Source: Lytechinus pictus (taxonomy: Eukaryota). Taken from it: a DNA stretch of 64,000 nt. This document shows positions 1 to 64,000 of this stretch, piece after piece; within the stretch, counting starts at the first letter, position 1, and the number at the start of each line of letters is the position of its first letter. The DNA lies in contig NC_087245.1 of NCBI RefSeq assembly GCF_037042905.1, positions 1,364,001 through 1,428,000 of the forward strand, read 5' to 3'. The notes under the pieces were generated by a model, which worked only from the letters and a program-made list of their open reading frames with translations, was not told where the DNA came from and made no database searches. A program made the translations under genes and the position numbers.

Positions 1-1250
1 AAATAATGTCATTTTTGTTTGTATTTATATATTTTGTAATAAAGATGTCTTCATATTAAGAATGAAACATCCTTGTAGTTTGAAAAGTAATTATAGTCTA
101 TTTTTTCTGTATTCTTTTTTTTCCCCTCTATCCATCTTTTATGACAAGAGATCAATAAAAAAGCAGCCTATTTTATGCATATAGGAGGAGGAATAATCTA
201 ATTAGATTAGAGGTCAATGGTCATGTACTTACAAATATCTTGTTCTCAAAATGAATTAAGAAATACTTCATAGATTACCTCCAAACACTGGTTAATATTT
301 CTATTGTCTATATGCAAAATAATTAAATAAAAACAAATATACATTTCAAAGAGCGTTCTATGAATGACTAGAAAAGAAATGAAAATATTACTGTAGTGAC
401 AATGGTAAAACGGAATGGTGACATTTATATGCATATGTAGGCAAAGATTATCTAATTAAACTTGGGGTCACAAGATTATTGGTCTCAAGTTTGCAATATA
501 CTTCTGATCTGACAACGGTGGGGACATTAATTCTACTGTGTATAGTTTAGATTCCATCTGGACACAACCAAAAGTAATTACCCCCTTTTATATATTGCCA
601 CAATTTCATAACAAAACTGTTTTGATCAAGATAGATTTGACAGGAATGTTTCTAAACTTACTTGCTAATTTCTGTGAGACGTATTTATCCCCAAAGTCAT
701 GCATGAGTAAACCAATTGTCACTTTTCTGATCATTTTAAGCCAAAATGAGAGTAATTGATGAAATTTACCCCTTTATTTTAATGTGAAGTGTGCTCACTT
801 GGCCATGTTACATGTAGTTACAACATATCTTTATAACCTGTACACATTTATTTTACTGATTAATGTATAATTAATTTTGAAAAGATTAATATTTAGACTC
901 GGCTCACAGACTTCTAAAAAAATGTGTAAAAAGTGTGAGGGGGCATCAAAGGTTAGATGAAATAAATCAAAAGTATTTCCAAAACATTGTGACAGAATTC
1001 AGGATCACAAATCCTTGAAAATGGTCTCTGTGACTTTTGAAGTGTCATTTTGGCCTTTTTACTCACTTATGCATGACTTGACAGATCAATCTCATTTCCA
1101 CACAAAAGTTGGTAAATGAGCATTTCTTTAAAAATTATGTTACTAAAACCATTTTTTTTAAGTTGAATCTAAAAATGTTGCCCTAAAAAGGTAGTCTTCC
1201 TTGACCTAGAAATACTAAGGCCTGCTTTATACCTGAGGCAAACCTTTGAC

Positions 1251-1408
1251 CACTAGCGTACTTACGGGGGGGGGGGGGCAGAGGGGCAGTCTGCCCCCCC
1301 CCCCCTGACAAGCCACCACCCATGCACGTATCCCTGCCCCCCTGACGAGCTTGAAAGACCTTTTTGCCCCCCTGACGAAAATCCTGGAAAATCCTAGGTA
1401 CGCCGCTG
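1251..1408. mobile_element. Short hAT-type MITE
   Basis: Imperfect TIRs, perfect 8-bp TSD CCTTTGAC; related to 35474-35755. Confidence 0.85.
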
Positions 1409-3908
1409 CCTTTGACTGACAATGGCTCATGTACATAAATCATGTGCTACAATGCTAAGTGCATCTTACTTGGGGATAAAGAACATTTTGAACTGACAGG
1501 CATATTGTATCAAAATTATGGTGGCAATGGCTTTCCATAATCAAGCTTGGTGTATAGGATCTGTCTCATCTCTTTGTAAGCCTCGGTTCTTTTATTCCAG
1601 CTATAAGGCAAATTGTCATGCCCCCAAAGACATAATTGTCTCATCACCAGAATCATTCTCTTCAGTTACTTTTTATTTGTCACTTTCATGACTATAAACA
1701 AAGATATGAATAATCCAAGTGTCTTTCAATTTACCATTTTTATTGTCAATCCATATTTGATTCTCAATTGCACTCCAATCTTCATCATTAATATCAAACA
1801 TACATAATTGATACAATTACACTGCCAAACCATCATTATGAAAGAACAATTTTTGAACATATTGATGCGTATACCAAAGTGTACATATCACAAATATAAT
1901 CTAAATCAACCCATTACTGATACATTTGAAGTAAAGATTCCAATATTATTTAAAAAGCACAACACCAAAAGTAATACATCAATAGTACATTCATCAATAG
2001 TGGACATTTGAATACATACAATGAAATCAATTATAATGTTCTGATTTATGGAATAATGTCAGTGATTTCAAAAGGATGTTATAGTTTAAAACAATTTTTG
2101 TTTTACTTTAATTTCCTTAGAACAGAGCATGAATTAAGATGAATTAGATTGAATGAAATGCCATTATACTGCAAATGTGCCAGATGCACGTCCTTATGAT
2201 TAAACCATTTCAACATAAAGTGAAAAAAATATATACGTTATTGTGTGTTAAGTTTCTTATACCAATAGTATTGTACGGTTACATATCTCTGGAACATCTT
2301 CATCACGTTTTGTTTGAAATGCTGCCAACTGACAATTTGAAATGATGTGAATTTCATAGTTTCTAGTAATTTTATATATTTTTATCCTTACGAATTCTCA
2401 ACATGTTTTAATGCCTATAAGCAATTTATGTCATTTTCTCTGTGAATAGCTAGGTTCAAGGAACAATTTTTCATCAAGGGAATGTATTTGGTTCCAAGTC
2501 TGTTTGAGATAATGACTTTAATACGGCAAATTTAGTATTGTTAAACTTCTATCATTAGATTGGTTACCAACTTCATGCCTTGATTATAATTACAATTACA
2601 AATGTAGATTAAGTATAATAAGAATAATAACAGTAGGCCTTTCATATTAATCAGGGCCCACCGGGAGAACAGTTTTCAGAACTGAAGTGGCTACCCTGGG
2701 TAAAATATGGCATTATTATTATATTATTATTTGTATTATTATCATAAGTATAACTTGTCATAAACTCCATGGCCAAACACTTTGAAAAAAATTGACTGGT
2801 GTCTTTTTGAATTCCAAACTGAGGGCGCCCCTCCCCCGCCCCCAGAATCGGGGATTTTGACATGAGTACTGAGAAAGCGTGTTTCTAATTTCATTATAGC
2901 TCCATAAATTGTGTCTTGCCGAATATAGGCTATCGAAAAAATATTTTAAAATAAAATGAAACAAAACGGCAAAACCTGACGTGCTGACTTTACATGACGA
3001 CTAAGAAAGTTTTCTCTCTCCTGAAGGGCCTACATCAATACTTACATACATTCAGATTTTGACACAAATCAGTGATTTTTTTTAAAAGTAATGCTCAGCT
3101 GCAAGTGGTTATTACTCAAAAGTTAATTCCTTGGTGCAATGCTTGTACTGACTACAAAACACTCAACAGTTTCACAGTACTGTTATATCATTACATACCT
3201 AAGCACCCTATCATCTGATATCATAAAATATGATTTTTGAACTTTGGAAGTGACTCCATTTAGTATTATATTAAATTAGTAGTATATTTGCTTAGTTTTC
3301 TAAGCAACCTGTAAGAACATTAGAGACTATCCATATGCCCCCTTTTAGTTAACAAACATTCAAAGTACAAGTTGTTAGGACAGTGAATTATCTCTACTTC
3401 AAACTCTCAAAAATTATTACACGAAAGCAATGATTTATTAGCTTTAGCAAATGAAACTGTCCTGCTCTGGACCTTTAATCAAAAGCTCTTAATCTCGTTA
3501 GCAGAGAAAAGTGTTTTTTCCAGTATACATCTTGTTTCAATCATATGAATATGAACATGTACAATAAGATTTTTGATCGAAATTTGTTTTCTCATTCTAG
3601 ATGTGTATTATTTAATCCCAAAACCTTCAACTTTTAATTCAGTTATCACTGGATATGAGCTCAATGTTTTAAAATAATAGTTACGTAACTTACAAAAAAA
3701 AAAACGTTGGGGCCCAGTGAGACTGAATTTATGCTGTGCTGATGTGTCCATTTCGTTGTAATCCATTTCGTGGTTTACATATCGCTAAGTAGTAAGTTCA
3801 TGTTTAAGTTCATTAATTTAACTTAAATTAACTGAAAGTTAGTATCATACACGTATTTGTTATGCATTTTTGAGGCAGTCCATGAATTGATGAAAACAGA
3901 GTAGCAAT

Positions 3909-3911
<3 letters not shown>

Positions 3912-3963
<52 letters not shown>
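3912..3963. repeat. (TA)n microsatellite
   Basis: Seen directly. Confidence 0.95.
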
Positions 3964-3965
<2 letters not shown>

Positions 3966-4008
3966 GAGATGAGGCCAACTCAAAAGATGACACAGGACAC
4001 CATTCTTA

Positions 4009-4046
4009 TATTTAGCTTTCGTCTTTAATAAGACTTCGTCAGAAGC
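4009..4046 (-). ncRNA. Minimal type I hammerhead, stem I weakened
   Basis: Same core and stem II as 4596-4633, but the 3' strand of stem I is AAUA rather than AAGC. Confidence 0.65.
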
Positions 4047-4595
4047 GTCTGAAAAATATAAGGAGATACAACATCCAAGTTTGTCTTGCACATCAATGAA
4101 TTACGGTATAATTAAGTTGAATATATTCCATAATCTCATTAGACAGGTGAATGTATGAATAAGTTAATTAATTAATAACAAATAATTGATTAGATTAAAA
4201 TAATAATTATATAAATGAAGAAGACATACCTGTAATTACAGACTATTGTGGTAGTAAAGTAGGATGCCTACCGTATTCTATCTCGTTCTTAAAAAAAGGT
4301 GTCACAAATTGAAAAAATGAAAACATTGGTCGCTGTTTGTGACACTTTTTTTAAGAACGAGATAGAATACGGTAGGCATCCTACTTTACTACCACAATAG
4401 TCTGTAATTACAGGTATGTCTTCTTCATTTATATAATTATTACTTTAATCGAATTAATTATTTGTTATTAATTAATTAACTTATTCATACATTCACCTGT
4501 CTAATGAGATTATGGAATATATTCAACTTAATTATACCGTAATTCATTGATGTGCAAGACAAACTTGGATGTTGTATCTCCTTATATTTTCAGAC

Positions 4596-4633
4596 GCTTC
4601 TGACGAAGTCTTATTAAAGACGAAAGCTAAAGC
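4596..4633 (+). ncRNA. Minimal type I hammerhead ribozyme
   Basis: GCUU-CUGACGA-A-GUCUU(AUUA)AAGAC-GAAA-GC-UA-AAGC: full core, 5-bp stem II, 4-bp stem I, palindromic AGCU helix III. Confidence 0.8.
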
Positions 4634-5513
4634 TAAGAATGGTGTCCTGCGTCATCTTTTGAGTTGGCCTCATCTCATTATGTTTCATACTCACACCTCA
4701 AGAGCGTTTGGTACAAGTAAACTTGTCATCACATTATATATATATATAATCTTTCATAATACAGCAGCAAATATGCCTACCATTTAAAATTTTATGATAT
4801 GAATAAATGTATCTTCCCGACTGGAAAAGGGATTTGTCTTTCATCTGATATAGACAGATATTGAAGTTCCAATTTGATAAATTTCTCGTACTTTTATAAG
4901 CATTTTTTAAACTAATTTTGCTGTTTAAAAAATTTGAATATGTAACTGTTCCTTGAAGGAATATTAAATGAGAATGAATCCCTGAAACCAGTTGAAATTC
5001 ATATAAAAGAGAAAAATCAAATCAATGAAAGGTTGAGGAAGACAAAATGAATAATAAGAAAGTTATGAACATTTGAACATTAATTACGATTACTAATGCT
5101 ATGTAGATCCTCCCATTGGCAATTTCCAAAGCTCATAACATTCTTATTATTAATTCAATCTTCCTTTAAACTTTCAATAATATTTCTTTCATATTCTTTT
5201 TCACATGAAACCATCTAATTTCAAATGTTTTATTCTCCTTTAAAAAATGGGGCCTTGTAAGGTTTATTTTATTATTTCAAAAAAATCATGTTGTATTTTA
5301 TCATAAAATCAGATTCTGAAATTTCACCAGATTACAGCATGCAGTTAGAATTAGTGAATTTGAAAAAGTTAGAAAAGGTGAGTTTGTTTTGCTTCCATTT
5401 CAGGATAAGTCATTTCAGATTTTTTTTTCTTTGTAAAGTGAGATAGAAAGATGCCGCCCTTTAGATTGCTAGTTTGTTATGTCAGAATACCAATTATGAA
5501 TAGCAATAACGAA

Positions 5514-5762
5514 TCAAAGCCTGAAAACGAATGTTGTAATGAAAGCAGCCAGTATCACGGTAACCATTCCAGGGGATGATCTCGCTGCATCATCAGTGGG
5601 TGATGGATGGAAGTGACCATCATCGCCCTCATCGTCATCAGTGACCACGGAATAGATGGTGCGCAAATTACGGTCCTGAATATCACGGTAATTATCGTAC
5701 ATATGCATCTCATTGCCGTCTTCATCTACCGCTTCACTCATCAGTTGGCGCATGGTTTGCAG
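5514..5762 (-). CDS. CA exon 8: LQTMRQL...DNYRDIQ...acidic linker and hydrophobic C-terminus, stop
   Basis: T-rich tract + TAG acceptor, phase 0; ends MVTVILAAFITTFVFRL*, resembling a GPI-addition signal. Confidence 0.93.
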   Translation of the reverse strand: MQTMRQLMSEAVDEDGNEMHMYDNYRDIQDRNLRTIYSVVTDDDEGDDGHFHPSPTDDAARSSPGMVTVILAAFITTFVFRL

Positions 5763-8700
5763 CTATTAAAAAAAAAACGAAGAAAAGTGTGAGACAAAAT
5801 TGATCTCATTTGTTGGCCTTATTACTTCGTTCGTTTGCATTTCATTCCTTCATGGTCCAATTTGTTTATTTGATATTTTTTAATCATAGATCTACCTTTT
5901 ATACCGTCATTCATTCATTATATTATTATTTAATATATATTGGTGTGTTTTATGATGAATGAATGAATTAATTAATTAATCAATTAGTTAATCAATTAAT
6001 TAATTAATTTTCATCCAATACAATAATGATAACCATTTTATAAGATTATAGCCAATTAGTTATGAATACATAGACAGCAAGGATAATAAGAAACAGAAAA
6101 TTGCATTTATGCTAGTCATTTCTAGTCCCTTGTAGTATGGCCGTTTAAACGTTATGTTTTTAATCTTGGTAGTTACAAATGAACAAAAATTGATATTGTA
6201 TGATATCTAGCATATGAATGTAGTCTGTAACAAAGACTAAAAGTACTGATATAAAATGATAACAAAATCCCATGTCTTCAATTTCTACACAGATATGTTC
6301 CAAGGCAGCTTTACGAAAAGTTGACCTTAATGGTTTCTTTCTTATTCTGATTGGTAGCAGGGGCGTAGCAGGGATCGGTGGCCAGGGGGGGGGGGGGTCA
6401 AGAGCCATACATTTCCCGGTCCATGGTATTAACAGTCAATGGCGTAATGAAGCAAACATTTTGAAGGGGCAAATAATGGCGTATCGGGGGGGGGGATGAA
6501 AAGTTGTGAGTGAGCAAAAGTTTCGACATTTTTACTGCAAAAATCAAATTTTGTGATGAATTTTGACATAACATTCAGAAAATGACATCATATTTCACCC
6601 GTCTCTCTTTCCTTTTTTTTTGGTCTGTACGCCAATGTGATCAGGGCTTTTTTAATGATTGTGCGCGAACACTAAACCTTACAGATTTTAAACCTTACAG
6701 ATGACCGCTAATTAATTCAACGCAGTAACGTTATAATCCAAATGCTTTTAGGGGCACATGCATAGCAAATGTGGGAAAATTACAACAACAACAACAAAAG
6801 TTAGCGAGCGAAGCGAGCCAGAAAGAAAATGGCCTGTTGAAATGAAGTTCTAATTATGTGACCGATTTCCACATCATAGCAAATAACCAAATATTTCATT
6901 GTTTTCCATTAATTTCATTTCGTTGTCCCCTTTATTTTCTTTAATTTCCCCTTGGCTTTGAAACCCCCCTCCCCTGTACGCCAGTGCTTCAACGTAAAGT
7001 TTTATGCAGGAAGGGTCCATACAAGAGCCTGTTATAGAGCCCTTTGAAGGTTACCGATGAAGAGCCCCCACTCCCCTGGTAGCTTTGGAGATTTAACAAG
7101 CTTATGATAGACATTATACATAATTTTATGTGTCCGTTCTTTATTTTCAATCCTTGGCAACCCAGTCGTGTAATCTTGTCAGTTTCCTTTATTTTCAAAT
7201 CTAGCTTTTGGCTCATTCCATTCTACATTCATTTCCCGCTTTTGTGTTCCCTTTTTGTCATCTTTTAATTTATTTTCCTATACTCTTTCTAATCATGCTA
7301 ATGTATTGATATTTCGGGTGTGTGTTTTTTTTTGGTTCTTTCTCACATGTTTTTCTTTTCCCGTTTTCCTTCCGTTCAGTCCCTTTTGTATTTTTTTAAA
7401 GTTTTTTTTTCACGTTTCCCTCCCCCATTTCCTATTTTTTCTTCCTTTTCTTTCCATTTCGCCTTTTTCTTTCTTTCACCCTTTTCTCCTTTTCCCGTCC
7501 CCCCCCCCCCCCGGTGAATTCCGAAAGGGGCAACTTTCACCCCTGCCCACCCCCCCCGCCTGTTACGCCACTGACTATGATTGAACAGTGTATACATCCA
7601 TGAAAGAAAATGATATATATCAACAAACTATAATGATTATACTTGACAAAGTAGAAAGTTAAATAAGAATAGAAATGAAATTATGAAAGAACTCATCAGA
7701 GAAGAAAATCAATAAGCCTACATCACAAATTTTGTTAATATATTATTTTCATAACTCATATTTCAGCACCTATCGAAATAAACAAAACCGAATACAATGA
7801 TATGAATATAAGTAAAAAAAAATTATCTACAATACAAAAATGACAGCCAAGTCACGATCGTTGAAGCATGAACCATCTCCAGTTCTTTGCCAAATTTGTT
7901 CAATCATGAATAATCATGATTTGTATAATATTGAATCATATCAAATCAATTCAACTACAATGACTCCGGCAATGACTTCAAACGATATATAATTTAGTTT
8001 ATAATAATGAGCATTTTGAACTTGGAATGTGAATGTCACTTTAGCCTTTCTAGTGTATTTATTGAGCTGTTGTACAATTAATACTATACAGTGAATATTT
8101 TTCAGCCAATAACCGCAATGTTTCATGCATATCTCTTACCTGACTCTTTGAAATTTTGATGGTATCTTCAAATAGTGTCCACGTCACAACTTCGTTGCAC
8201 AGAGGTGTAGTGAGAGAACCATCATATCGCCAAAATTTATCAAGTGATGAAGGTAGTAAGGATGAGAGGGTCAAGTCGTGTATCTCTTCTTCAGTATCTG
8301 AAATTTTATTCAGATCAATATTGTTGTTTTATGCATTTTGAAACTCGATTGAAAATCTGGTTATAGTATAGCATATAATTACAGGGGCGGTGCTACAGAG
8401 GAGGGGGGGGGGGGGCTGGGGCGACTATCCCATCCATTTTTAGGTAGAAAAACAAAATAGGAGAGGATAAAAAAACTAAAATACTGAAATAGGGGAAGAA
8501 AGAGGGAGGAAGACGAGTATAAAAAGAGAGTTATGTGTCGTGTATTAAAGCTGATAATATCCGACATCAATATTGATAGGACGTCACCTTTAAACCGCCC
8601 CCACCATCAAATATCCTGGCGCCTGGCGCAAAAAATAATCCGTATGATAGTGTCTAAGCTTTACTTTTTTCCATCTAACTGGAAACCCCATGTTTGTCTT

Positions 8701-11700
8701 CCTTCGATGCTTCGCCCCCTCCCCTTAACATTATGTCGTCAACTTAAAATAATTCGTTCGTTTATTATATTTTGTTTGGGGGACTCTAATTCTGTAAATC
8801 ATAAACAAAAGGCAAGGATCTCCGTAGTGCATGGTATATGGAACATGACAAAGAATTAGTCTGGATACTTAGCGGCATGTTTTCACCTACTCTATGATAT
8901 TGATAGGGACGCGACACTGCCTCTAATTTCGCCTCCCACTTGTCGACTGCGGCCTTCTTGACTGCCAATCAGTGTCTGTGCCAGCAAGACTATGGTTATT
9001 CCTAGTGGCGTGCCTATACGCGCCATTAATAGTATAGTTATGGAATCTTTACTGTATTCGAAATACAGTATTCGCCGACCGTACAACGCAAACATCGCCA
9101 ACATCCAGCAAAGTCACCATGATAGTCGAGCACGAATGAACATAGCTAGCCTGTCTGCCTGCACCGATCGTCAACAAAAGAGCACTCGTCAAATTAAATC
9201 TACGAATAGAACAAAATCACCAACTGTCAGAATTAAATGCGTGTATGACTTCACGTATATCCTTTCGTTGGAAAGAAAGTAGAAAAGCAAGCTTGGATGC
9301 CAGTGAGTGATGGTGGTGGTGGTGGGGGAGGGGGGTGATTGATATTGAGCTCAAATTTCCAAATTATAGCAATATCCCCAAATCAAGGGGTATTTCAAGG
9401 GGGGTACTAGAGCGGGCGATGCGAGCGAGTAAATTTTCATTCATTGGTTGAAAGACCAAATTGTGTACAATAACTTCTTTCAATATAGGAGAATATGAGG
9501 AATTAGATTCTCATATTACGAGAGAACGTGGTGAGCGAGCATAAAAGGTTACTCTCCGTCGCAGAATAACATGTGCATAAATTTCAGAGAAAATTAAGGG
9601 GCCATAACGAAATGACATTATAAAAAGAATATGAATGTATTACACTAAACTATTAAATGATAGAATAGTCGATGAGACTGAGAATTTCCACTTGCCAAAT
9701 TTCAGCATATTAACAACATTTAAAGATAAATTTACACGCCTTAAATAATTTTTATGATACAAGCAATATTATTTCTTTATCGACTCAATGTGCGGGATTT
9801 TTGTACAAGTCACCCCCCCCCCCCATCCGAAAAGTGAATACTTACGAGGTTGCATAATGTGACTAACTTGATCCAGTATCTTGTCAAGTGCCTCGTTATC
9901 TTCGTCGTCTTCCTACAGATAGAATGGGAGAAAAAAATATGATTTATTGCATCGTCGATGTTTCCAATAATCAACCATAAACTTTAGAATTACCGTTTTT
10001 AAATTGTTATAATAATTAATGACAATGTCAAGTTTAGGGTATATGAACTATTATTGCAATATCAATTAGTTGTTGTCGATAATTCAACAATAAAATAATA
10101 AGGTTTGCATTATGACGCTCATATCTGCCATATATAATCAATTCCTCTTTGTCACAAAGTGAAGAAAAAAGACCGGAAAGAAGAAAAGTGGGAAAATGCC
10201 GGATGATGACGTGTGAGCCCCTACTTTGACATCCCCTCCCTTTTAATGTTAAAATTTTAAAGGTAAAGTCCACCCCAGAAAGTAAAGATAAAGAAAATCA
10301 AGCACAACACTGAAGATTTCATGAAGATCGGATGTAAAATAAGGAAGTTATGACATTTAAAGTTTCGCTTATTTTTCACAAGCACAACAGAGTGATATGT
10401 GAATGAGAGAGACAATGATGTCCCTCACTCACTAATTCTTTTGTTTTGTATCGTTTGAATGTTTCATTTTTTTACTTTTGTGACAACAACTTATCAATAA
10501 GGACCAACTTGACTGAACCATTAGATGTTACATATATATATATATGTATTATATATATATATATAATATTTTATGATGGTTTCTTGTCAATTCGAGGGTG
10601 CTGATTCCACATCTGAATGATGCCACTTTCAACCTTGGGCATTTTTCACCAATTGGCAAAATCCAATATGGCCAACAAAATATGCATTTTACCTATGGAA
10701 ACCACAAATCTGCACATAAATTGACTATAAAATGCATGTAATTATGACCCAGGAGTGAAAAAATGTCTGAAAACACAATTTTTAACAAAATAATTATTTT
10801 CTTGATATTCAAAATCATGGCTGCCACGGACCACTGCCATACTCCGATTATAAGCAGAACATAATTTTCACAAGAGTGAGAACTAAAATTTTAACGCATG
10901 TAATCTTGATCTACGAGCTACTATATGAAAACAATCATTGCCATCAACGAAATATAAATTATCATTACCTATATCATGTATGTAAAAAATGTTGTATTTT
11001 GATATTCCAAACGTCCCTATAATTATACTATGAACAATATGAATGGGAAATAATTTTGACAGAATTTGGCTTTGCTTTACTACAAAATGCCTATGATGTA
11101 AGAATGAAATATATGGCAACATGTTTTCTAACGAGATACATTATTTATTTTGCCATATAGGCGATGAATGCTGTATTTTGAAATCCAAAATAGCCGTCGT
11201 ATACCCTAACAGTATACAATGCGAATGGGGAAACTATACTTTTTCGATTAAGAACCGTATGTTTTACCCTTTCATATTGTGCATAAAGGAGTGTACAGGG
11301 TCTGTAGTGGCTTTATTGATAATGAGAACTGAAAAAAGAAATCATGTTTTCAGACACTATTACACTCCTGCTTCACAATTACAGACATTAATTTTTGATA
11401 GTCAAATTTTTGTGATTTCCATATGTAATTTTCATATTTTGGCGGCCATATTGGATTTTGCTCATTTGCGGGAAATGCTCAAGGTCACGAGAGTGGTATA
11501 TCATTCATATTTGGAATTAACACCCCCAATTGACAAGAAACCATAAAAACATGTTTATCGAAAAACAAGATTTGGTCCATTATATATGAGACCCAGGATT
11601 ATTTTAATTCAAAGTGAAATGTTGCATGTCGCTGGTTTCTCGTTTTCCCATGTTTAAGGCTAAACGCAGTCAAGTGTAAATCGAATGTGCAATATGGTTA

Positions 11701-14700
11701 TTCATTCAGCTCCGTTGCATCTGTTGTTGATTATCTGAGAGCAACCCCCCCCTCCCCCTCTTTGAAATGAATATAACAGACAACAAATTAAAGAGGATTA
11801 GAAGGCGTTGAAAGGGGCGATGGTTAGAGTCAAGGGCCTAATGCATGTATAAGTCCAAATGGGAATGATAATAAGAATTCTTATTTTTAATTGTTATCAT
11901 TAACATTTGAATTATGATAATAATCATTATCATTATTTATTAATTTGAGATATGATAATGGTAATGTTTCATAAAAAAAAATTAATAATCACATAGCAGT
12001 AACACCCCTTCCTTTCTTAAATGATTCATTGTAATTTGAGGGTCGATGATGATGCAAAATAGTACATTATCTTCGTTTTCGTGCGTAATACGGCTTATCA
12101 ACAGAGTTTTTACAGGGGCGGAACTACAGTAGAAGGGGCTGACTGGGTTACACAAAATACTCAAAATGACCTCACCTGTGTATGGTCTTGCCTGCACACC
12201 CCCCCCCCCCCCATCAAAATACACTGGTACCGCCCCTGACTGAGTATATACAACTTGCTAATCTACCATGACAAGACCTTGAACATCATAATCATATTGG
12301 ATGGTGGGTTGTAGGTCTACATGAAATCAATACGTTATGACTGTCAACAAACATAAGTAATTGAATATTACAAACCTCTAGAAAGAATCCGAGTACTGCA
12401 ATGCCCCCCTTATTCTGTATAGCACTACCAGGGGCTTCAAATGCTGTATCATAATGGACGATGTGCATCTGTAGAAAAAGGGGACACAACTTGCAAATAA
12501 TCATTCATACTTCTTCCTTATGTTTCGTAAATCGAGGAATGATTAAACTTTATGGAGTTTACACCATACTGACAATTTATGAACCACCGACATGAACAAG
12601 CAAGAAAAAAATACTTTTGGTATCATGGGATATACACATTTTCAACATCAATTTGAGATGTTACCCATTACATTAGCAGGTACGTAGCCACGGAGGGGGG
12701 GGGGCGGCATGTGTCCATTAAAAAAAATTAAATGTGTGTTGGAATCTATTACTTTAATAAAAGCCTTCGTACCAATCACTATACACACATTCCTCATAAC
12801 TTTATTTGAAATCTGCCTCGATCTAACATCATTTCACCTACTGTAATATCAATCAACCATTTTTCAGAATTTGTAATCTGTAATTATCAAAGGTGCGTGA
12901 AAGGTCCCCTTTTCAGGTCAATAAAACACAGCTCGCTAGCTTCGTTTATTCGAAAACTAATACCCCCTAAAAATCATGTGTGGAGATCTGCGCAAGTGAG
13001 TGAGGGAATATGTGTATGGTCTATTTTCCCGACGCGCTATGCCAGGAAGCCTTTACGTCACCGGCTCTGATTTAAAATTTGCCCCCTCCGTAAAACTCTG
13101 GATTTGCCCGTTTTCCCCACCCCTCTATTAAAAAAGCAATCAAATTCTGGGTACGGACCTGCTCATTTGTGTAAAAATGGGTTTCCAGGGTAAATGTATT
13201 TTCTTTTATTACCTTCTTTGTGCGTTACAGCGACAAAGTGGGCGAAAATGCTATGGTAAAACAATAAAATTTGAACGTCAATTCTCTGAACCAAATTACA
13301 ACATTAACATTGACGAAAACCACGGGCGGATCCAGCTTTCGCCAATAGGGGGGGGGGGGGTCGATTTTTTTTAAACCGTATTTTTCCCGATCGGGCGTCC
13401 AAAGTTTATTTTGTTTGTTTCTTTGAAGGGGTAGTCCTTATTTCATATTTTACCCTAACATATAAAAAATGTTAATGTTTTTCTTCATTTTCCTCGGTCG
13501 ATAACTTTTTTTTAGGGGGGGTAGAGGGGGTAAGGGCCCCAATGCCCACATCTGTACGCTAGTGTATGTTTGGGCCCTGAATAAATATCGACTTACGTAC
13601 CTCAGCGGGATAACGCTCCCCATCAATAGTATGCTCAGACCCTTGCCTTTTAGTGGAACCAAAATGAAAATGGAACTGGTATGCCCTGAACGTTCCAGTC
13701 AGTCCGCCACCAGTTATATCATAATAACCTGTATCGTCACTTCCAGAGATTTCCACTTCGACTAACAGATAAAAAAAGAGTATCATGAATTAAGTTAAGT
13801 TCGACATCAACATAAAAAGGTTCATTAAATTGAATAGTACAACAAACAATGATCAAATTATTGTTTTTGATCTTTTCTGCAAACGTATACAACCTTTATG
13901 GTTCGGAAGACGAGAGGAAACTACTCAGATGAATAAAACAGTATATTATCAAAACAGATTACATCAATACAAATCAAATCCATTATACATTTATGATTGT
14001 GAGCTTGATGAAATAATCCAGGGATTTACTAATCAGAAAGCGTCAGTAGTCTTTCAAAATCATCTTGAATCGCTGCCTTTTCATCTACTCCTATTTGTTA
14101 TAAAGTTTAATGGGGGATGAGCATCGAAACATTCGTGAAGATATTCATCATGGTTATAAGGTTGCTGTTAACTTGTTATGGCCGGTAGAGTTGAGATTGA
14201 AATTATGATTAATCAAACTGTTTTGGGTGTAAACATAATTATATATTTACTACGATTTGTCAATGTTATACTCACTTGTGAATCCGGGGGGGGGGGGGCA
14301 AAGACGACCCGCGCCGCCCCCCCCCCCTTGAGAGGCACAATTGATTTTTATTTTTCTTGCTTGTCAATTTTTTTTCGTAGACGAATGTCCTTATTCTTGG
14401 TTTGAAAACTTTTTTTTCCTTGTAAATTTTTTCCTCTGGAAAATGTGCCCCCCTTTTGGAAAATCCTGGATCCGCCCCTGGTTATACTGTTAAAGTTGAT
14501 ATAGTAATCTTGTAAATCTTGAAGTAAGACCCTCCCACTTTCTTACTAGAGAGCTTTGGATAGACAACCCAAGATTTCCACTCCAAAATGAAGGTTTTAG
14601 CATAAACGTAGCAATCTGATTTCCAGGGGGCGCTGCCTAACATACGCAGCACCCCTAGAAAAATAATGAGGGTACCCCCAGTACCCCCGCTTCTCAGGAC

Positions 14701-17700
14701 CACGTTGTCATGCAGATATAGCTTGGAAGACACATTCTATACACAGTCAATCATTATGTTTGGTGGAAAGTTTTTCACTTATGCACAGTTTTGCTGCAAT
14801 TGATTTTCCTTTGATTTTTATTATTTAAGCTTTACTTTTCCTATTAACATTTTCGGACGGACTGAAAATATTCATCTCAAGTTCGTTGAATTCCATGAAT
14901 TCCGTGTTTTCCTGATATCCGTAATTTTTGTTGTTTTTCCGTTTTCTGAATCGCATAAAACTGTTAACTCTACTTTTAAATAATAGCAACTTATGTGACG
15001 TAGCTAATTTGTAAAAATATGCTTGCGCAGAATAGCTAATCTCTGTCTTGCGCACGTGCATCCCATCATGGTACTCATGCATGGTATGTAATTGGGCCAA
15101 TCAATATCCTGACAGAAGTTGCGTGGCAGGTCTTATATCTAGACTCACGTGCATGGCCGTTGTTTTCTACAGTCGCGTCCATGGTAACATCTTCATACGA
15201 CTCTAGATTGAATGAGGCATATTCAATATCTCGAGTCCACTTTGTGACGATGTTGATAGGTGATTGAGATGAGCCATCGCAGGAGGATCCCGGAATGTCT
15301 TTCCAAAAAGATTGATCTGGATAAAAGAGATTAATTATCATCATCATCATTATCATCATCATATCATCGTCGTCGTCGTCATCATCATCACCACCACAAC
15401 CACCATCACAGTCATCATCATCATTACCACCCACATGACCACCACCATCACACCACTGTCATCATCATCATCATCATTATCATCATCATCATCTTCATTA
15501 TCATCATCATCATTATCATCATCATCATCATCATCATCTTCTTCTTCATTATCTTCTTCTTCCTCTTCTTCTTCTTCTTAACGTGGAGGGAAGTGTCTCG
15601 TGTGAGCTCGTAAGATTTTTCGTTTTATTGGGCCTTTTCTGGTCCTATTGTTGTTATGAGTAGTATTTAGTGTTTTCTAAGGCAAAGCTTTATTTGGTCC
15701 ACCATTGTTGGGTTGTATTTTTCTGTAAAATTGTGTAATTTTCAAGTGTTTTTTTTCTTGTTGTGAGTGAAGTGGCCATGGCGGCTGATGCTGGGCGGGA
15801 GCCCCGGGACCTTCCCGGGACTTCAGCCCAACAACCCTCGGGTTTTCTACCTACCCGAGTCAGTCGAAAGAATGGTATATGTTTTGTTTCGACTCCAACT
15901 ATTTCAATTCATGATTATGTAAAGGAATTTGCTAACGCATGTGTACCAGCTGACTGTATTGTCTCGGCATCTCGCATCAGCCAACAGAGAATTGCAATTT
16001 ATTTAAATTCTCGTACGGCAGTGCTGGATGCCGTAGACAAAGGCTTTACTTTTCAGAACTCGTTTATTGAATTGTCACCACTTACTTTGCCCACTACTCG
16101 TTTGACTCTCTCGAATGTATACCCTGAAATACCCAACGATTTGTTAGTGAAACAGATTGCAGCCTTTTGTAAGGTCGTGTCACAAATTCGTTCCATTCCA
16201 TTAGGTTTCAAAGATAAACCATTTTCCCATATCTTGTCCTTTCGGCGACAGGTTCAGGTCCTTATTAATCCTAATGTTACCCCACCCGCCCATCTCGATT
16301 TCTCACTTGAGGGTGTGAATTATCGCGTCTTCGTTTCAACTGACGAAATTCGATGTTTTGAATGTGGGGAAATGGGTCACCTTAGCCGGACCTGTAAAAA
16401 GACAGACCGTCAAGGTCTTACCGAGAGAGTATCGGATAGGGGCAAGGTAGGTCCAAAACATCAACCAAAGGGATTTAAATCTCATATCACGAATAATGTG
16501 CCTCTTAATGTAGAGCCCGTTCATGGGCAGAAACAGAACATCCTCCCAGAAAGGCCCTCAAATCACGCCAATTCTGTCGGTTCTGAGGGGTCCTCTGAGA
16601 TAAACGAGTCGAATACCCCCAAATCGCCAAAGTCCTCAGAACCACTGTTACCTTTTCCTCCACCACCCACTAGACTTTTTTCTGATATTGTTGCTAAAAG
16701 GAAAAGAACTCCTTCAAAATCTTCTCCTGACACCCCGATTCTTACTCCCCTCACTTCGAAAACTCCACCAAGGAAAATGAGGAAATCACCCCCCTCTACA
16801 CCTATTTCAACAGGCCCCCCTCCTTCACCTGTCCTCCTGTCCTCTCCTGCCCCATCGTCACCTAACACCTGGTCCTCTTCAGCTCCGCCCCCACCCGGCA
16901 TCCAATCCTCTTCAGTTCCACCCTTCCCCGCCTTTCAGCCCTCTTCAGTCACTCCCTCCCCCGTTATCCAGTTCTCTTCAGCTCCTTCCTCCCCAAACCC
17001 TTCCACCCCTTCCTCGTTGTGGGATGACACCCTGTCTGACGACGATTCGGTCGATTGGGCGTCATCTTTTCCGTCAAGTCAGGGCCCTTTGTCTGACAAA
17101 GATTTGTTGAAGTTTCTAAAGACAGTCAAAGCAAGAAAAAAACCAATTGAAATTGCCCGGAAATTCACCTCGAATGTACCCGGCCTTGTTAGGCAATTGA
17201 TTCCTTTACGGAATAGTTCAGCCTTCAAGAAAAGTACCCAGCAGCGGGTACAAAAATTAATCAGAAAGTTAGAAGACTGTGCTTAGTTCTTTTTTTTACA
17301 TGCTTGGTAAGACCCTGTATGCTCTCCACCTTGCAATGACCTTGTCATTCCTCACGCTGAACACTGGAGGATGTTCTGGATCAGTGAAAACTGCCTCTAT
17401 TCATTCTTACATTGAAAATATTGCAATTAGTCCTGATGTTATTTTTCTGCAAGAAACTTATGATTTAACGCCACGTTCTTCTTGTTGGAATTTATGGAAA
17501 TCATATTTGATAAATTGTTCTTCCGGTATCTCTCGAGGTTCCGGCATAACCACCATTGTAAAGAAGAATCTTGTTGGCTCGTTTGATAGCTTAGCTATAG
17601 TTGACAGTCATATACTATATTCGAAAATTTGCATTGATGATACATTTTATCACTTGTATAATATTTTGATACCACAAGATGATAATTTTGCTTTAAAAGC

Positions 17701-20700
17701 CATTAAATCACTTCATGATCACTTGTGCACGATAAATAATGGCGTTATTATGTTAGGGGGAGATTTTAATTGTACCCTTAACCCCGCTCTTGATCGCCTG
17801 AGCATGCCAAAAGAACATAGACATAAAATCTCTACACAACTTGGGAAAACGATTGATTTTTTCACCCTTTGTGATGCATGGCGCAGACTCAATCCTTCTC
17901 AAAAAGCTTTTACCTGGCATAGGCGAAACCCACGAAGCATTCATGGCGTCTCGCGTGCAAGACTAGATCGCTTTTATCTGCCTGTTGGTCTCACCCCTTC
18001 TATTCACAAATGCGGCATTTTACCATGCTCTCTCTCTGACCACGATGCGGGTTATTTAGAATTAAAACCTCCCAAACACAAACATAGGGGAAGTGCATAC
18101 TGGCATTTCAACAACTCTTTACTTGATGACGAGAATTTCAAAAATATTATTGTACATTTTTGGACCGATTGGAGGCTTCACAAAAATGAATTTGTGAACA
18201 TTTTGATGTGGTGGGATGCTGGCAAATCCCATATTAAAAGAATTACTCAAATGTATGGAAAAAAGATAGCTGATGAAAAACGGGCTGCCTTTGTGAAAAT
18301 TAATAACACTATTGAGCAGCTCCAATCCAATTTTGTTTTGTCAAGTAATACAGAACAAGAGATAATCAGAAACAGAAAGGAACTTAATAATTTGTTAAAA
18401 TATGATGCCAAGGGTGCTTTGATTAGGTCACGCTTTAAACTAGTCCAAGAGGTTGATACGAGCTCGTCCTTCTTTTATAACTTAGAGAAGTCGAACTCTT
18501 CACGGAAAAGAATTTCTCAGATCCGCCTCCCCTCAGGACGCACCACAGTAAATGAAAATGAAATTAAGAACCATGTGTACTCTTTTTACAAGGACCTTTA
18601 TAGTTTTTCTCCCATTGATGGTATTTCTGCTGAACTTTTTTCCAACATTAAACGCTTGGATAAGGATGAACAGAAAAATCTCGATTCGCCCTTTTCAGTA
18701 GAAGAATTAACACAAACTGTCAAACAATTAGGAAAAGATAAAACACCGGGTATGGATGGCCTCACTACGGAGTTTTATCAAACTTTTTGGCCCACGTTTA
18801 AGAATGATTTCTTTGAAGTCTTACAATTTTCTATTTCAAATGGCAGTTTACCACGTTCTTTTCGTAGGGCAATCATTAGCTTGATCCCCAAAAAGGGAGA
18901 TCTTGCTGAGATTACCAACTGGCGTCCTGTCTCACTTCTTAACGTGGACTATAAAATATTTGCAAAAACCCTTGCCAGTAGATTGAAACTCTGTATTGGG
19001 AGCATTATTCATGAGGATCAAACTTATTGTGTCCCAGGTCGTACCATTTATGATAACATCATTTTAATAAGGGACATTATTCATTATGCAAATTCTGCCG
19101 ATATCCCTCTTGCCTTGGTGAATCTTGATCAAAAGAAAGCGTTTGATAATATATCTCATAAATATCTTTTTGATACAATGAAGGCAATGGGATTCGGATA
19201 CTCGTTTATCTCGAGTGTTAAGTTGTTGTATTGTCATGCAGAAAGCTTTGTTAAAGTATGTGGTTCATTAACCGCACCCTTCCATTTCCAAAAAGGGATT
19301 CGGCAAGGATGCCCTCTTTCGGGCATGCTATACTCAATAGCAATTGAACCCTTTCTCAACTTACTTAGACAAAATCTGGCCCAGTGTAATTTTAAAATAC
19401 CCGATATTAATTTGAATTTATCTGTATCGGCCTACGCTGATGATGTTACAATATTTTTATCTTCTGAAAATGGTTTTGATATTATTCAGAATGTTTATAA
19501 TACGTACAGTAAGTCTTCTAATGCTTGTTTAAATTACAATAAGTCAAAGGGCCTTTGGGCTGGATCGTGGTGTCGACGAAATGATAAACCACTTGTTTGT
19601 CAATGGAGTAACGAAGGATTAACTTTTCTTGGAGTTCAATTAGGTAACACCAATACTTATTATCAACAAAACTGGGTGATTTGTAAGGATAGACTAAATA
19701 AAACACTTTCTCGGTGGACCCCTCTTTCTAATTATTTATCATTTAAAGGCAAGATTCTCGTAGCTAACCAACTAGCTGCCACAAAAGTGTTTCATTTTCT
19801 GGCTACACTATCGGTCCCCAATCACACACTCAATGAACTCCAGGACATGTTGGTCAATTTTGTTTGGTCTAATAAACGTCATCTCATTAAGAAACAAATA
19901 TTGTCTTGTGAACCCAACAATGGTGGACTTGGTTTAGCTTCTCTCCAAGCACGAGTCCACACTTTCCGTTTCTGTTTTTTTCAACGCTTTCTTAATTTTT
20001 GCTCTCACCCTGCTTACCTACTCTGCTCTCTCAATCTTAAAAAATACAGGGGTCTAAACTTTGATTCCCAATTGTGTTTTATTGATTTAGACCCAAAATT
20101 TCTCACCAATCTGCAATGTTTTTACTCAGAATTATTAGTTGCTTGGAGGGCCTCAGGAGCTCACATTGACATTACTTCCCTCTCAGTTAATCATGTCTTA
20201 AACATGCCGCTCAATTATTTTCCTTTAATTCCCCCATCGCTAGAAGGCAGCACGGTCTTCCCTGCACGGCTCTTCGTGTGTCGAATCACGCTCATTAAGC
20301 ACATCATTGACCCCTTCAACGGCAAGTGGCGCACAGTTGACAGCCTTCAACTCCATCCAGCCTACGATGCAAGTCGTCAACGCCTTTCTCGACGTTTGAT
20401 TGGACAAGAACTTTCCATCCTGAAATATCGCCTATCTGCCATCTTCCCTACTATTTTTACTTTAGCTGGACTCAAAGCCCCTCTTCGTCCACTTTGCAGC
20501 TCACCCACCCCTTTAGTGATTAAACTGGTGAGAGGGACAGCTACAGCTGAACTATCTACAAAATATATTTATCGTGCATTGAAACGCCGAGTAAACAGTT
20601 ACGATTCATCACTTCCTTCACACTGGCATGAAAATGGAACTCTCTCAAGTAACACGAAAATTAACTGGACACAAATATATGCCCCACCTACAATTAAAAA

Positions 20701-23700
20701 AGACGGGGACATACAGTACAAGCTTCTCCACAATGTCCTACCATCTCTACCAGTACTTCATCATTTCAACAAAGACATTCCAATTCAGTGTGGATGGTGT
20801 GGTGAGACGGGAACCATCTTCCATCTCTTAATACAATGTCCGGCCATCCAACCATCACTCATCGTTCTACATCATCTAATTAAGCGTCTCATTCCGAACA
20901 TTATTATCGACTTTGAATTATACTGGGCGCTGGTTCCGCATGCTTCGGGCCGTTGCAGGGAAGCCGTGCGTTTATGTAATTTTTTGTTTATTAGTTTCAA
21001 AAGTACCATTTATTGGCTGTATCGTTCTTTGAATTTTTCAGTTCCCCTATTGGTTTGGAAATCCAAAGTGAAAAGCAGGATTCTTCTAGATTATGAGTTT
21101 CATAAGTTACAAAATAATGTCAATGCCTTCTCAAAGCGATGGTGTGTGAACAATGCTCTTTGTTCTGTCGGCACCTCTTTTGAATTAGTTTGGTCTTTTT
21201 GAATATAGGAATGTAAGCCTACCTTTACTTTACTGGTTGTGTAATGTTTTTTTTCTTGGTTTGTTTATATGAGTCCTTATTTGTACTTATAAAGTATATT
21301 ATTCTCATATTTTATTTGTATATATGTTATAGTTTGATTGTAAATAAAGTTTCATTTTGAAAAGTCAAAAAAAAGTCTTCTTCTTCTTCTCCTTCTTCTT
21401 CACCTTTACCATCGTCATGAGATTATAGAAATATCCACTACCTTCATCGCCTTAATGTTCACAATGATGATGGTGATGATTATTATTCAAACCCTTATTC
21501 ATTTTGAGGCCGTCATTACATACATCAAGCAACCCTCTCAGTGTGATGATCTGACCTGTTTTTTGTTTTATTTCCATATTATTTGTCTTGTATTTGAAAG
21601 AATGTGTTAACGTATTCATTAATTTTCTGATATATGTATGTCATGTTTTAAAACGCAGAAATTAATTAATCTAACGAACAAACAAACTTTCATATAGATA
21701 GAAAATAATTAGAAAGTAGACTGCATGACATAATAGAAGGTTATGGTCAAAATAAGAAACATTGTCAATATAAAAGGAGGAAAAATAATCATAATGAAAT
21801 TGTTTATTCACGACGCTGAAGTCGATGTCAACAATTCGACACACAAGTAAGAGGCCTGTGGCAAAGAAACCAAAGAACTCAACCAAACTAATTGTTAAAT
21901 TGAAAATATTTCATTTCTTCTTAAATTTTGTTTACCATAATTTTGTAGCTGGTGTACTTACCGGTATCACCAGCTCCTGCATAAGTCCAAGTGGAACTTG
22001 CTGAAAGATAAAGGGAAATTGATAATAAGACAATTAATTTCATTTACTTGTTCCAACTTAACCCCTCTTTCTCTTTTCCTTATACCCTGCCCCCTTTCTC
22101 CATTTTCTCTCTCGTTTCCTTCCCCTCTCCCCCCCCCCCTCTCTCTCTCTCTCTCTCAAGTCTCTTTTCTTTTCCTTTCTTTCTTTCTTACTCCAACGCA
22201 CCTGTAAAGTATGCAGCAGCAAAACATGAATTCCATATTTTCACCAAATTCAAGAATTCAGTTTATTGATTTTTTTTCTCTACAGGTGTTGATTCTCTGG
22301 AACTGGAAGGTGTGTGTGATGTGTTGTGAAATGACAGCCCCCAATTTCCCCTATCTTCAATTTGTTCATTTCGTTTATTTCCATTTCACACAATTACCAA
22401 AGTCATTTTCTGTCGTACATCATGGCTTAAAAGTAAAAAATATATACATTGAAAATGTTGAACATAGACAAGATAACAGGTTCGTAATAGATTATCATAG
22501 ATTACATGTATTTTTTTAAACCACTAAGTTGACAGTTAACATAGTAACTAACATAACTACCTTTTCTGAGAGTTTACGGGATGTCAATCCAGCATGACAA
22601 TTTTGTTTATTCAGCTTATACCACCACCCATTAAAAGGCTGCGAGACATTCATGACATTATCGGCCACTCATGATCCTTCGAATCGGATCTAACTGAAGT
22701 GCTCAATATCAGAGGCAGTGATCATACAAGGGGTATGGCCAGTGGCGTAGCTACGGGGGGCCTGGGGGGGGGGGGGCACGTGCCCCCCTGAGATTTGGTG
22801 TGCCCCCCCCCCCCCGGTGCCCCCCTGAAAAAATTGGCAGAGCAAAAAAAAAGGGAGAAAGAAGAAAAGAAAAAGAAGGGGAAAGACAGAAGAAAAAAAG
22901 AAGAGGAAAATAAGAGGAGGAAGACGAGTGAATAAAATAATGTGAGGGGAAGACTTGCAAAAAAACCCAAATCTTTCATGTTACTATATAACATTTTTGC
23001 TCGCGCTTCGCGCTCGGATTGCCTGTTCGATGAGATTCATATATTGCTCAATAGGGTGATATGGAGTCGCCATGTATGTTGCTGCATATATGTTCTTTAT
23101 TCAGAATGTGTTTGAATTATCCAGTATGAGATCAGAACTTTTATCAATAATTTTCTGCTCGCGCTTCACGCTCGCATTATAAATGATACCCAATTAACCA
23201 CATCCTATTCATGATTTACAAAATATCAATAGAGTGTCCCGTTTTTATAAGAGTCAATCTAAGAAGTGACCGATCGGGGAAATATATAGGTGTAGATAAT
23301 TTCGGCTCCCCCCCCCCCTTATTGGCGAAAGTCGGATTGGCCCTTGTGACACGCACAGAAAAAAAAATGTTGCCCCCCCCCCCTGAAAAAGCAAGGACCC
23401 CCCAGTGCCCCCCCCCCCCCAGGAAAAAAGTCCTTGCTACGCCACTGGGTATGGCGCAATTTTATGATTTTCTATGAGTAAAATATAGAGGGGGAGCAAA
23501 GGATAAAAAAGATAGGTCTCTATAGACAGAACCTAATTTTAATGATTGTATTATTATATGGTGAGTGTGATGGTGTACGCGTATGTGTGTGCGTTATATG
23601 TCGTGTTTTCTTTACATGTTGTTTATCTATGATGACGATGATGATGATGAGTGATGATGATAAGTGATGATGATAAGTGATGATGCATGATGATGATGAT

Positions 23701-26700
23701 GATGATGGTGGTGGTGATGATGATGATGATGATGAGTGAAGATGATAAATGACGATGCATGATGATGATGATGGTGGTGATGATGCATGATGATGATGAT
23801 GGTGGTGATGATGCATGATGATGATGATGGTGGTGATGATGATGATGGTGGTGATGATGATGATGATGATGAGTGAAGATGATAAATGACGATGCATGAT
23901 GATGATGATGGTGGTGATGATGATGATGATGATGAGTGAAGATGATAAATGACGATGCATGATGATGATGATGGTGGTGATGATGCATGATGATGATGAT
24001 GGTGGTGATGATGCATGATGATGATGATGGTGGTGATGATGATGATGGTGGTGATGATGATGATGATGATGAGTGAAGATGATAAATGATGATGATGATG
24101 ATGATGATGATGATGGTGGTGATGATGATGATGATGATGAGTGAAGATGATAAATGACGATGCATGATGATGATGATGGTGGTGATGATGCATGATGATG
24201 ATGGTGGTGATGATGCATGATGATGATGATAATGATGATGATGATGATGGTGGTGATGATGATGATGATGAGTGAAGATGATAAGTGATGATGATGATGG
24301 TGGTGATGATGCATGATGATGATGATAATGATAATGATGATGATGATGATAAAGAAGAAGATGATGATGATGATGATGATGATGATAATGATAATGATGA
24401 TGATAAAGAAGAAGAAGAAGAAGATGATGATGATGATGATGATGATAATGATGATGTTTATGGCGATGATGATGGTGTTGGTGGTGTTATTGGTTGGTGG
24501 TGTTATTATATAGGGATTTTTCATTAATGGCATGTGACAAGTTAAGGTTTATAGTTTATACAAGAGAAGAGATGTTTCGGAGGGATATAGGGAATATGTT
24601 CCAAAGACGGGGGCAAGATATAGAACGGATGGAGGGTTGATCTCTGTTGCTGAAATAGTGAAGAAATGTAAGAAGGAAGTGTGGTTGACAGAGATTTATA
24701 AGTTTGAACAAGACGGCATTCGATAATGAAGTTCATTTAGTATAGGGGTAGCATTATGACACCATTTTTGGTTTTGACATATTAAGCGTGATCATTTATT
24801 CATAAGGTGTTGAAGTCTTCCTGTATAGATATTCTGTATATTTCCAACTTATCATTTGATTACAATTCGTAATTATTTGTATAAACTTAACTTTTTTTTG
24901 TATTATCACCTGTTAATAATTATGATTATTATGTTTTATGTATTATTCATGTACATGTATACTAAGATTGGGTGCCTTTTACTTTGTACATTTTATTCAT
25001 GGCACGGCCCCAATACAAATCAGACTCTGTATCTGTTTGGGTTTTTTACCGTGTGAAAATAAAATTTATCTATCTATCTATCTTGTTTACTAATATCCCC
25101 AAGCAAGCACCCACCGTAGTCAAGCATGGAGGGCACACGTGCTGTCCTAACAATTAAAGTTATGACATGTGTCCTTATCTAAGAAACTCCTGATGCGATT
25201 GAGATTGTAGATTTGCCCGTTGAGCGGAGTACGACACAAGTTTGTTACATGTTCGGTCATTTTCATGGTAGAAGATATGGAAATATTTATGTCATTAATA
25301 TAGGTTCATGGAACGGATTGAGGTGTGCAGGAGATGCAGTAACAGTTAAAGAACTCTGTTTTGCTACAACTTTACTTACGAATTGTAGACACAGGTCTAT
25401 ATAACTACCTAAACTTGTGTAATAAAAGAACTATCTGTAAAACACCAGTAGACATTGACAGATTCAGGATACGTGAAAGTACTGGGAGTAAAACAGACAA
25501 TTGCTTCTTAATCGGCCAAGAAAGCATTGGAATGCAAGATTTAGAAGAAAAGATTGAAAAGCATACGTTGTAAGACAGGGGCGGCGGAACCGAGGGCAGG
25601 GGGCACTTGCCCCACCCCCCCCCCCCTTCCTCGTAGGAAAAAAATTCCTTTTTTCAAAATGGAAAGTGCCTTTTTTTTTATAGTAAAACATAATACATTT
25701 TAGGTTAGAATATCACAAAATTTCTGGCTCGCGCTTCGGGCTCGCATGATGATGATGGTGGTGGTGGTGGTGGTGAGTTAGAGTGGTGGTGATGATGATA
25801 ATGATGATGGTTGCTAGTAGTGGTGGTGATCATGATTTTGTTTCTTCAAGTTCATACGCATTGAAGGGTTGGTATTTAGCTTGAACATCCCACCCACATC
25901 TTATACTTTCACCCTTTTCGTGGGAATATTGTGTTCTGGTGAGACACCTACACGTATCAAAACTCGATGAAAACATCTGCTCTCTATATTAAACATTTTA
26001 CATCTCTATTCTTTCAGGATTTGAATCCAATTTAGTTTTTGAAAGGTCATGTCAATATGTTCACCCATCGATTCAACCTGTGAGAGAAATCGTGCTTGTC
26101 TGTTTTCTATTCTTCAATTTTTGAATATTTGGCAACTGTTGATAAATGCAGACTTTCACGTGAATTTAGTGTTAGTATGTTGAATGTTCTATGCGTGAAG
26201 CGATGTTGTATGTCCATGAAAAAAATTAATAATCGCTTGCTAGTTAGCCCTGCTTGATGTTCTCTTCACTTCATTATGAATAAATATCAATTTATATAAC
26301 TACTTTTATAATTATGATTAGGCTATATCAAATATAGGAAGCACATGTAGGTTTACTGCAGATACTGCATTTTGGCGATACGGAAAACAATGATTTCTCG
26401 ATTTTTTTTTTCGTCATAAAACTTAAAGGGATGGTCCGGGCTGAAAATATTTATACCTTAATACATAGAGTAGAATTCACTGAGCAAAATGCCGAAAATT
26501 TCATCAAAATCGGATAACAAATAATAAAGTTATTGAAGTTTAAAGTTTAGCAATATTTTGTAAAAACAGTCATCATGAATATTCATTAGGTGGGCTGATG
26601 ATGTCACATCTCCACTTTCTGTTTTCTTATGTTATTGCATAAAATCATATTTTTTTCATTATTTCATATTTGTGTGAATAATATGTCTCCCTTATAATGA

Positions 26701-29700
26701 AATAAGTTGCAGCAATAAATATCTAATGCACTAAATCAGTTGTCAATCCAATTTTTCTAGTTCTTGGAGGAAAAAAATTGAATAAACCTAATTTCATATA
26801 ATAAAATACAAAAGAACAAGTGGAGATGTGACATCATCAGCCCACCTAATGAATATTCATGATGACTGTTTTCAAAAAGTATTGCTAAACTTTAAAATTC
26901 AATAACTTTGTTATTTGTTATCCGATTTTGATGATATTTTCGGCATTTTGCTCAGTGAATTCTACTCTATTTATTAGGCTATTCATACTTCCAGCCCGGA
27001 CCATCCCTTTAATGTTCCAAATGACAAAGAGTTTGATATAGATAATGTTAGCGATATGGTGTAGAACTTAATTGATTACACTCCCCTACTACACTCCCCT
27101 ACCTCAATGTGATGATCAATATTTCTTTTGTCATTACAGACAGTACTTGATTGAATAGGTAGGCACAAAGTTGAGATCATTCAGATAAAATCCAGACATC
27201 GATATCTGTCGTCACGTGACGCGATCGAGATCAACGAGGTATAGGCCTATACCACTGATTGTTGAAACGGCGACAGGTTGTTCATAGTTTTGATGTTAAA
27301 CGCGCTAGTATAATCTCACACTCTACAACACTCCACATAATACCAGAATGATGATACAGTCATACTTCTTGAAAGCCCCCCCCCCCCCCCCTTACGGAAA
27401 ATGAAATATCTCACAAATTTGACAATAACAATTACAAGAAAATATATATATTCACACTTTTTGCTGTAGATAATCTAAGCGTGTACTATGTAGGCCTATT
27501 GGTGAAGAGTATAATGCATTTTGAGTTTGCAAATAATTGCATGGAAATAATTATGATCATTATAATTATATTTAAAAAATGGTTTCACATAGAAGTAATG
27601 CCGAAAATTTGTTTACAAATTATAATTTATTTTATTAAATCGCTGTCCGGAAAGCAGTAAATAACAGGTTCGAATCCCACTGGTTCCAATTTTTTCTGAC
27701 TTATGATTTTCATTACAAATCGAGCATGCGATCTTCAACACATAGGAGTTATGCCGAAAATTTGTTTACAAATTACAGTAGTTTCATACAGCAATATGAG
27801 TTTTCAAATATAAAATAGGAAATCTGAAAGAAAAATGAAATAATCGGTGGTTGTCGCAGTGCCGTAGAAGAAGGCCTATACTCCAAAGCATTTTAAGATC
27901 ATTCGAAAATAATATTAAGCATCTCGTGGGTATTTGTAAGAATTGCATGCACGAAAAATCCTTAGAAAACTTTGGGAAGCTTAAACTGTGTCAGGGACAA
28001 TAATCATTTGATAAGGATCCGTGTCACCACTCTAGAGTAATACTGGCGACAGGGACATCATGTACAAAGACCTAATTTGTCCTAATGTCATTCTTTCAAA
28101 TCCACAACTAGATTCACTTTGAGATGATCTTCTATCGTGTCATTTACATACCCTCATTCTTCTCATTAACGCGATATCACTTATCACCATCTTTGATATG
28201 ATGTAATTATAGTCTTCTTAATTTATTTGTTAGTGACAAATGAACAATAAACTTTTCTTCACTAGTTCTTTTCCAGACTTCATGGAAAAAGTTCGAGCCT
28301 TACGTCTTCGTGATGACATTAAAGGTTGTTCCCTGATGTAAATACTCATAACTGATTGAAGCACGTCTGTAAATTACACAATTACGCATTTAGCATTCGA
28401 ATACTTTTTATACCTTTTTTCTTTCTTTGCTCTGTCATCATTTTGTTCCCTTTTAAAGTTAAAAATCTTAATAAAACATTTTTTTCGATTAATTATTTTG
28501 AACTAAAACAATCCTGAGGGAAAAAGATTAATTTGTGTATTGTATTTACGTTGTAACTCAAAATATTAGAATACAGTACATCTACATGCCAATAAAACAT
28601 CGTTTGCAAAAATAGGAATATATTGGCATTCGATCATGAGTCTCTGTCAACGAAGATTTATTTTGCTTTATCCCCATCCAAAGGAAATTGATGAGTTCCA
28701 AACAAGACATTACACCACCACACCCCCCCCAAAAAAAAAAAATTACATCAATATAAAACATATTATACCCACATACAATCATCAATATTATATTGTATGC
28801 TCGATGTTGTGATGTAAGTAGCCCGCTAATAGGCTTTCAACTAAATGCATTCGTTGTCTATTCAAGGACAAAGTTAATACCAAGTTGAGTGATATTATTA
28901 TTCGGGTAAGAAATAAGTGGGTAGAGATACACGGGGTAGGTGCGTATGAGGGCCGAGGTACAAACGGTGCCCTATTTATGATTTTCTGCAACTGAGCGAG
29001 GAGAGCGAGCCAAAAATTATACAAATTTATTTTGTTGGAATTGTGTGGGTTTTTTTCTCGCTTGCTCGTATTAATTCTCTTATTTTGTTCAAATCAGTCA
29101 TATTTCGGGGAGGGGGCGTTGTATAATAACGATTAATTGCCATTTGAGGAAATTGAGTATCTGAATATAAAAACGGCCCAAGTCCAATTTTGGGCGAAAT
29201 TGAGTTAAATATGGGAAAATGTTCCTTATACAATGACTTATCTTGTGTATAAATGATAAATCTGAAATCATCTCAGAAATGCCCTAAATAAAGGAGGAAA
29301 CTTTAGTATGAGTGTAAGAAAAGCCCAAGTCTAGGACTTGGGCTTTTCTTATATTCATACCATAGCGCCCTCTCTCATTACTTGTACTACTTACTACACA
29401 CAACTGGGCGTTGTGGCGTGCGCCTGTAATCCAAGCTGTGGGGAAGTTACAAATTGATGCAGAGGTTCGAGCCCTGGTCACGTCTCTCGGACGGTGACGT
29501 TAAAGGTCGGTCCCAGACGTAAATAATCATATCTGATTGATACACGTCTGACAAAACTCAAATACACACACACACACACACACACACTGTAAAAAATTTC
29601 CGAATCAGTATTTGACACTTAATGTATTTAAATAAGTAAAATTTACAATTTGTAATTATTTTTCGTTTTTTTAAGTAGTTTTAACTTGTCTTTTAATTCA

Positions 29701-32700
29701 CTTGATTTACTTGATTTATTTGGTTTCAATATACATTTAGGAAAATTCACGTATTGCTAGCTTGCTTTGATTGAGTAAATCTAACTCAATTAGGCAAAGA
29801 TGATTATTACTTATAAAATCATGTTGAATGTATTTATATTTTTCAATTAACGCCTTATTCAAATAATGCATGAATATTCATTAGAGCAAGTTAATGGTTT
29901 TTTAACAACTGTCATATCTATTTGTGTTTGAAATTGTTTTGGATAAGGGCGTGCTAACTATTTTATTCTTTTCTTGAATCAAAGAAAGAGCAACATTAAA
30001 TAGTCATTTAGCAGAAAATTTCAGATTTCTTTTTAGGTTTTCGGAAAATGCTTATATTATTTTCACTGTTTTATTTGTAAGAATGAAACGATCGCGTATA
30101 AATATCAATGTCAGTACCTATACATGTACAAGTAAGTGACAATGCACAAAGTCTAATATTTGGATAAAAGATGTCTAAGATGAAAAAAAAAGTGGGACGA
30201 TGGGGGAGCGAAAGTCCACTCCCCCATTTGATTTTTTTCAAATATTTTAGTGATTGTTTTACTTAATTGAATTAAGTTATTGTAACTTAATTTTCTTGAG
30301 TAAAATGGATGCACAGAAAATAAGTAAATTTTACTTAAAACTGCCAAACTCATAAATACTTGAAAAAATTAAGGCAATTTTTTGCCACAATTTTTTTTGA
30401 GTAATTTCAACTAATTTTTTTTTACAGTGTACAAAAGTCTACCATGAATGTAAGAATGACCCAAGTCCATTTGATTCTAAAAACGACCCAAGTCCACCAG
30501 ACAAAAGGCCCAACCCACAAGTAAGGTGAATATTAATGTTCATTAAAAAATGTACGCTTAAAATTGTTTTATGATGTTTTTTCAGCCAAATATACTTTAA
30601 TTGCCCAAATTTAAAAAGTATCAATTTTTTCGATTTTTTCTCGAAATGACCTCGTATGGACTTGGGCCTTTTTTATGTTCATATACTCAATTTTGTCTTT
30701 AATCATTTCATTGGTACTACATCAAACGAATCTCCGATTTTGATTTGTTTTTATAATGTTGCTATCATTATAGGCCTACATATGCAATGATGGTAAAGTA
30801 ACCTTCATTTAGAAGCTGAAACGTGACCCGGAATAAGTTTCCTGATACGCTAGGGGGGAGGGGCATTAATCCAGGGAAAGGGGTGGGCTTGGCCTTCCAT
30901 AGATCCATTTGACCCGTGTGATATAATTTGTCAAAAATGGTTTGGCAACTTTTGACCTCTATTTTTTCTTGGCATGACTTCTGCACACCACCCCACGTAC
31001 CCCCTTCACTGTTCGATCCTTGCCCCCCGGCCCTCTGCGGGGCCCTCTGGCTCCCAATGTACATCTGCATGGTAAAGTAGTTTTTCGCTAATGACATGGA
31101 TGATACCAGCGATGAGTACGTAACGACTTTACAAGACGTCCTGCATATGAACTTTTATTGAACTTGAATACACTCAATGAGACAGGAGCCATCGTCTTTT
31201 AAAAACCCAGACGGATAATGATGACATACAATAGAGTCAAAAAATTTATTATCCATTCGTAATAACCTACCGCCTGATGATCGATAGATGTATCCAATAT
31301 TGTACCATCAATTATTGTCAGTGAGTTCTGAATATTGATGAATAAGACATTACACATGTTACAAGTGGTGGGAACCGTTCATGATAACTGGACATGCATA
31401 TCTAATTTATTCTGCTCGCGGATCTACTGGTGGTATGACTGTAGAGTAATCAACAAAACAATTACTCTGAGTGTGAATTGGAAGAGGATCAAACCCAAGA
31501 CCGGCCTCCATTCATTATTTCTTGTTCTTCCCCTGAGCGTACACGCCAGGACATTTCACATTATTGTGCAAGCGATCCAGGGCACTGGGAACGATTTTTT
31601 TACTGTGGGTGCTGATGCAATTTTGACAAGCAAAACAAAGGGAGTTTCACTACAAAATATAGGTCATTTTGGTTACATTTCTCCATTATATAACACCTAT
31701 CAGAATGACATGGGGTGCTGTCTATGGAAAATACTACACACAGCACCTCCTTTAACACCCCCGCTCCCCAGGGCCATGAAGCGATACCACGCTTTGATCA
31801 ACATCAATCAAATCGTTATGTTAAAATTCAAGTTAAAAATCTATTTGAAACTTTTCATAAAAATCCCCAAAAATTGCAACATACATTTTATTATGCAATC
31901 AAAACAATTACAATATCAAAGACTGTTAGACTGATAGTGTGAAGTACAACCATGTTAGTAAAATGAAGAAAACGAGAGAAACTCATTGGTATCATGCCAA
32001 AATGCACTTTCCTAATTTATGTGCGCATTCCACACTATGCATTTTTGTTCTTCACCCAAAACGACCTTTAATTTCACTTCCAATGTTCCAGAAGTCACCT
32101 ATATTTCTGTCAGGGGTAACTGATGTGATCTATTTCTATCTTATCACAAAACCAAAACAAACACTAAACACCAAACAATCAAGGGGAATAAAACGATTTG
32201 TTTTGAATTGTTTTGAAGCTCTAATTAGTCTGAAGAATAAAGCACACAAATTAAACTCTGAAGTTCAGCATTTGATCAACAAAGGTTACGATACTGTTAA
32301 TCTCGTAGACAATTATTAATATTCTGAACGTTATTTGACGGTTGGGTTCGATTTGAGTTCGAGGAGTCACTAAGAGTTTAAAGACACTATGGAGTAATAA
32401 TCTAAGACGTGTGAGTGGTGCTTTGATTATACCCCAATCAATAAATTAAAGCACGTGCTCTCAATAAAATATCCTAGATGTGATAAGAAGTGTTTGCTAG
32501 TCAAACAGAAAGAGCTACTTGATTTATAATGGAAGCAAGAGGAATACCTGCTGAAAAAAAAACAATGTAAGCTTCCATGAAATATGTTAAATTAATTATT
32601 ATATGTTACAAGTAAGTAACGAGTCTGTAGAGTGTGATGGGGTGTGTGTGTGGGGGTTTGGGTGCTTCTGTGTGTTTGTGTGTTTCTGATGAATCTGATG

Positions 32701-35563
32701 ACGGCACAGAGGGTTAAATTGGGATTTTTAAAGATTTATTTCTTGTATATTTCGCATAATTTGTATGTATCTTGATTAACAGGGCCCGATTGCAAACCAG
32801 CTTTTTATCTTTGTTAATGTTTTTATCGTGTATAGCTGAATTGGTTACCATGTATAAAGATGTGAAATAAATAAATAAAATGCCTCTTTCTCGTATCTTT
32901 GAAAATATATAAACATATAAAAACTCTGCTTTTTCATCAATAATCTTTACTGGTATTATTATTTTTTTCATTGTGGTGAAACGATGTGACATGATATTAT
33001 TTTGCAAGTGTGCTATACAATAAAGATATTGTTATTACCATTATTATCGTTATTATCTTATTGTTACTATTTTACTTAATTTGTTATTCTTATTTTTATT
33101 TATTTAATTATTCATGTATTATTACTTTTATTTATTATTGGGGGGGGGGGTAATGTCTTATGTTAGTTGAAATCATTTTCCATTTATTTGCCGATTTAAG
33201 GTTACAAGAATGGCATGTTCAGGGGAATCAAACTTTGTTTCACATTGTATTGAGGAGACAAATATTTCGAATTTCGTATATTTTACATAAACACAAAAAT
33301 AGTGAGCAATCGAATAGATTTATGAAATAAATGATCAATTTATGAAATAAATGATCAAGGGCTCTCCGTCCATACAAGTCATAGGGAGGGTCGAAGCAGA
33401 TATATGGAAGGATTCAGGGGCGGATCCAGCTTTTTATAAAGGGGGGGTTGGGGTGGTATGCGAGGGAGCGTAGCGAACGAGTCCAAGCGAGCGGAGCGAG
33501 CGAGGGGGGAGGGTGTGGGAGGGGGGTGTCCCCCCTCCCACAGTAGGGACATTTTTTGAAAATCTGTGTGTGAAAATGGCGTTTTCTTGCATCTAAAACA
33601 CCACTCTTTTTGGTATAGAGGTCGTTGCCAAATTAACCCCCATGAAAATTTGTAAAATTAAGTTTAAAAAAAAAGATAAGATTTTAAAAAATGGTCCCCG
33701 GATTTTTTTTTTGGGGGGGTTGCAACCCCCCCTCTAGATCCGCTTCTGGGATTAGAAAATAAAAGGGAAAGAACTCAGGGAAATATAATTCCATGGAATT
33801 TAGGGTGGGGGGGTGAACGAAGGAAGAATGAAATTTGGTATTTTAGAGTTCTTTTCAGTGAGAGTGACTGGTTGCTTTTAATAGCATTTTACAGTCTTTG
33901 AATCTCCATAAATGATTGGCGAAGCCATATTTTTTCCTTCCCCCTTAGATGCCACCGCTTCAAGAATTGTTCATTTGAAGGATTGATTCAAACTATTACA
34001 TTTCTTCTTTTTTTTTTTTTTTTTTTTTTCCTAATATGCATTGATCTATAATAAACATGACTAAATGCCATCACTTCTACAGTTCTTTGTCGGCAAATAT
34101 TGTTCGAATTGAAAACAAAACTGTAAGAAATCAGTCATTTAAACGAGTGCGGGGCTTGAAAGATACTATACACGTGTAGCTCCGTGGACAGCTACGATAT
34201 GAAAGTTACTTCATACGTGCGAACGCGCCGTTTTTTTTCTATTGCATTACTACTGTGTGGCATATAGTCACGTGATTGAGTGATATATAGTCACGTGGTA
34301 AAGTGACATTGGGAATGATGATGGATATAATAAAGCTACACATAATAGATAATGTACGCGTGTCAATGACAAAGCCACCAGCGCATTTTTTGAAAGGGCA
34401 CTTATTAGAGTATGCCTTCTGTTTCCTTATCAAAATGATCCTGTCGCAGATCATACTCGGTATGATCATTATCAAAACATACACTTTAAATCTATGAATG
34501 TTCACCCAAATGAGATTATACAGATCTTAATGAAGCCAAGGATACAAAAATTTGGAAAATGATAACCCGTAACTGAAGGAAGGCATTTCAGAGAAGTAAA
34601 ACAAAGGAACAGGAGTGTTGTTTGGTTCTTATCCTTGTAGCCCGTAAGAAATATATTTTACATTAGCTAGCAAATCCGCCATATCATAAACATAACCTCT
34701 ATATTTCATCAAAATCATGGAAAAAATCATTAATGTCATATCTTTTTTATTCTCATCGGAATTGGATAATATTTTCATTGTGTTGCTCTTTTGATTTTAA
34801 TCACTGCATTGAGTACTCCTTTAATCAGTGATACAATAACCATGGAGCCATTAGTAGCTCCATGCAATAACCTACGTAATGTCTACGACAATCCTGAAGC
34901 CTAGAAGCACATACCCCCCGCCCCAATCCTTGTAAGAGATAAATCCAGAACTACCAGCAGAAGAAATAAGAAATGATATATTAAATTTCAAGTTTCCTTT
35001 ATTTCATATTACACAAATATAAAATAATAACCATACAAATCAATACAAAGGAATATACTATGTAAGCAATAAGACCATACAAGGGAAATAGATAAATGTT
35101 TCCGGTAGGCAATAAATAATTATTATAATCAGACACTTATGATGCATACAATGAGGGTAAAACTAAATATAGAACAATCTCCATTAAACATCTGCAATGC
35201 TATTTTTATTTATATTTTTTAATAAAATGAAAGTTGGGAGAAATGGAGGGATCTACTGAAAAGCAGGGCTTGTTAAACATGGATCCCTCAAAGAATTTGA
35301 TAAAGATAGATTAGTAGGTATAAGTATAGCGTACGAGAAGTAGGGGGGTAATAAAGTTGATGTGATGGTTGATAAATGGAATATGGAGTTAATGGAGGAG
35401 AATAAAGAAAAAAGTAATCCGAGAGGATACTTGGTGTGGATGAAAGAGGGAGACATAGAGAGAGAGAGAGGGGCAGTGGCGTACCTAGGATTTTCAACAA
35501 CAAAAAAAAAAAAAAAAAAAAAAAAGGTCTTCAATAAATTTCGTACCAGAAAAAAATTTGACA

Positions 35564-35606
<43 letters not shown>

Positions 35607-38600
35607 TCTTCAACCTCGTCAGTCGGGAGGGGGGGGGGGGCAAAAAAGTTCTTTTAAGCTCGTCAGGGGGGGCAGGTATATGTCTTTTGTATGGGTTGTG
35701 ACTCGTCAGGGGGGCAGAGTGCCCCCCCTGCCCCCCCCCCGTAGGTACGCTAGTGGAGAGGGGGGAGAGAGAGGGGGGAGAGGGAGGAGGGAGGGGAAAA
35801 GCCAACATCACAAGGGAAGGAAGAAAGTTGGGTACCGATCGCCCAATTAGTCCAGGATAGGCCCCATAGACAAGGGGTCGAACCTTGTTTTTTTAGATAT
35901 ACAATGTTTTTTTATGGTTTCTTGTCAATTCGAGGGTGCTGATTCCGAATCTGAATGATGCCACTTTTGTAACCTTGAGCATTTTCCGCAAATTGGCAAA
36001 ATCCAATATGGCCGCCAAAATATGCAAATTACCCATGAAAATCATAAAATTGCCCACACATTAGCTATAAAATGCATGTAGTTGTTGTGCAGAAGTGAAA
36101 TACCAATTGGAAAAGCGATATTTGACAAAATATTTATTTTATTGATATTCAAAATGGCCGCCATGACCCCTGTATACTTTATTATGTAGAATATGAATGA
36201 GGAAAAACATTTTTTTTAAACAAGAGCACTATTATTGCATGTGATTGTGACCTGCGAGTGGACTACTGTCTGATAACATGACTATTAACAAAACTATGTC
36301 ATTTGTATACTATCTAATGTGATAAATGCTGTATTATGATATTCAAAATGGCTGTCATAGACCCCTTATACTGTGTACAATATATAAAAGGGGACAAATA
36401 ATTTTCACAACCTTTGAATTTGTTTGACTTTAAAATGCCAATAACTGCGAAATATTGGTGTAACACTGTCTGACAACAAGGATTTCTAACAAAACATATA
36501 ATTTCCCTTGCAATTTCGGTAATTATGCTGCATGTTGACATTCAAAATGGCTGCCATAGGCCCTATCTGTATTATGAACAAAGCGAATGAAGAAACTAAT
36601 TTTCACAAGAGTAAAAACAATAAAATGAATGTAATTGTAATCTACGAGTGAAATATTGTCTAAAAACATGTTTTCTGGCGAAACATATCATTTCCTTTTT
36701 CATGCATGAGATAAATGCTGTATTGTAAAATTCAAAATGGCCCCTATGGGCCCTTACAGTATTATCTACAATGTAAATGGGGACAAATACTTTTGAAAGA
36801 ATTAGGATTAGCCTGACTATGAAATCCATATAATTTTGTTGTATAAGGAAAATATTGTTTGATTTTTTTAATGAAACATAACATTTCCTCTCCCATGTAG
36901 GTGATAAATACTATATTTTGACTTTCAAAACGGCCGCACAAGCCCCTACAAATTCTGTAACATGCATATAGGGAAACTAATAATCACCAGAATGAGAACC
37001 AAAATCGCACGTAACTATGTGATGTATAGGTAAAATTTGGTCTTGAACATGATTTTTGACTAAATACATCACATAATGGTTGAGAAGGTAATAAAGGCCT
37101 TACTTTGAAATTCAAAATTGCTGCCATAGCCCAAAGTAGTATGTACATTGTAACTGGGGACAGATCATTTTGACAAAATTTTTACTATGAAAATGGCTTA
37201 ATTTTGATGTAAGTGTTAAGTATTGTCTAAACCCAATGATTTCTAACGAAATATATCATAGCTTGTGTCATAAAGGTGATGAATGCTGCCTTTTAAAAAT
37301 GAAAAATTGCCGCCATAGTCCCTTATCTTAATATGTAAACTTTGAATGGGGAAAGATAATTTCCACAAAGAAACATATTGCAGCCATTTTGAAATTTAAA
37401 TATAGCATTTATCACCTAAATAACATAAGAAATTATCTATTTGTTTAGAAATCATATTTTCAGACGGTATTTCACTCATACATGCAACACCATTTAGTCA
37501 AGCAAAGCCAAATTCTGTTAAAATTATATGTTCCCATTCATAAAGTACATAATATGCCTACCGTTAGGGCCTGTAGCGGCCATTTTGACTTTCAAAATAC
37601 AATATTTATCACCTACCTGGCAGAATGAATGATATATCTTGTTAGAAATTATGTTTTCAGACAATATTTTACTCTTAAATCACAATTATATGCATGTTAT
37701 GGTGCTGACTCCTGTGAAAATTGGTTTCCCAGATCGATTGTATATACATAATACAGTCAATGTCTTTTGGCGGCCATTTTGAAAGTCAAAATACAATATT
37801 TAACCCAAATATGAAACCCGAATAATATATTTCGTTGCAAATTATATTTGAAGACAGTATTCCACTAATTTACCACGAAAAATACGTTTTAGTGCTCACC
37901 TTGTGATTGTTTTTGTCCTCTCTCACATCGTAGATCATAATTTTAGGGCCTTTGGTGGCCATATTAAATATCAAAATACAGGGTTTATCACATACATGGC
38001 ATGTTAAATAATAAATTTCGTTAACAATAATGTTGTTAGTCAGTATTCCACTCGTTTATCTTAACAAAATGCATTTTAGTGCTCACTCTTGTGATTTTTT
38101 TGTGTCACAATTCACATTGTACATAATAGTGTTAGGGCTTTGGGAGGACATTTTGAATATCAAAATACAGGATTTATCACATAACTGACATAACAAATGA
38201 TATATATCGTTAGCAATCATGTTTTCAGACATTGCTTCACTCATAGATCATAATTACTTGCATTTCAGTGCTCAATTTTGTAAAAATTAATTTTCCCCAT
38301 TCATATTGTACAGGGGTCTATGATGGCGGCCATTTTGATATCAAGAAAATAAATATTTTGACAAAATCATTTTTTCAGATATTATTTCACTCCGGCAGCA
38401 CAATTGCATGTACTTTATAGCCAATGTGTGGACAATTTTATGATTTTCATGGGTAATTTGAATATTTTGGCGGCCATATTGGATTTTGCCAATTTGCAGA
38501 AAATGCTCAAGGTTACACGAGTGGCATCATTCAGATTCGGAATCAGCACCCTCGAATTGACAAAAAACCATCAAAAAACATTGTATATATAAAAAAACAA

Positions 38601-41600
38601 GGTTCGACCCCTTCTATCCTGGACTAAATTGGAATTCGCTCTATATGATTCGAGATTTTTTTTTTTTCAATTTGATTTTAAAACAATTCAAACTAAACTA
38701 AATCAAGTTCGATTTAATCTAATTTTAATAGAAAAGAGTCAGGTGTCAGCGAATATGACCATATGCAATGTCATTGTACTACCCTAACAGCCCGTCCCCA
38801 TGAATTTGAAACTGAAACTGACATATACCTAAGGAAGGAAGCCAAGCTCATAGAACATGTAGAAAGAGTGAAGTGTGCCCCATTATATTGGCCACTTGTA
38901 GCCCCATCTCGAAGACTCGTATACAAACTACATTCCAAATAGCTTTGAATGATATATCCATGGAAAGCGCAAATGGATTGGATCCGAATGAAACCATTCC
39001 TAAGATTGATTGAAATCCCTCTGGCTTCTTAAAACCTCATTTCAGATTCTGTTTTCAATCTCAAAGTACTATTTGAGAAAAGTTCAAACGTACATTCTGC
39101 GAGAGTGATATTTAAAGCTAGGGTTACACCAGAACCGAATCAGCTGCGAATTCATCTGAATACACGTATTCGGGTGGTTTCGAGAGTATTCTGTTTTCTC
39201 TCCGCGAATGCGAGAAAATTCGAAAGGGATTGGGGAACATTCGAATCCATTCACCGAAACCATCCGGATCAGGCCGTATTCGGGCAGAATCAGTCTGCAT
39301 TTCTTCGGGAGAATTTTGTTTTGGTATAACCCTAGCTTTAAAGAGTGTATTCACCCTTATTTTCCATATCTTGCAAGAAAAGGTACCAGTTGAATTGTGT
39401 GATGAATAAGACACAAAATGTGGCTGATTGTACGATGTGGTCGACGTACATGAATAATTCAAAGACCAATCTACTCATGGTAAACCCCCAACAATAATAC
39501 GTAGATTGAACTGTGTTGTACAATAGCAGAGAGAATATGGTGATGAATTTTTAAAATGTAAAGGCCCGGTCCCATTGCACTTACGGATGCCATGTAAAAC
39601 GTACAAAAAGAAATCTTGCCATCCGTTGGAGAACGCTATGCATCCGTTGTGTACTCATTGGGTAAGTGTTAAGGCCACCGCACACCTTACGACTGTTCGC
39701 GATCCGATTTTGGAACAAATCGCATTTTGCTCATTTTCTGAAAACGTGAATGGAACATGTCATTTTATTTGAGGTGAAAATTAATTGAAAGAATAATATA
39801 TCCATTTTGTAAGATTGTAAGCCTTTATTTTGGAGAAAAGGCCAAATTAGTTTCAAATCGTAGCCAATCGTACGACTGCTATGAAGTCATTACGACTAGA
39901 TATTAAACTTGCATTTATTCTAAGATAGTTACAGATTTGAAGATAGGTATTCGTACGATGATTTCGAACATTACACAATAAGATATTCCAAGTCTCAATA
40001 TTACGTTTTATTCCTAAATTGAGTCGCAGACAAATCGCAAGGTGTGCGGTCGCCTTTATATACGCTCTATCCATTGAGCATCCGTCCACTGTGATTTCAT
40101 CCGCGCAAAAAATATTTGAGCTGCACAAAACTAATCTAAATTCCATCCATTTTCATCCGCAAGGTTTCCGATGAACAACCGTTTAACATCCGGGCTACAT
40201 ACTACCCACGTCCATTCTTTTCCGTTATGTTTTCGCTAATTTTGCCCGTTTCTGAAGCGGATGAAAACGGATGGAGCCACCTCCGAAATTTTGCTGTGTC
40301 CTTTATGAATACGGTTTGTATCCGTCGGCCAGTGGGACCAGGCCTTTACCTTTCATGACAGTGCTATCATCAATGCCATTCTCTATCAAATCAATTACAA
40401 AAAATATATTCTTCTATTCATGCGTGTCATTCTTTTCTCTGCATCGGATGTTTTCAATCAGGAGATATATACTTTGTTCAGTTAGTACATCCAGACAGGG
40501 CCCTGGGAACGATTTTTTTTTTTACTGGGGTGCTGATGTAAATTTAAATAAGGGGGGGAGGTTTTCACTGCACAATAATCGAGGTCAAATTGGTCCCGAG
40601 GAATTTGAAAAGCAAAAAAAAAGTATCACTACAAAATGAAGGTCATTTTGGGTTACATTTTTCAAATTTTACACATCTTTCAAAATACCTGGCGGTGGTG
40701 CCTATGGAGAATAATACACGCAGCACCACCAAGGAAATTTTGGAGATGCTTTAACACCCCCCGCTTTCCAGGATCATGCATCCAGGTGAATGCAGGAGAC
40801 TTTAAACAAGAGTAAAAAAAAAATACTATAATCGACTTCACATGTACATCTATGGTTGACTCTATTGTCAAAAAAGCTAATGCTCGCTTGAAATTTCTAT
40901 ACCGGTACCAAAATTGCACGAATACGAAATCCAGACGCATTTTAAGCTTTTCATTAATACAGTGTTGATTATGCTAATGCAGCATGGTACTGCAGTCTTG
41001 GAAAGGTTGATCAAAAAAAGTTTATAATTATTCAAAATAAGATTGTTAGATTTATTACTTGCTTACACCCAAGAACACATGTTGGGAAGAATGAAATCGA
41101 AAAAGCTGGCCTTCTTCGCATAGACTTGAGGTCGCAACAACTTATACTTCACCATGTTCATAAAATTTTCTATTCAAACGAATATCATTACATATCAAAA
41201 AATTTTACACGGTCATCTAATATTCACGGGCATGAAACAAGAAATAGTCTGTTTAACCGTAGTAGGTCCATGGTTTAACTTTGTGGTACCTATGAGAAAA
41301 GGTCAAATTGGCAACACATTTTATATAAAGGTATACATTTTTGGAATTCCCTCCCTAATCATGTTAAATCGGTTAAGACTTTTACACAATTTAAAAGAGT
41401 ATTGAAACAACACTTAAAAAATGTCCCCACTCTGTAATGTTAAATATTCTTTCTAATTTCATGTGTATCGTGTAGTCTTATATATAACTATTTAGAGAGT
41501 CAAAAGGGGCCTAAGCTTTCGATCCTAGCAGAATCTTCGTCGGAGGCAAAATGACAAACATATAAAGTGGAACAACCATAATATAGACCACAGACATTCA

Positions 41601-44600
41601 ACAGCAACACTAGAAACAGGGAGACAAAAGGGGCATTAGTGAGAAGAGATGACCAATCAGGTTAATGAAGGGGATGAAAGAAAAGGAGAAGGCAGACACA
41701 AAGGGAAGTCCCTGGTGTAAGTAAGGCCAAAGAAAGACATCAAGCCAAAAGGGATTAGGATATGAGGCAGGCAACATCAAACAGGATCTGAAACAAAACA
41801 GTGATAGAGGGTATGAGGAAGAGATAAATAACGAGAATTAGTGAGAGGTGGTAACAAAGAAAGGCATAATAAACTGGTGCATAAGAGTGGGGGAAAAAGG
41901 GAAAGAATGGGGAACAACTGATAATGTGCAAATTACATAAGTATGTATGATAGAGCAAAAACAAACTAAGAGAAGAAAGTAAGTGTAAAAATAAATCTGT
42001 AAGTATAAGAGTCAAAACTGATCCCTGACGAGCCCCCTCTTTAGAACTTGAAGCCCTTTTTTTTGCTTGTCAATTTTTTTCTGGTACGGAATCCTTTATT
42101 TTTTTTGTGGTTGAAGACCTTTTTTTGGCTTGTCAATTTTTGGGCGGACGAATTTGCCCCCCCCCCCCCTTTGGAAAATCCTGGGTACGCCACTGGCACC
42201 AACCCATGCCTTTTAACAAGCCAGTTGCTTACAACAATGAATCAGCGAGCGTGTGTACATTGACACGGGGTTGGTAGAGCCCTCAAAGCCGAATCCCCTA
42301 ATATGAAAGTCAGTGAGATTTTACAGCAATGTATGTGACTGCCCCCCCCCCCGGGTATAAGTGCGAATCTGTCTTCGTATTTATACCGAAAATCAAAATC
42401 CAAGCTCCAAAATAATAAAAGCATACTCTTCTTCGGAAGATGGAAAACAAGATGCACTGGTTTTGCCGTAATTGTGAGTCATAAGCTATTTCTGCTGCTA
42501 AACAGGGCGGTAGCTAAGTCCAAAGCAGCCATGAAAAAAAGATATAGAGGTCCAAAGAGCTAGAACAGGTAGATGATTTCAATACCCTGCACTGGCAAAT
42601 AAACTAGAAACAAAATCACCAAAAAAAAAGGAATGAGGTACGTTGGGTCAGATTAAAGAGGGGAATTTTGATCTTATGCATTTGAATGACAGAATTTTAT
42701 GTGAAAATTTTGATGATCTGTTACATTTACTGTCATGCTTAAAACATGATGATTGCTCAGTAATAGGTGTATCAATAACTTGGTTTAAAGATGCTGATAT
42801 CCGACTATTTTCAGATACCTTGCTATTCTTTTGTTAATGTAGGGCAGGAATTAAAGAACGGGGATGGGACGTGCCTGTGTGTAAAAGATGAATTAGATTT
42901 TGAATTACGTGAGGATTTATCTGGTTCTAAAACAGGGTATGAAGTAGTCTTTGTTGAAATAACGATTCACTAGAAAAAAGGTTATTATTGGTTGTGTATA
43001 TAGGGCACCAAACTATGAGAGTATGCCTTTTATTGAGGATTTTGAACATCAGCTACAGGTTGTGAGTAGAGAGAACAAGGAGATCTATTTGATGGGTGAT
43101 TTTAACATAAATTTAATAAATTATGATAATGATCCATGTGTGAAAGGTTTTGTTGATTTTATGTACTCTTTTGGAATGTTCTCTCTTATCATGAAACCCA
43201 CTCGTATAACAAAAAATAGTGCAGCCCTGATTGACATTATTTTCACTTATTGCATTCAAAATGAGTTTTGCTCTGGTGTAATTGTGCTCAGATATTTGAG
43301 ATCATATGCCCATATTTTGTGTAAAAAGGATTTTGTAAGAAAAAAGGGAAAGATATACGAAACGGCTTATAAATGATGTAAGAACCTCAAGATTCAAACA
43401 TCACTTGGCTGAAATTGATTGGCAGGCTCTGCCCTCTCTCGAAGGCGTTAATGATTTCTACAAATATTTTTCTACAGAGGTTTCTCGACCTACACAAATA
43501 TTGCTTCCCACTAGTTGAGGTAGCAACACTGTAAGAAGCCCTGGGTAACTCATAGTTTACTGAAGTCAATAAATCGTAAACATAAGCTTTATAGTACCTA
43601 CATCAAGAGACCTACAGTTGAAAATAAAAATAATTATATTGATTATATAAGAATGTATTAATTAATGTTCTTCGCTCAGCCAAGAAAGATTATTTCAATG
43701 ATTTGTTCAACGGTGTTAAGAGTGATATCAGGAAGATTTGGGACTCCCATCAATGAATTGGTTGGACGTCCAAATAGGCAATCTATTCCACAAGAGATGG
43801 ATTTTAATGGTGTACTTTTATCATCAGCCAAGGATAAGGCTGAAAGCTTTAACAAATATTTTATTGGATTGCCCCAGAAATTATCTACAGAAATTACTTA
43901 AGTACCGCAATCTCATCATGATTATATGAAACGATGTAAAGATAAAGCTTCTCTGTTTTTAACTCCTGCTACAAAGGCTGAGATAACTAATATTGTATCG
44001 TCTTTAAAACCATCTAAATCGAGTGGTTCTGATGATATCTTACCTCGAATTACAAAGGAGAGTATTCAACTTTTTGCTGAACCTTTTTGTAAAATCATTA
44101 ATATGGCGTTATCTCAGGGGTCGTTCCAGATAAACTAAAGGTAGCTAAAGTTGTGCCGGTGTATAAAAAATCTGATAGAAAAAAAAGTCATAAAAAATAT
44201 TCGAAAAAGAATCTCTTGAAAAGAAACTGGAATGTTTAGAAGGTCGTTGCGTAAATGCAATAGTTGAAGAATTGATTAAAAAAATAGAAAAGAAAAGGAA
44301 AGAACTTGCAGACAGTTACGATCGGTCGCGTGCGACATGGTACGAAAGTGGAGGAATAGATACAAGGTATTTTAGTCAACTATTACAGTCTAACAAGAAG
44401 AAAAGTACTATAACAAAATTGGTTAAGGTTAACGAAGAAATAACTGAAAAAAAGAAAGAAGTTTTAAATGAAATTAAACCATTTTATACCCACCTTTATG
44501 CTAGGGAATACACGGAAGATATTTGGGATTTTTTTAATGTACCAACGTTAAAATCTGAAAATTCTGAAAGCTGTGAAGGAGATATGATAGAAGAGGAGTG

Positions 44601-47600
44601 CATTTCGGTACTGAAAGAAATGAAGCAAAATAGATCACCTGGAAATGATGGGTTTACAGTTGACATGGTTGAATTGTATTGTACATTTGGACTGAAATAA
44701 AGGATGTATCGATAGGGGCATTCAATGACGCCTTTGCTCTGGGGAACTTTCTGTATCACAAACACAAGCAATCATTTTCTTATTAGCTAAAGAAGGGAAA
44801 GACCCACATTACGTAAAGAATTCTAGACCCATTTCGTTATTAAATATAGATTATAAGATTATATCTAAAGTTTAAAAAACGAATTAAAGAGGTTTTGGAG
44901 AACGTTTTACAAACAGATCAAATAGGATTTATTAAAAACAGGAATATAGGAGAAGCAATCAGAATAATTGATGATATGCTGTTTCATACGTTATATAATA
45001 ATATCCCTGGGTTTATGATGGTAATTGATTTAGAAAAAACCTTTGATTCGATATCCCACAGATTTTTACATCAAACATTAGTTTCATTCGGTTTTTTTAA
45101 TTTATATATGTGGCATCTCTCACATCAATGATGAACTTGATCAGTTGGCTTTTACTTTTTTGTGGGGTGGGAGAAATAAGATGAACAAAAGTACGATGTA
45201 GTTAGATTACCACCAAAGCGACTTGAGAATGATGAATTTTCAATGGTTAATAAAGGCACATGCAGAGAGTTATGTGTAGTAAAAGACTAAAAGAAAATAA
45301 TGCAATGAAATGGAAACAATATTTCAATTATGCCACAAAACACATGGGAGGAAATTGTATATTTTCTTGCGATAATTTGCTTGGATTGTTGGAGATAGCA
45401 TTGCCTCAATGAATATAGACTTGTTAGAAGTATGGATAGATACGAAGGACTTTTGATTTAAATCTGAAACATTTAAAGGAAATTATATATTTTTACAATA
45501 AATTTGAAACTAATGACAAGGTTGAACAACTCCAGGATCTGCTCAACACTCAATATAGACGACACTTTCAGTTGGTAACCTTCAAGCAACGGCCGAACGA
45601 CAAGCCATGGATGAATAGCCGAATTCGCAGTCTCATCGTTAAGCGAGATAGAGCTTTCAAACAGAAAGCCGATTCCTACAAGTCTCTACGAAACGAAGTT
45701 CAAAGAGCCATAAGATCATCTAAAGCAAATTTCTACAAAACTAAGGTTGCTAATTTGATGGACTCCGAACCAGGGAAATGGCATCAGCAGATTCGCACCC
45801 TGAGTGGACTCCGCAAACAAGAAGCACCCCTCTTTGCTGGTGATATATCTCCACTAGATTTGGCCAATGACTTGAACTCATTCTTTTCTGGAATCTGCTC
45901 AAGGCTTCCTCCTTTGGACACTTCTAAACTGAGTGCTTACTTACCAGCACCAGTTTCACCACCGGTGATCCAACGTTATGAAGTGTATAAACGCCTGAGG
46001 CAGCTGAATACATCTAAAGCCGGGCATCCAGCTGATTGTCCAACACGTCTCCTGAAGGAATTTGCTTTTGAGATATCTGAGCCATTAACTGAAATCTTCA
46101 ATGAGTGTCTTGACAAAGGTTACTTTCCGACGCTATGGAAGAGAGCATCGGTGTGCCCAATACCTAAGGGTCCTCGGGTCACCGACGTTGACCAACTTAG
46201 ACCGATTTCAATAACACCTATCATTGCCCGACTGTTTGAAGGATTCCTCGCAGGATGGATCATGGATGACATTTATCATACTGTCGATCACAAACAGTTT
46301 GGCAATATGAAGGGAAGTTCTCTGAATCACTACCTAATCAGCATGCTTGATACCATAGTCAAGGGCCTTGATCAGCAAGGACGTATCGCCAATTTGTGTG
46401 CTATTGACTTTCGCAAGGCTTTTGACCATATCAACCATACAATTTTGATCGAAAAACTGATTAGGATTGGTGTTGATCGATCTATCATTCCAACGATATG
46501 TGACTTTTTGTCCTGCCGTTCACAGGCTGTTCGATACAGAGGGACAACTTCTGCTCAACTTAACATCACCTGTGGTGTTCCACAGGGCACGAAACTGGGC
46601 CCGATCCTATTTCTCGTCATGGTGAATGATGTTGCCTGCTCCACGGAGAATCGATGGAAATACGTTGATGATCTTAGCCTTGTTGAGGTTGTCAGAAAAG
46701 ATCAATGTTCTGGCCTACAGCATGATGTTGACTCACTGGTTGATTGGTGCAACGATAATGACATGAAGCTGAATGCTGCAAAGTGTAAAGCAATGCAAAT
46801 CAGCTTTCTCCGTACGAATCCGCCTCCTCTACAGCTTAGGATTGATGATACGGACTTGGAAATCATGACATCTATTAAATTACTTGGTGTCATCATACAA
46901 AACGACCTGAGATGGGAACTGCATGTTCGTCAAATCATCAGCAATGCTTCTCGTAGGCTGTTCATTCTTAATAAGCTGAAGAGAAATGGCGTGATGTGTC
47001 CGGAACTTGTCACGATCTACAAGATGTACATCAGGCCATTGATTGAGTTTGCCGTGCCTGTTTGGGCATCTAGCATTACCTGCCAACAATCCGCTAGCAT
47101 TGAGCGGGTTCAGAAGAGGGCTCTGCGAATCATTGCCTGGCCAAATGTCTTGCCATACATTGAACTTCTACAAAGTATGAATGTGTCATCTCTTAAAGAC
47201 AGACGGAGTGAACTTGTTGAAGGATTTGCACGCTCGTTGCTAAAATCGAAACGACATCGCCACTTCTTGCCTGAAACCCGTAGGGTTAGAACTGGTCTTT
47301 CCCTAAGAAATGCACATCATCTTGAGATTCCTCGGACTAGAACAAAAAGATACCAACAGTCGCCAATCCCCCACTTTGTGCAATTGTTGAACTCTGTAAT
47401 ATAATGTAATTTTATATACATTTTTATTGTTTTTAGTAACTGTAACACTTTTTGTACTCCCCTTTATTGTTTATCTTTAATCTTATTGATTTTATGTTAG
47501 GTTTGTCACCTTTTTATTCCAATGTTCTTTTTTTACTTACTTGAGTTCCACCTACATGTAATATAACTATTCTATCAGTAATTTTGCCCAACTTTAATAA

Positions 47601-50600
47601 TTTTTTGGTTCGTTTATCTTTTTTTTTACTATAAAGCATACAGTACCGGTCACGTTTCTTTGGCTACCTGTTTGCCTGTTTCGGCCGGGGAACAAAGGAT
47701 TCAGTGCACTGAATTTGTTCTCTGGTTTAGGCAGGCGAACGGGTGGTCAAGGGATTGTGACTGGTGGTGTACTATCTACAGTATATCACATGGTTAATTT
47801 CAGACTTCATACCAATCTATTGTAACATCGTATTTATTTCTCTTTAGTTTTATGACTGTCATACATGTATTCTCAAACTAATTTGAAATTGCAATTAATC
47901 ACAAATTACATTGATCTGGTTTATATTTTTTTGGTCTTATAATTATATTATTCAATTTGTCTTGCTATTTACACATTTTTTTATATACATATTTTCTTCT
48001 TTTGAATATGATGATATTTTAAAAGTGTAAATGTTAATTTATATATGTTTTTAATACTCGCAACTTTGCTGATTTAATTTTGACGATCATAGTTTTACAA
48101 TGTATTAATTTCAATCAATTTTAATCTTTTTTTGAGATTGTGAAAAATTATTTTTTCTGGCTTTATTTGTTGATTATTTGTCTAGCACTAGAATTGTGAT
48201 ATATTGTAATCTTTTAATAATATACATGTACATTTTTACTTTGTAAATATGATAATATGAGTCTTCGGACTTTTGTCATGTACCATTTTCACAATAAAAC
48301 CAGAATTGAATTGAATTGAATTGAATTGAACGAATTGAAGGGAAATGCATATTTGACCAAAAATTATATGAAAAAATATTTACAGATTGAAACATATTTT
48401 GGATTATGATGGAAACTTAAGATTATTTTCATACTTCCAAAGACAGGGATTAAACATAAATGATTTTCATTTGATAGAGACAATTTATAAAACTATTCCA
48501 GTCAGCTGGAAACGAAATATGAAAATAGATAACAAAGAGGCTTCTCTAAGGGAAGAAATATCGTTTATATCTGGAAAAATAATTTTATCAATAGATGAGT
48601 TAGTATCTAAAAATGTTTATGAAAATTTTATGAAATGTAACTTCGCAATACCTGATGTTTTCGAAAGGTTTAAAAACAAATATAGTTTCACTTATGAAAA
48701 GATTGAACACATTTTTATGACACCAAGACAATGTACACTGAACAGCAGATTAAGAGAGTTTCAATTTGATATGTTGCACGCATTGATTATGATAATCACC
48801 ATTTGTTCCGTTTTAAAATCTCTCAAAATAATCTTTGTTGTTATTGTAAAAAAAAAGAAGAGGAAACTTATCGCCATCTATTTAGGGAATGTGAATATGC
48901 TTGTTTGGTGTTTGGTTTGGAATAATATTGTAAGGAGATGTTTGGTTATATATCTATGGGTAATTTAAGCTGGGAGAAAATTCTTGTAGGTGTAGAATTA
49001 AGGATGAAGGAAAGGAACGTTTAGTCAATCATTTTGTAATCTTTGTAAAAATTTTAATTTTCAAAGGGAGGGAAAAGGCCGCACTCATAACCATTGATGA
49101 TATTAAAAGGAAATTCAAAGAAGAGGAATGTGAAGAAAAAAAGGCTGGTGTTAGGTAAAGGCAAGATGTCTCTACATTTAAGGAAATGTGAAAATCTAAA
49201 TTAAAGGAATATATAGGGAGAGAGAGGCAGAGGTATATATACAGCGAGATACAAAACCACACAAAAAAACACAATTAAACAAAAACACTTGTTTCTCTTT
49301 TTTTTGCAGAAAAAACATGAATATAATACGGGGAATTGGAGTCCCTTCCATGTAGAGTAGACATAAAGGGGAGGGTGCTGTGTACCTGGGGAGGGGGGGG
49401 GGTGGGAGGTAGAACATTTCTTTTTTATCATTTTTTTTCTCTATTGACATTTAGTACATCTTGTTAATATTTCATTTTGGAATTGTTGAAACGCATCAGT
49501 ATTAATTTCCGGTTTCTTTGAAGTTTGATGTATAATATATTTTGGGATATGGATTTATTGTATAATTTCTTAGTATAATTCATAATCGTGTTTCAAATAA
49601 TTTGTACAACTTGTTCATGAAATATAATGTCTATTTGATTTAAGAGAATACAATAAAAACATCCTTAAAAAAATATAGGTCGATAGCATTGTTACCAAAC
49701 TTTTCAAAGATTCTTGAGAGAATGATTTATGAACGTTTAAATTAGTTTTTATCTTTTAAGGACCAGTAAAAATAATATCGAAGGAATGATCGGAAGCACT
49801 ACAGATTCACTAATTTCTTCCGTACAATCAGGCGCGGTTTTAGGGGGGTGGCTTTGGGGACTGAAGCCCCCTAAAAATCGCTCATGTCCCCCCCCCAAAA
49901 AAAAAAAACTGTATATATAGGTCCTATATATGTCGTCAAGTGCCCTAAAATCAAAGTTTTTAGTATTCAAATTTTCACATTTTCTCGCTCGGTCGCTAAA
50001 CGCTCCCTCGCAAAATATAATCTAAGTGAAGAATACGTTAATTCTCTCTTAAAGTGTGAGTATAGGAAATCAATAATCTATTGCAATAGGCTATAGTAGA
50101 CTGCCTTGCAGCTTTTCCCCCCAAATTAATCTCCCTTTGTATATACTTCACCCACCACGAAATGCCATAAAATTGAAGTTTAAATTCTAAACCTGTCGTA
50201 TTTTGTCAAAAGCGCTCCGGCGAAATTTTGTAATGTCATTCTTTATTCTTTTGGATATTTTTCTTTAGAAAATATCTCTGTCGCTATATACTCCCTTTTG
50301 ACGCTAAACTTATTGAAAACATAAAGTTTAGAGTCAGTAGTGCTGATCCATGTTTTGGATGGCGAGAGGGGGTAAAGACAATGTCCAAATATTTCGGCGC
50401 GCCAAGTTATAATGCAGAATTTTGCACGTGAAACTCATCGAAAAGTTTACAATTTTATATGTTTGACGGTATTTTCATGTCAAGTCTGATGGTTTTATAG
50501 CGGTTTAAGACGTTTGTCAAACACAATTTTGCAATGGATTCTTAAATTTTTCAATCTGTCAAAATTATTGGGCAGGGCACACCGATATGTTTGCCGCATC

Positions 50601-53600
50601 CCCAATATTTTCATGGCGATCGCCCCCTACCCCCATGATAGAAGCAAGATGTAGAATGATTCGACTCTACTCTCTACAATAGGCCTTACGTGTATACTTT
50701 TGTGTTATACAGGGCAATGATCATTGGGCCGTTTTTTTTTGCAGCCTTTATGAATGTTGAATGAGTATCCCATTCAGCAATTTAACGGTGTTGCAGGTGT
50801 AGGCCTACATTTATTTGTAAAGAGCATAAAGTGCTCCAAATGCTAGGTTTTACTTCAAACATTTTCTCCCTGGTCACCACATTCCCTCGTAATATTTTAA
50901 GGGGTGGGTGTCATTGATATCAAAACCCCATCTCCTGCCATGTTCTATTATATCTTTTACGTCCAAAGTCTTAAAAAACGCCTCGGGAGAGAGTAACAAT
51001 TAACACAAACCCACTTCCTGATAACCAGTCCTACCCCCCTGTTTTTATCGTTAAATGCCCTCATCTACATCTGTAACACAAATCAGGCCCTGATGAATAA
51101 AATAGATGAAAAAATCTGAAGCATTTTGGAAACGTGACTTTTTTTTCGCTCAACCGCTACCCTCCCTCGCACGATATTAGAAATAGGTTCTATTGTTATA
51201 GGAGGGGGCTAGCTGTTTGGTGTGAATAAGGCTATCCGGCCACAATAGGCCATTTTCATTGTATTGAAAAAAAACCAACGTCGAAAATTTTTCAAGCCCC
51301 CCCCCCAAAAAAAAAAAAATTAGTCTAGAACCGCGCCTGTGTACAACGATGATGATGATGGTGGTGGTGGTGGTGATGTTGGACGTCATGTCTCTACAGA
51401 AGCAAAATTCGAAAGTTCCTGTCGAATCCTCAGGAGTGCGCTCAAATATAAACGCAAAGACCCGGTAATTATATGTCCCAACGAAAAAAAAAGTGAAAAA
51501 ATCAACCCAGATTCTGATTCTAACCTTTAATTAATTCGGTTTATTTAGATTTTTAGTTTTCGTTAAGATTATTCACCAATGCAGTGGTTATATAAGAGTG
51601 TATAGTGAAGACCGCTATGTGTATAAAAACATTTTGCTGTAAAACGTTGTTTAAAATCTTAAGCACGTTGTTTAAGCCCGTCACTTTAACAATTACTGTT
51701 TAAAGGGGAAGTTCACCCTTCAGAAAATTTTGTTGTAAAAATAGCATAAAAAATGATTTTAAAAAGATGGTGAAGGTTTGAGGAAAATCCGTTAAAGATT
51801 AAAAAAGTTATTAGCATTTTAAGTTTTGGATTTGTGACGTCATAAACGAGCAGCTAGCTGCCCCATATGTTATGTAATATAAAATGCATGAATTTCATTT
51901 TTAATGGTTCCTTATGGCTAATTTTTGTTTTCATTTCATGATTGTATGTGAAATGGTTTGTCTATTGATATACAAAAGGTACAGTAACAGCTTTTTTCAA
52001 TTTTCTGAGAAAATGACATTTTATCGATATTTTACCATTCGCTATGTAGGAATGCTGCTCGCATATGACGTCACAAATCAAATAATTAAAATTATAATAA
52101 CTTGTTAATTCTTGGATGGATTTTTCTCAAACCTTCGGCAATATTTTTCATTATTTTTTCTGCTATTTTTACAATAAAGTTTTTGTCAGGGTGAACAGTT
52201 TCAAACAACTGTTTAAACTCTTTAAACAAGTTGTTTAAAAAGTTTAAACAATTACAAAAAAGAGTGACAGGCTTAAACAACGTGCTACTTTTTTTTTTTA
52301 CTGTGTATTGGGTGTAGAGCTTGCATTCTAGTAAATCGATGGAAAAGGGTGTAAAAAAGCCAAACCGATTTGAGTTAAGATAACTGACAAATGACATAGC
52401 ATTGTTTATAATTTTTGTAAAGTCTCTATTTTATCTCTATGGTGTAAGCCATACATGCTCCACGTATGAGTAAGTAAAACAATTTTAAGAAAGGCTATGA
52501 TCTGAATTTAAAAAAAAATTACAAGCATGTCTACAAAATTCAAAATCTGCTCTTTATACCTCAATTACAGAAAATAACCAAGGAATAAAAAGAAATCTGT
52601 TTCTTTAAATCAAGCCTGCTTTCATAATTTCATAAAAAACAAAGTTTGTTCAAAGGATGGCCTGCCGTAGTTATGGCCTTGTTAACAAAAAAATTTATGC
52701 GTAGCTGATCGTCAACAACACGCAGTTTTGAGCTAACAGCTATAGCTTGTGAAAACAAATATCATTTCAAATAATGGAAATTTAAGCACTATTTTAAAGA
52801 AACAGAATGCCCATCGATATTTTAAAAGTAATTGAATAAAAAATCAGAAGATTATAAATGCCAAATCATCGCAAGGATGATACATAATCCCTTTCAAGAG
52901 GATCAAATGTCGCTATCTGTTTTCAAGTCAATATACAACAAATATTTTTCCTCGCGCTTCGAGCTTTATTCTAGTGACATAATAATATAGGCATCTAATT
53001 CGCACTCGCATTGTTTGCTTAGTGAAATACGTACGTAGCATGATAACAAAAATTTGCTTACAATGTACAATTTTAAGGGACTAATATATATATATAAATT
53101 TAGAAAAAGCAAGTAGAGGTTCGCGCTCGCGTTATTTTGATTAGTGAGATGTATGTATCATTTTCATGAATTCCTGGCAAAAGTCCTTAAATTTCCAGAT
53201 AGGTATACGTAGCTATTGAGTGCGCTTCGCGCGCTCAGTATTTTTTGCTTATGTTCCCCCATGCCTTACCCCACGGAACGCCACTGATTTTGCTTAAAGC
53301 TGTATGATAATAAAAACACAGGTATTAAGGAGTTTAAAAATCAAGCTAATTATTATTGTTTTTAATCTTAACTAAAAGTGTTGAAATATCAATATTCATC
53401 ATTTTTATACAGTAAAGAAAGTTGAACATAGCTGTTTGATTTTTATTCAGTCTTGGGTACTCATAATAGCTTTAACACAAGTGATGTTCAATTATCATTA
53501 TTCTTATTTTATCGATATCACAATTAATATTCTCATGTGCTTACTGATATCAGCTAGAGCTGGTCCGACACAAAGAATACAAAAGACTGTGAGACAGATG

Positions 53601-53614
53601 ACAGAAGACTTCAT
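5514..53614 (-). CDS. Alpha-carbonic anhydrase, secreted/probably GPI-anchored; join of 8 coding exons (53545-53614, 21962-22000, 15149-15316, 13601-13761, 12376-12468, 9846-9912, 8140-8297, 5514-5762), 1005 nt = 334 aa + stop
   Basis: All seven introns are GT-AG with compatible phases (1,1,1,0,0,1,0). Spliced protein has alpha-CA motifs WTY, QSPINI, NNGH, QFHFH, GSEH, EMHIVH, GIAVLG, RYDGSLTTPLC, N-x-R-x-x-Q, an N-terminal signal peptide and a C-terminal hydrophobic tail. Exon 1 link is the least certain part. Confidence 0.9.
8140..8297 (-). CDS. CA exon 7 (158 nt): ...LLP...FWRYDGSLTTPLCNEVVTWTLF...ISKSQ
   Basis: CAG acceptor, GTAAGA donor; GSLTTP motif (Thr199-equivalent) and second disulfide Cys. 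Confidence 0.96.
9846..9912 (-). CDS. CA exon 6 (67 nt): EDDEDNEALDKILDQVSHIMQP
   Basis: TAG acceptor, GTAAGT donor, phase 0/1 exactly bridging exons 5 and 7; not in the ORF track. Confidence 0.92.
10261..10530. mobile_element. Left part of a Kolobok-like MITE (family of 60791-61400)
   Basis: TTAA then AGGTAAAGTCCACCCCAGAAA; collinear with 60791-61075; cut at a (TA)n tract where the Academ-type copy begins. Confidence 0.7.
10570..11600. mobile_element. Shorter, eroded copy of the same Academ-type family
   Basis: ATGGTTTCTTGTCAATTCGAGGGTGCTGATTCC matches 35914 onward; inverse TIR at about 11380-11575; termini degraded. Confidence 0.75.
12376..12468 (-). CDS. CA exon 5 (93 nt): MHIVHYD...GGIAVLGFFLE
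   Basis: CAG acceptor, GTTTGT donor; third zinc ligand (His119-equivalent). Confidence 0.95.
13601..13761 (-). CDS. CA exon 4 (161 nt): ...GGGL...QFHFHFG...GSEHTIDGERYPAE
   Basis: TAG acceptor, GTACGT donor; zinc ligands equivalent to His94 and His96, and Glu106. Confidence 0.96.
15149..15316 (-). CDS. CA exon 3 (168 nt): QSFWKDIPGSSCDGSSQSPINI...NNGHA
   Basis: CAG acceptor, GTGAGT donor; QSPINI and NNGH (His64-equivalent) motifs. Confidence 0.95.
15335..15578. repeat. (CAT)n grading into (TCT)n microsatellite; Tx1 target
   Basis: Seen directly; continues at 21376-21400 after the element. Confidence 0.95.
15778..17286 (+). CDS. Tx1 ORF1p, nucleic-acid-binding protein with CCHC zinc knuckle
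   Basis: First ATG 15778; CFECGEMGHLSRTC knuckle, IVSASR and LSNVYP motifs, Pro/Ser-rich C-terminal half. Confidence 0.92.
   Translation: MAADAGREPRDLPGTSAQQPSGFLPTRVSRKNGICFVSTPTISIHDYVKEFANACVPADCIVSASRISQQRIAIYLNSRTAVLDAVDKGFTFQNSFIELSPLTLPTTRLTLSNVYPEIPNDLLVKQIAAFCKVVSQIRSIPLGFKDKPFSHILSFRRQVQVLINPNVTPPAHLDFSLEGVNYRVFVSTDEIRCFECGEMGHLSRTCKKTDRQGLTERVSDRGKVGPKHQPKGFKSHITNNVPLNVEPVHGQKQNILPERPSNHANSVGSEGSSEINESNTPKSPKSSEPLLPFPPPPTRLFSDIVAKRKRTPSKSSPDTPILTPLTSKTPPRKMRKSPPSTPISTGPPPSPVLLSSPAPSSPNTWSSSAPPPPGIQSSSVPPFPAFQPSSVTPSPVIQFSSAPSSPNPSTPSSLWDDTLSDDDSVDWASSFPSSQGPLSDKDLLKFLKTVKARKKPIEIARKFTSNVPGLVRQLIPLRNSSAFKKSTQQRVQKLIRKLEDCA
17300..21202 (+). CDS. Tx1 ORF2p: APE endonuclease + reverse transcriptase + C-terminal zinc motif
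   Basis: LQET, GGDFN, RLDRF, SDH (endonuclease); PGMDG, NWRPVSLLN, QGCPLS, YADD (RT); CGWC...H...C. No stops or frameshifts. Start is ATG 17300 or 17336. Confidence 0.97.
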   Translation: MLGKTLYALHLAMTLSFLTLNTGGCSGSVKTASIHSYIENIAISPDVIFLQETYDLTPRSSCWNLWKSYLINCSSGISRGSGITTIVKKNLVGSFDSLAIVDSHILYSKICIDDTFYHLYNILIPQDDNFALKAIKSLHDHLCTINNGVIMLGGDFNCTLNPALDRLSMPKEHRHKISTQLGKTIDFFTLCDAWRRLNPSQKAFTWHRRNPRSIHGVSRARLDRFYLPVGLTPSIHKCGILPCSLSDHDAGYLELKPPKHKHRGSAYWHFNNSLLDDENFKNIIVHFWTDWRLHKNEFVNILMWWDAGKSHIKRITQMYGKKIADEKRAAFVKINNTIEQLQSNFVLSSNTEQEIIRNRKELNNLLKYDAKGALIRSRFKLVQEVDTSSSFFYNLEKSNSSRKRISQIRLPSGRTTVNENEIKNHVYSFYKDLYSFSPIDGISAELFSNIKRLDKDEQKNLDSPFSVEELTQTVKQLGKDKTPGMDGLTTEFYQTFWPTFKNDFFEVLQFSISNGSLPRSFRRAIISLIPKKGDLAEITNWRPVSLLNVDYKIFAKTLASRLKLCIGSIIHEDQTYCVPGRTIYDNIILIRDIIHYANSADIPLALVNLDQKKAFDNISHKYLFDTMKAMGFGYSFISSVKLLYCHAESFVKVCGSLTAPFHFQKGIRQGCPLSGMLYSIAIEPFLNLLRQNLAQCNFKIPDINLNLSVSAYADDVTIFLSSENGFDIIQNVYNTYSKSSNACLNYNKSKGLWAGSWCRRNDKPLVCQWSNEGLTFLGVQLGNTNTYYQQNWVICKDRLNKTLSRWTPLSNYLSFKGKILVANQLAATKVFHFLATLSVPNHTLNELQDMLVNFVWSNKRHLIKKQILSCEPNNGGLGLASLQARVHTFRFCFFQRFLNFCSHPAYLLCSLNLKKYRGLNFDSQLCFIDLDPKFLTNLQCFYSELLVAWRASGAHIDITSLSVNHVLNMPLNYFPLIPPSLEGSTVFPARLFVCRITLIKHIIDPFNGKWRTVDSLQLHPAYDASRQRLSRRLIGQELSILKYRLSAIFPTIFTLAGLKAPLRPLCSSPTPLVIKLVRGTATAELSTKYIYRALKRRVNSYDSSLPSHWHENGTLSSNTKINWTQIYAPPTIKKDGDIQYKLLHNVLPSLPVLHHFNKDIPIQCGWCGETGTIFHLLIQCPAIQPSLIVLHHLIKRLIPNIIIDFELYWALVPHASGRCREAVRLCNFLFISFKSTIYWLYRSLNFSVPLLVWKSKVKSRILLDYEFHKLQNNVNAFSKRWCVNNALCSVGTSFELVWSF
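21962..22000 (-). CDS. CA exon 2 (39 nt): SSTWTYAGAGDT
   Basis: Polypyrimidine tract + CAG acceptor, GTAAGT donor, phase 1/1, contains the N-terminal W-x-Y motif of alpha-CAs. Confidence 0.88.
22740..23447. mobile_element. hAT-type MITE with poly-G/poly-C tracts
   Basis: CAGTGGCGTAGC...GCTACGCCACTG, perfect 8-bp TSD GGTATGGC. Confidence 0.9.
23630..24490. repeat. Compound (GAT)n/(GGT)n microsatellite with higher-order units
   Basis: Block GAGTGAAGATGATAA(ATGACGATGCAT) recurs between GAT runs. Confidence 0.95.
26427..27008. mobile_element. 582-bp Kolobok-like MITE, TTAA TSD
   Basis: AGGGATGGTCCGGGCTG TIRs about 190 bp long, TTAA on both sides. Confidence 0.9.
28290..28380 (+). mobile_element. 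Decayed, headless copy of the 29403 SINE
   Basis: GTTCGAGCC...CGTC...GTGATGACATTAAAGGT...GTAAATACTCATAACTGATTGAAGCACGTCTG is collinear with 29465-29565. Confidence 0.7.
29403..29584 (+). mobile_element. SINE with 7SL-like head, B box, Deu-like core and (CA)n tail
   Basis: ACTGGGCGTTGTGGCGTGCGCCTGTAATCCAAGCT resembles the 7SL 5' end; GGTTCGAGCC B box; CGTCTCTCGGACGGTGACGTTAAA; decayed second copy at about 28290-28380. Confidence 0.75.
29585..30429. mobile_element. CACTG-terminated (EnSpm/CMC-like) non-autonomous element
   Basis: CACTGTAAAAAA ... TTTTTTACAGTG ends, AT-rich interior, inserted at the SINE (CA)n tail. Confidence 0.7.
31578..31778. mobile_element. hAT-type MITE (family shared with 40496-40778)
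   Basis: CAGGGCACTGGGAACG...CCCAGGGCCATG; TSD AAGCGATC/AAGCGATA (7 of 8). Confidence 0.7.
33415..33748. mobile_element. GC-rich MITE
   Basis: CAGGGGCGGATCC...GATCCGCTTCTG ends, GCGAGCG-type repeats; TSD not resolved. Confidence 0.65.
35474..35755. mobile_element. hAT-type MITE, same family as 1251-1408, inverted
   Basis: CAGTGGCGTACC...GGTACGCTAGTG, perfect 8-bp TSD GAGAGGGG, internal poly-A tracts. Confidence 0.85.
35848..38626. mobile_element. Academ-type non-autonomous element with long TIRs and about 190-bp internal repeats
   Basis: TAGTCCAGGATAG ... CTATCCTGGACTA ends, 3-bp TSD AAT, about 300-bp TIRs, periodic CAAAATGGCYGCC. Confidence 0.85.
39116..39337. mobile_element. Small MITE flanked by TTAA
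   Basis: AGCTAGGGTTACACCA / TGGTATAACCCTAGCT TIRs; internal CGAAT/ATTCG motifs. Confidence 0.75.
39562..40345. mobile_element. PIF/Harbinger-like MITE containing a second one
   Basis: AGGCCCGGTCCCA...TGGGACCAGGCCT, flanks TAA/TTA; internal CATCCG repeats. Confidence 0.7.
39672..40055. mobile_element. Nested PIF/Harbinger-like MITE
   Basis: AGGCCACCGCACACCTT...AAGGTGTGCGGTCGCCT, TTA TSD on both sides. Confidence 0.8.
40496..40778. mobile_element. hAT-type MITE
   Basis: CAGGGCCCTGGGAACG start matches 31578; TSD CATCCAGA/CATCCAGG (7 of 8). Confidence 0.7.
40840..41440 (+). pseudogene. Decayed CR1-group LINE 3' fragment
   Basis: Translates as DSIVKKANARLKFLYR...LIQC/DYANAAWY...IIQNKIVRFI with frameshifts; typical RT C-terminal region. 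Confidence 0.7.
41495..42015 (-). mobile_element. Probable Penelope-like element 3' remnant
   Basis: Pyrimidine-rich minus-strand tract ending in a minimal hammerhead; no ORF left; boundaries approximate. Confidence 0.5.
41509..41547 (-). ncRNA. Minimal type I hammerhead variant (U4C) at the end of a Penelope-like remnant
   Basis: GCCU-CCGACGA-A-GAUUC(UGCUA)GGAUC-GAAA-GC-UU-AGGC. Confidence 0.65.
42643..44185 (+). pseudogene. Decayed CR1/L2-group LINE ORF2, 5' part (outer element of the nest; resumes 49674-49760)
   Basis: YLMGDFNINL, KPTRITKNSAALID, KSSGSDDI, KVAKVVPVYKK; continues as YRSIALLPNFSKILE at 49674. Confidence 0.85.
45506..47404 (+). CDS. Reverse transcriptase ORF, 5'-truncated (no endonuclease)
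   Basis: KPWM, LRPISIT, DFRKAFD, GVPQGTKLGP, YVDD, IERVQKRALR; frame open from the insertion junction. Confidence 0.9.
   Translation, partial: ETNDKVEQLQDLLNTQYRRHFQLVTFKQRPNDKPWMNSRIRSLIVKRDRAFKQKADSYKSLRNEVQRAIRSSKANFYKTKVANLMDSEPGKWHQQIRTLSGLRKQEAPLFAGDISPLDLANDLNSFFSGICSRLPPLDTSKLSAYLPAPVSPPVIQRYEVYKRLRQLNTSKAGHPADCPTRLLKEFAFEISEPLTEIFNECLDKGYFPTLWKRASVCPIPKGPRVTDVDQLRPISITPIIARLFEGFLAGWIMDDIYHTVDHKQFGNMKGSSLNHYLISMLDTIVKGLDQQGRIANLCAIDFRKAFDHINHTILIEKLIRIGVDRSIIPTICDFLSCRSQAVRYRGTTSAQLNITCGVPQGTKLGPILFLVMVNDVACSTENRWKYVDDLSLVEVVRKDQCSGLQHDVDSLVDWCNDNDMKLNAAKCKAMQISFLRTNPPPLQLRIDDTDLEIMTSIKLLGVIIQNDLRWELHVRQIISNASRRLFILNKLKRNGVMCPELVTIYKMYIRPLIEFAVPVWASSITCQQSASIERVQKRALRIIAWPNVLPYIELLQSMNVSSLKDRRSELVEGFARSLLKSKRHRHFLPETRRVRTGLSLRNAHHLEIPRTRTKRYQQSPIPHFVQLLNSVI
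47639..47771 (+). other. Long G.U-rich RNA hairpin in LINE 3' UTR
   Basis: 47639-47696 pairs with 47714-47771 without gaps, capped by TTCAGTGCACTGAA. Confidence 0.85.
51704..52200. mobile_element. Kolobok-like MITE inside an eroded inverted-repeat element (about 51640-52305)
   Basis: TTAA then AGGGGAAGTTCACCCT ... AGGGTGAAC; flanks AGCACGTTGTTTAAGCC and its inverse. Confidence 0.65.
53545..53614 (-). CDS. CA coding exon 1: signal peptide MKSSVICLTVFCILCVGPALA-DI
   Basis: AAC-ATG start, basic-hydrophobic-ALA pattern, strong donor GTAAGC in phase 1 that joins exon 2 in frame; TATA/Inr upstream. Lies 31.5 kb from exon 2, so linkage is inferred. Confidence 0.78.
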
Positions 53615-53754
53615 GTTGTCGATTCCTTGGATCAGATAAAAAATTGAATCGGTGTATCAGATGATCATCTAGCAAAGAACAAGTTGAAAATGGCACCGAG
53701 TTCGGATCGTGCATGAGTCAAGAGAGATACACCAACCGTCACAAGCGAAACACA

Positions 53755-53790
53755 AAGTGATGCGATTCGTCTAGTGGTAGTAGATTTATA
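53755..53790 (-). promoter_or_regulatory. Putative CA core promoter: TATAAA plus initiator-like TCACTT
   Basis: Minus-strand TATAAA at 53790-53785; TCACTT with its A at 53758, 32 nt downstream (canonical spacing), 144 nt before the ATG. Confidence 0.55.
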
Positions 53791-54476
53791 GTCCATGTTA
53801 TACAACAGAACCTTGACCGAGTATGTCATCTCAGTAAACATGGACTTTAAGAGTAGTAGTAAAAGAAAATGCACTTGGGATTAGGGGCACTGTCAGATAA
53901 TATTTCTATTAGGGTAGTGTAAGATTTGACAAGGATTTACCATAATGGGGTGCATCAGAGGAGGAGAGAATGGGGGCGTCGAATAAGTTGGGTTAATGTC
54001 TACATCTCTCTATCCCATCCTCATCCCATCGTATTACTACTTGCATGTCCATCTAGTTAGCCCCTTTATTCATTTTTTTATATATTTATTTCAAAAAGTA
54101 TTTGAGAGGGTGACATTTCAACATCACGGTGATACCGAAAGTCAGAATATTTCACTTTTTGTATCGCGAGTTTCTCATGTTTCTATGGTATATAGCTCGC
54201 CCATATCCATGGACAACGGCATGCACTTTCTCCACTCCCTGGGTTCCTCACTCAAAAGGTATACTGCATTGGCTTCCGCGTCTAACCGGGTATCTACTAT
54301 ACCATCTGTATGGGTGAAGAGTGGCAAAATGTTGATTAACACCTTGCCAAAGGATGCTAACACAACAGCTCTAATAACAAGGCACAGTTTTTTTTTATTA
54401 CCATTAATAATACTTATCAATAACAATAGCTGGATTTATAAAGCGCCTTTTCCGTGATGATACCAACAATGCTACT

Positions 54477-54730
54477 ATTAATAATAATAATAATAGTTGG
54501 ATTTATAAAGCGCTTTTTGCCAGAGGATACAAAGCGCTGCTATTATTACCCCGGCTTTAGCTCGAGCTACCATCACCGGCGCTCAGTGCATGCAAGGAAT
54601 TACTCCTGCCGGGTACCCATTCACCTCACCTGGGTCGAGTGCAGCACAGTGTGGATAAATTTCTTGCTGAAGGAAAATACGCCATGGCTACGATTCGAAC
54701 ACACGACCCACTGTTTCAAAGGCGAGAGTC
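54477..54730 (-). mobile_element. tRNA-derived SINE with (TAT)n tail, 5' tip clipped
   Basis: GTTCGAATC B box, CACTCGACCCAGGTG...AATGGGTACC core, AAGCGCTTTATAAAT-(TAT)n L2-type tail. Confidence 0.85.
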
Positions 54731-54734
54731 CCCC

Positions 54735-54938
54735 GGCTTAGCTCCGCTGCCCATATAGGCGCTCAAGTATTCAAGGATTTTTTTTCCTACCGGGTACCCA
54801 TTCACCTCACCTGGGTCGAGTGGAGCACAATATGTGAGTAAATTTATTCTTGAAGTAAAACTCGCCATGGTTGGGAATCGAGCTTTCGTCCCTCAGAATA
54901 AAGGACGGGAGTCATAACCAGTAGTCCACGACGCCCCC
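54735..54938 (-). mobile_element. Second copy of the same tRNA-derived SINE
   Basis: GGGGCGTCGTGG...TGGTTATGACTC head; identical GGGTACCCATTCACCTCACCTGGGTCGAGTG core. Confidence 0.8.
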
Positions 54939-57218
54939 GTGGTGGCCTGCATTGGCACACATATAGGTTTAATTTACTCTTTTATTCATTTATCAAACTT
55001 TAATTTTGCAACAGAACTTCATTTACTTATTTGATAAACTTTTCTTACAGAAGAAGCTGACAGTAAGCTGATGAAGGAGTTGAATGAGAAATTGTCAACT
55101 CCATAAGGCAATACTTTTTAATGGATGAAAGCGAAAATAATATGATGAATGTATTTTCTTCATGGAATTCCGAAATTCCGTCACAATGCAAACTCATTTC
55201 CTGCCGACAAGATTATTGCTGGTGGGGCATAAAAAGACTTCGATTGCATTAACCTTTCCCCCAACGTAAATAACTTGGCCTGGACTTGTTTTTTTGTACT
55301 GCATAAAAATATAGCGCCCTGTTTGGAAGAAAATTTATAACTGTATAATAGTATATACCCGGTCACTTTCAACTACTTTAAAAGCCGGTAATTGAAGACA
55401 CGTAAGATTTTGACGATTTTGAGGGAAAGTATATAACACTCCCGGGATAACACTCATGTGTAATCATAGTAATCCCTGCATTGTGCATGTGCGCTATCAT
55501 GAATGCCAACATGAATATGGCTTTTGTAAGAGAGTTTTGCGATTTACTTTATTTTTCTTGTATAAAATAAAGAAGCCCAGTTTGGGATCCTATTGAAAAA
55601 CACCGTAAAGTTTGTATGTGGTATGTGTCCATCTAAATATCGAAATGATATCATTCAACAGAGTTTATCGTTTGTTTGTTTGTTTTATTTTTATTTCTGC
55701 GTTCACAATACATTGTCATAAATATTTACATTGTTTGTAATATACAAAATAAATCATAATGCATACAATATAAACATAATACATAATTTGAAGGAAAAAA
55801 ATGGTGTGGGCATATACTTCACATTTTTATAATAAAAAAAGGAACATTAACAAAATTTAATGAACGCAGGAGACCGCCATCGTATAAAGTAAACTTTGAA
55901 AAGATACTTATCAACACAGCCAACAAAATGTGTGATTTTTTATTAAAAACAATTATGCATGATTGCCGGAACAGGGGCGTCTAACCCTGTCTTAGGCATG
56001 CTGGAGGGTGTTGAGGGTGGGTGGGTAGGTAGAGATATTTCTTGTATAATTGTAATGTCATTACAAAAAAATCACGTTAAGGGGTACAAAAGATCATTCC
56101 CTTCATCTGTAAAATGAAAAAAGGGAGACAAATATAAACACCTTTATCAGGTTTCATGAGAAGCACGATCATGACTACACATATATTATTGTCCCCTATA
56201 CTATTCTGATTCGCTTATTTTCAGAGGTGGCGCTATACATCATCATCTGCTGTAATCTTCAGCCCATCTCGAAGATGAGATAGATACATGGGTGCAGAGA
56301 AAGAGAACAAGAAGAAAAAAAGAAGATAAAAAGGGAAAAAAGAATAAAAGACAAGGGAGAAGGATGAATACTATTACAAAAAAGAGAGGCCTTGATAAAA
56401 AAAAACCTCCGAAAAAAGATAACATAATTATGCTCAGTTTCACGCCACCACTCCCCCCCCCCCTCCCCCAGCAAATACCCAGGCACCGCACCTGACAACA
56501 TCGATAGAGCAAAAATATAAGAACACTATTACAAAATATTACAAACACATTATTATGAGAGAAGAGTGGAATATAAGCAAGCACTGTTCATCAAAATATA
56601 TGGAAAACATAATGTCTCCTGTAAACTATTTTGAAGAACCTGGTTAGGGCGGGGATGTTATCCATTCATATACTTTTCACGATTCAACCCCTTAAGATTC
56701 ATCACATTAATGTGCCAACTGATCTCGAAAAAAACCCAGAACAACAACAACCATAAAAATTGTCAAAAGCTGGTGTTCCTCACCTGTTAAAATGTTAAAG
56801 TATATAATTTGACTTTGAGGAGATGGATTGTTGTTACGGTGCAGCAATACCGTCAGATGTCGCTATATAGCAATGGAAAAAGACAAAATAAACAACCGAT
56901 GTGGAAATTTTCTTGAACAATAATGTATATGCTCCCGATCATGCTTCATTATAGGCCTACTCTTCGGCCAGGCCAGATAATGATTTTTTTTTTAACCCAT
57001 GCAAGTATGTTATTATGAGGTCTACGCGTCACCACGGTAGATTTGGTAGAAATATCATTATGAGGTAATAATGAAAACATCAGCGAACCCCATCGAACAT
57101 AGCAACCCCGATAGCAACTTTATGAATTTCTTTCGGTTTGTTGGGGTTATATTGAACGTCGTTTTAATATACTGTTAGAACGATTCCAATAAAGTCTTCA
57201 GGCTTCCCACTGGGCTTA

Positions 57219-58608
57219 AAAACGAAACCGAGATTAAGCGATGATTTATCATAACTTAATCACACATATAATAGACAAATGACCTACCAATGTAAAGCTT
57301 AGAATCTCCCCTTTCATCTGATATTACTTAGAGTATTCCTCATTCACGCATGAGTGAGCAAAAACAATTTGAACAAAGGATACCAAAAAGTCATTTGGCG
57401 GGGGGTATCTGAATTTCAAAAAGAAAATCACATGCCTAAAAAGTTCAATATCTGCTCTTTTATTTGATACCTTAATCACAAAAAATGGTCAAGAAGTAAA
57501 AAAGTTATGTTACCTCGGAACAATGCTTGTATTTCCATAATTTCATTAAATAAACGTGTTTTCACCGGTTTTCCACAGAAGCTATCGCATGGTTAACAAA
57601 AGACTTAAAGGGATGGTCCGGGCTGAAAGTATGTATAGCTTAATAAATAGAGTAAAATTAACTGAGCAAAATGCCGAAAATTTCATCAAAATTGGATAAC
57701 AAATAACAAAGTTATTGAATTTTAAAGTTTAGCAATATTTTGTTAAAACAGTCGTCATGAATATTCATTAGGTGGGCTGATGATGTCACATCTCCACTTG
57801 TTCTTTTGTATTTTATTATATGAAAATAGGTTTATTCAAATTTCTTCCTCCAAGAACTAGAAAAATTGGATTGTCAACTGATTTAGTGCATTAGATATTT
57901 ATTGCTGCAACTTATTTCATTATAAGGGAGACATATTATTGACACAAGTATGAAATAATGAAAAAAATATGACTTTATGTAATAACATAAGAAAACGGAA
58001 AGTGGAGATGTGACATCATCAGCCCGCCTAATGAATATTCATGACGACTGTTTTCACAAAATATTGCTAAACTTTAAACTCCAATAACTTTATTATTTGT
58101 TATCCGATTTTGATGAAATTTTCGGCATTTTGCTCAGTGAATTCTACTCTATGTATTAAAATATAAATATCTTCAGCCCGGACCATCCCTTTAATGCATG
58201 GCTGATCGTCAACAAAACGGAGTGTCAAGTGAGTTTGAACACTTGCCTGTAGAACCTCTTCATTTTATGAAATTATTGAAATTCAAGCCTTATTTCAAAT
58301 AACCAGAACTTTGTTATTTCTCGACCATTTTCTGTAATTGAGGTATCAAATTAAAGAGCAGATATTGAACTTTTTGACAATGTGGTTTTCTTTTTGAAAC
58401 CCAGATACAGCCCGCCAAATGACTTTTTGGTATCCCTTCTTCAAATTGTTTTTGCTCACTCATGCGTGAATGAGAAATAATCTAAGTAATTTCAGATGAA
58501 AGGGGAGATTCTAAGCTTTACAATGGTAGGTAATTTGTCTATTGTATTTGTGATTAAGTTATGATAAATCATCGCTTAATCTCGTTTTCGTTTTTCTGGG
58601 ACGCACTG
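57219..58608. mobile_element. Tc1/mariner-like palindromic MITE hosting the 57609 insertion
   Basis: About 300-bp inverted arms; right end CTGGGACGCACTG followed by TA; left tip missing. Confidence 0.75.
57609..58190. mobile_element. Second 582-bp copy of the same MITE, opposite orientation
   Basis: Same TIRs and TTAA TSD; interior is the reverse complement of 26427-27008. Confidence 0.9.
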
Positions 58609-58717
58609 TATATCTTTATATGTTAATTATCATGGATGTTTTTTCATATGATTATAATGACAATGATTTGTATCGAAAATATTTGTTATAATGTATGAAA
58701 ATACGCATGATTGATCC

Positions 58718-59852
58718 CTATATAGTTTCTCTCTGGCACAAAAAAATGTTATGGGTAAAATTGTTATTAGATGATAATTATGAAAGTGTATGGAAGACAA
58801 TCGAAATTTGTCTCTTAAATCTTTTTACTTCTAAGAAGGATATATTATGGCAAACATGTGCACCTGTAAGTGTTCTTGATAAATTATCTTCATGTCAGTT
58901 GGCAGAATCGCTCCAAACATGGTATTTATTTAGAGAAAAAATTGTTAAAATGGAGTGGGATATCCCCTTTTCATCTATTGGTGAATGTCAATGTATTTGG
59001 TATAATAAAAACATTAATTCAAAATCAAAACAATATTTTTTTTTATCAAGATTGGTTAGACAAGGGAATTATTTTTATATCGGATTTACTTAATCATCCC
59101 CATTCAGGCAGTAAACTATTTGAAGAGCTTGTGTTAGATTTTGATATTAATTTGCGGGATAGAAGAAAGTACAATTTTTCAATGAAAAATATTCCAGAAG
59201 ATTGATTGGTGTTTTCATGCGGTTTAACTCCCAATATGATATTTGATGAAATTAAAGCGAAACTGTTTAGTACAAAGAAAATCCCAAAATATGCATACAA
59301 TGTTATATTAGATTATTGTATCCCTGAAAGGAAAATAAACTTTTGGAGAGATTTTTCTGCCTCGGATCAAGAGAATTGGGAAAAAATCCATGTAAATAAT
59401 TTTAAATCTACCCGCACGTATTCGTTCATTTTATTTTAAATGTTTTCATAAAGCAATAGCTTTGAATTAGTTTCTGTACAAAATAAAGAGGAAAGATTCT
59501 CCAAATTGTGCCTTTTGTAATATTACCCCAGAAACTTATATTCATTTGTTTATCGAGTGTCCAGTGGTTCAGCCTATCTGGGAGGAGACTATTAAAGTTA
59601 TTAAGGCGAGGACAAAACATTCTTTCAATCCTACTGTTTTTGAAAAAATGTTTGGCTTTGACAATGATAAATTTCTTACTTATCTGTTTCTTTTGCTTAA
59701 ATATTATATTTACATATGCACATTTCAAAGTAAAGTGCCATCTTTTGAAGGCTACAAAGCATACATTGTCAGTAATAAGGACCTGGAATAGTATTGCCAA
59801 AAAGAACAACAAGTTAGTTATTCATTTTAAAAAATGGAAATTTATATTATGA
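58718..59852 (+). pseudogene. Decayed L1/Tx1-type ORF2 C-terminal fragment
   Basis: WVKLLLD, IWYNKNI, W-x-x-KGIIFISDL, CAFC...ETYIHLFIECP zinc motif, KKW end; frameshifted. Confidence 0.8.
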
Positions 59853-59920
59853 TCACTCAATTTTTTATTATTTTTTTTTTGCAAAATAATATGCTTATAT
59901 TACTTTTGAAGCCTTTTTTC

Positions 59921-61729
59921 CAGGGTTGTAATAAAAAACGTTTTTTATAAAAAAAAAACAAATAAAACGTTTTTTATTGTTTTAAAACGTTTTAAATCGT
60001 TTTAAAACATTTTTTTTCCCAACGAACGATGAAATTTTCTGTAAATCAATTAAACTATACACTTAATACAGTACAATTTAAGCTCTTGATGTTTTAAATA
60101 CATTTTTGGAGTAAATAAGAGATAACTACAATTTTTGTTACTAAATTTCCAATAGAAAAGTTCATATTTTCCCCAAAATTCCTGAATCATTGAAATTGAA
60201 TGCAAAATGTAAGTTGACATTTTATTAGTTTATTCCTCATACATGTACATACATACTTTTGAGTCTTGTCAATCTAGGGGGTGAGAAGAATTTGCACAAT
60301 GTACAAAAATCATTTAATCAATATGCTTTATTTCATTTTAATCTGTTTTACCTATTTTTAGTGCAAGAAATACAAGTTTGGGTTTAAATTGATAAATAAA
60401 GCCCTTGAACTGCTAATTTCTTTAAATGAGGAATTAAAGAATTTAATTTTGAGGAATTAATAAATTCAAATATTTCTTATGTACAGTTTTTTTGTTAGTT
60501 TTTATTTTTTTAATCATTTATCAATGGAAATTATTGGCAATAATTTCCAATCATGTACAAATATTGATACAGATACGAATGTTGGCGAAAAATTCACATT
60601 GGCTTTATACATGAAATCACGTTATTGAGCAATTCGGGGTCTGACATGCACTTGTGTATTTCATAATCGCATACCCAAGCATGCATCCCAAAAATAGTCT
60701 TGAACAATATGGCGTGGCCCTGTCGTGCTTATGGATTTATCATAGAATTTTTAGGGGGCCATTACGGTCCCCTGGGATTGTTAGGGTTACAGGTCAAGTC
60801 CACCCCAGAAAAATGTTGATCTTGAATAAATAGAGAAAAATCAAACTAGCATAACACTGATAATTTCATCAAAATTGGATGTAAAATAAGAGTTATGTCA
60901 TTTTAAAATTTCGCTATTTTTCACAAAACAGTGCCTATGCACAACTCAGTGACATGCAAATGAAAAAGATGATGATGTCCCTCACTCACTATTTCTTTCG
61001 TTTTTTATTGTTTGAATTACACAATATTTCATTTTTTACAGATTTTGTAATAAGGACCAACTTGACTGAACCATGTAATAAACAATGCTAATTCCGCATG
61101 TACAAGTTCCGCATGTAATCGTTGTTTCACTGGGCATTTGGCAATGAGGAGAAAATTAGAATATTTCATTTCTCATATAATAAAATACAAAAGAAATAGT
61201 GAGTGGATGACATTAACAGTCTCCTCATTTGCTATACTAACCACGATGTGCATATAATTGTTCTGTGAAAATCAAGCGAAAGTTTAAAATGTCATAACTT
61301 TCTCATTTTACATCCGATTTTGATGAAATTTTCAGTGTTGTGCTTGTTGGATTTTTCTCTTTTTATTTAAATCAACTTTTTGTTAGACTGGACTTTTCCT
61401 TTACTAAATATAGATTGATGTGCGCAATTGAATAAGAGGATTTCAAGGAACATGACAAAGGGAAGGAGAAAGGGGGAATAAGGGGGGAAAAGAGGAGAAA
61501 AAGAGTGATGTTGAGAATGAGATTGAGTTAGAAGAAAATAATATACCAATTAAGAAATTAAAGTATAAAGAAATATTCATCTAAAATCACATCCATGACC
61601 ATGCATATTTATAACACACAAGTCTATGAGGTGTTTTAAAACACGTTTTTTTTTGTAAAAAAAACGGGTGTTTTAAAACGCGTTTTAAAACATGTTTTAA
61701 AACACACCGTTTAAAACGTGCCAACCCTG
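59921..61729. mobile_element. hAT-type non-autonomous element
   Basis: CAGGGTTG...CAACCCTG TIRs, perfect 8-bp TSD CTTTTTTC, subterminal TTTTAAAAC repeats. Confidence 0.88.
60791..61400. mobile_element. Kolobok-like MITE nested in the hAT element
   Basis: AGGTCAAGTCCA...TGGACTTTTCCT ends, long imperfect TIRs, TTAC on both flanks. Confidence 0.8.
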
Positions 61730-61829
61730 CTTTTTTCCTTTCCCGACGAAGGTCACCAAAATTGGGCTCATATCACAATGGTCTGTCTGTCCGTGCCGGA
61801 TATTTTGACCACTGTTTGCATGATTTGTA

Positions 61830-62215
61830 AATAACCCCAAAAATGGTTTAGCCCTCCTCTCTTTCCACTCACTGACTTTTATTGAATATATTTATACATG
61901 TGAATTCCAAAATAAATCACCGTCTTTTGAAAGCTACAATACTTACACTGCCTGTAATAATAACCTGGAATATAATAATGTTAAAAGTGAATCCCCTAAT
62001 GGGAATTTAATTTATTATCATGTTACGTTTTTAGCGTGTAGAAGTTTACAAGATGACTGTCATATTAGGTTGTAATATGTATTCGTATATCTGTACATGG
62101 ATATAAGCTGCTTTTTCGTATACATTGCGTTGTCATGTTTTATTTTTGTTGTTGTTGATTATTATTATTGTTAAAATCACTGGAAAAAAAAAGAAAAAAA
62201 AGAAAGAAAAAAAAA
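61830..62215 (+). pseudogene. Second diverged L1-type 3' end with poly-A
   Basis: 61890-61985 is collinear with 59706-59805; A-rich tail at 62184-62215. Confidence 0.6.
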
Positions 62216-62802
62216 TGATTTGTATCAATATTTATGTCATTTCTGTTGGAAATAAATCTGAATCTGACTGTATTAGGTGTCTTTAAAATATTTTACCGGC
62301 AATCATCCGTTAAACCGTTGTTTTTTTAATTATTTAACATTTTATGCGTTTATATAACATCGAAAATTTTAAAAGTGAGCTAAATAGTTTTAATAGTTTA
62401 TAATGAATTTTCAAAAAATTACCTCATATAGCGCTTCATAAAAAATGGTCAATTGATTCAATGGACACACCATAGAGATATATATATGCGTAATTAATAT
62501 ACATCTCTATGGGACACACACACAGCTGGTAGCCGTCTGTTTTTATGAGTCCCCTGTGTACGTGTACCTACAGATCGCGCTAAAACTTCGGTCTCTAGCT
62601 AGCTAGCTCTGTATTTGGTGAGTCGAGCCAGCGCCAACGGAGTTCAGCGGAAGAACAACCAACATAACACAGAGACCGAAGCTTTTGGTCTAGGGGAAAG
62701 CTTGCGCTTGATTTATATCCAGATATCATTACTCAACAATACCGTACTCATTCATCTAACTTGGAGACAAGAGGACGAAGGCATCGCTGAAAACAGAAGA
62801 AT

Positions 62803-62859
62803 ATGGAGTTTGAAGTTCTACATAAGTTTTGTGACAAAATTGGATTGCGTTATTGTGAG
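62803..62859 (+). CDS. Possible first coding exon of a divergent neighbouring gene (MEFEVLHKFCDKIGLRYCE)
   Basis: AAT-ATG-G start and GAG/GTGAGG donor in non-repetitive, relatively CpG-rich sequence; no recognisable homology. Confidence 0.3.
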
Positions 62860-64000
62860 GTGAGGAGCCACCCTAAACTCCTGTATAACTATAAGCCCCT
62901 AACCACTCATTCAATGAACAAGGTTATGATATAACCTTGTTCTCAGTTATAAAGGCATGTGTGGCAAAATAAGGATGGCAATGTTTGGCTTATTTTCTCT
63001 TTTTCTTTGGGACAAAAATCACAAATGCTTGATTTTTTTACACTGACAGTTTCCAATACACCTATTCGTCATACAACTTGGCCCTTAAGTAAATTTGATT
63101 CTTTAATATTATTTCTTTCTTAATTAAAAATGGAGATAAAAAATGAAAATTTTGTTGCCATATTAATTATTATTTTCCACAAATAGAGGGCGTACACAAA
63201 AAATGCCCAAAATCCAAGTTTTTGAGCGCTCTAGTGAATACAAAAATTATTTTTAAGTTACAAATGAAAAATAAATTGCAACTGTATGGAAATTAGTAAT
63301 TTTGGTCACAAAAGTGATATTTTAATCATTTTTTAAAGTGTGTGCTCTGCTCTGTACAGCATTGGCATGCCATAGTCCAACCTGTAGATTCCCCACAGGC
63401 AGGGTGGTTGCAGTGAACAAGTGCCCCTAACTAGTTATACAACGACCAACACGTAACGTAACAATCACTAACATCACGAGATAGCTCGGCCGGGAGCTCG
63501 GCTATGAATCGCCCTCGGCCTCGCATGTATGATGGGGGGACCTAAAGGCAAAGCTACGCACTTTGTTAACTAACGTCACGATAAAAACTTTGCCAATTTT
63601 AATATTTGAACACATTTTCCTTTACCAATTTGTGGTAAATATTCTAAAGATAGGGTGTCTGAAGCCACACTGAAAAGTGTCAGCATAAAACAGGCTGATT
63701 TAGGGGAAAATATGGCACATTTTTTCGGGGAAGTTCAGGCTACTAGAAAAATGTGATCTGAATTGATTATTAACTTGTGTTTGGCATGTATAGAAAGAAA
63801 ATTCAGGGGCTTCTTTTGACAGTAAGGACAAGTTTATATGATCATTTTAAATAAGGATTTAGAGATAAATTGCAAACCCTTATTTTTGTGTGTGTTGAGA
63901 TTGCTATTTCTCCATGCGTTTTCTATGGGAAAATTAAATTTCTGTTTTGCACAATCTTTTTCACTTTGCCGCAATTTTTCATTGTGATATAGGGTATTTA

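What the first reader, a model, noticed from the sequence alone, without database searches (positions are those of the whole stretch)
3962..4680. Palindromic element with two outward-facing hammerhead ribozymes
Seen: about 346-bp arms around a 27-nt loop; each arm carries a complete minimal hammerhead core near its outer end (4596-4633 plus, 4046-4009 minus), so a transcript in either direction contains one ribozyme. No ORF. Known: minimal type I hammerheads with a palindromic helix III occur in Penelope-like element pLTRs, which often form inverted arrangements. Inference: what looks like a DNA MITE is a non-autonomous, ribozyme-bearing retroelement, either a one-off inverted insertion or a family that moves as a palindrome.
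Basis: partly seen in the sequence, partly recalled or inferred. Interest (0 to 1): 0.8.

Follow-up and report, generated by a model that had tools for sequence, protein, structure and literature searches.

The report
Head-to-head Penelope retroelement stump with hammerheads
The 720-base DNA palindrome and its two small hammerhead motifs are real, and they are most likely an ordinary dead-end insertion of a Penelope-like jumping gene: two cut-short copies of its end joined head to head in a TA repeat, an arrangement already described for this class.

Summary
Public runs show a multicopy family whose copies end at 4681 or carry the tail. Only 2 of 167 contigs cover the centre, and two other head-to-head junctions have different breakpoints. 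So the mirror half is likely made anew at each insertion, and the family does not move as a fixed palindrome. A read-through RNA is predicted to bury the ribozyme in a long duplex. No parent RT/GIY-YIG gene could be reached and cleavage was not tested. Opposite-strand minimal hammerhead pairs 100-700 bp apart are already published. Two loose ends remain: a possible intron-less genomic copy, and arms that look too alike for the apparent age of the locus.

The parts
3912..3963 (.). left (TA)n target tract; the element's end merges into it, so the boundary is uncertain by a few bases (3961-3966)
3961..4335 (-). inverted, 5'-truncated copy of the element's 3' end without tail; arm 3961-4308 plus, likely, the 27-nt centre
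   Evidence: (X2 record 9 covers 4240-4334 and then goes on unlike the window)
4009..4046 (-). minimal type I hammerhead motif, core intact, helix I only 2 bp; predicted cut after 4013
4049..4229 (-). mirror copy of the intron (181 nt)
4309..4335 (.). 27-nt unpaired centre: the head-to-head junction, where one copy is 27 nt longer than the other
4336..4681 (+). direct, 5'-truncated copy (pseudo-LTR-like end); 4681 is a common 3' end of the family
   Evidence: loose ends behind 4681 (X1 7 contigs, X2 2 contigs, X24 8 reads)
4414..4593 (+). 180-nt GT-AG spliceosomal intron (24% GC) ending two bases before helix I; removed in RNA of related copies
   Evidence: joints and loose ends in X2, X21, X24
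4596..4633 (+). minimal type I hammerhead motif with 4-bp helix I, 5-bp helix II and palindromic AGCU; predicted cut after 4629
4682..4733 (+). 52-nt tail on one end only (up to 56 nt, as its end merges with the TA tract); family sequence, not host flank
   Evidence: depth 856 in X1 and 302 in X2 at 4700-4722, against about 68 and 8 on the flank
4735..4748 (.). right (TA)n target tract

Best explanation
This is most likely a single dead-end insertion of a Penelope-like retrotransposon (PLE): two 5'-truncated copies of the element's 3' end sit head to head inside a (TA)n tract, each with an intron and a minimal hammerhead motif, and one has an extra tail. Shown: the anatomy; a multicopy family with copies ending at 4681 or bearing the tail and running into (AT)n; splicing of the intron in related copies; other head-to-head junctions at other breakpoints. 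Inferred from published PLE work: the element's RT/GIY-YIG protein, encoded by a longer copy elsewhere, nicked the AT repeat on both strands and copied an unspliced element RNA from two internal start points about 52-56 nt apart (both read CATTAT into the AT tract). One copy therefore has the tail and the other does not. The two short products were then joined at their truncated 5' ends, giving the palindrome. The hammerheads are passengers of the terminal repeat. At this locus they are predicted to be inert: the left has lost helix I, the right is a lone minimal motif with no same-strand partner, and read-through RNA would fold into one long duplex.
For: Hammerhead fits the four published min-HHR traits. 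Intron ends at helix I as reported for D. virilis Penelope. Spliced joints: 2 of 18 X2 contigs, 4 of 25 X21 reads, 7 of 62 X24 reads; X21 has no depth at 4424-4584. One-sided tail and inverted 5'-truncated partner are the published PLE insertion form. (TA)n target. X1 depth climbs from 124 at the centre to 1,000-4,700 along the arm, then falls after 4681 to about 68 on the flank; 2 of 167 contigs cover the centre. Two other inverted junctions: 4337/4616 in one X1 contig, and one at 4353 in 9 X21 reads, 18 X24 reads and 1 X2 contig. Fold of the whole insert: about -570 kcal/mol, 36 of 38 ribozyme bases paired to the other arm.
Against: No RT or GIY-YIG sequence was linked to the family: no genome is held, and three peptide searches gave nothing usable. 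The tail is 52-56 nt, longer than the published 30-40 nt, though one related copy ends it at 4719, i.e. 38 nt. No target duplication can be read apart from the TA tract. Rfam gave no match. The arms are more alike than the apparent age of the locus predicts. All laid RNA reads are under 99% alike, so expression of this locus itself is not shown.
Confidence: 0.85

Rival explanations
1. A non-autonomous family that moves as a ready-made palindrome, copied through RNA or DNA with a fixed centre.
For: One X1 contig spans both arms and the centre at 4271-4380 with 8 differences and 7 gap letters; if it is not the same locus, it is a second copy of the same junction. Hairpins are under-represented in short-read contigs (established knowledge).
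Against: An X1 contig also joins arm end, tail and the same right flank (record 8, 4669-4895), so the same locus in that organism explains the spanning contig. The second centre-covering X1 contig stops before 4335, and X2 record 9 goes on unlike the window after 4334. Other junctions lie at other breakpoints. X21 shows no antisense reads at 4355-4676.
Confidence: 0.06
2. The repeat unit is a stand-alone non-coding PLE derivative (retrozyme- or SINE-like, about 400 nt, with intron and hammerhead) that borrows a PLE protein; this locus is one inverted insertion of it. The insertion chemistry is as in the best explanation, but the family has no coding body of its own.
For: No coding body was seen; only 2 of 167 X1 contigs reach upstream of 4332. 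Peptide searches were blank. Animal retrozymes are reported as non-autonomous pLTR derivatives.
Against: No head-to-tail tandem joint is listed among the 10 joints shown. Heavy 5' truncation of an ordinary PLE gives the same picture. At least one X2 contig continues upstream of the centre into other sequence. This rival overlaps the best explanation and differs only in the parent.
Confidence: 0.2
3. A DNA foldback element or MITE with TA target duplication that captured a hammerhead-bearing fragment.
For: Long terminal inverted repeats next to TA. The window holds several long foldback-like inverted repeats with 88-93% complementary arms.
Against: A spliced intron, a one-sided family tail, variable centres and depth rising towards a shared 3' end are not MITE traits. 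The whole arm, not an internal passenger, is the intron-hammerhead module.
Confidence: 0.03

Closest known systems
Minimal hammerheads (min-HHR) in pseudo-LTRs of metazoan PLEs (Cervera and De la Pena 2014, PMC4209133; parts 1-2 of 4 read)
   Same: Extra base between positions 9 and 10.1, G10.1-C11.1 pair, palindromic 15.2-16.2, short 4-bp helix I. That paper already reports dual min-HHRs about 100-700 bp apart on opposite strands (here 550 bp), and an intron end at the 5' side of helix I in D. virilis Penelope.
   Different: New sequence family; helix II is 5 bp against 7-8 bp in Schistosoma; intron 180 nt against 75 nt in Penelope (PMC8557442); cleavage untested here.
Insertion architecture of endonuclease-bearing PLEs: inverted 5'-truncated copy, optional one-sided tail, microsatellite targets (Arkhipova et al. 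2013, PMC3846280, passages; Craig et al. 2021, PMC8557442, passages, section 11, supplement parts 1-2 of 59)
   Same: Head-to-head inverted copies, tail on one end, retained intron, (TA)n target. The supplement lists Penelope-13_HM with an attached inverted copy and the hammerhead on both strands.
   Different: Both copies are cut so short that no ORF is left and the arms are nearly equal, so the insert mimics a MITE; the tail is 52-56 nt; the clade (Neptune, Poseidon, Nematis) is undetermined.
Poseidon element PAc of Anolis (Frangieh et al. 2024, PMC11167929; parts 1-2 of 4 read)
   Same: Two internal reverse-transcription starts that define the tail, AT-rich nicking on both strands, and a hammerhead not needed for insertion in vitro fit the anatomy here.
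   Different: There the ORF starts at helix II; here no ORF start could be confirmed. The mechanism is transferred by analogy, not tested.
Animal non-LTR retrozymes (Li, Clavereau and Pollet 2026, 10.64898/2026.07.22.740005; part 1 of 5 and passages read)
   Same: Non-coding unit of a few hundred bases with a type I hammerhead, related to PLE pseudo-LTRs.
   Different: Retrozymes are head-to-tail tandems with two or more same-strand hammerheads; this is head to head with one per strand ('head-to-head' and 'palindrom' occur 0 times in that text).

Membership tests
Metazoan PLE minimal hammerhead | CUGANGA and GAAA cores, extra base after A9, G10.1-C11.1, palindromic 15.2-16.2, NUH cut site | tested here: met
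   against the traits read; both arms
Metazoan PLE minimal hammerhead | helix I of 4-5 bp | tested here: met
   right arm 4 bp; left arm only 2 bp, so met for one of two
Metazoan PLE minimal hammerhead | self-cleavage (as dimer or with protein) | not testable with these tools
   table 6 lists no pile-up and reads cross 4629, but those copies have changed cores and depth is low; the active dimer is predicted less stable than the best fold (-12.3 vs -17.4 kcal/mol)
Metazoan PLE minimal hammerhead | conservation and covariation across copies | tested here: inconclusive
   frequent X1 changes fall in loop II (4614) and outside helix I (4634, 4637), none listed in the cores, but 48 rows are hidden and no both-sided change was seen
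Endonuclease-bearing Penelope-like elements | single ORF with telomerase-like RT and GIY-YIG endonuclease in the family | tested here: inconclusive
   no ORF here; no genome; blank or chance; the two RT ORFs in the window have no nucleotide match to the arm
Endonuclease-bearing Penelope-like elements | retained spliceosomal intron in the pseudo-LTR next to the hammerhead | tested here: met
Endonuclease-bearing Penelope-like elements | inverted 5'-truncated copy joined head to head, with breakpoints varying between insertions | tested here: met
   junctions at 4335/4336, 4337/4616 and 4353
Endonuclease-bearing Penelope-like elements | optional 30-40-nt tail at one end | tested here: met
   one-sided and multicopy; 52-56 nt here, 38 nt in a related copy
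Endonuclease-bearing Penelope-like elements | AT-rich or microsatellite target | tested here: met
   (AT)n behind 4681 in 7 X1 and 2 X2 contigs
Endonuclease-bearing Penelope-like elements | target-site duplication | tested here: inconclusive
   hidden by (TA)n on both sides; no empty site available
Hydra clade of PLEs | canonical hammerhead with a 3-4-bp helix III and loop | tested here: not met
   supplement table; two family motifs had 0 occurrences in that supplement (line breaks can hide matches)
Non-LTR retrozymes | head-to-tail tandem units with two or more same-strand hammerheads | tested here: not met
   no such joint among the 10 listed
MITE / DNA foldback transposon | copies share both termini and a fixed overall structure | tested here: not met
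   centre on 2 of 167 contigs, variable junctions, one-sided tail
MITE / DNA foldback transposon | termini shared with a transposase-coding element | not testable with these tools
   no genome held

The most novel reading that the evidence does not exclude
This family is a natural strand reporter for Penelope retrotransposition. Beside intron-keeping copies like this one, a genomic copy has lost the intron exactly, which would mean that spliced, sense-strand RNA can be the template, against the published proposal that PLEs keep introns because they copy an antisense RNA. The evidence is one contig of a run guessed to be DNA (exact exon join, 21 letters on the short side, single-copy depth 63) and a second contig that breaks at the same donor; a DNA deletion between the two CAG ends would give the same join.
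Probability: 0.3. Interest if true: 0.5.

Novelty: new member of a known kind. Interest (0 to 1): 0.2.

Why it matters
As found, it matters little: it is a clean textbook case of a PLE stump, useful mainly as a warning that very short head-to-head PLE insertions in (TA)n pass for MITEs in repeat annotation. It would matter more if a side lead held. Exact intron-less genomic copies would bear on which RNA strand PLEs copy, a question left open in PMC3846280. Arms kept near-identical after an old insertion would be a small-scale case of arm-to-arm conversion.

Tried and rejected
Whole-genome search: no genome held. Rfam, whole window, gathering: 0 matches. BLAST of the element against the window: no second copy, only AT-rich noise. 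Metagenome pattern scan: 1 locus (L001), a 33-nt match inside a long reading frame of what looks like a bacterial contig, judged chance. Candidate C-terminal peptide across centre and arm, plus frame: 1 hit at E 8e-4, a repeat-inflated unrelated protein; minus frame: best Atlas score 0.88, unnamed clusters. Candidate N-terminal peptide through hammerhead and tail: 0 of 11 candidates at E<=10. None of these blanks shows that a parent is absent. Run search: no RNA holder listed on record, best share of words 0.18; 4 of 24 listed runs were laid. Earlier findings by sequence, by place 'near' and by the full word set: nothing. Bacterial promoter/terminator scan: not meaningful for this DNA. A frame in the RNA loose ends before 4353 that looked like an endonuclease end (motif recalled, from no call) was dropped: the differences between the two organisms are CpG-type changes and the stretch is the mirror of the downstream arm. 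An alternative monomer fold for the right motif (3-bp helix III, cut at 4635) leaves only 2 bp of helix I. Literature searches for a palindromic non-autonomous Penelope family (6 papers listed) and for intron-less Penelope copies (12 of 27 listed) showed no such paper by title or abstract start; most subscription papers are not in the library. Supplements of the other papers were not looked at and may list this family.

Full report
Observation. The palindrome is real: arms 3961-4308 and 4336-4681 with a 27-nt centre, differing by 6 substitutions and 2 one-base indels. Each arm has an intact minimal hammerhead core, and these are the only 2 cores a descriptor found in 64 kb. In 200 shuffles the loosest descriptor gave 26 hits, the left-arm pattern 1 and the right-arm pattern 0. 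The two cores are copies, so this is one observation. The left has only 2 bp, since 4009-4010 differ. Rfam gave no match. No ORF of 120 aa overlaps the element, and there is no other copy in the window.

The insert lies between two (TA)n tracts (3912-3963 and 4735-4748). Between the right arm and the right tract are 52 extra bases. Both 3' ends, at 4681 and at the end of this extension, read CATTAT into AT repeat. Each arm also holds a GT-AG intron: 4414-4593 on plus (180 nt, 24% GC against 34% and 41% on either side) and 4229-4049 on minus. It ends two bases before helix I.

The family. No genome is held, so I laid 4 of 24 listed public runs on 4240-4900 at 82% likeness. They come from two coded organisms. 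All tables were cut to the best-supported rows, and the tool warns that summed depth is no copy number. Run X1 (guessed DNA; 756 million letters of contigs) gave 167 contigs: 32 at 99% or more, 37 at 95-99, 51 at 90-95 and 47 under 90. Depth is about 68 on the right flank, 1,000-4,700 along 4378-4699 and 124-125 over 4286-4331. Seven X1 contigs, 2 X2 contigs and 8 X24 reads leave the sequence behind 4681; the X1 and X2 ones run into (AT)n and varied flanks. So 4681 is a shared 3' end. The 52-nt extension is family sequence too (depth 856 in X1 and 302 in X2 at 4700-4722, against about 68 and 8 on the flank), and 6 X21 reads end it at 4719. It is therefore an optional tail.

The intron is spliced in related copies. 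One X2 contig skips exactly 180 nt with GT..AG ends and a second joins 4413 to the second exon (2 of 18 contigs). Four of 25 X21 reads (2 starts) and 7 of 62 X24 reads (6 starts) show the joint, and 9 and 15 reads run from the donor into a diverged second exon. X21 has no depth at 4424-4584; X24 has 1-11, so unspliced RNA or DNA is also there. All X21 reads at 4355-4676 have the first mate on minus, which with the spliced reads points to RNA in the hammerhead-sense direction. None of the 87 raw reads is 99% alike, so this shows family expression, not expression of this locus. No pile-up of ends was listed and reads cross 4629 (8 in X21, 23 in X24). Those copies have changed cores, so this says nothing on cleavage.

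Is the palindrome the unit that moves? The evidence says no. Only 2 of 167 X1 contigs cover the centre. One spans both arms (4271-4380) and is best read as the same locus, because another X1 contig joins arm end, tail and the same right flank (4669-4895). The other stops before 4335, and X2 record 9 follows left arm and centre to 4334 and then goes on for 20 unmatched letters. So the centre is likely family sequence belonging to the minus copy, which is simply 27 nt longer. One further X2 contig joins the centre in plus orientation to 4388, which I cannot fit. Two other head-to-head junctions exist. One X1 contig joins 4337 to 4616 on opposite strands; depth shows it does not cover 4290-4335, so its arms are unequal. 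In 9 X21 reads, 18 X24 reads and 1 X2 contig a short mirror piece is joined at 4353, possibly one locus shared by both organisms. Against this reading, short-read contigs break at hairpins and centres under 82% alike would be missed.

How it likely arose. The published PLE insertion form is a 5'-truncated copy with an inverted truncated partner and a 30-40-nt tail at one end, often in microsatellites (PMC8557442; PMC3846280; PMC8969392). In vitro, a Poseidon protein nicks AT-rich DNA on both strands and starts reverse transcription at two internal sites that define the tail; its hammerhead is not needed for insertion and cuts only with protein (PMC11167929). I infer the same here: two cDNAs primed from the AT tract at the two start points, made from unspliced RNA, both stopping early and joined at their 5' ends. 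Self-priming on an antisense template (PMC3846280) is the published alternative for the inverted half and is not excluded. The RT/GIY-YIG parent was not found, so membership rests on architecture, and a non-coding derivative that borrows a PLE protein remains possible.

Do the ribozymes work here? Probably not. A transcript across the insert in either direction folds at about -570 kcal/mol with 36 of 38 ribozyme bases paired to the other arm; the same holds after splicing (-315). The active two-molecule fold is predicted at -12.3 against -17.4 kcal/mol for the best fold (right motif) and -1.9 against -13.6 (left). A single min-HHR showed no detectable cleavage in PMC4209133.

Novelty. PMC4209133 already states that dual min-HHRs occur about 100-700 bp apart on opposite strands and that the Penelope intron ends at helix I. 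The supplement of PMC8557442 lists Penelope-13_HM with the hammerhead on both strands. This is a new sequence family of a known kind. It is not a Hydra-clade hammerhead, not a tandem retrozyme and not a MITE. Earlier AI notes call this genome a sea urchin and report the same head-to-head pairs for other families; I did not check them. My own evidence shows only AT-rich eukaryotic DNA with LINE-type RT genes.

Loose ends. First, one X1 contig joins 4413 directly to the first bases of the second exon (21 letters on the short side, depth 63, with a further deletion in the hammerhead), and a second breaks at the same donor. If X1 is DNA this is an intron-less genomic copy, notable because PLEs are known for keeping introns. 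The intron is bounded by CAG on both sides, so a DNA deletion could mimic it. Second, the apparently shared locus in X1 differs from the window by about 7% (15 of 216 and 8 of 103 letters), which predicts about 24 differences between the arms if the insertion is older than that split; 6 are seen (P about 1e-5; at 4% divergence P is 0.014). Arm-to-arm conversion, or a wrong assignment of those contigs, could explain it.

Verdict. A real, tidy, already described kind of PLE stump. Interest 0.2.

Noticed in passing
run X1 contig laid on window 4413>4616 (tables 5 and 5c); a second contig 4413>4696: Exact loss of the 180-nt intron in a contig of a run guessed to be DNA: a possible intron-less genomic copy, or a deletion between the two CAG ends.
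   Followed up: partly
window 3961-4681 against X1 records 1 (4271-4380) and 8 (4669-4895): The arms differ by 6 of 346 bases while the apparently same locus in another organism is about 7% away; possible arm-to-arm conversion.
   Followed up: partly
window 4336-4353: Three different head-to-head junctions each have at least one arm ending within 4336-4353; this may be a preferred stop or the 5' end of the copied RNA.
   Followed up: no
window 10568-11555: About 1-kb element with long imperfect terminal inverted repeats (75-82%) starting right beside another (TA)n tract; looks like a DNA foldback element; no hammerhead found.
   Followed up: no
window 57218-58595, 35872-38613, 26423-27012, 51711-52196, 60822-61370: Several long foldback-like inverted repeats with 72-93% complementary arms and no hammerhead by my descriptor.
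   Followed up: no
window 15739-21202 (+): Apparently intact two-ORF non-LTR retrotransposon: 515-aa frame with zinc knuckle and 1309-aa frame with endonuclease and RT.
   Followed up: partly
window 45440-47404 (+): 654-aa open frame with an RT domain, LINE-like; no nucleotide match to the palindrome.
   Followed up: partly
window 23520-24548: Three overlapping long open frames on the minus strand with strong G skew and no Pfam match for the longest; likely a simple tandem repeat.
   Followed up: no

Follow-up and report, generated by a model that had tools for sequence, protein, structure and literature searches.

SINEs that are headed by 7SL RNA sequence are exceptional. The account in PMC13023118 (2026) places them in supraprimates, hagfish and one shrew mole, and describes each of them as the two end parts of 7SL, 5′ and 3′, brought together by a central deletion. 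The first-pass annotation of the DNA considered here had listed Euarchontoglires and hagfish as hosts; Urop of the shrew mole has to be added (PMC13023118). In the descriptions of PMC13023118 and PMC11760393, Alu/FLAM, B1 and Urop open with the 5′ Alu domain, in which the 7SL A box lies; their tail is poly(A), and they are mobilized by L1. SINE1-1_EBu from the hagfish Eptatretus burgeri, as presented by Kojima (2020, PMC7245038), retains, along with the 3′ end of 7SL, 96 nt from the 5′ end, including the B box that belongs to it; the tail derives from RTE, and the target duplications are about 17 bp long. Its 3′ end is not of the L1 type and finishes in a microsatellite rather than poly(A). 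Tree-shrew Tu types II and III, to which PMC13023118 devotes a one-sentence description, have a leftmost unit of tRNA or dual 7SL/tRNA origin; they are multimeric and contain further 7SL monomers.

The other group of interest is the DeuSINEs. According to the description in PMC4824008, the Deu domain measures 330 bp in vertebrates and 70–110 bp in bivalves, with 70 bp in BivaDeu-SINE1 and 110 bp in BivaMD-SINE1, and the Deu families are not described there as having 7SL heads. One of them, SINE2-3_SP, comes from a sea urchin and is compared here by its description.

We describe an element of about 185 nt from a sea urchin, composed of a 7SL-like head, a SINE body and a simple-repeat tail. It lies on the plus strand of a 64-kb window, by which we mean the whole stretch of 64,000 nt that was analysed. 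The best explanation, which we regard as probable, is that a 7SL 5′ domain was joined to a body that is also found, with non-7SL heads, in further marine repeats, and that the element is likely one copy of a chimeric sea urchin SINE family.

The published SINE1 pattern, in which 5′ and 3′ parts of 7SL flank a central deletion and the B box derives from 7SL, is not found in this element. With Alu/FLAM, B1 and Urop it shares the 5′ Alu domain at the very start and the 7SL A box, whereas the 3′ part of 7SL, the central deletion, poly(A) and the use of L1 have no counterpart in it. With SINE1-1_EBu it has in common the 7SL-derived head, the microsatellite tail, the non-L1-type 3′ end and a proposed birth from 7SL and an older tRNA SINE; in contrast to the hagfish element, it has only 46 positions of the 7SL 5′ end, a B box that goes with the body, a Deu-like piece and an invertebrate host. 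A mixed head is possibly shared with the Tu types, which differ in being mammalian and multimeric. The core of our element resembles the start of the Deu domain of DeuSINEs, a group that includes the two bivalve families, but over only about 37 nt, right after the B box. The element appears SINE1-like by its 7SL head, but it stands outside the published SINE1 lineages (Alu/B1/Tu, Urop and SINE1-1_EBu). In the literature searched we found no account of a 7SL SINE in an invertebrate; Repbase, Dfam and the SINEBase supplements may bear on novelty.

The head occupies 29403–29449 (plus strand, 47 nt) and corresponds to positions 1–46 of the Rfam model Metazoa_SRP. When the region 27800–30400 was compared with 4227 Rfam families by cmscan, Metazoa_SRP was matched at 29403–29458 (31.1 bits), its E of 1.1e-5 being the lowest among the 15 matches listed. 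The score lies under the gathering score of 70 for this family, as is expected because only a fragment is present. The match begins at model position 1, immediately 5′ of the SINE body. Hand counts on the cmscan alignment give 35 identical positions out of 46 over 29403–29449, with one inserted base, and 29 out of 34 over the first 34 model positions. Twelve of the 14 model base pairs in the head are standard (hand count on the same alignment); pair 10:17 is broken, and pair 11:16 is non-standard, as it is in the consensus too. At pairs 1:45 and 3:43 both sides have changed relative to the consensus with pairing retained, while three loop positions deviate from it. The closing helix retains its pairing, and all 46 positions of the domain are present. 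The sequence 3′ of the tail is similar to the opening bases of the head, so that one side of the doubly changed pairs could derive from the target site.

In isolation, the head does not fold more stably than shuffled sequences (z = 0.57, with 142 of 200 shuffles folding as well), and only the first hairpin appears in the predicted fold. By comparison with SRP Alu-domain structures, two of the three loop–loop pairs would be kept and the third would be a wobble. Up to E = 10, the same cmscan search of 27800–30400 gave no match to a tRNA or 5S rRNA family, and ARAGORN detected no tRNA gene in the 64-kb window. The first-pass annotation had called the head 7SL-like, and the Infernal/Rfam comparison bears this out, with tRNA and 5S unmatched; we are almost certain that the head originates from 7SL RNA. 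Past model position 46 cmscan found no further match to 7SL, leaving 250 model positions unmatched. The element is therefore not a 7SL gene, as had been stated earlier, nor is it a full-length retrocopy of the P7SL type, the S domain being absent.

Relatives of the body were found outside the window with an exact 20-nt core motif, used to scan metagenome, viral and prokaryote collections. Four loci in metagenome contigs contain it (L001–L004), whereas none was found in viral contigs or prokaryote genomes. From B box to stem-loop, the window copy is identical to L002 at 78 of 86 columns (91%), to L001 at 71 of 87 (82%) and to L004 at 76 of 95 (80%); L003, whose core contains a tandem duplication of 20 nt, is left out of these figures. 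The four loci share with the sea urchin element the B box, the core, the stem-loop and a C/A-rich tail, but their heads are of three other kinds, with no SRP match by Rfam in any of the four. By eye, an A-box-like motif lies 5′ of the B box in each of them. Their heads are not called tRNA by Rfam or ARAGORN, so the label "tRNA-type" rests on these motifs.

Two of the contigs, L003 (392–600) and L004 (169–372), hold two copies of a SINE-like element with a long head containing A and B boxes and with a (CCAA)n tail; L004 has a 9-nt duplication in the loop of the stem-loop. On the body common to L003 and L004, two more types of head are found in L001 and L002. Head swapping seems common in this SINE lineage. 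The chimera suggested by the first-pass annotation is supported by these loci, in that the B box and body belong to a SINE lineage carrying non-7SL heads elsewhere.

A predicted RNA polymerase III A box is located within the head at 29407–29416 (plus strand); by hand count it agrees in 8 of 10 letters with the box A that PMC7245038 gives for human 7SL. The tRNA-type B box, recognized from its sequence, follows 47 nt further on, at 29464–29474 (plus strand). B box and core are collinear and ungapped in the window copy and in all four metagenome loci, and because the B box is collinear with that of the non-7SL relatives, it belongs to the body and not to the 7SL head. A run of four T is absent from the element, the first one occurring at 29659.

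A linker of 14 nt at 29450–29463 (plus strand) spans the head–body junction. It has no match to the SRP model, and 29440–29463 shows no significant match to the heads of L001–L004 (the best score being reached by 78 of 2000 shuffles, in four comparisons). Derivation of the linker from the L003/L004 head was considered and rejected, since 78 and 265 of 2000 shuffles scored as well, which is not significant across four comparisons. This lack of a match to either parent points to a lineage that has some history behind it.

The core at 29477–29513 (plus strand) corresponds to the opening 37 nt of a Deu-like central domain. By hand count it shares 26 of 37 columns (70%) with the start of the AmnSINE1 Deu block shown in Fig. 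S4 of PMC7245038. The block is not traced any further in the element, so that the earlier comparison of the core with the Deu domain applies to these 37 nt and not to the rest of the block. By eye, the core has no resemblance to the 66-bp Meta domain of MetaSINEs in the consensus given in the same figure.

At 29514–29550 (plus strand) the body ends in a 3′ stem-loop of 7 + 6 bp (−11.5 kcal/mol), a predicted LINE-recognition signal. This part had been overlooked in the first description of the element, in which head, B box, core and CA/AC tail were correctly placed. Across five sequences, 93.8% of 65 cells are paired, against 23–42% when the alignment is slid. None of the pairs is altered on both sides in these five sequences, and 500 of 500 shuffles reach an equally high score. 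The stem-loop is conserved, and covariation does not prove it.

The tail consists of an A/C-rich spacer and (AC)12, together at 29551–29587 (plus strand), with (AC)12 at 29564–29587. At the corresponding place L002 has (CA)n, and L003 and L004 have (CCAA)n, so a C/A microsatellite is the tail of the lineage that shares this body; both the stem-loop and the C/A-rich tail are retained in the relatives. The idea that the (AC)n run arose merely by slippage of a neighbouring element's end is weakened, since L002 has the same tail. The run terminates inside the left end of this neighbour (29585–30429), and the overlap blurs the 3′ boundary of the SINE and any target-site duplication. An AC run of 7 nt directly 5′ of the head equals the end of the tail run, which fits a 7-nt target duplication in an AC-rich site and is indistinguishable from tail. 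By script, no target-site duplication of at least 6 nt was found against the tail region, for a left flank that ended 3 nt short of the head.

The neighbour itself is an 845-bp element with short inverted ends (CACTG...CAGTG, then TA); it abuts the tail and is not part of the SINE. It is likely a non-autonomous DNA transposon, which we take to be of the EnSpm/CACTA type. Both elements are enclosed by a larger repeat at 29150–30693, with inverted arms of 37 nt (29150–29186 and 30657–30693, 92%) and a recurring 28-nt motif. Within it lies a near-perfect palindrome (29306–29360). Matches to miRNA families at 29291–29375 were set aside, as they arise from the palindrome of the surrounding repeat.

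The host locus is an intron of about 31.5 kb (21999–53542, minus strand), the first of a carbonic anhydrase gene, delimited by the tblastn pieces 53647–53543 and 21998–21957. The gene comprises eight exon-like pieces over 53647–5517 on the minus strand, spanning 48 kb, with 77–95% identity to a Lytechinus variegatus protein (tblastn); the SINE is antisense to it. A carbonic anhydrase exon, assigned to Pfam PF00194, gives 93% identity to a Lytechinus variegatus protein and 81% and 69% to Strongylocentrotus purpuratus proteins, the only three matches among 22 candidates. The host had been taken for an invertebrate, and the carbonic anhydrase identities specify a sea urchin near Lytechinus. Several foldback (long self-inverted) repeats are scattered over the window, at 3961–4681, 26423–27012, 35843–38632, 57218–58595 and 60788–61403. 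The first is palindromic at 95.6%, and 26423–27012 matches 57605–58194 at 95%. A degenerate trinucleotide repeat tract of roughly 1 kb, apparent from reading frames of low complexity, is located at about 23520–24550.

A decayed copy of B box, core and stem-loop is present at 28291–28369 (plus strand; BLASTN E = 2e-12, nhmmer E = 6e-13) and is identical to the element at 67 of 86 columns. An nhmmer profile built from L001–L004 alone retrieves only the element body and this copy in the window. The first-pass annotation had taken the decayed copy as proof of a repeat; this is right for the body and does not extend to the head, as the copy covers B box to stem-loop only, with no SRP match upstream. 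A hint of an L001-type head on the decayed copy did not hold up: a 10-nt in-register match is reached by 76 of 2000 shuffles, but 261 of 2926 random stretches of the window score as well globally. Rfam scans reveal no second SRP-like head in the rest of the 64-kb window, and the host 7SL gene is not within it. No second copy with head and body joined occurs in the rest of the window or among the four metagenome loci, and the joined copy has no match in viral or prokaryote contigs.

The length of the head invites comparison with experiments on Alu. In the work reported in PMC11760393, the 46-nt 5′ domain of 7SL binds SRP9/14 and is enough for one round of mobilization, which in HeLa cells reaches about 86% of the level of full Alu; the match in our element ends at model position 46, the length of the domain studied there. 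The same source indicates that this minimal 5′ Alu domain, being without a B box, is not capable of a second round of transposition unless a B box is gained. The sea urchin element appears to be just such a 46-nt 5′ Alu domain with a B box supplied.

Since the body recurs without a 7SL-like head in the metagenome loci, it was likely the front of an older, tRNA-type SINE that the head replaced. We infer a template switch or recombination by which the 7SL 5′ domain took the place of the front half of a tRNA-type head; the birth proposed for the hagfish SINE1 in PMC7245038, with 7SL joining an older tRNA SINE, would be a parallel route. Transcription by RNA polymerase III is predicted to start from a hybrid promoter of 7SL A box and tRNA-type B box. 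The head would adopt the fold of the 5′ Alu domain and, by binding SRP9/14, bring the RNA to ribosomes. The reverse transcriptase of a partner LINE would recognize the 3′ stem-loop together with the (AC)n tail and insert copies of the RNA at new sites; the insertion site of the present copy would have been AC-rich. We lean slightly towards a contribution of SRP9/14 binding to mobility. For the complete reading, namely a first 7SL SINE family outside vertebrates that has the 46-nt 5′ Alu domain only, owes its B box to a Deu SINE of the tRNA type and, through SRP9/14 docking, outcompetes its tRNA-headed parent for a stem-loop-recognizing LINE, we put the chances at even.

No LINE 3′ end in the window resembles the stem-loop, neither that of the LINE at 15739–21202 nor that of the reverse transcriptase frame at 45440–47404. 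The former (plus strand) is apparently intact and lies in the second intron of the carbonic anhydrase gene. It has two frames, one of 515 codons with a zinc knuckle and one of 1309 codons with endonuclease and reverse transcriptase, and is presumably L1/Tx1-like. The frame at 45440–47404 has 654 codons and, with a separate endonuclease fragment at 42963–43376, represents other LINEs.

That the element is one copy of a multi-copy, chimeric, 7SL-headed SINE family of the sea urchin is in our judgement likely. As an interspersed repeat it is short (<1 kb) and consists of a head, a body and a tail of simple repeats, and the body is repeated at 28291 and in L001–L004. The SINEBase definition, as worded in PMC3531059, asks for a stretch of 60 nt or more that is at least 60% identical to tRNA, 5S or 7SL, while the head has 76% over 46 positions; exceptions with pol III data are admitted there. 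Fourteen sequencing runs of one organism, from five studies, contain 0.69–0.85 of 13 sampled words of the element, as shares over the whole set of words; one of these runs is a DNA set of only 6 million letters that holds 0.69 of the words. Such shares fit a high-copy repeat, and the best holders may include the window's own source. For nine of 13 words, the probability that all lie in the body is 0.17, and that all lie in the body and the pure head 0.52, so the word shares do not settle family status. Six RNA runs with metagenome labels hold three of the 13 words, under the 5-word level, and provide no evidence of taxon or expression.

Of the alternatives, the one that survives best accepts a real 7SL-headed family and gives the head a different task. 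It would supply an A box and a clean transcription start, SRP9/14 would play no part, and the LINE would find the RNA through the 3′ stem-loop. This would agree with the spread of the same body under non-7SL heads, and with a first hairpin that has one broken pair and three loop positions off the consensus; moreover, the SRP9/14 model, as set out in PMC11760393, is established for L1 and poly(A) tails, not for stem-loop tails. We nevertheless consider a promoter role alone unlikely, because the whole 46-position domain has been retained, not merely the first 15 nt with the A box, and its closing helix pairs.

The element could also be a one-off chimeric retrocopy, made when a reverse transcriptase switched from a tRNA-type Deu SINE to 7SL RNA, or a tailless 7SL fragment that came to lie beside a truncated SINE. 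Only a single joined copy was found, the decayed copy and all four outside loci being without the head, and the word shares are compatible with this. There is precedent for both routes: U6/L1 chimeras for template switching by reverse transcriptase (described in PMC11760393), and tailless small-RNA retrocopies, although those reported in PMC5322556 concern therian L1. On the other hand, the spacing of A and B boxes is workable, and the 14-nt linker, unlike both the SRP model and the heads of the relatives, fits a lineage with history. A one-off locus would, moreover, seldom fall in a random 64-kb window, where a family copy often would, and overall we find a single event improbable.

A further alternative concerns novelty rather than origin: the family may be real but already catalogued in Repbase, Dfam or SINEBase, perhaps unlabelled or automatically called "SINE/Alu". 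Sea urchin SINEs are indeed held in Repbase, among them SINE2-1_SP, -2_SP, -3_SP and -6_SP (named in PMC4824008). Against this, PMC13023118, a 2026 work of the SINEBase authors, names in its account only supraprimates, hagfish and the shrew mole. In addition, motif searches of the supplements of five SINE papers (PMC7245038, PMC4824008, PMC5786205, PMC11481361 and PMC4758252, with one file each of PMC4824008 and PMC4758252 outside the search) gave no entry having this core and tail. We regard an existing entry as unlikely.

Finally, a chance look-alike or human Alu contamination is hardly credible: although 31 bits is far under the Rfam gathering score, the E-value of 1.1e-5 holds over all 4227 families for a match that starts at model position 1 directly 5′ of a SINE body, and the element lies inside a continuous sea urchin intron, without Alu continuation or poly(A).

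If the chimeric-family reading is true, the sea urchin case would be a further independent origin of 7SL SINEs and the first outside vertebrates in the literature searched. It would also break the pattern by which 7SL SINEs arise through a single deletion in the middle of 7SL. Since non-7SL heads occur on the same body, it becomes testable whether the SRP9/14-binding domain itself raises retrotransposition, also with LINEs that read a 3′ stem-loop rather than poly(A). The element would then repeat in nature the experiment on the minimal Alu domain, the parent family serving as control.

What the first reader, a model, noticed from the sequence alone, without database searches (positions are those of the whole stretch)
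47639..47771. 133-nt hairpin with 15 G.U pairs and no A.C pairs in a young LINE 3' UTR
Seen (hand-paired): 58 ungapped positions give 40 Watson-Crick pairs, 15 G.U, 3 other mismatches and 0 A.C, plus a short apical stem; it is a GC-rich island in a very AT-rich UTR. Neutral decay of a DNA palindrome should give G.T and A.C about equally, so the asymmetry points to the plus-strand RNA. Inference: either selection for an RNA stem (localisation signal, RT recognition, small-RNA precursor, or wobble pairs that avoid dsRNA sensing), or a fossil of ADAR A-to-I hyperediting fixed by reverse transcription.
Basis: partly seen in the sequence, partly recalled or inferred. Interest (0 to 1): 0.75.

Follow-up and report, generated by a model that had tools for sequence, protein, structure and literature searches.

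The report
Editing-scarred hairpin carried by a LINE
A jumping gene carries in its tail a long RNA hairpin in which about a quarter of the pairs are G-U wobbles, likely because RNA editing turned A into G and the element copied those edits back into DNA; a distant relative has an unrelated hairpin of the same kind, so editing may leave heritable marks in such elements more often than is recognised.

Summary
Confirmed: 58 ungapped positions give 40 Watson-Crick, 15 G.U, 3 other and 0 A.C; the window's DNA inverted repeats give 30 G.T: 37 A.C. The stem folds far better on the LINE sense strand (z -16 versus -5). It belongs to the LINE family: no empty site among 267 DNA contigs, and most wobble Gs appear shared by high-copy relatives. 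In a diverged relative all 8 visible transitions are A where the window has G, so the wobbles likely came from A-U pairs. A LINE of about 42% protein identity (L003) has an unrelated hairpin at the same place (33 G.U: 2 A.C) with Kolobok-MITE-like ends. Best reading (0.5): a captured inverted repeat, A-to-I edited in LINE RNA and fixed by reverse transcription. Against: ADAR's avoidance of a 5' G is absent (6 of 13 converted versus 47 of 99 overall). Selection for an RNA stem is the main rival (0.33). No function is shown. The scan noted a similar case in another LINE of this genome (e1-7810917, unchecked).

The parts
45510..47404 (+). 5'-truncated ORF2 of an APE/RT-type LINE (RT domain and C-terminus, no stop or frameshift); start approximate
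   Evidence: Frame 45440-47404; RVT_1 E 4e-26. Relatives 56-72% identical carry an endonuclease domain; named relatives are from Diadema, Antedon, Strongylocentrotus and Branchiostoma. Likeness to P0002 begins near residue 24, by eye.
47405..48302 (+). AT-rich 3' UTR, about 900 nt
   Evidence: flank GC 0.23 and G/(G+C) 0.44
47639..47696 (+). 5' arm of the long hairpin; begins TA then CAG; holds 7 Gs of G.U pairs
47697..47713 (+). 3-nt bulge, apical stem and 4-nt loop; variable in length and sequence among relatives
   Evidence: insertions and loose ends at 47704-47715
47714..47771 (+). 3' arm of the long hairpin; ends in TA; holds 8 Gs of G.U pairs
48247..48281 (+). Small terminal stem-loop with a UUCG loop; candidate RT-recognition element (inferred from position)
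   Evidence: -11.9 kcal/mol, z -2.85, 1 of 200 shuffles as good
48293..48339 (+). AATAAA followed by a (GAATT)n microsatellite tail, the LINE 3' end

Best explanation
The segment is a 58-pair hairpin carried in the 3' UTR of this LINE family, predicted to fold much better on the LINE's sense RNA, and its G.U pairs are likely A-U pairs of an older near-perfect inverted repeat that were A-to-I edited in the LINE RNA and written into DNA by the LINE's reverse transcriptase. Steps: (1) an inverted repeat, probably a small DNA transposon, entered the UTR of a master element (inferred). (2) Transcripts fold into long dsRNA, an ADAR substrate (fold predicted; editing inferred). (3) Inosine is copied as G at retrotransposition, so edits pass to all descendant copies, and further ones add up in later rounds (inferred; two more Gs separate this copy from the majority form in organism B). 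(4) A few G.U pairs later became G-C, so the stem grew richer in G+C (inferred from two sites). The outcome is a stem that pairs well as sense RNA but poorly as DNA or antisense RNA. Whether the element gains anything from it is open.
For: (a) Skew 15:0, with Gs on both arms, against 30:37 in DNA repeats; the flanks have no G-over-C skew (0.44). (b), run X22: loose-end consensuses and table 3, compared by eye, show a relative with 15 differences over 52 stem positions. All 8 transitions are window G / relative A (47648, 47654, 47663, 47670, 47689, 47724, 47730, 47731), and none of 9 visible wobble Us is C. If these reads were the opposite arm laid in reverse, 9 of 11 transitions would still be window G / relative A. 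(c) Reverting G.U to A-U gives 38% G-C pairs, like the window's long inverted repeats (0.34-0.42); reverting to G-C gives 65%. (d) The share of As converted would be 0.44 here and 0.49 in L003. (e) In DNA run X11 only 3 places show G>A, so most wobble Gs appear shared by high-depth contigs, while 47663 and 47689 are A in 1071 of 1141 and 3165 of 3227 depth. (f) L003 (42% identity over the C-terminal query) has a hairpin at the same UTR position: 59 WC, 33 G.U, 2 A.C, 5 other in a strand-blind alignment, with no sequence likeness to this one. It is bounded by TTAA on both sides with an AG start, as T2/Kolobok MITEs are (PMC6004289, passages). (g) A.C is not scarcer relative to transversion mismatches than in the controls (2:8 versus 37:69, p 0.49), so the counts need no purifying selection. 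(h) Hyper-editing of repeats is common in sea urchin (PMC5625713 and PMC9989829, passages).
Against: The strongest ADAR signature is missing. Six of 13 As with a 5' G would have been converted, against 47 of 99 overall; 5' U is not favoured (11 of 28); 3' G is only weakly enriched (12 of 47 versus 5 of 52, p 0.06). Both papers report strong 5' G depletion across animals. The two most recent-looking changes (47663, 47689) both follow a G, and a UAG site (47729) stays A. Some wobbles alternate with G-C: C at 47726 in X21 and X11 loose ends, T at 47736 in 428 of 1219 depth of X11. A two-sided change (47696 with 47714) cannot come from ADAR. No free, unedited copy was found in the window or the 80 loci. 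The relative in (b) is known from two 30-letter consensuses of 4-5 reads, its partner arm is mostly unseen, and it lacks the TA-CAG start. Sense-strand editing was not seen in RNA: A>G at 3 places in X21 and 0 in X22, positions not shown. L003's UTR flanks are themselves G-skewed (0.78).
Confidence: 0.5

Rival explanations
1. The hairpin is a selected RNA element of the LINE transcript. Ordinary mutation supplies changes and selection keeps those that still pair, through the A-U / G.U / G-C route. Likely uses are binding a dsRNA-binding protein for export, localisation or stability, or keeping an RNA stem while erasing the DNA and antisense inverted repeat that would draw silencing.
For: All 6 stem substitutions listed in table 3 keep pairing (47659, 47663, 47669, 47689, 47736, and 47696 if taken with the A at 47714 seen in loose ends of three runs). 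Two positions that are A in the relative (47670, 47724) are G-C pairs here. Transversion mismatches are rare: 3 of 18 here and 5 of 40 in L003, against 69 of 136 in controls (p 0.01 and 9e-6). No ADAR 5' signature. The window's LINE, L003 and L005 fall in one 24-row clade (SH-aLRT 99, quick tree) and all carry sense-strand G.U-leaning stems (L005: 18:5 and 13:4). G:U hairpin transgenes escape self-silencing in plants (PMC9263138, abstract).
Against: Three other clade members with DNA in hand (L001, L006, L007) have UTRs of about 110-210 nt and no long stem, so it is dispensable. The hairpins share no sequence. The relative in X22 shows no wobbles of its own in the visible part, which equilibrium stem evolution would predict. 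A.C is not specifically purged. Rarity of transversions also follows from a burst of A-to-G on a young palindrome. 36 variant rows were not shown, so the 6 of 6 is a partial count. G.U spacing is no more even than random (p 0.36).
Confidence: 0.33
2. A decaying DNA palindrome under strand-biased mutation or arm-to-arm repair, with no role for RNA pairing or editing.
For: The UTR is T-rich on the sense strand (T/(A+T) 0.64) and L003's UTR is G-skewed. The two-sided change at 47696/47714 could be an arm-templated correction. As DNA the + strand still folds (-34 kcal/mol).
Against: The window's flanks are not G-skewed (0.44) and ORF third positions are even (0.49). Ten DNA repeats in the same window are balanced. 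Arm-to-arm copying would remove wobbles rather than collect them.
Confidence: 0.1
3. An independent MITE inserted into this one LINE copy after retrotransposition, with the skew a chance result.
For: TA at both ends and a CAG start; 4 RNA reads of X21 run into a different 5' flank at 47641.
Against: No joint skips the hairpin in any of 4 runs. X11 contigs span 47633-47792 and 47456-47657, joining it to UTR on both sides. A DNA-only history cannot give 15:0. TACAGT is common in the window (24 seen, 12 expected).
Confidence: 0.04

Closest known systems
ADAR hyper-editing of repeat-derived dsRNA in animals (PMC5625713, PMC9989829; passages read)
   Same: Long intramolecular duplex in a repeat; one-strand A-to-G pattern on both arms; editing of repeats documented in sea urchin
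   Different: Here the changes are in genomic DNA and appear shared by a transposon family; the 5' G depletion that those papers report is not seen
A-to-G hypermutation of an inverted repeat fixed in retroviral proviral DNA
   Same: Editing of a retroelement RNA duplex written into DNA by reverse transcription
   Different: A non-LTR element, natural and family-wide, apparently accumulated over several rounds rather than in one laboratory replication cycle (recalled)
3'-terminal stem-loop of stringent LINEs such as eel UnaL2 (PMC1636434, abstract; PMC3747384, passages)
   Same: RNA stem in a LINE 3' UTR
   Different: Those are short (36-nt construct), lie in the conserved 3' tail and are needed for retrotransposition. 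This one is 133 nt, about 530 nt upstream, absent from short-UTR clade members, and a separate small stem-loop lies beside the tail.
T2-MITE / Kolobok and Tc1-mariner-type MITEs (T2: PMC6004289, passages; TA and CAG ends of Tc1-mariner recalled)
   Same: Short near-palindromic element with target-like ends: TTAA and AG in L003, TA and CAG here
   Different: Arms no longer match as DNA (longest Watson-Crick run 7); it moves as part of the LINE; no free copy or transposase found
Engineered G:U hairpin transgenes of plants (PMC9263138, abstract)
   Same: An RNA duplex kept by wobble pairs while the DNA inverted repeat is broken
   Different: Made by C-to-T changes in one arm by design; here apparently A-to-G on both arms, natural, effect untested

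Membership tests
ADAR-edited duplex fixed by reverse transcription | Transitions on one strand only, on both arms of a duplex | tested here: met
   15 G.U, 0 A.C; 7 and 8 Gs per arm
ADAR-edited duplex fixed by reverse transcription | Unedited relative has A at the changed positions | tested here: inconclusive
   8 of 8 visible transitions are window G / relative A in X22, but from two 30-letter consensuses of 4-5 reads, unrooted; C/U alternation also seen at 47726 and 47736
ADAR-edited duplex fixed by reverse transcription | Depletion of G 5' of edited A | tested here: not met
   6 of 13 versus 47 of 99 overall, window and L003 pooled. The chance of 6 or more is 0.008 at an assumed rate of 0.15 and 0.08 at 0.25. 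Small sample.
ADAR-edited duplex fixed by reverse transcription | Editing seen in sense transcripts against DNA of the same animal | not testable with these tools
   No matched DNA, library direction not given, about 20-fold depth
Tc1/mariner-type MITE (features recalled) | TA duplication and inverted repeats starting CAG | tested here: inconclusive
   TA at both ends and CAG at the left; right end differs at two positions; motif common in the window; the relative in X22 lacks this start
Tc1/mariner-type MITE (features recalled) | Free copies with other flanks, or empty sites | tested here: inconclusive
   No empty site in 4 runs; one other 5' flank in 4 reads; no copy in window or 80 loci; no genome held
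T2/Kolobok MITE (for the L003 hairpin) | TTAA target and terminal AGGRR | tested here: inconclusive
   TTAA at both ends; the 3' end reads AGGAG inward, the 5' end differs at one base (definition); no free copy found
Stringent-LINE 3'-terminal recognition stem-loop | Lies in the conserved extreme 3' tail | tested here: not met
   About 530 nt upstream of AATAAA; another stem-loop at 48247-48281
Stringent-LINE 3'-terminal recognition stem-loop | Required for retrotransposition | not testable with these tools
   Needs an assay; L001, L006 and L007 lack it
Known Rfam families | Covariance-model match | tested here: not met
   No match over the hairpin at E up to 10; none over the L003 or L005 hairpins at E up to 1
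miRNA or endo-siRNA hairpin precursor | Discrete small RNAs from the arms | not testable with these tools
   No small-RNA run listed
CR1/L2-group LINE (Crack, L2 or kin; features recalled) | Placement among named Repbase clades by RT tree | not tested
   No named references available; APE plus RT in relatives, microsatellite tail and terminal stem-loop fit the group

The most novel reading that the evidence does not exclude
A clade of marine-invertebrate LINEs has repeatedly captured inverted repeats into its 3' UTR and, with host ADAR as the mutator and its own reverse transcriptase as the recorder, turned them into wobble-rich stems. These pair only as sense RNA and are now kept by selection: an RNA module for export, localisation or stability that is hidden from DNA-level and antisense repeat surveillance.
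Probability: 0.22. Interest if true: 0.8.

Novelty: new variant of a known kind. Interest (0 to 1): 0.55.

Why it matters
If the best reading holds, RNA editing acts as a heritable, directional mutator on LINE lineages. Any duplex carried in a LINE RNA would drift from A-U to G.U (and on to G-C), stay invisible to DNA inverted-repeat finders, and record past germline ADAR activity that can be read from genome sequence alone. The prediction is easy to test on any assembly: palindromes inside LINE transcripts should be G.T-skewed on the sense strand, and the same palindromes outside should be balanced. If the stem is also selected, it is an undescribed kind of cis-element of LINE RNA. Ten literature searches of an open-access library found no report of such a hairpin in a LINE 3' UTR; subscription journals and Repbase Reports are not covered.

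Tried and rejected
No genome is held, so copies could not be aligned directly. Rfam gave nothing over the hairpin. No second copy in the window by blastn, nor in the window or 80 loci with a matrix that lets G match A (best scores 36-41.5, close to shuffled-query scores of 27.5-46.5). Viral contigs held no relative. My recalled lead that Eulor5/6 hairpins are Crack 3' UTRs was wrong: PMC5753468 files them as Crypton DNA transposons (passages). PMC5786205 on SINE middle bodies mentions no hairpin (passages). Former CpG sites do not explain the wobbles (5 of 15 versus 5 of 21; L003 10 of 32 versus 8 of 26). The first neighbour test showed 3' G enrichment, but 5' G was raised too; re-reading neighbours under the editing hypothesis removed most of it. 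Two numbers are not relied on. P(at most 1 of 14) counts retained Us that say nothing if the relative also has G.U. The clade Fisher test is confounded by UTR length and contig ends, and used 48 where 49 rows lay outside or unplaced. Palindromes in L058, L071 and L076 lie beyond the LINE's AATAAA and tail in the two loci read (L071, L058; L076 not read) and are not UTR cases. 27 of 80 loci had under 150 nt of UTR or downstream DNA and were not folded. The tree is the quick one; the careful search did not finish. No RNA holder was listed on record. No host exon was found near the LINE (128 frames scanned), so the source of the RNA reads is unknown. Hajjar and Linial 1995 is not held. No supplements were read.

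Full report
Observation. The count is exact: 58 ungapped positions from 47639/47771 inward give 40 Watson-Crick pairs, 15 G.U, 3 other mismatches and no A.C. The wobble G is on the 5' arm 7 times and on the 3' arm 8 times. As RNA the + strand folds at -90.1 kcal/mol (z -16.0) and the - strand at -40.3 (z -5.2); as DNA -34 and -17. Ten DNA inverted repeats of the same window give 30 G.T, 37 A.C and 69 other mismatches, so both the skew (p 6e-5) and the rarity of transversion mismatches (3 of 18, p 0.01) stand out. The p values are not corrected for selection by eye. The flanking UTR has GC 0.23 and no G-over-C skew (0.44).

Setting. The hairpin lies 235-367 nt behind the stop of an unbroken RT frame. 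The copy is 5'-truncated near 45510 and ends in a small UUCG stem-loop (48247-48281, z -2.85), AATAAA and (GAATT)n. It sits among remnants of older LINEs. Named relatives are from sea urchins, a crinoid and amphioxus, and many relatives carry an endonuclease domain. I place it in the CR1/L2 group from recalled features; no named clade was tested. Rfam has no match. No genome is held.

Is it part of the LINE? One read-laying run covered 47100-48360 with two raw RNA runs (X21, X22) and one contig set (X1) of organism A and a DNA contig set of organism B (X11), at 82% likeness. No joint skips the hairpin in any run. X11 contigs span 47633-47792 and 47456-47657. Summed contig depth over most of the hairpin (1789-5905; 611 in the first bin) is at or above that of the ORF (929-1954) and mostly above the AT-rich flanks (335-1932); this is no copy number. 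Only 3 places in X11 show G>A, so most wobble Gs appear shared by the high-depth family. At 47663 and 47689 the majority has A (1071 of 1141, 3165 of 3227), giving A-U where this copy has G.U. 36 variant rows and 75 loose-end rows were not shown.

Where did the wobbles come from? A few RNA reads (5 in X22, 7 in X21) come from a more diverged relative. Compared by eye, the two X22 loose-end consensuses plus table 3 cover 52 stem positions with 15 differences. All 8 transitions are G in the window and A in the relative; two of its transversions repair window mismatches (47655, 47728); none of 9 visible wobble Us is C. If the reads were the opposite arm laid in reverse, 9 of 11 transitions would still run the same way. 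That the 5' and 3' loose ends belong to the same reads is inferred from matching read counts. Two of the 8 sites (47670, 47724) are G-C pairs in the window, which suggests A-U to G.U to G-C. Against a pure A-to-G story: 47726 is C in X21 and X11 loose ends, 47736 is T in 428 of 1219 depth of X11, and 47696/47714 appears to have changed on both sides. Counting only differences seen at wobble-forming sites gives 6 A/G against 2 C/U, which alone is not significant. Reverting wobbles to A-U gives 38% G-C pairs, typical of the window's long inverted repeats; reverting to G-C gives 65%.

The ADAR context test fails. Pooling this stem and L003, 6 of 13 As behind a G would have been edited, against 47 of 99 overall; 5' U 11 of 28; 3' G 12 of 47 versus 5 of 52 (p 0.06). 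PMC5625713 and PMC9989829 (passages) report strong 5' G depletion in all animals examined. The sample is small, and repeated rounds or later G.U-to-G-C changes could blur the signal (the two G-C sites have 5' U contexts), but that rescue is inference. It is why I hold the editing reading at 0.5.

Recurrence. A metagenome scan returned the best 80 of 291 distant relatives (30-49% identity). Folding 53 loci with 150 nt or more behind the stop found sense-strand, wobble-rich long stems only in L003 and L005. L003 has a 776-nt UTR with an (AATTG)n tail and a 91-pair stem 198-408 nt behind the stop. A strand-blind arm alignment gives 59 WC, 33 G.U, 2 A.C, 5 other; z -7.3 on + and -0.4 on -. Its UTR flanks are G-skewed (0.78), which may contribute. 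L005 has two weaker stems (18:5 and 13:4), and its tail is not in the contig. The hairpins share no sequence with the window's. In a quick tree of 91 rows all three fall in one 24-row group (SH-aLRT 99) but need three separate gains or losses; the other members with DNA (L001, L006, L007) have short UTRs and no long stem. So 3 of 6 carry one. The L003 stem is bounded by TTAA on both sides with an AG start, like the window's own repeats I2 and I3 and like T2/Kolobok MITEs (PMC6004289, passages). The window's stem is bounded by TA with a CAG start, as recalled for Tc1/mariner, but that motif is common here (24 seen, 12 expected) and the diverged relative lacks it. No free copy of either was found. 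Unrelated sequences with transposon-like ends at one tolerated site fit repeated capture of inverted repeats. An earlier AI note on this genome (e1-7810917; unchecked) reports a MITE inside another LINE with about 60% A-to-G. It prompted me to weigh editing more seriously and to run the re-read neighbour test; it is not independent support.

RNA. In X21 and X22 (60 and 52 reads laid) depth is essentially zero over the ORF end and peaks near 20 on the hairpin, mostly with first mates on +, which in most stranded libraries means RNA antisense to the LINE. In those reads only, T>C appears at 47659 (8 of 18, 7 of 21) and 47669 (13 of 21, 16 of 20), absent from X1 and X11. Both are wobble Us, that is A.C mismatches in an antisense fold, in AAG and CAG contexts. 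T>C is the commonest class in both RNA runs (12 places against 3 A>G; p 0.035). This looks like present-day A-to-I editing of antisense RNA, but alleles or near-identical copies would look the same. It says nothing about a function of the sense hairpin.

Mechanism and rivals. Best: captured inverted repeat, edited in the LINE RNA, fixed by the LINE's RT and inherited by the family (0.5). Shown: the skew, sense-strand folding in silico, presence in other copies, a second case. Inferred: capture, editing, stepwise accumulation. Main rival: selection for an RNA stem (0.33), favoured by the 6 listed stem variants that keep pairing, the two-sided change and the missing ADAR context; disfavoured by dispensability, lack of sequence conservation, and no specific loss of A.C (p 0.49). 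The two can both hold. Strand-biased DNA decay (0.1) and a private MITE insertion (0.04) fit poorly. RT recognition as in UnaL2 (PMC1636434, abstract; PMC3747384, passages) is unlikely by position. A stealth benefit has an analogue in plant G:U hairpin transgenes (PMC9263138, abstract) but is untested here.

Novelty. Ten searches found no account of wobble-rich long hairpins in LINE 3' UTRs or of edits fixed in a LINE master lineage; subscription journals and Repbase Reports were not searchable. Other papers seen: PMC5753468, PMC5786205 and PMC6757416 as passages, the rest as listings only; no supplements. Verdict: real, family-borne, recurrent; a new variant of a known kind; interest 0.55.

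Noticed in passing
window 47659 and 47669: T>C in 33-80% of one read direction in two RNA runs, absent from two contig sets; both are A.C mismatches in the antisense fold, so possibly live A-to-I editing of antisense RNA, or polymorphism.
   Followed up: partly
window 47440-48000: Ribo-depleted RNA reads pile on the hairpin with none on the ORF end; 4 reads continue into a different 5' flank at 47641, hinting at a free or differently flanked copy.
   Followed up: partly
window 15739-21202: Apparently full-length two-ORF LINE with both frames open: ORF1 515 aa with a zinc knuckle, ORF2 1309 aa with endonuclease and RT.
   Followed up: no
window 8062-15458, minus strand: Three exons of an alpha carbonic anhydrase gene, directly beside the two-ORF LINE.
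   Followed up: no
window 26423-27012, 57605-58194, 4053-4590: Two copies of a MITE with TTAA ends and a shared AGGG start (T2/Kolobok-like), and a 538-nt element with 246-nt arms 99% complementary.
   Followed up: partly
L071:3006-3097 (a matching stem in L076): 92-nt hairpin just behind a LINE tail with 34 WC, 5 A.C and 0 G.T on +, i.e. wobbles on the opposite strand; weak miRNA-family Rfam hits far below gathering score.
   Followed up: partly
L003:3400-3505: G-rich imperfect repeat with many GGG runs in the LINE 3' UTR behind the hairpin; possible G-quadruplex.
   Followed up: no
P0002, P0006, P0008, P0010: Full-length relatives of this LINE protein begin with a hydrophobic, signal-like leader by eye, echoing earlier notes on signal-like leaders in LINEs of this genome (e1-7881389).
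   Followed up: no
window 23520-24548: Three overlapping minus-strand frames of 276-342 codons in a strongly G-skewed stretch, probably a tandem repeat; no Pfam match for the longest.
   Followed up: no
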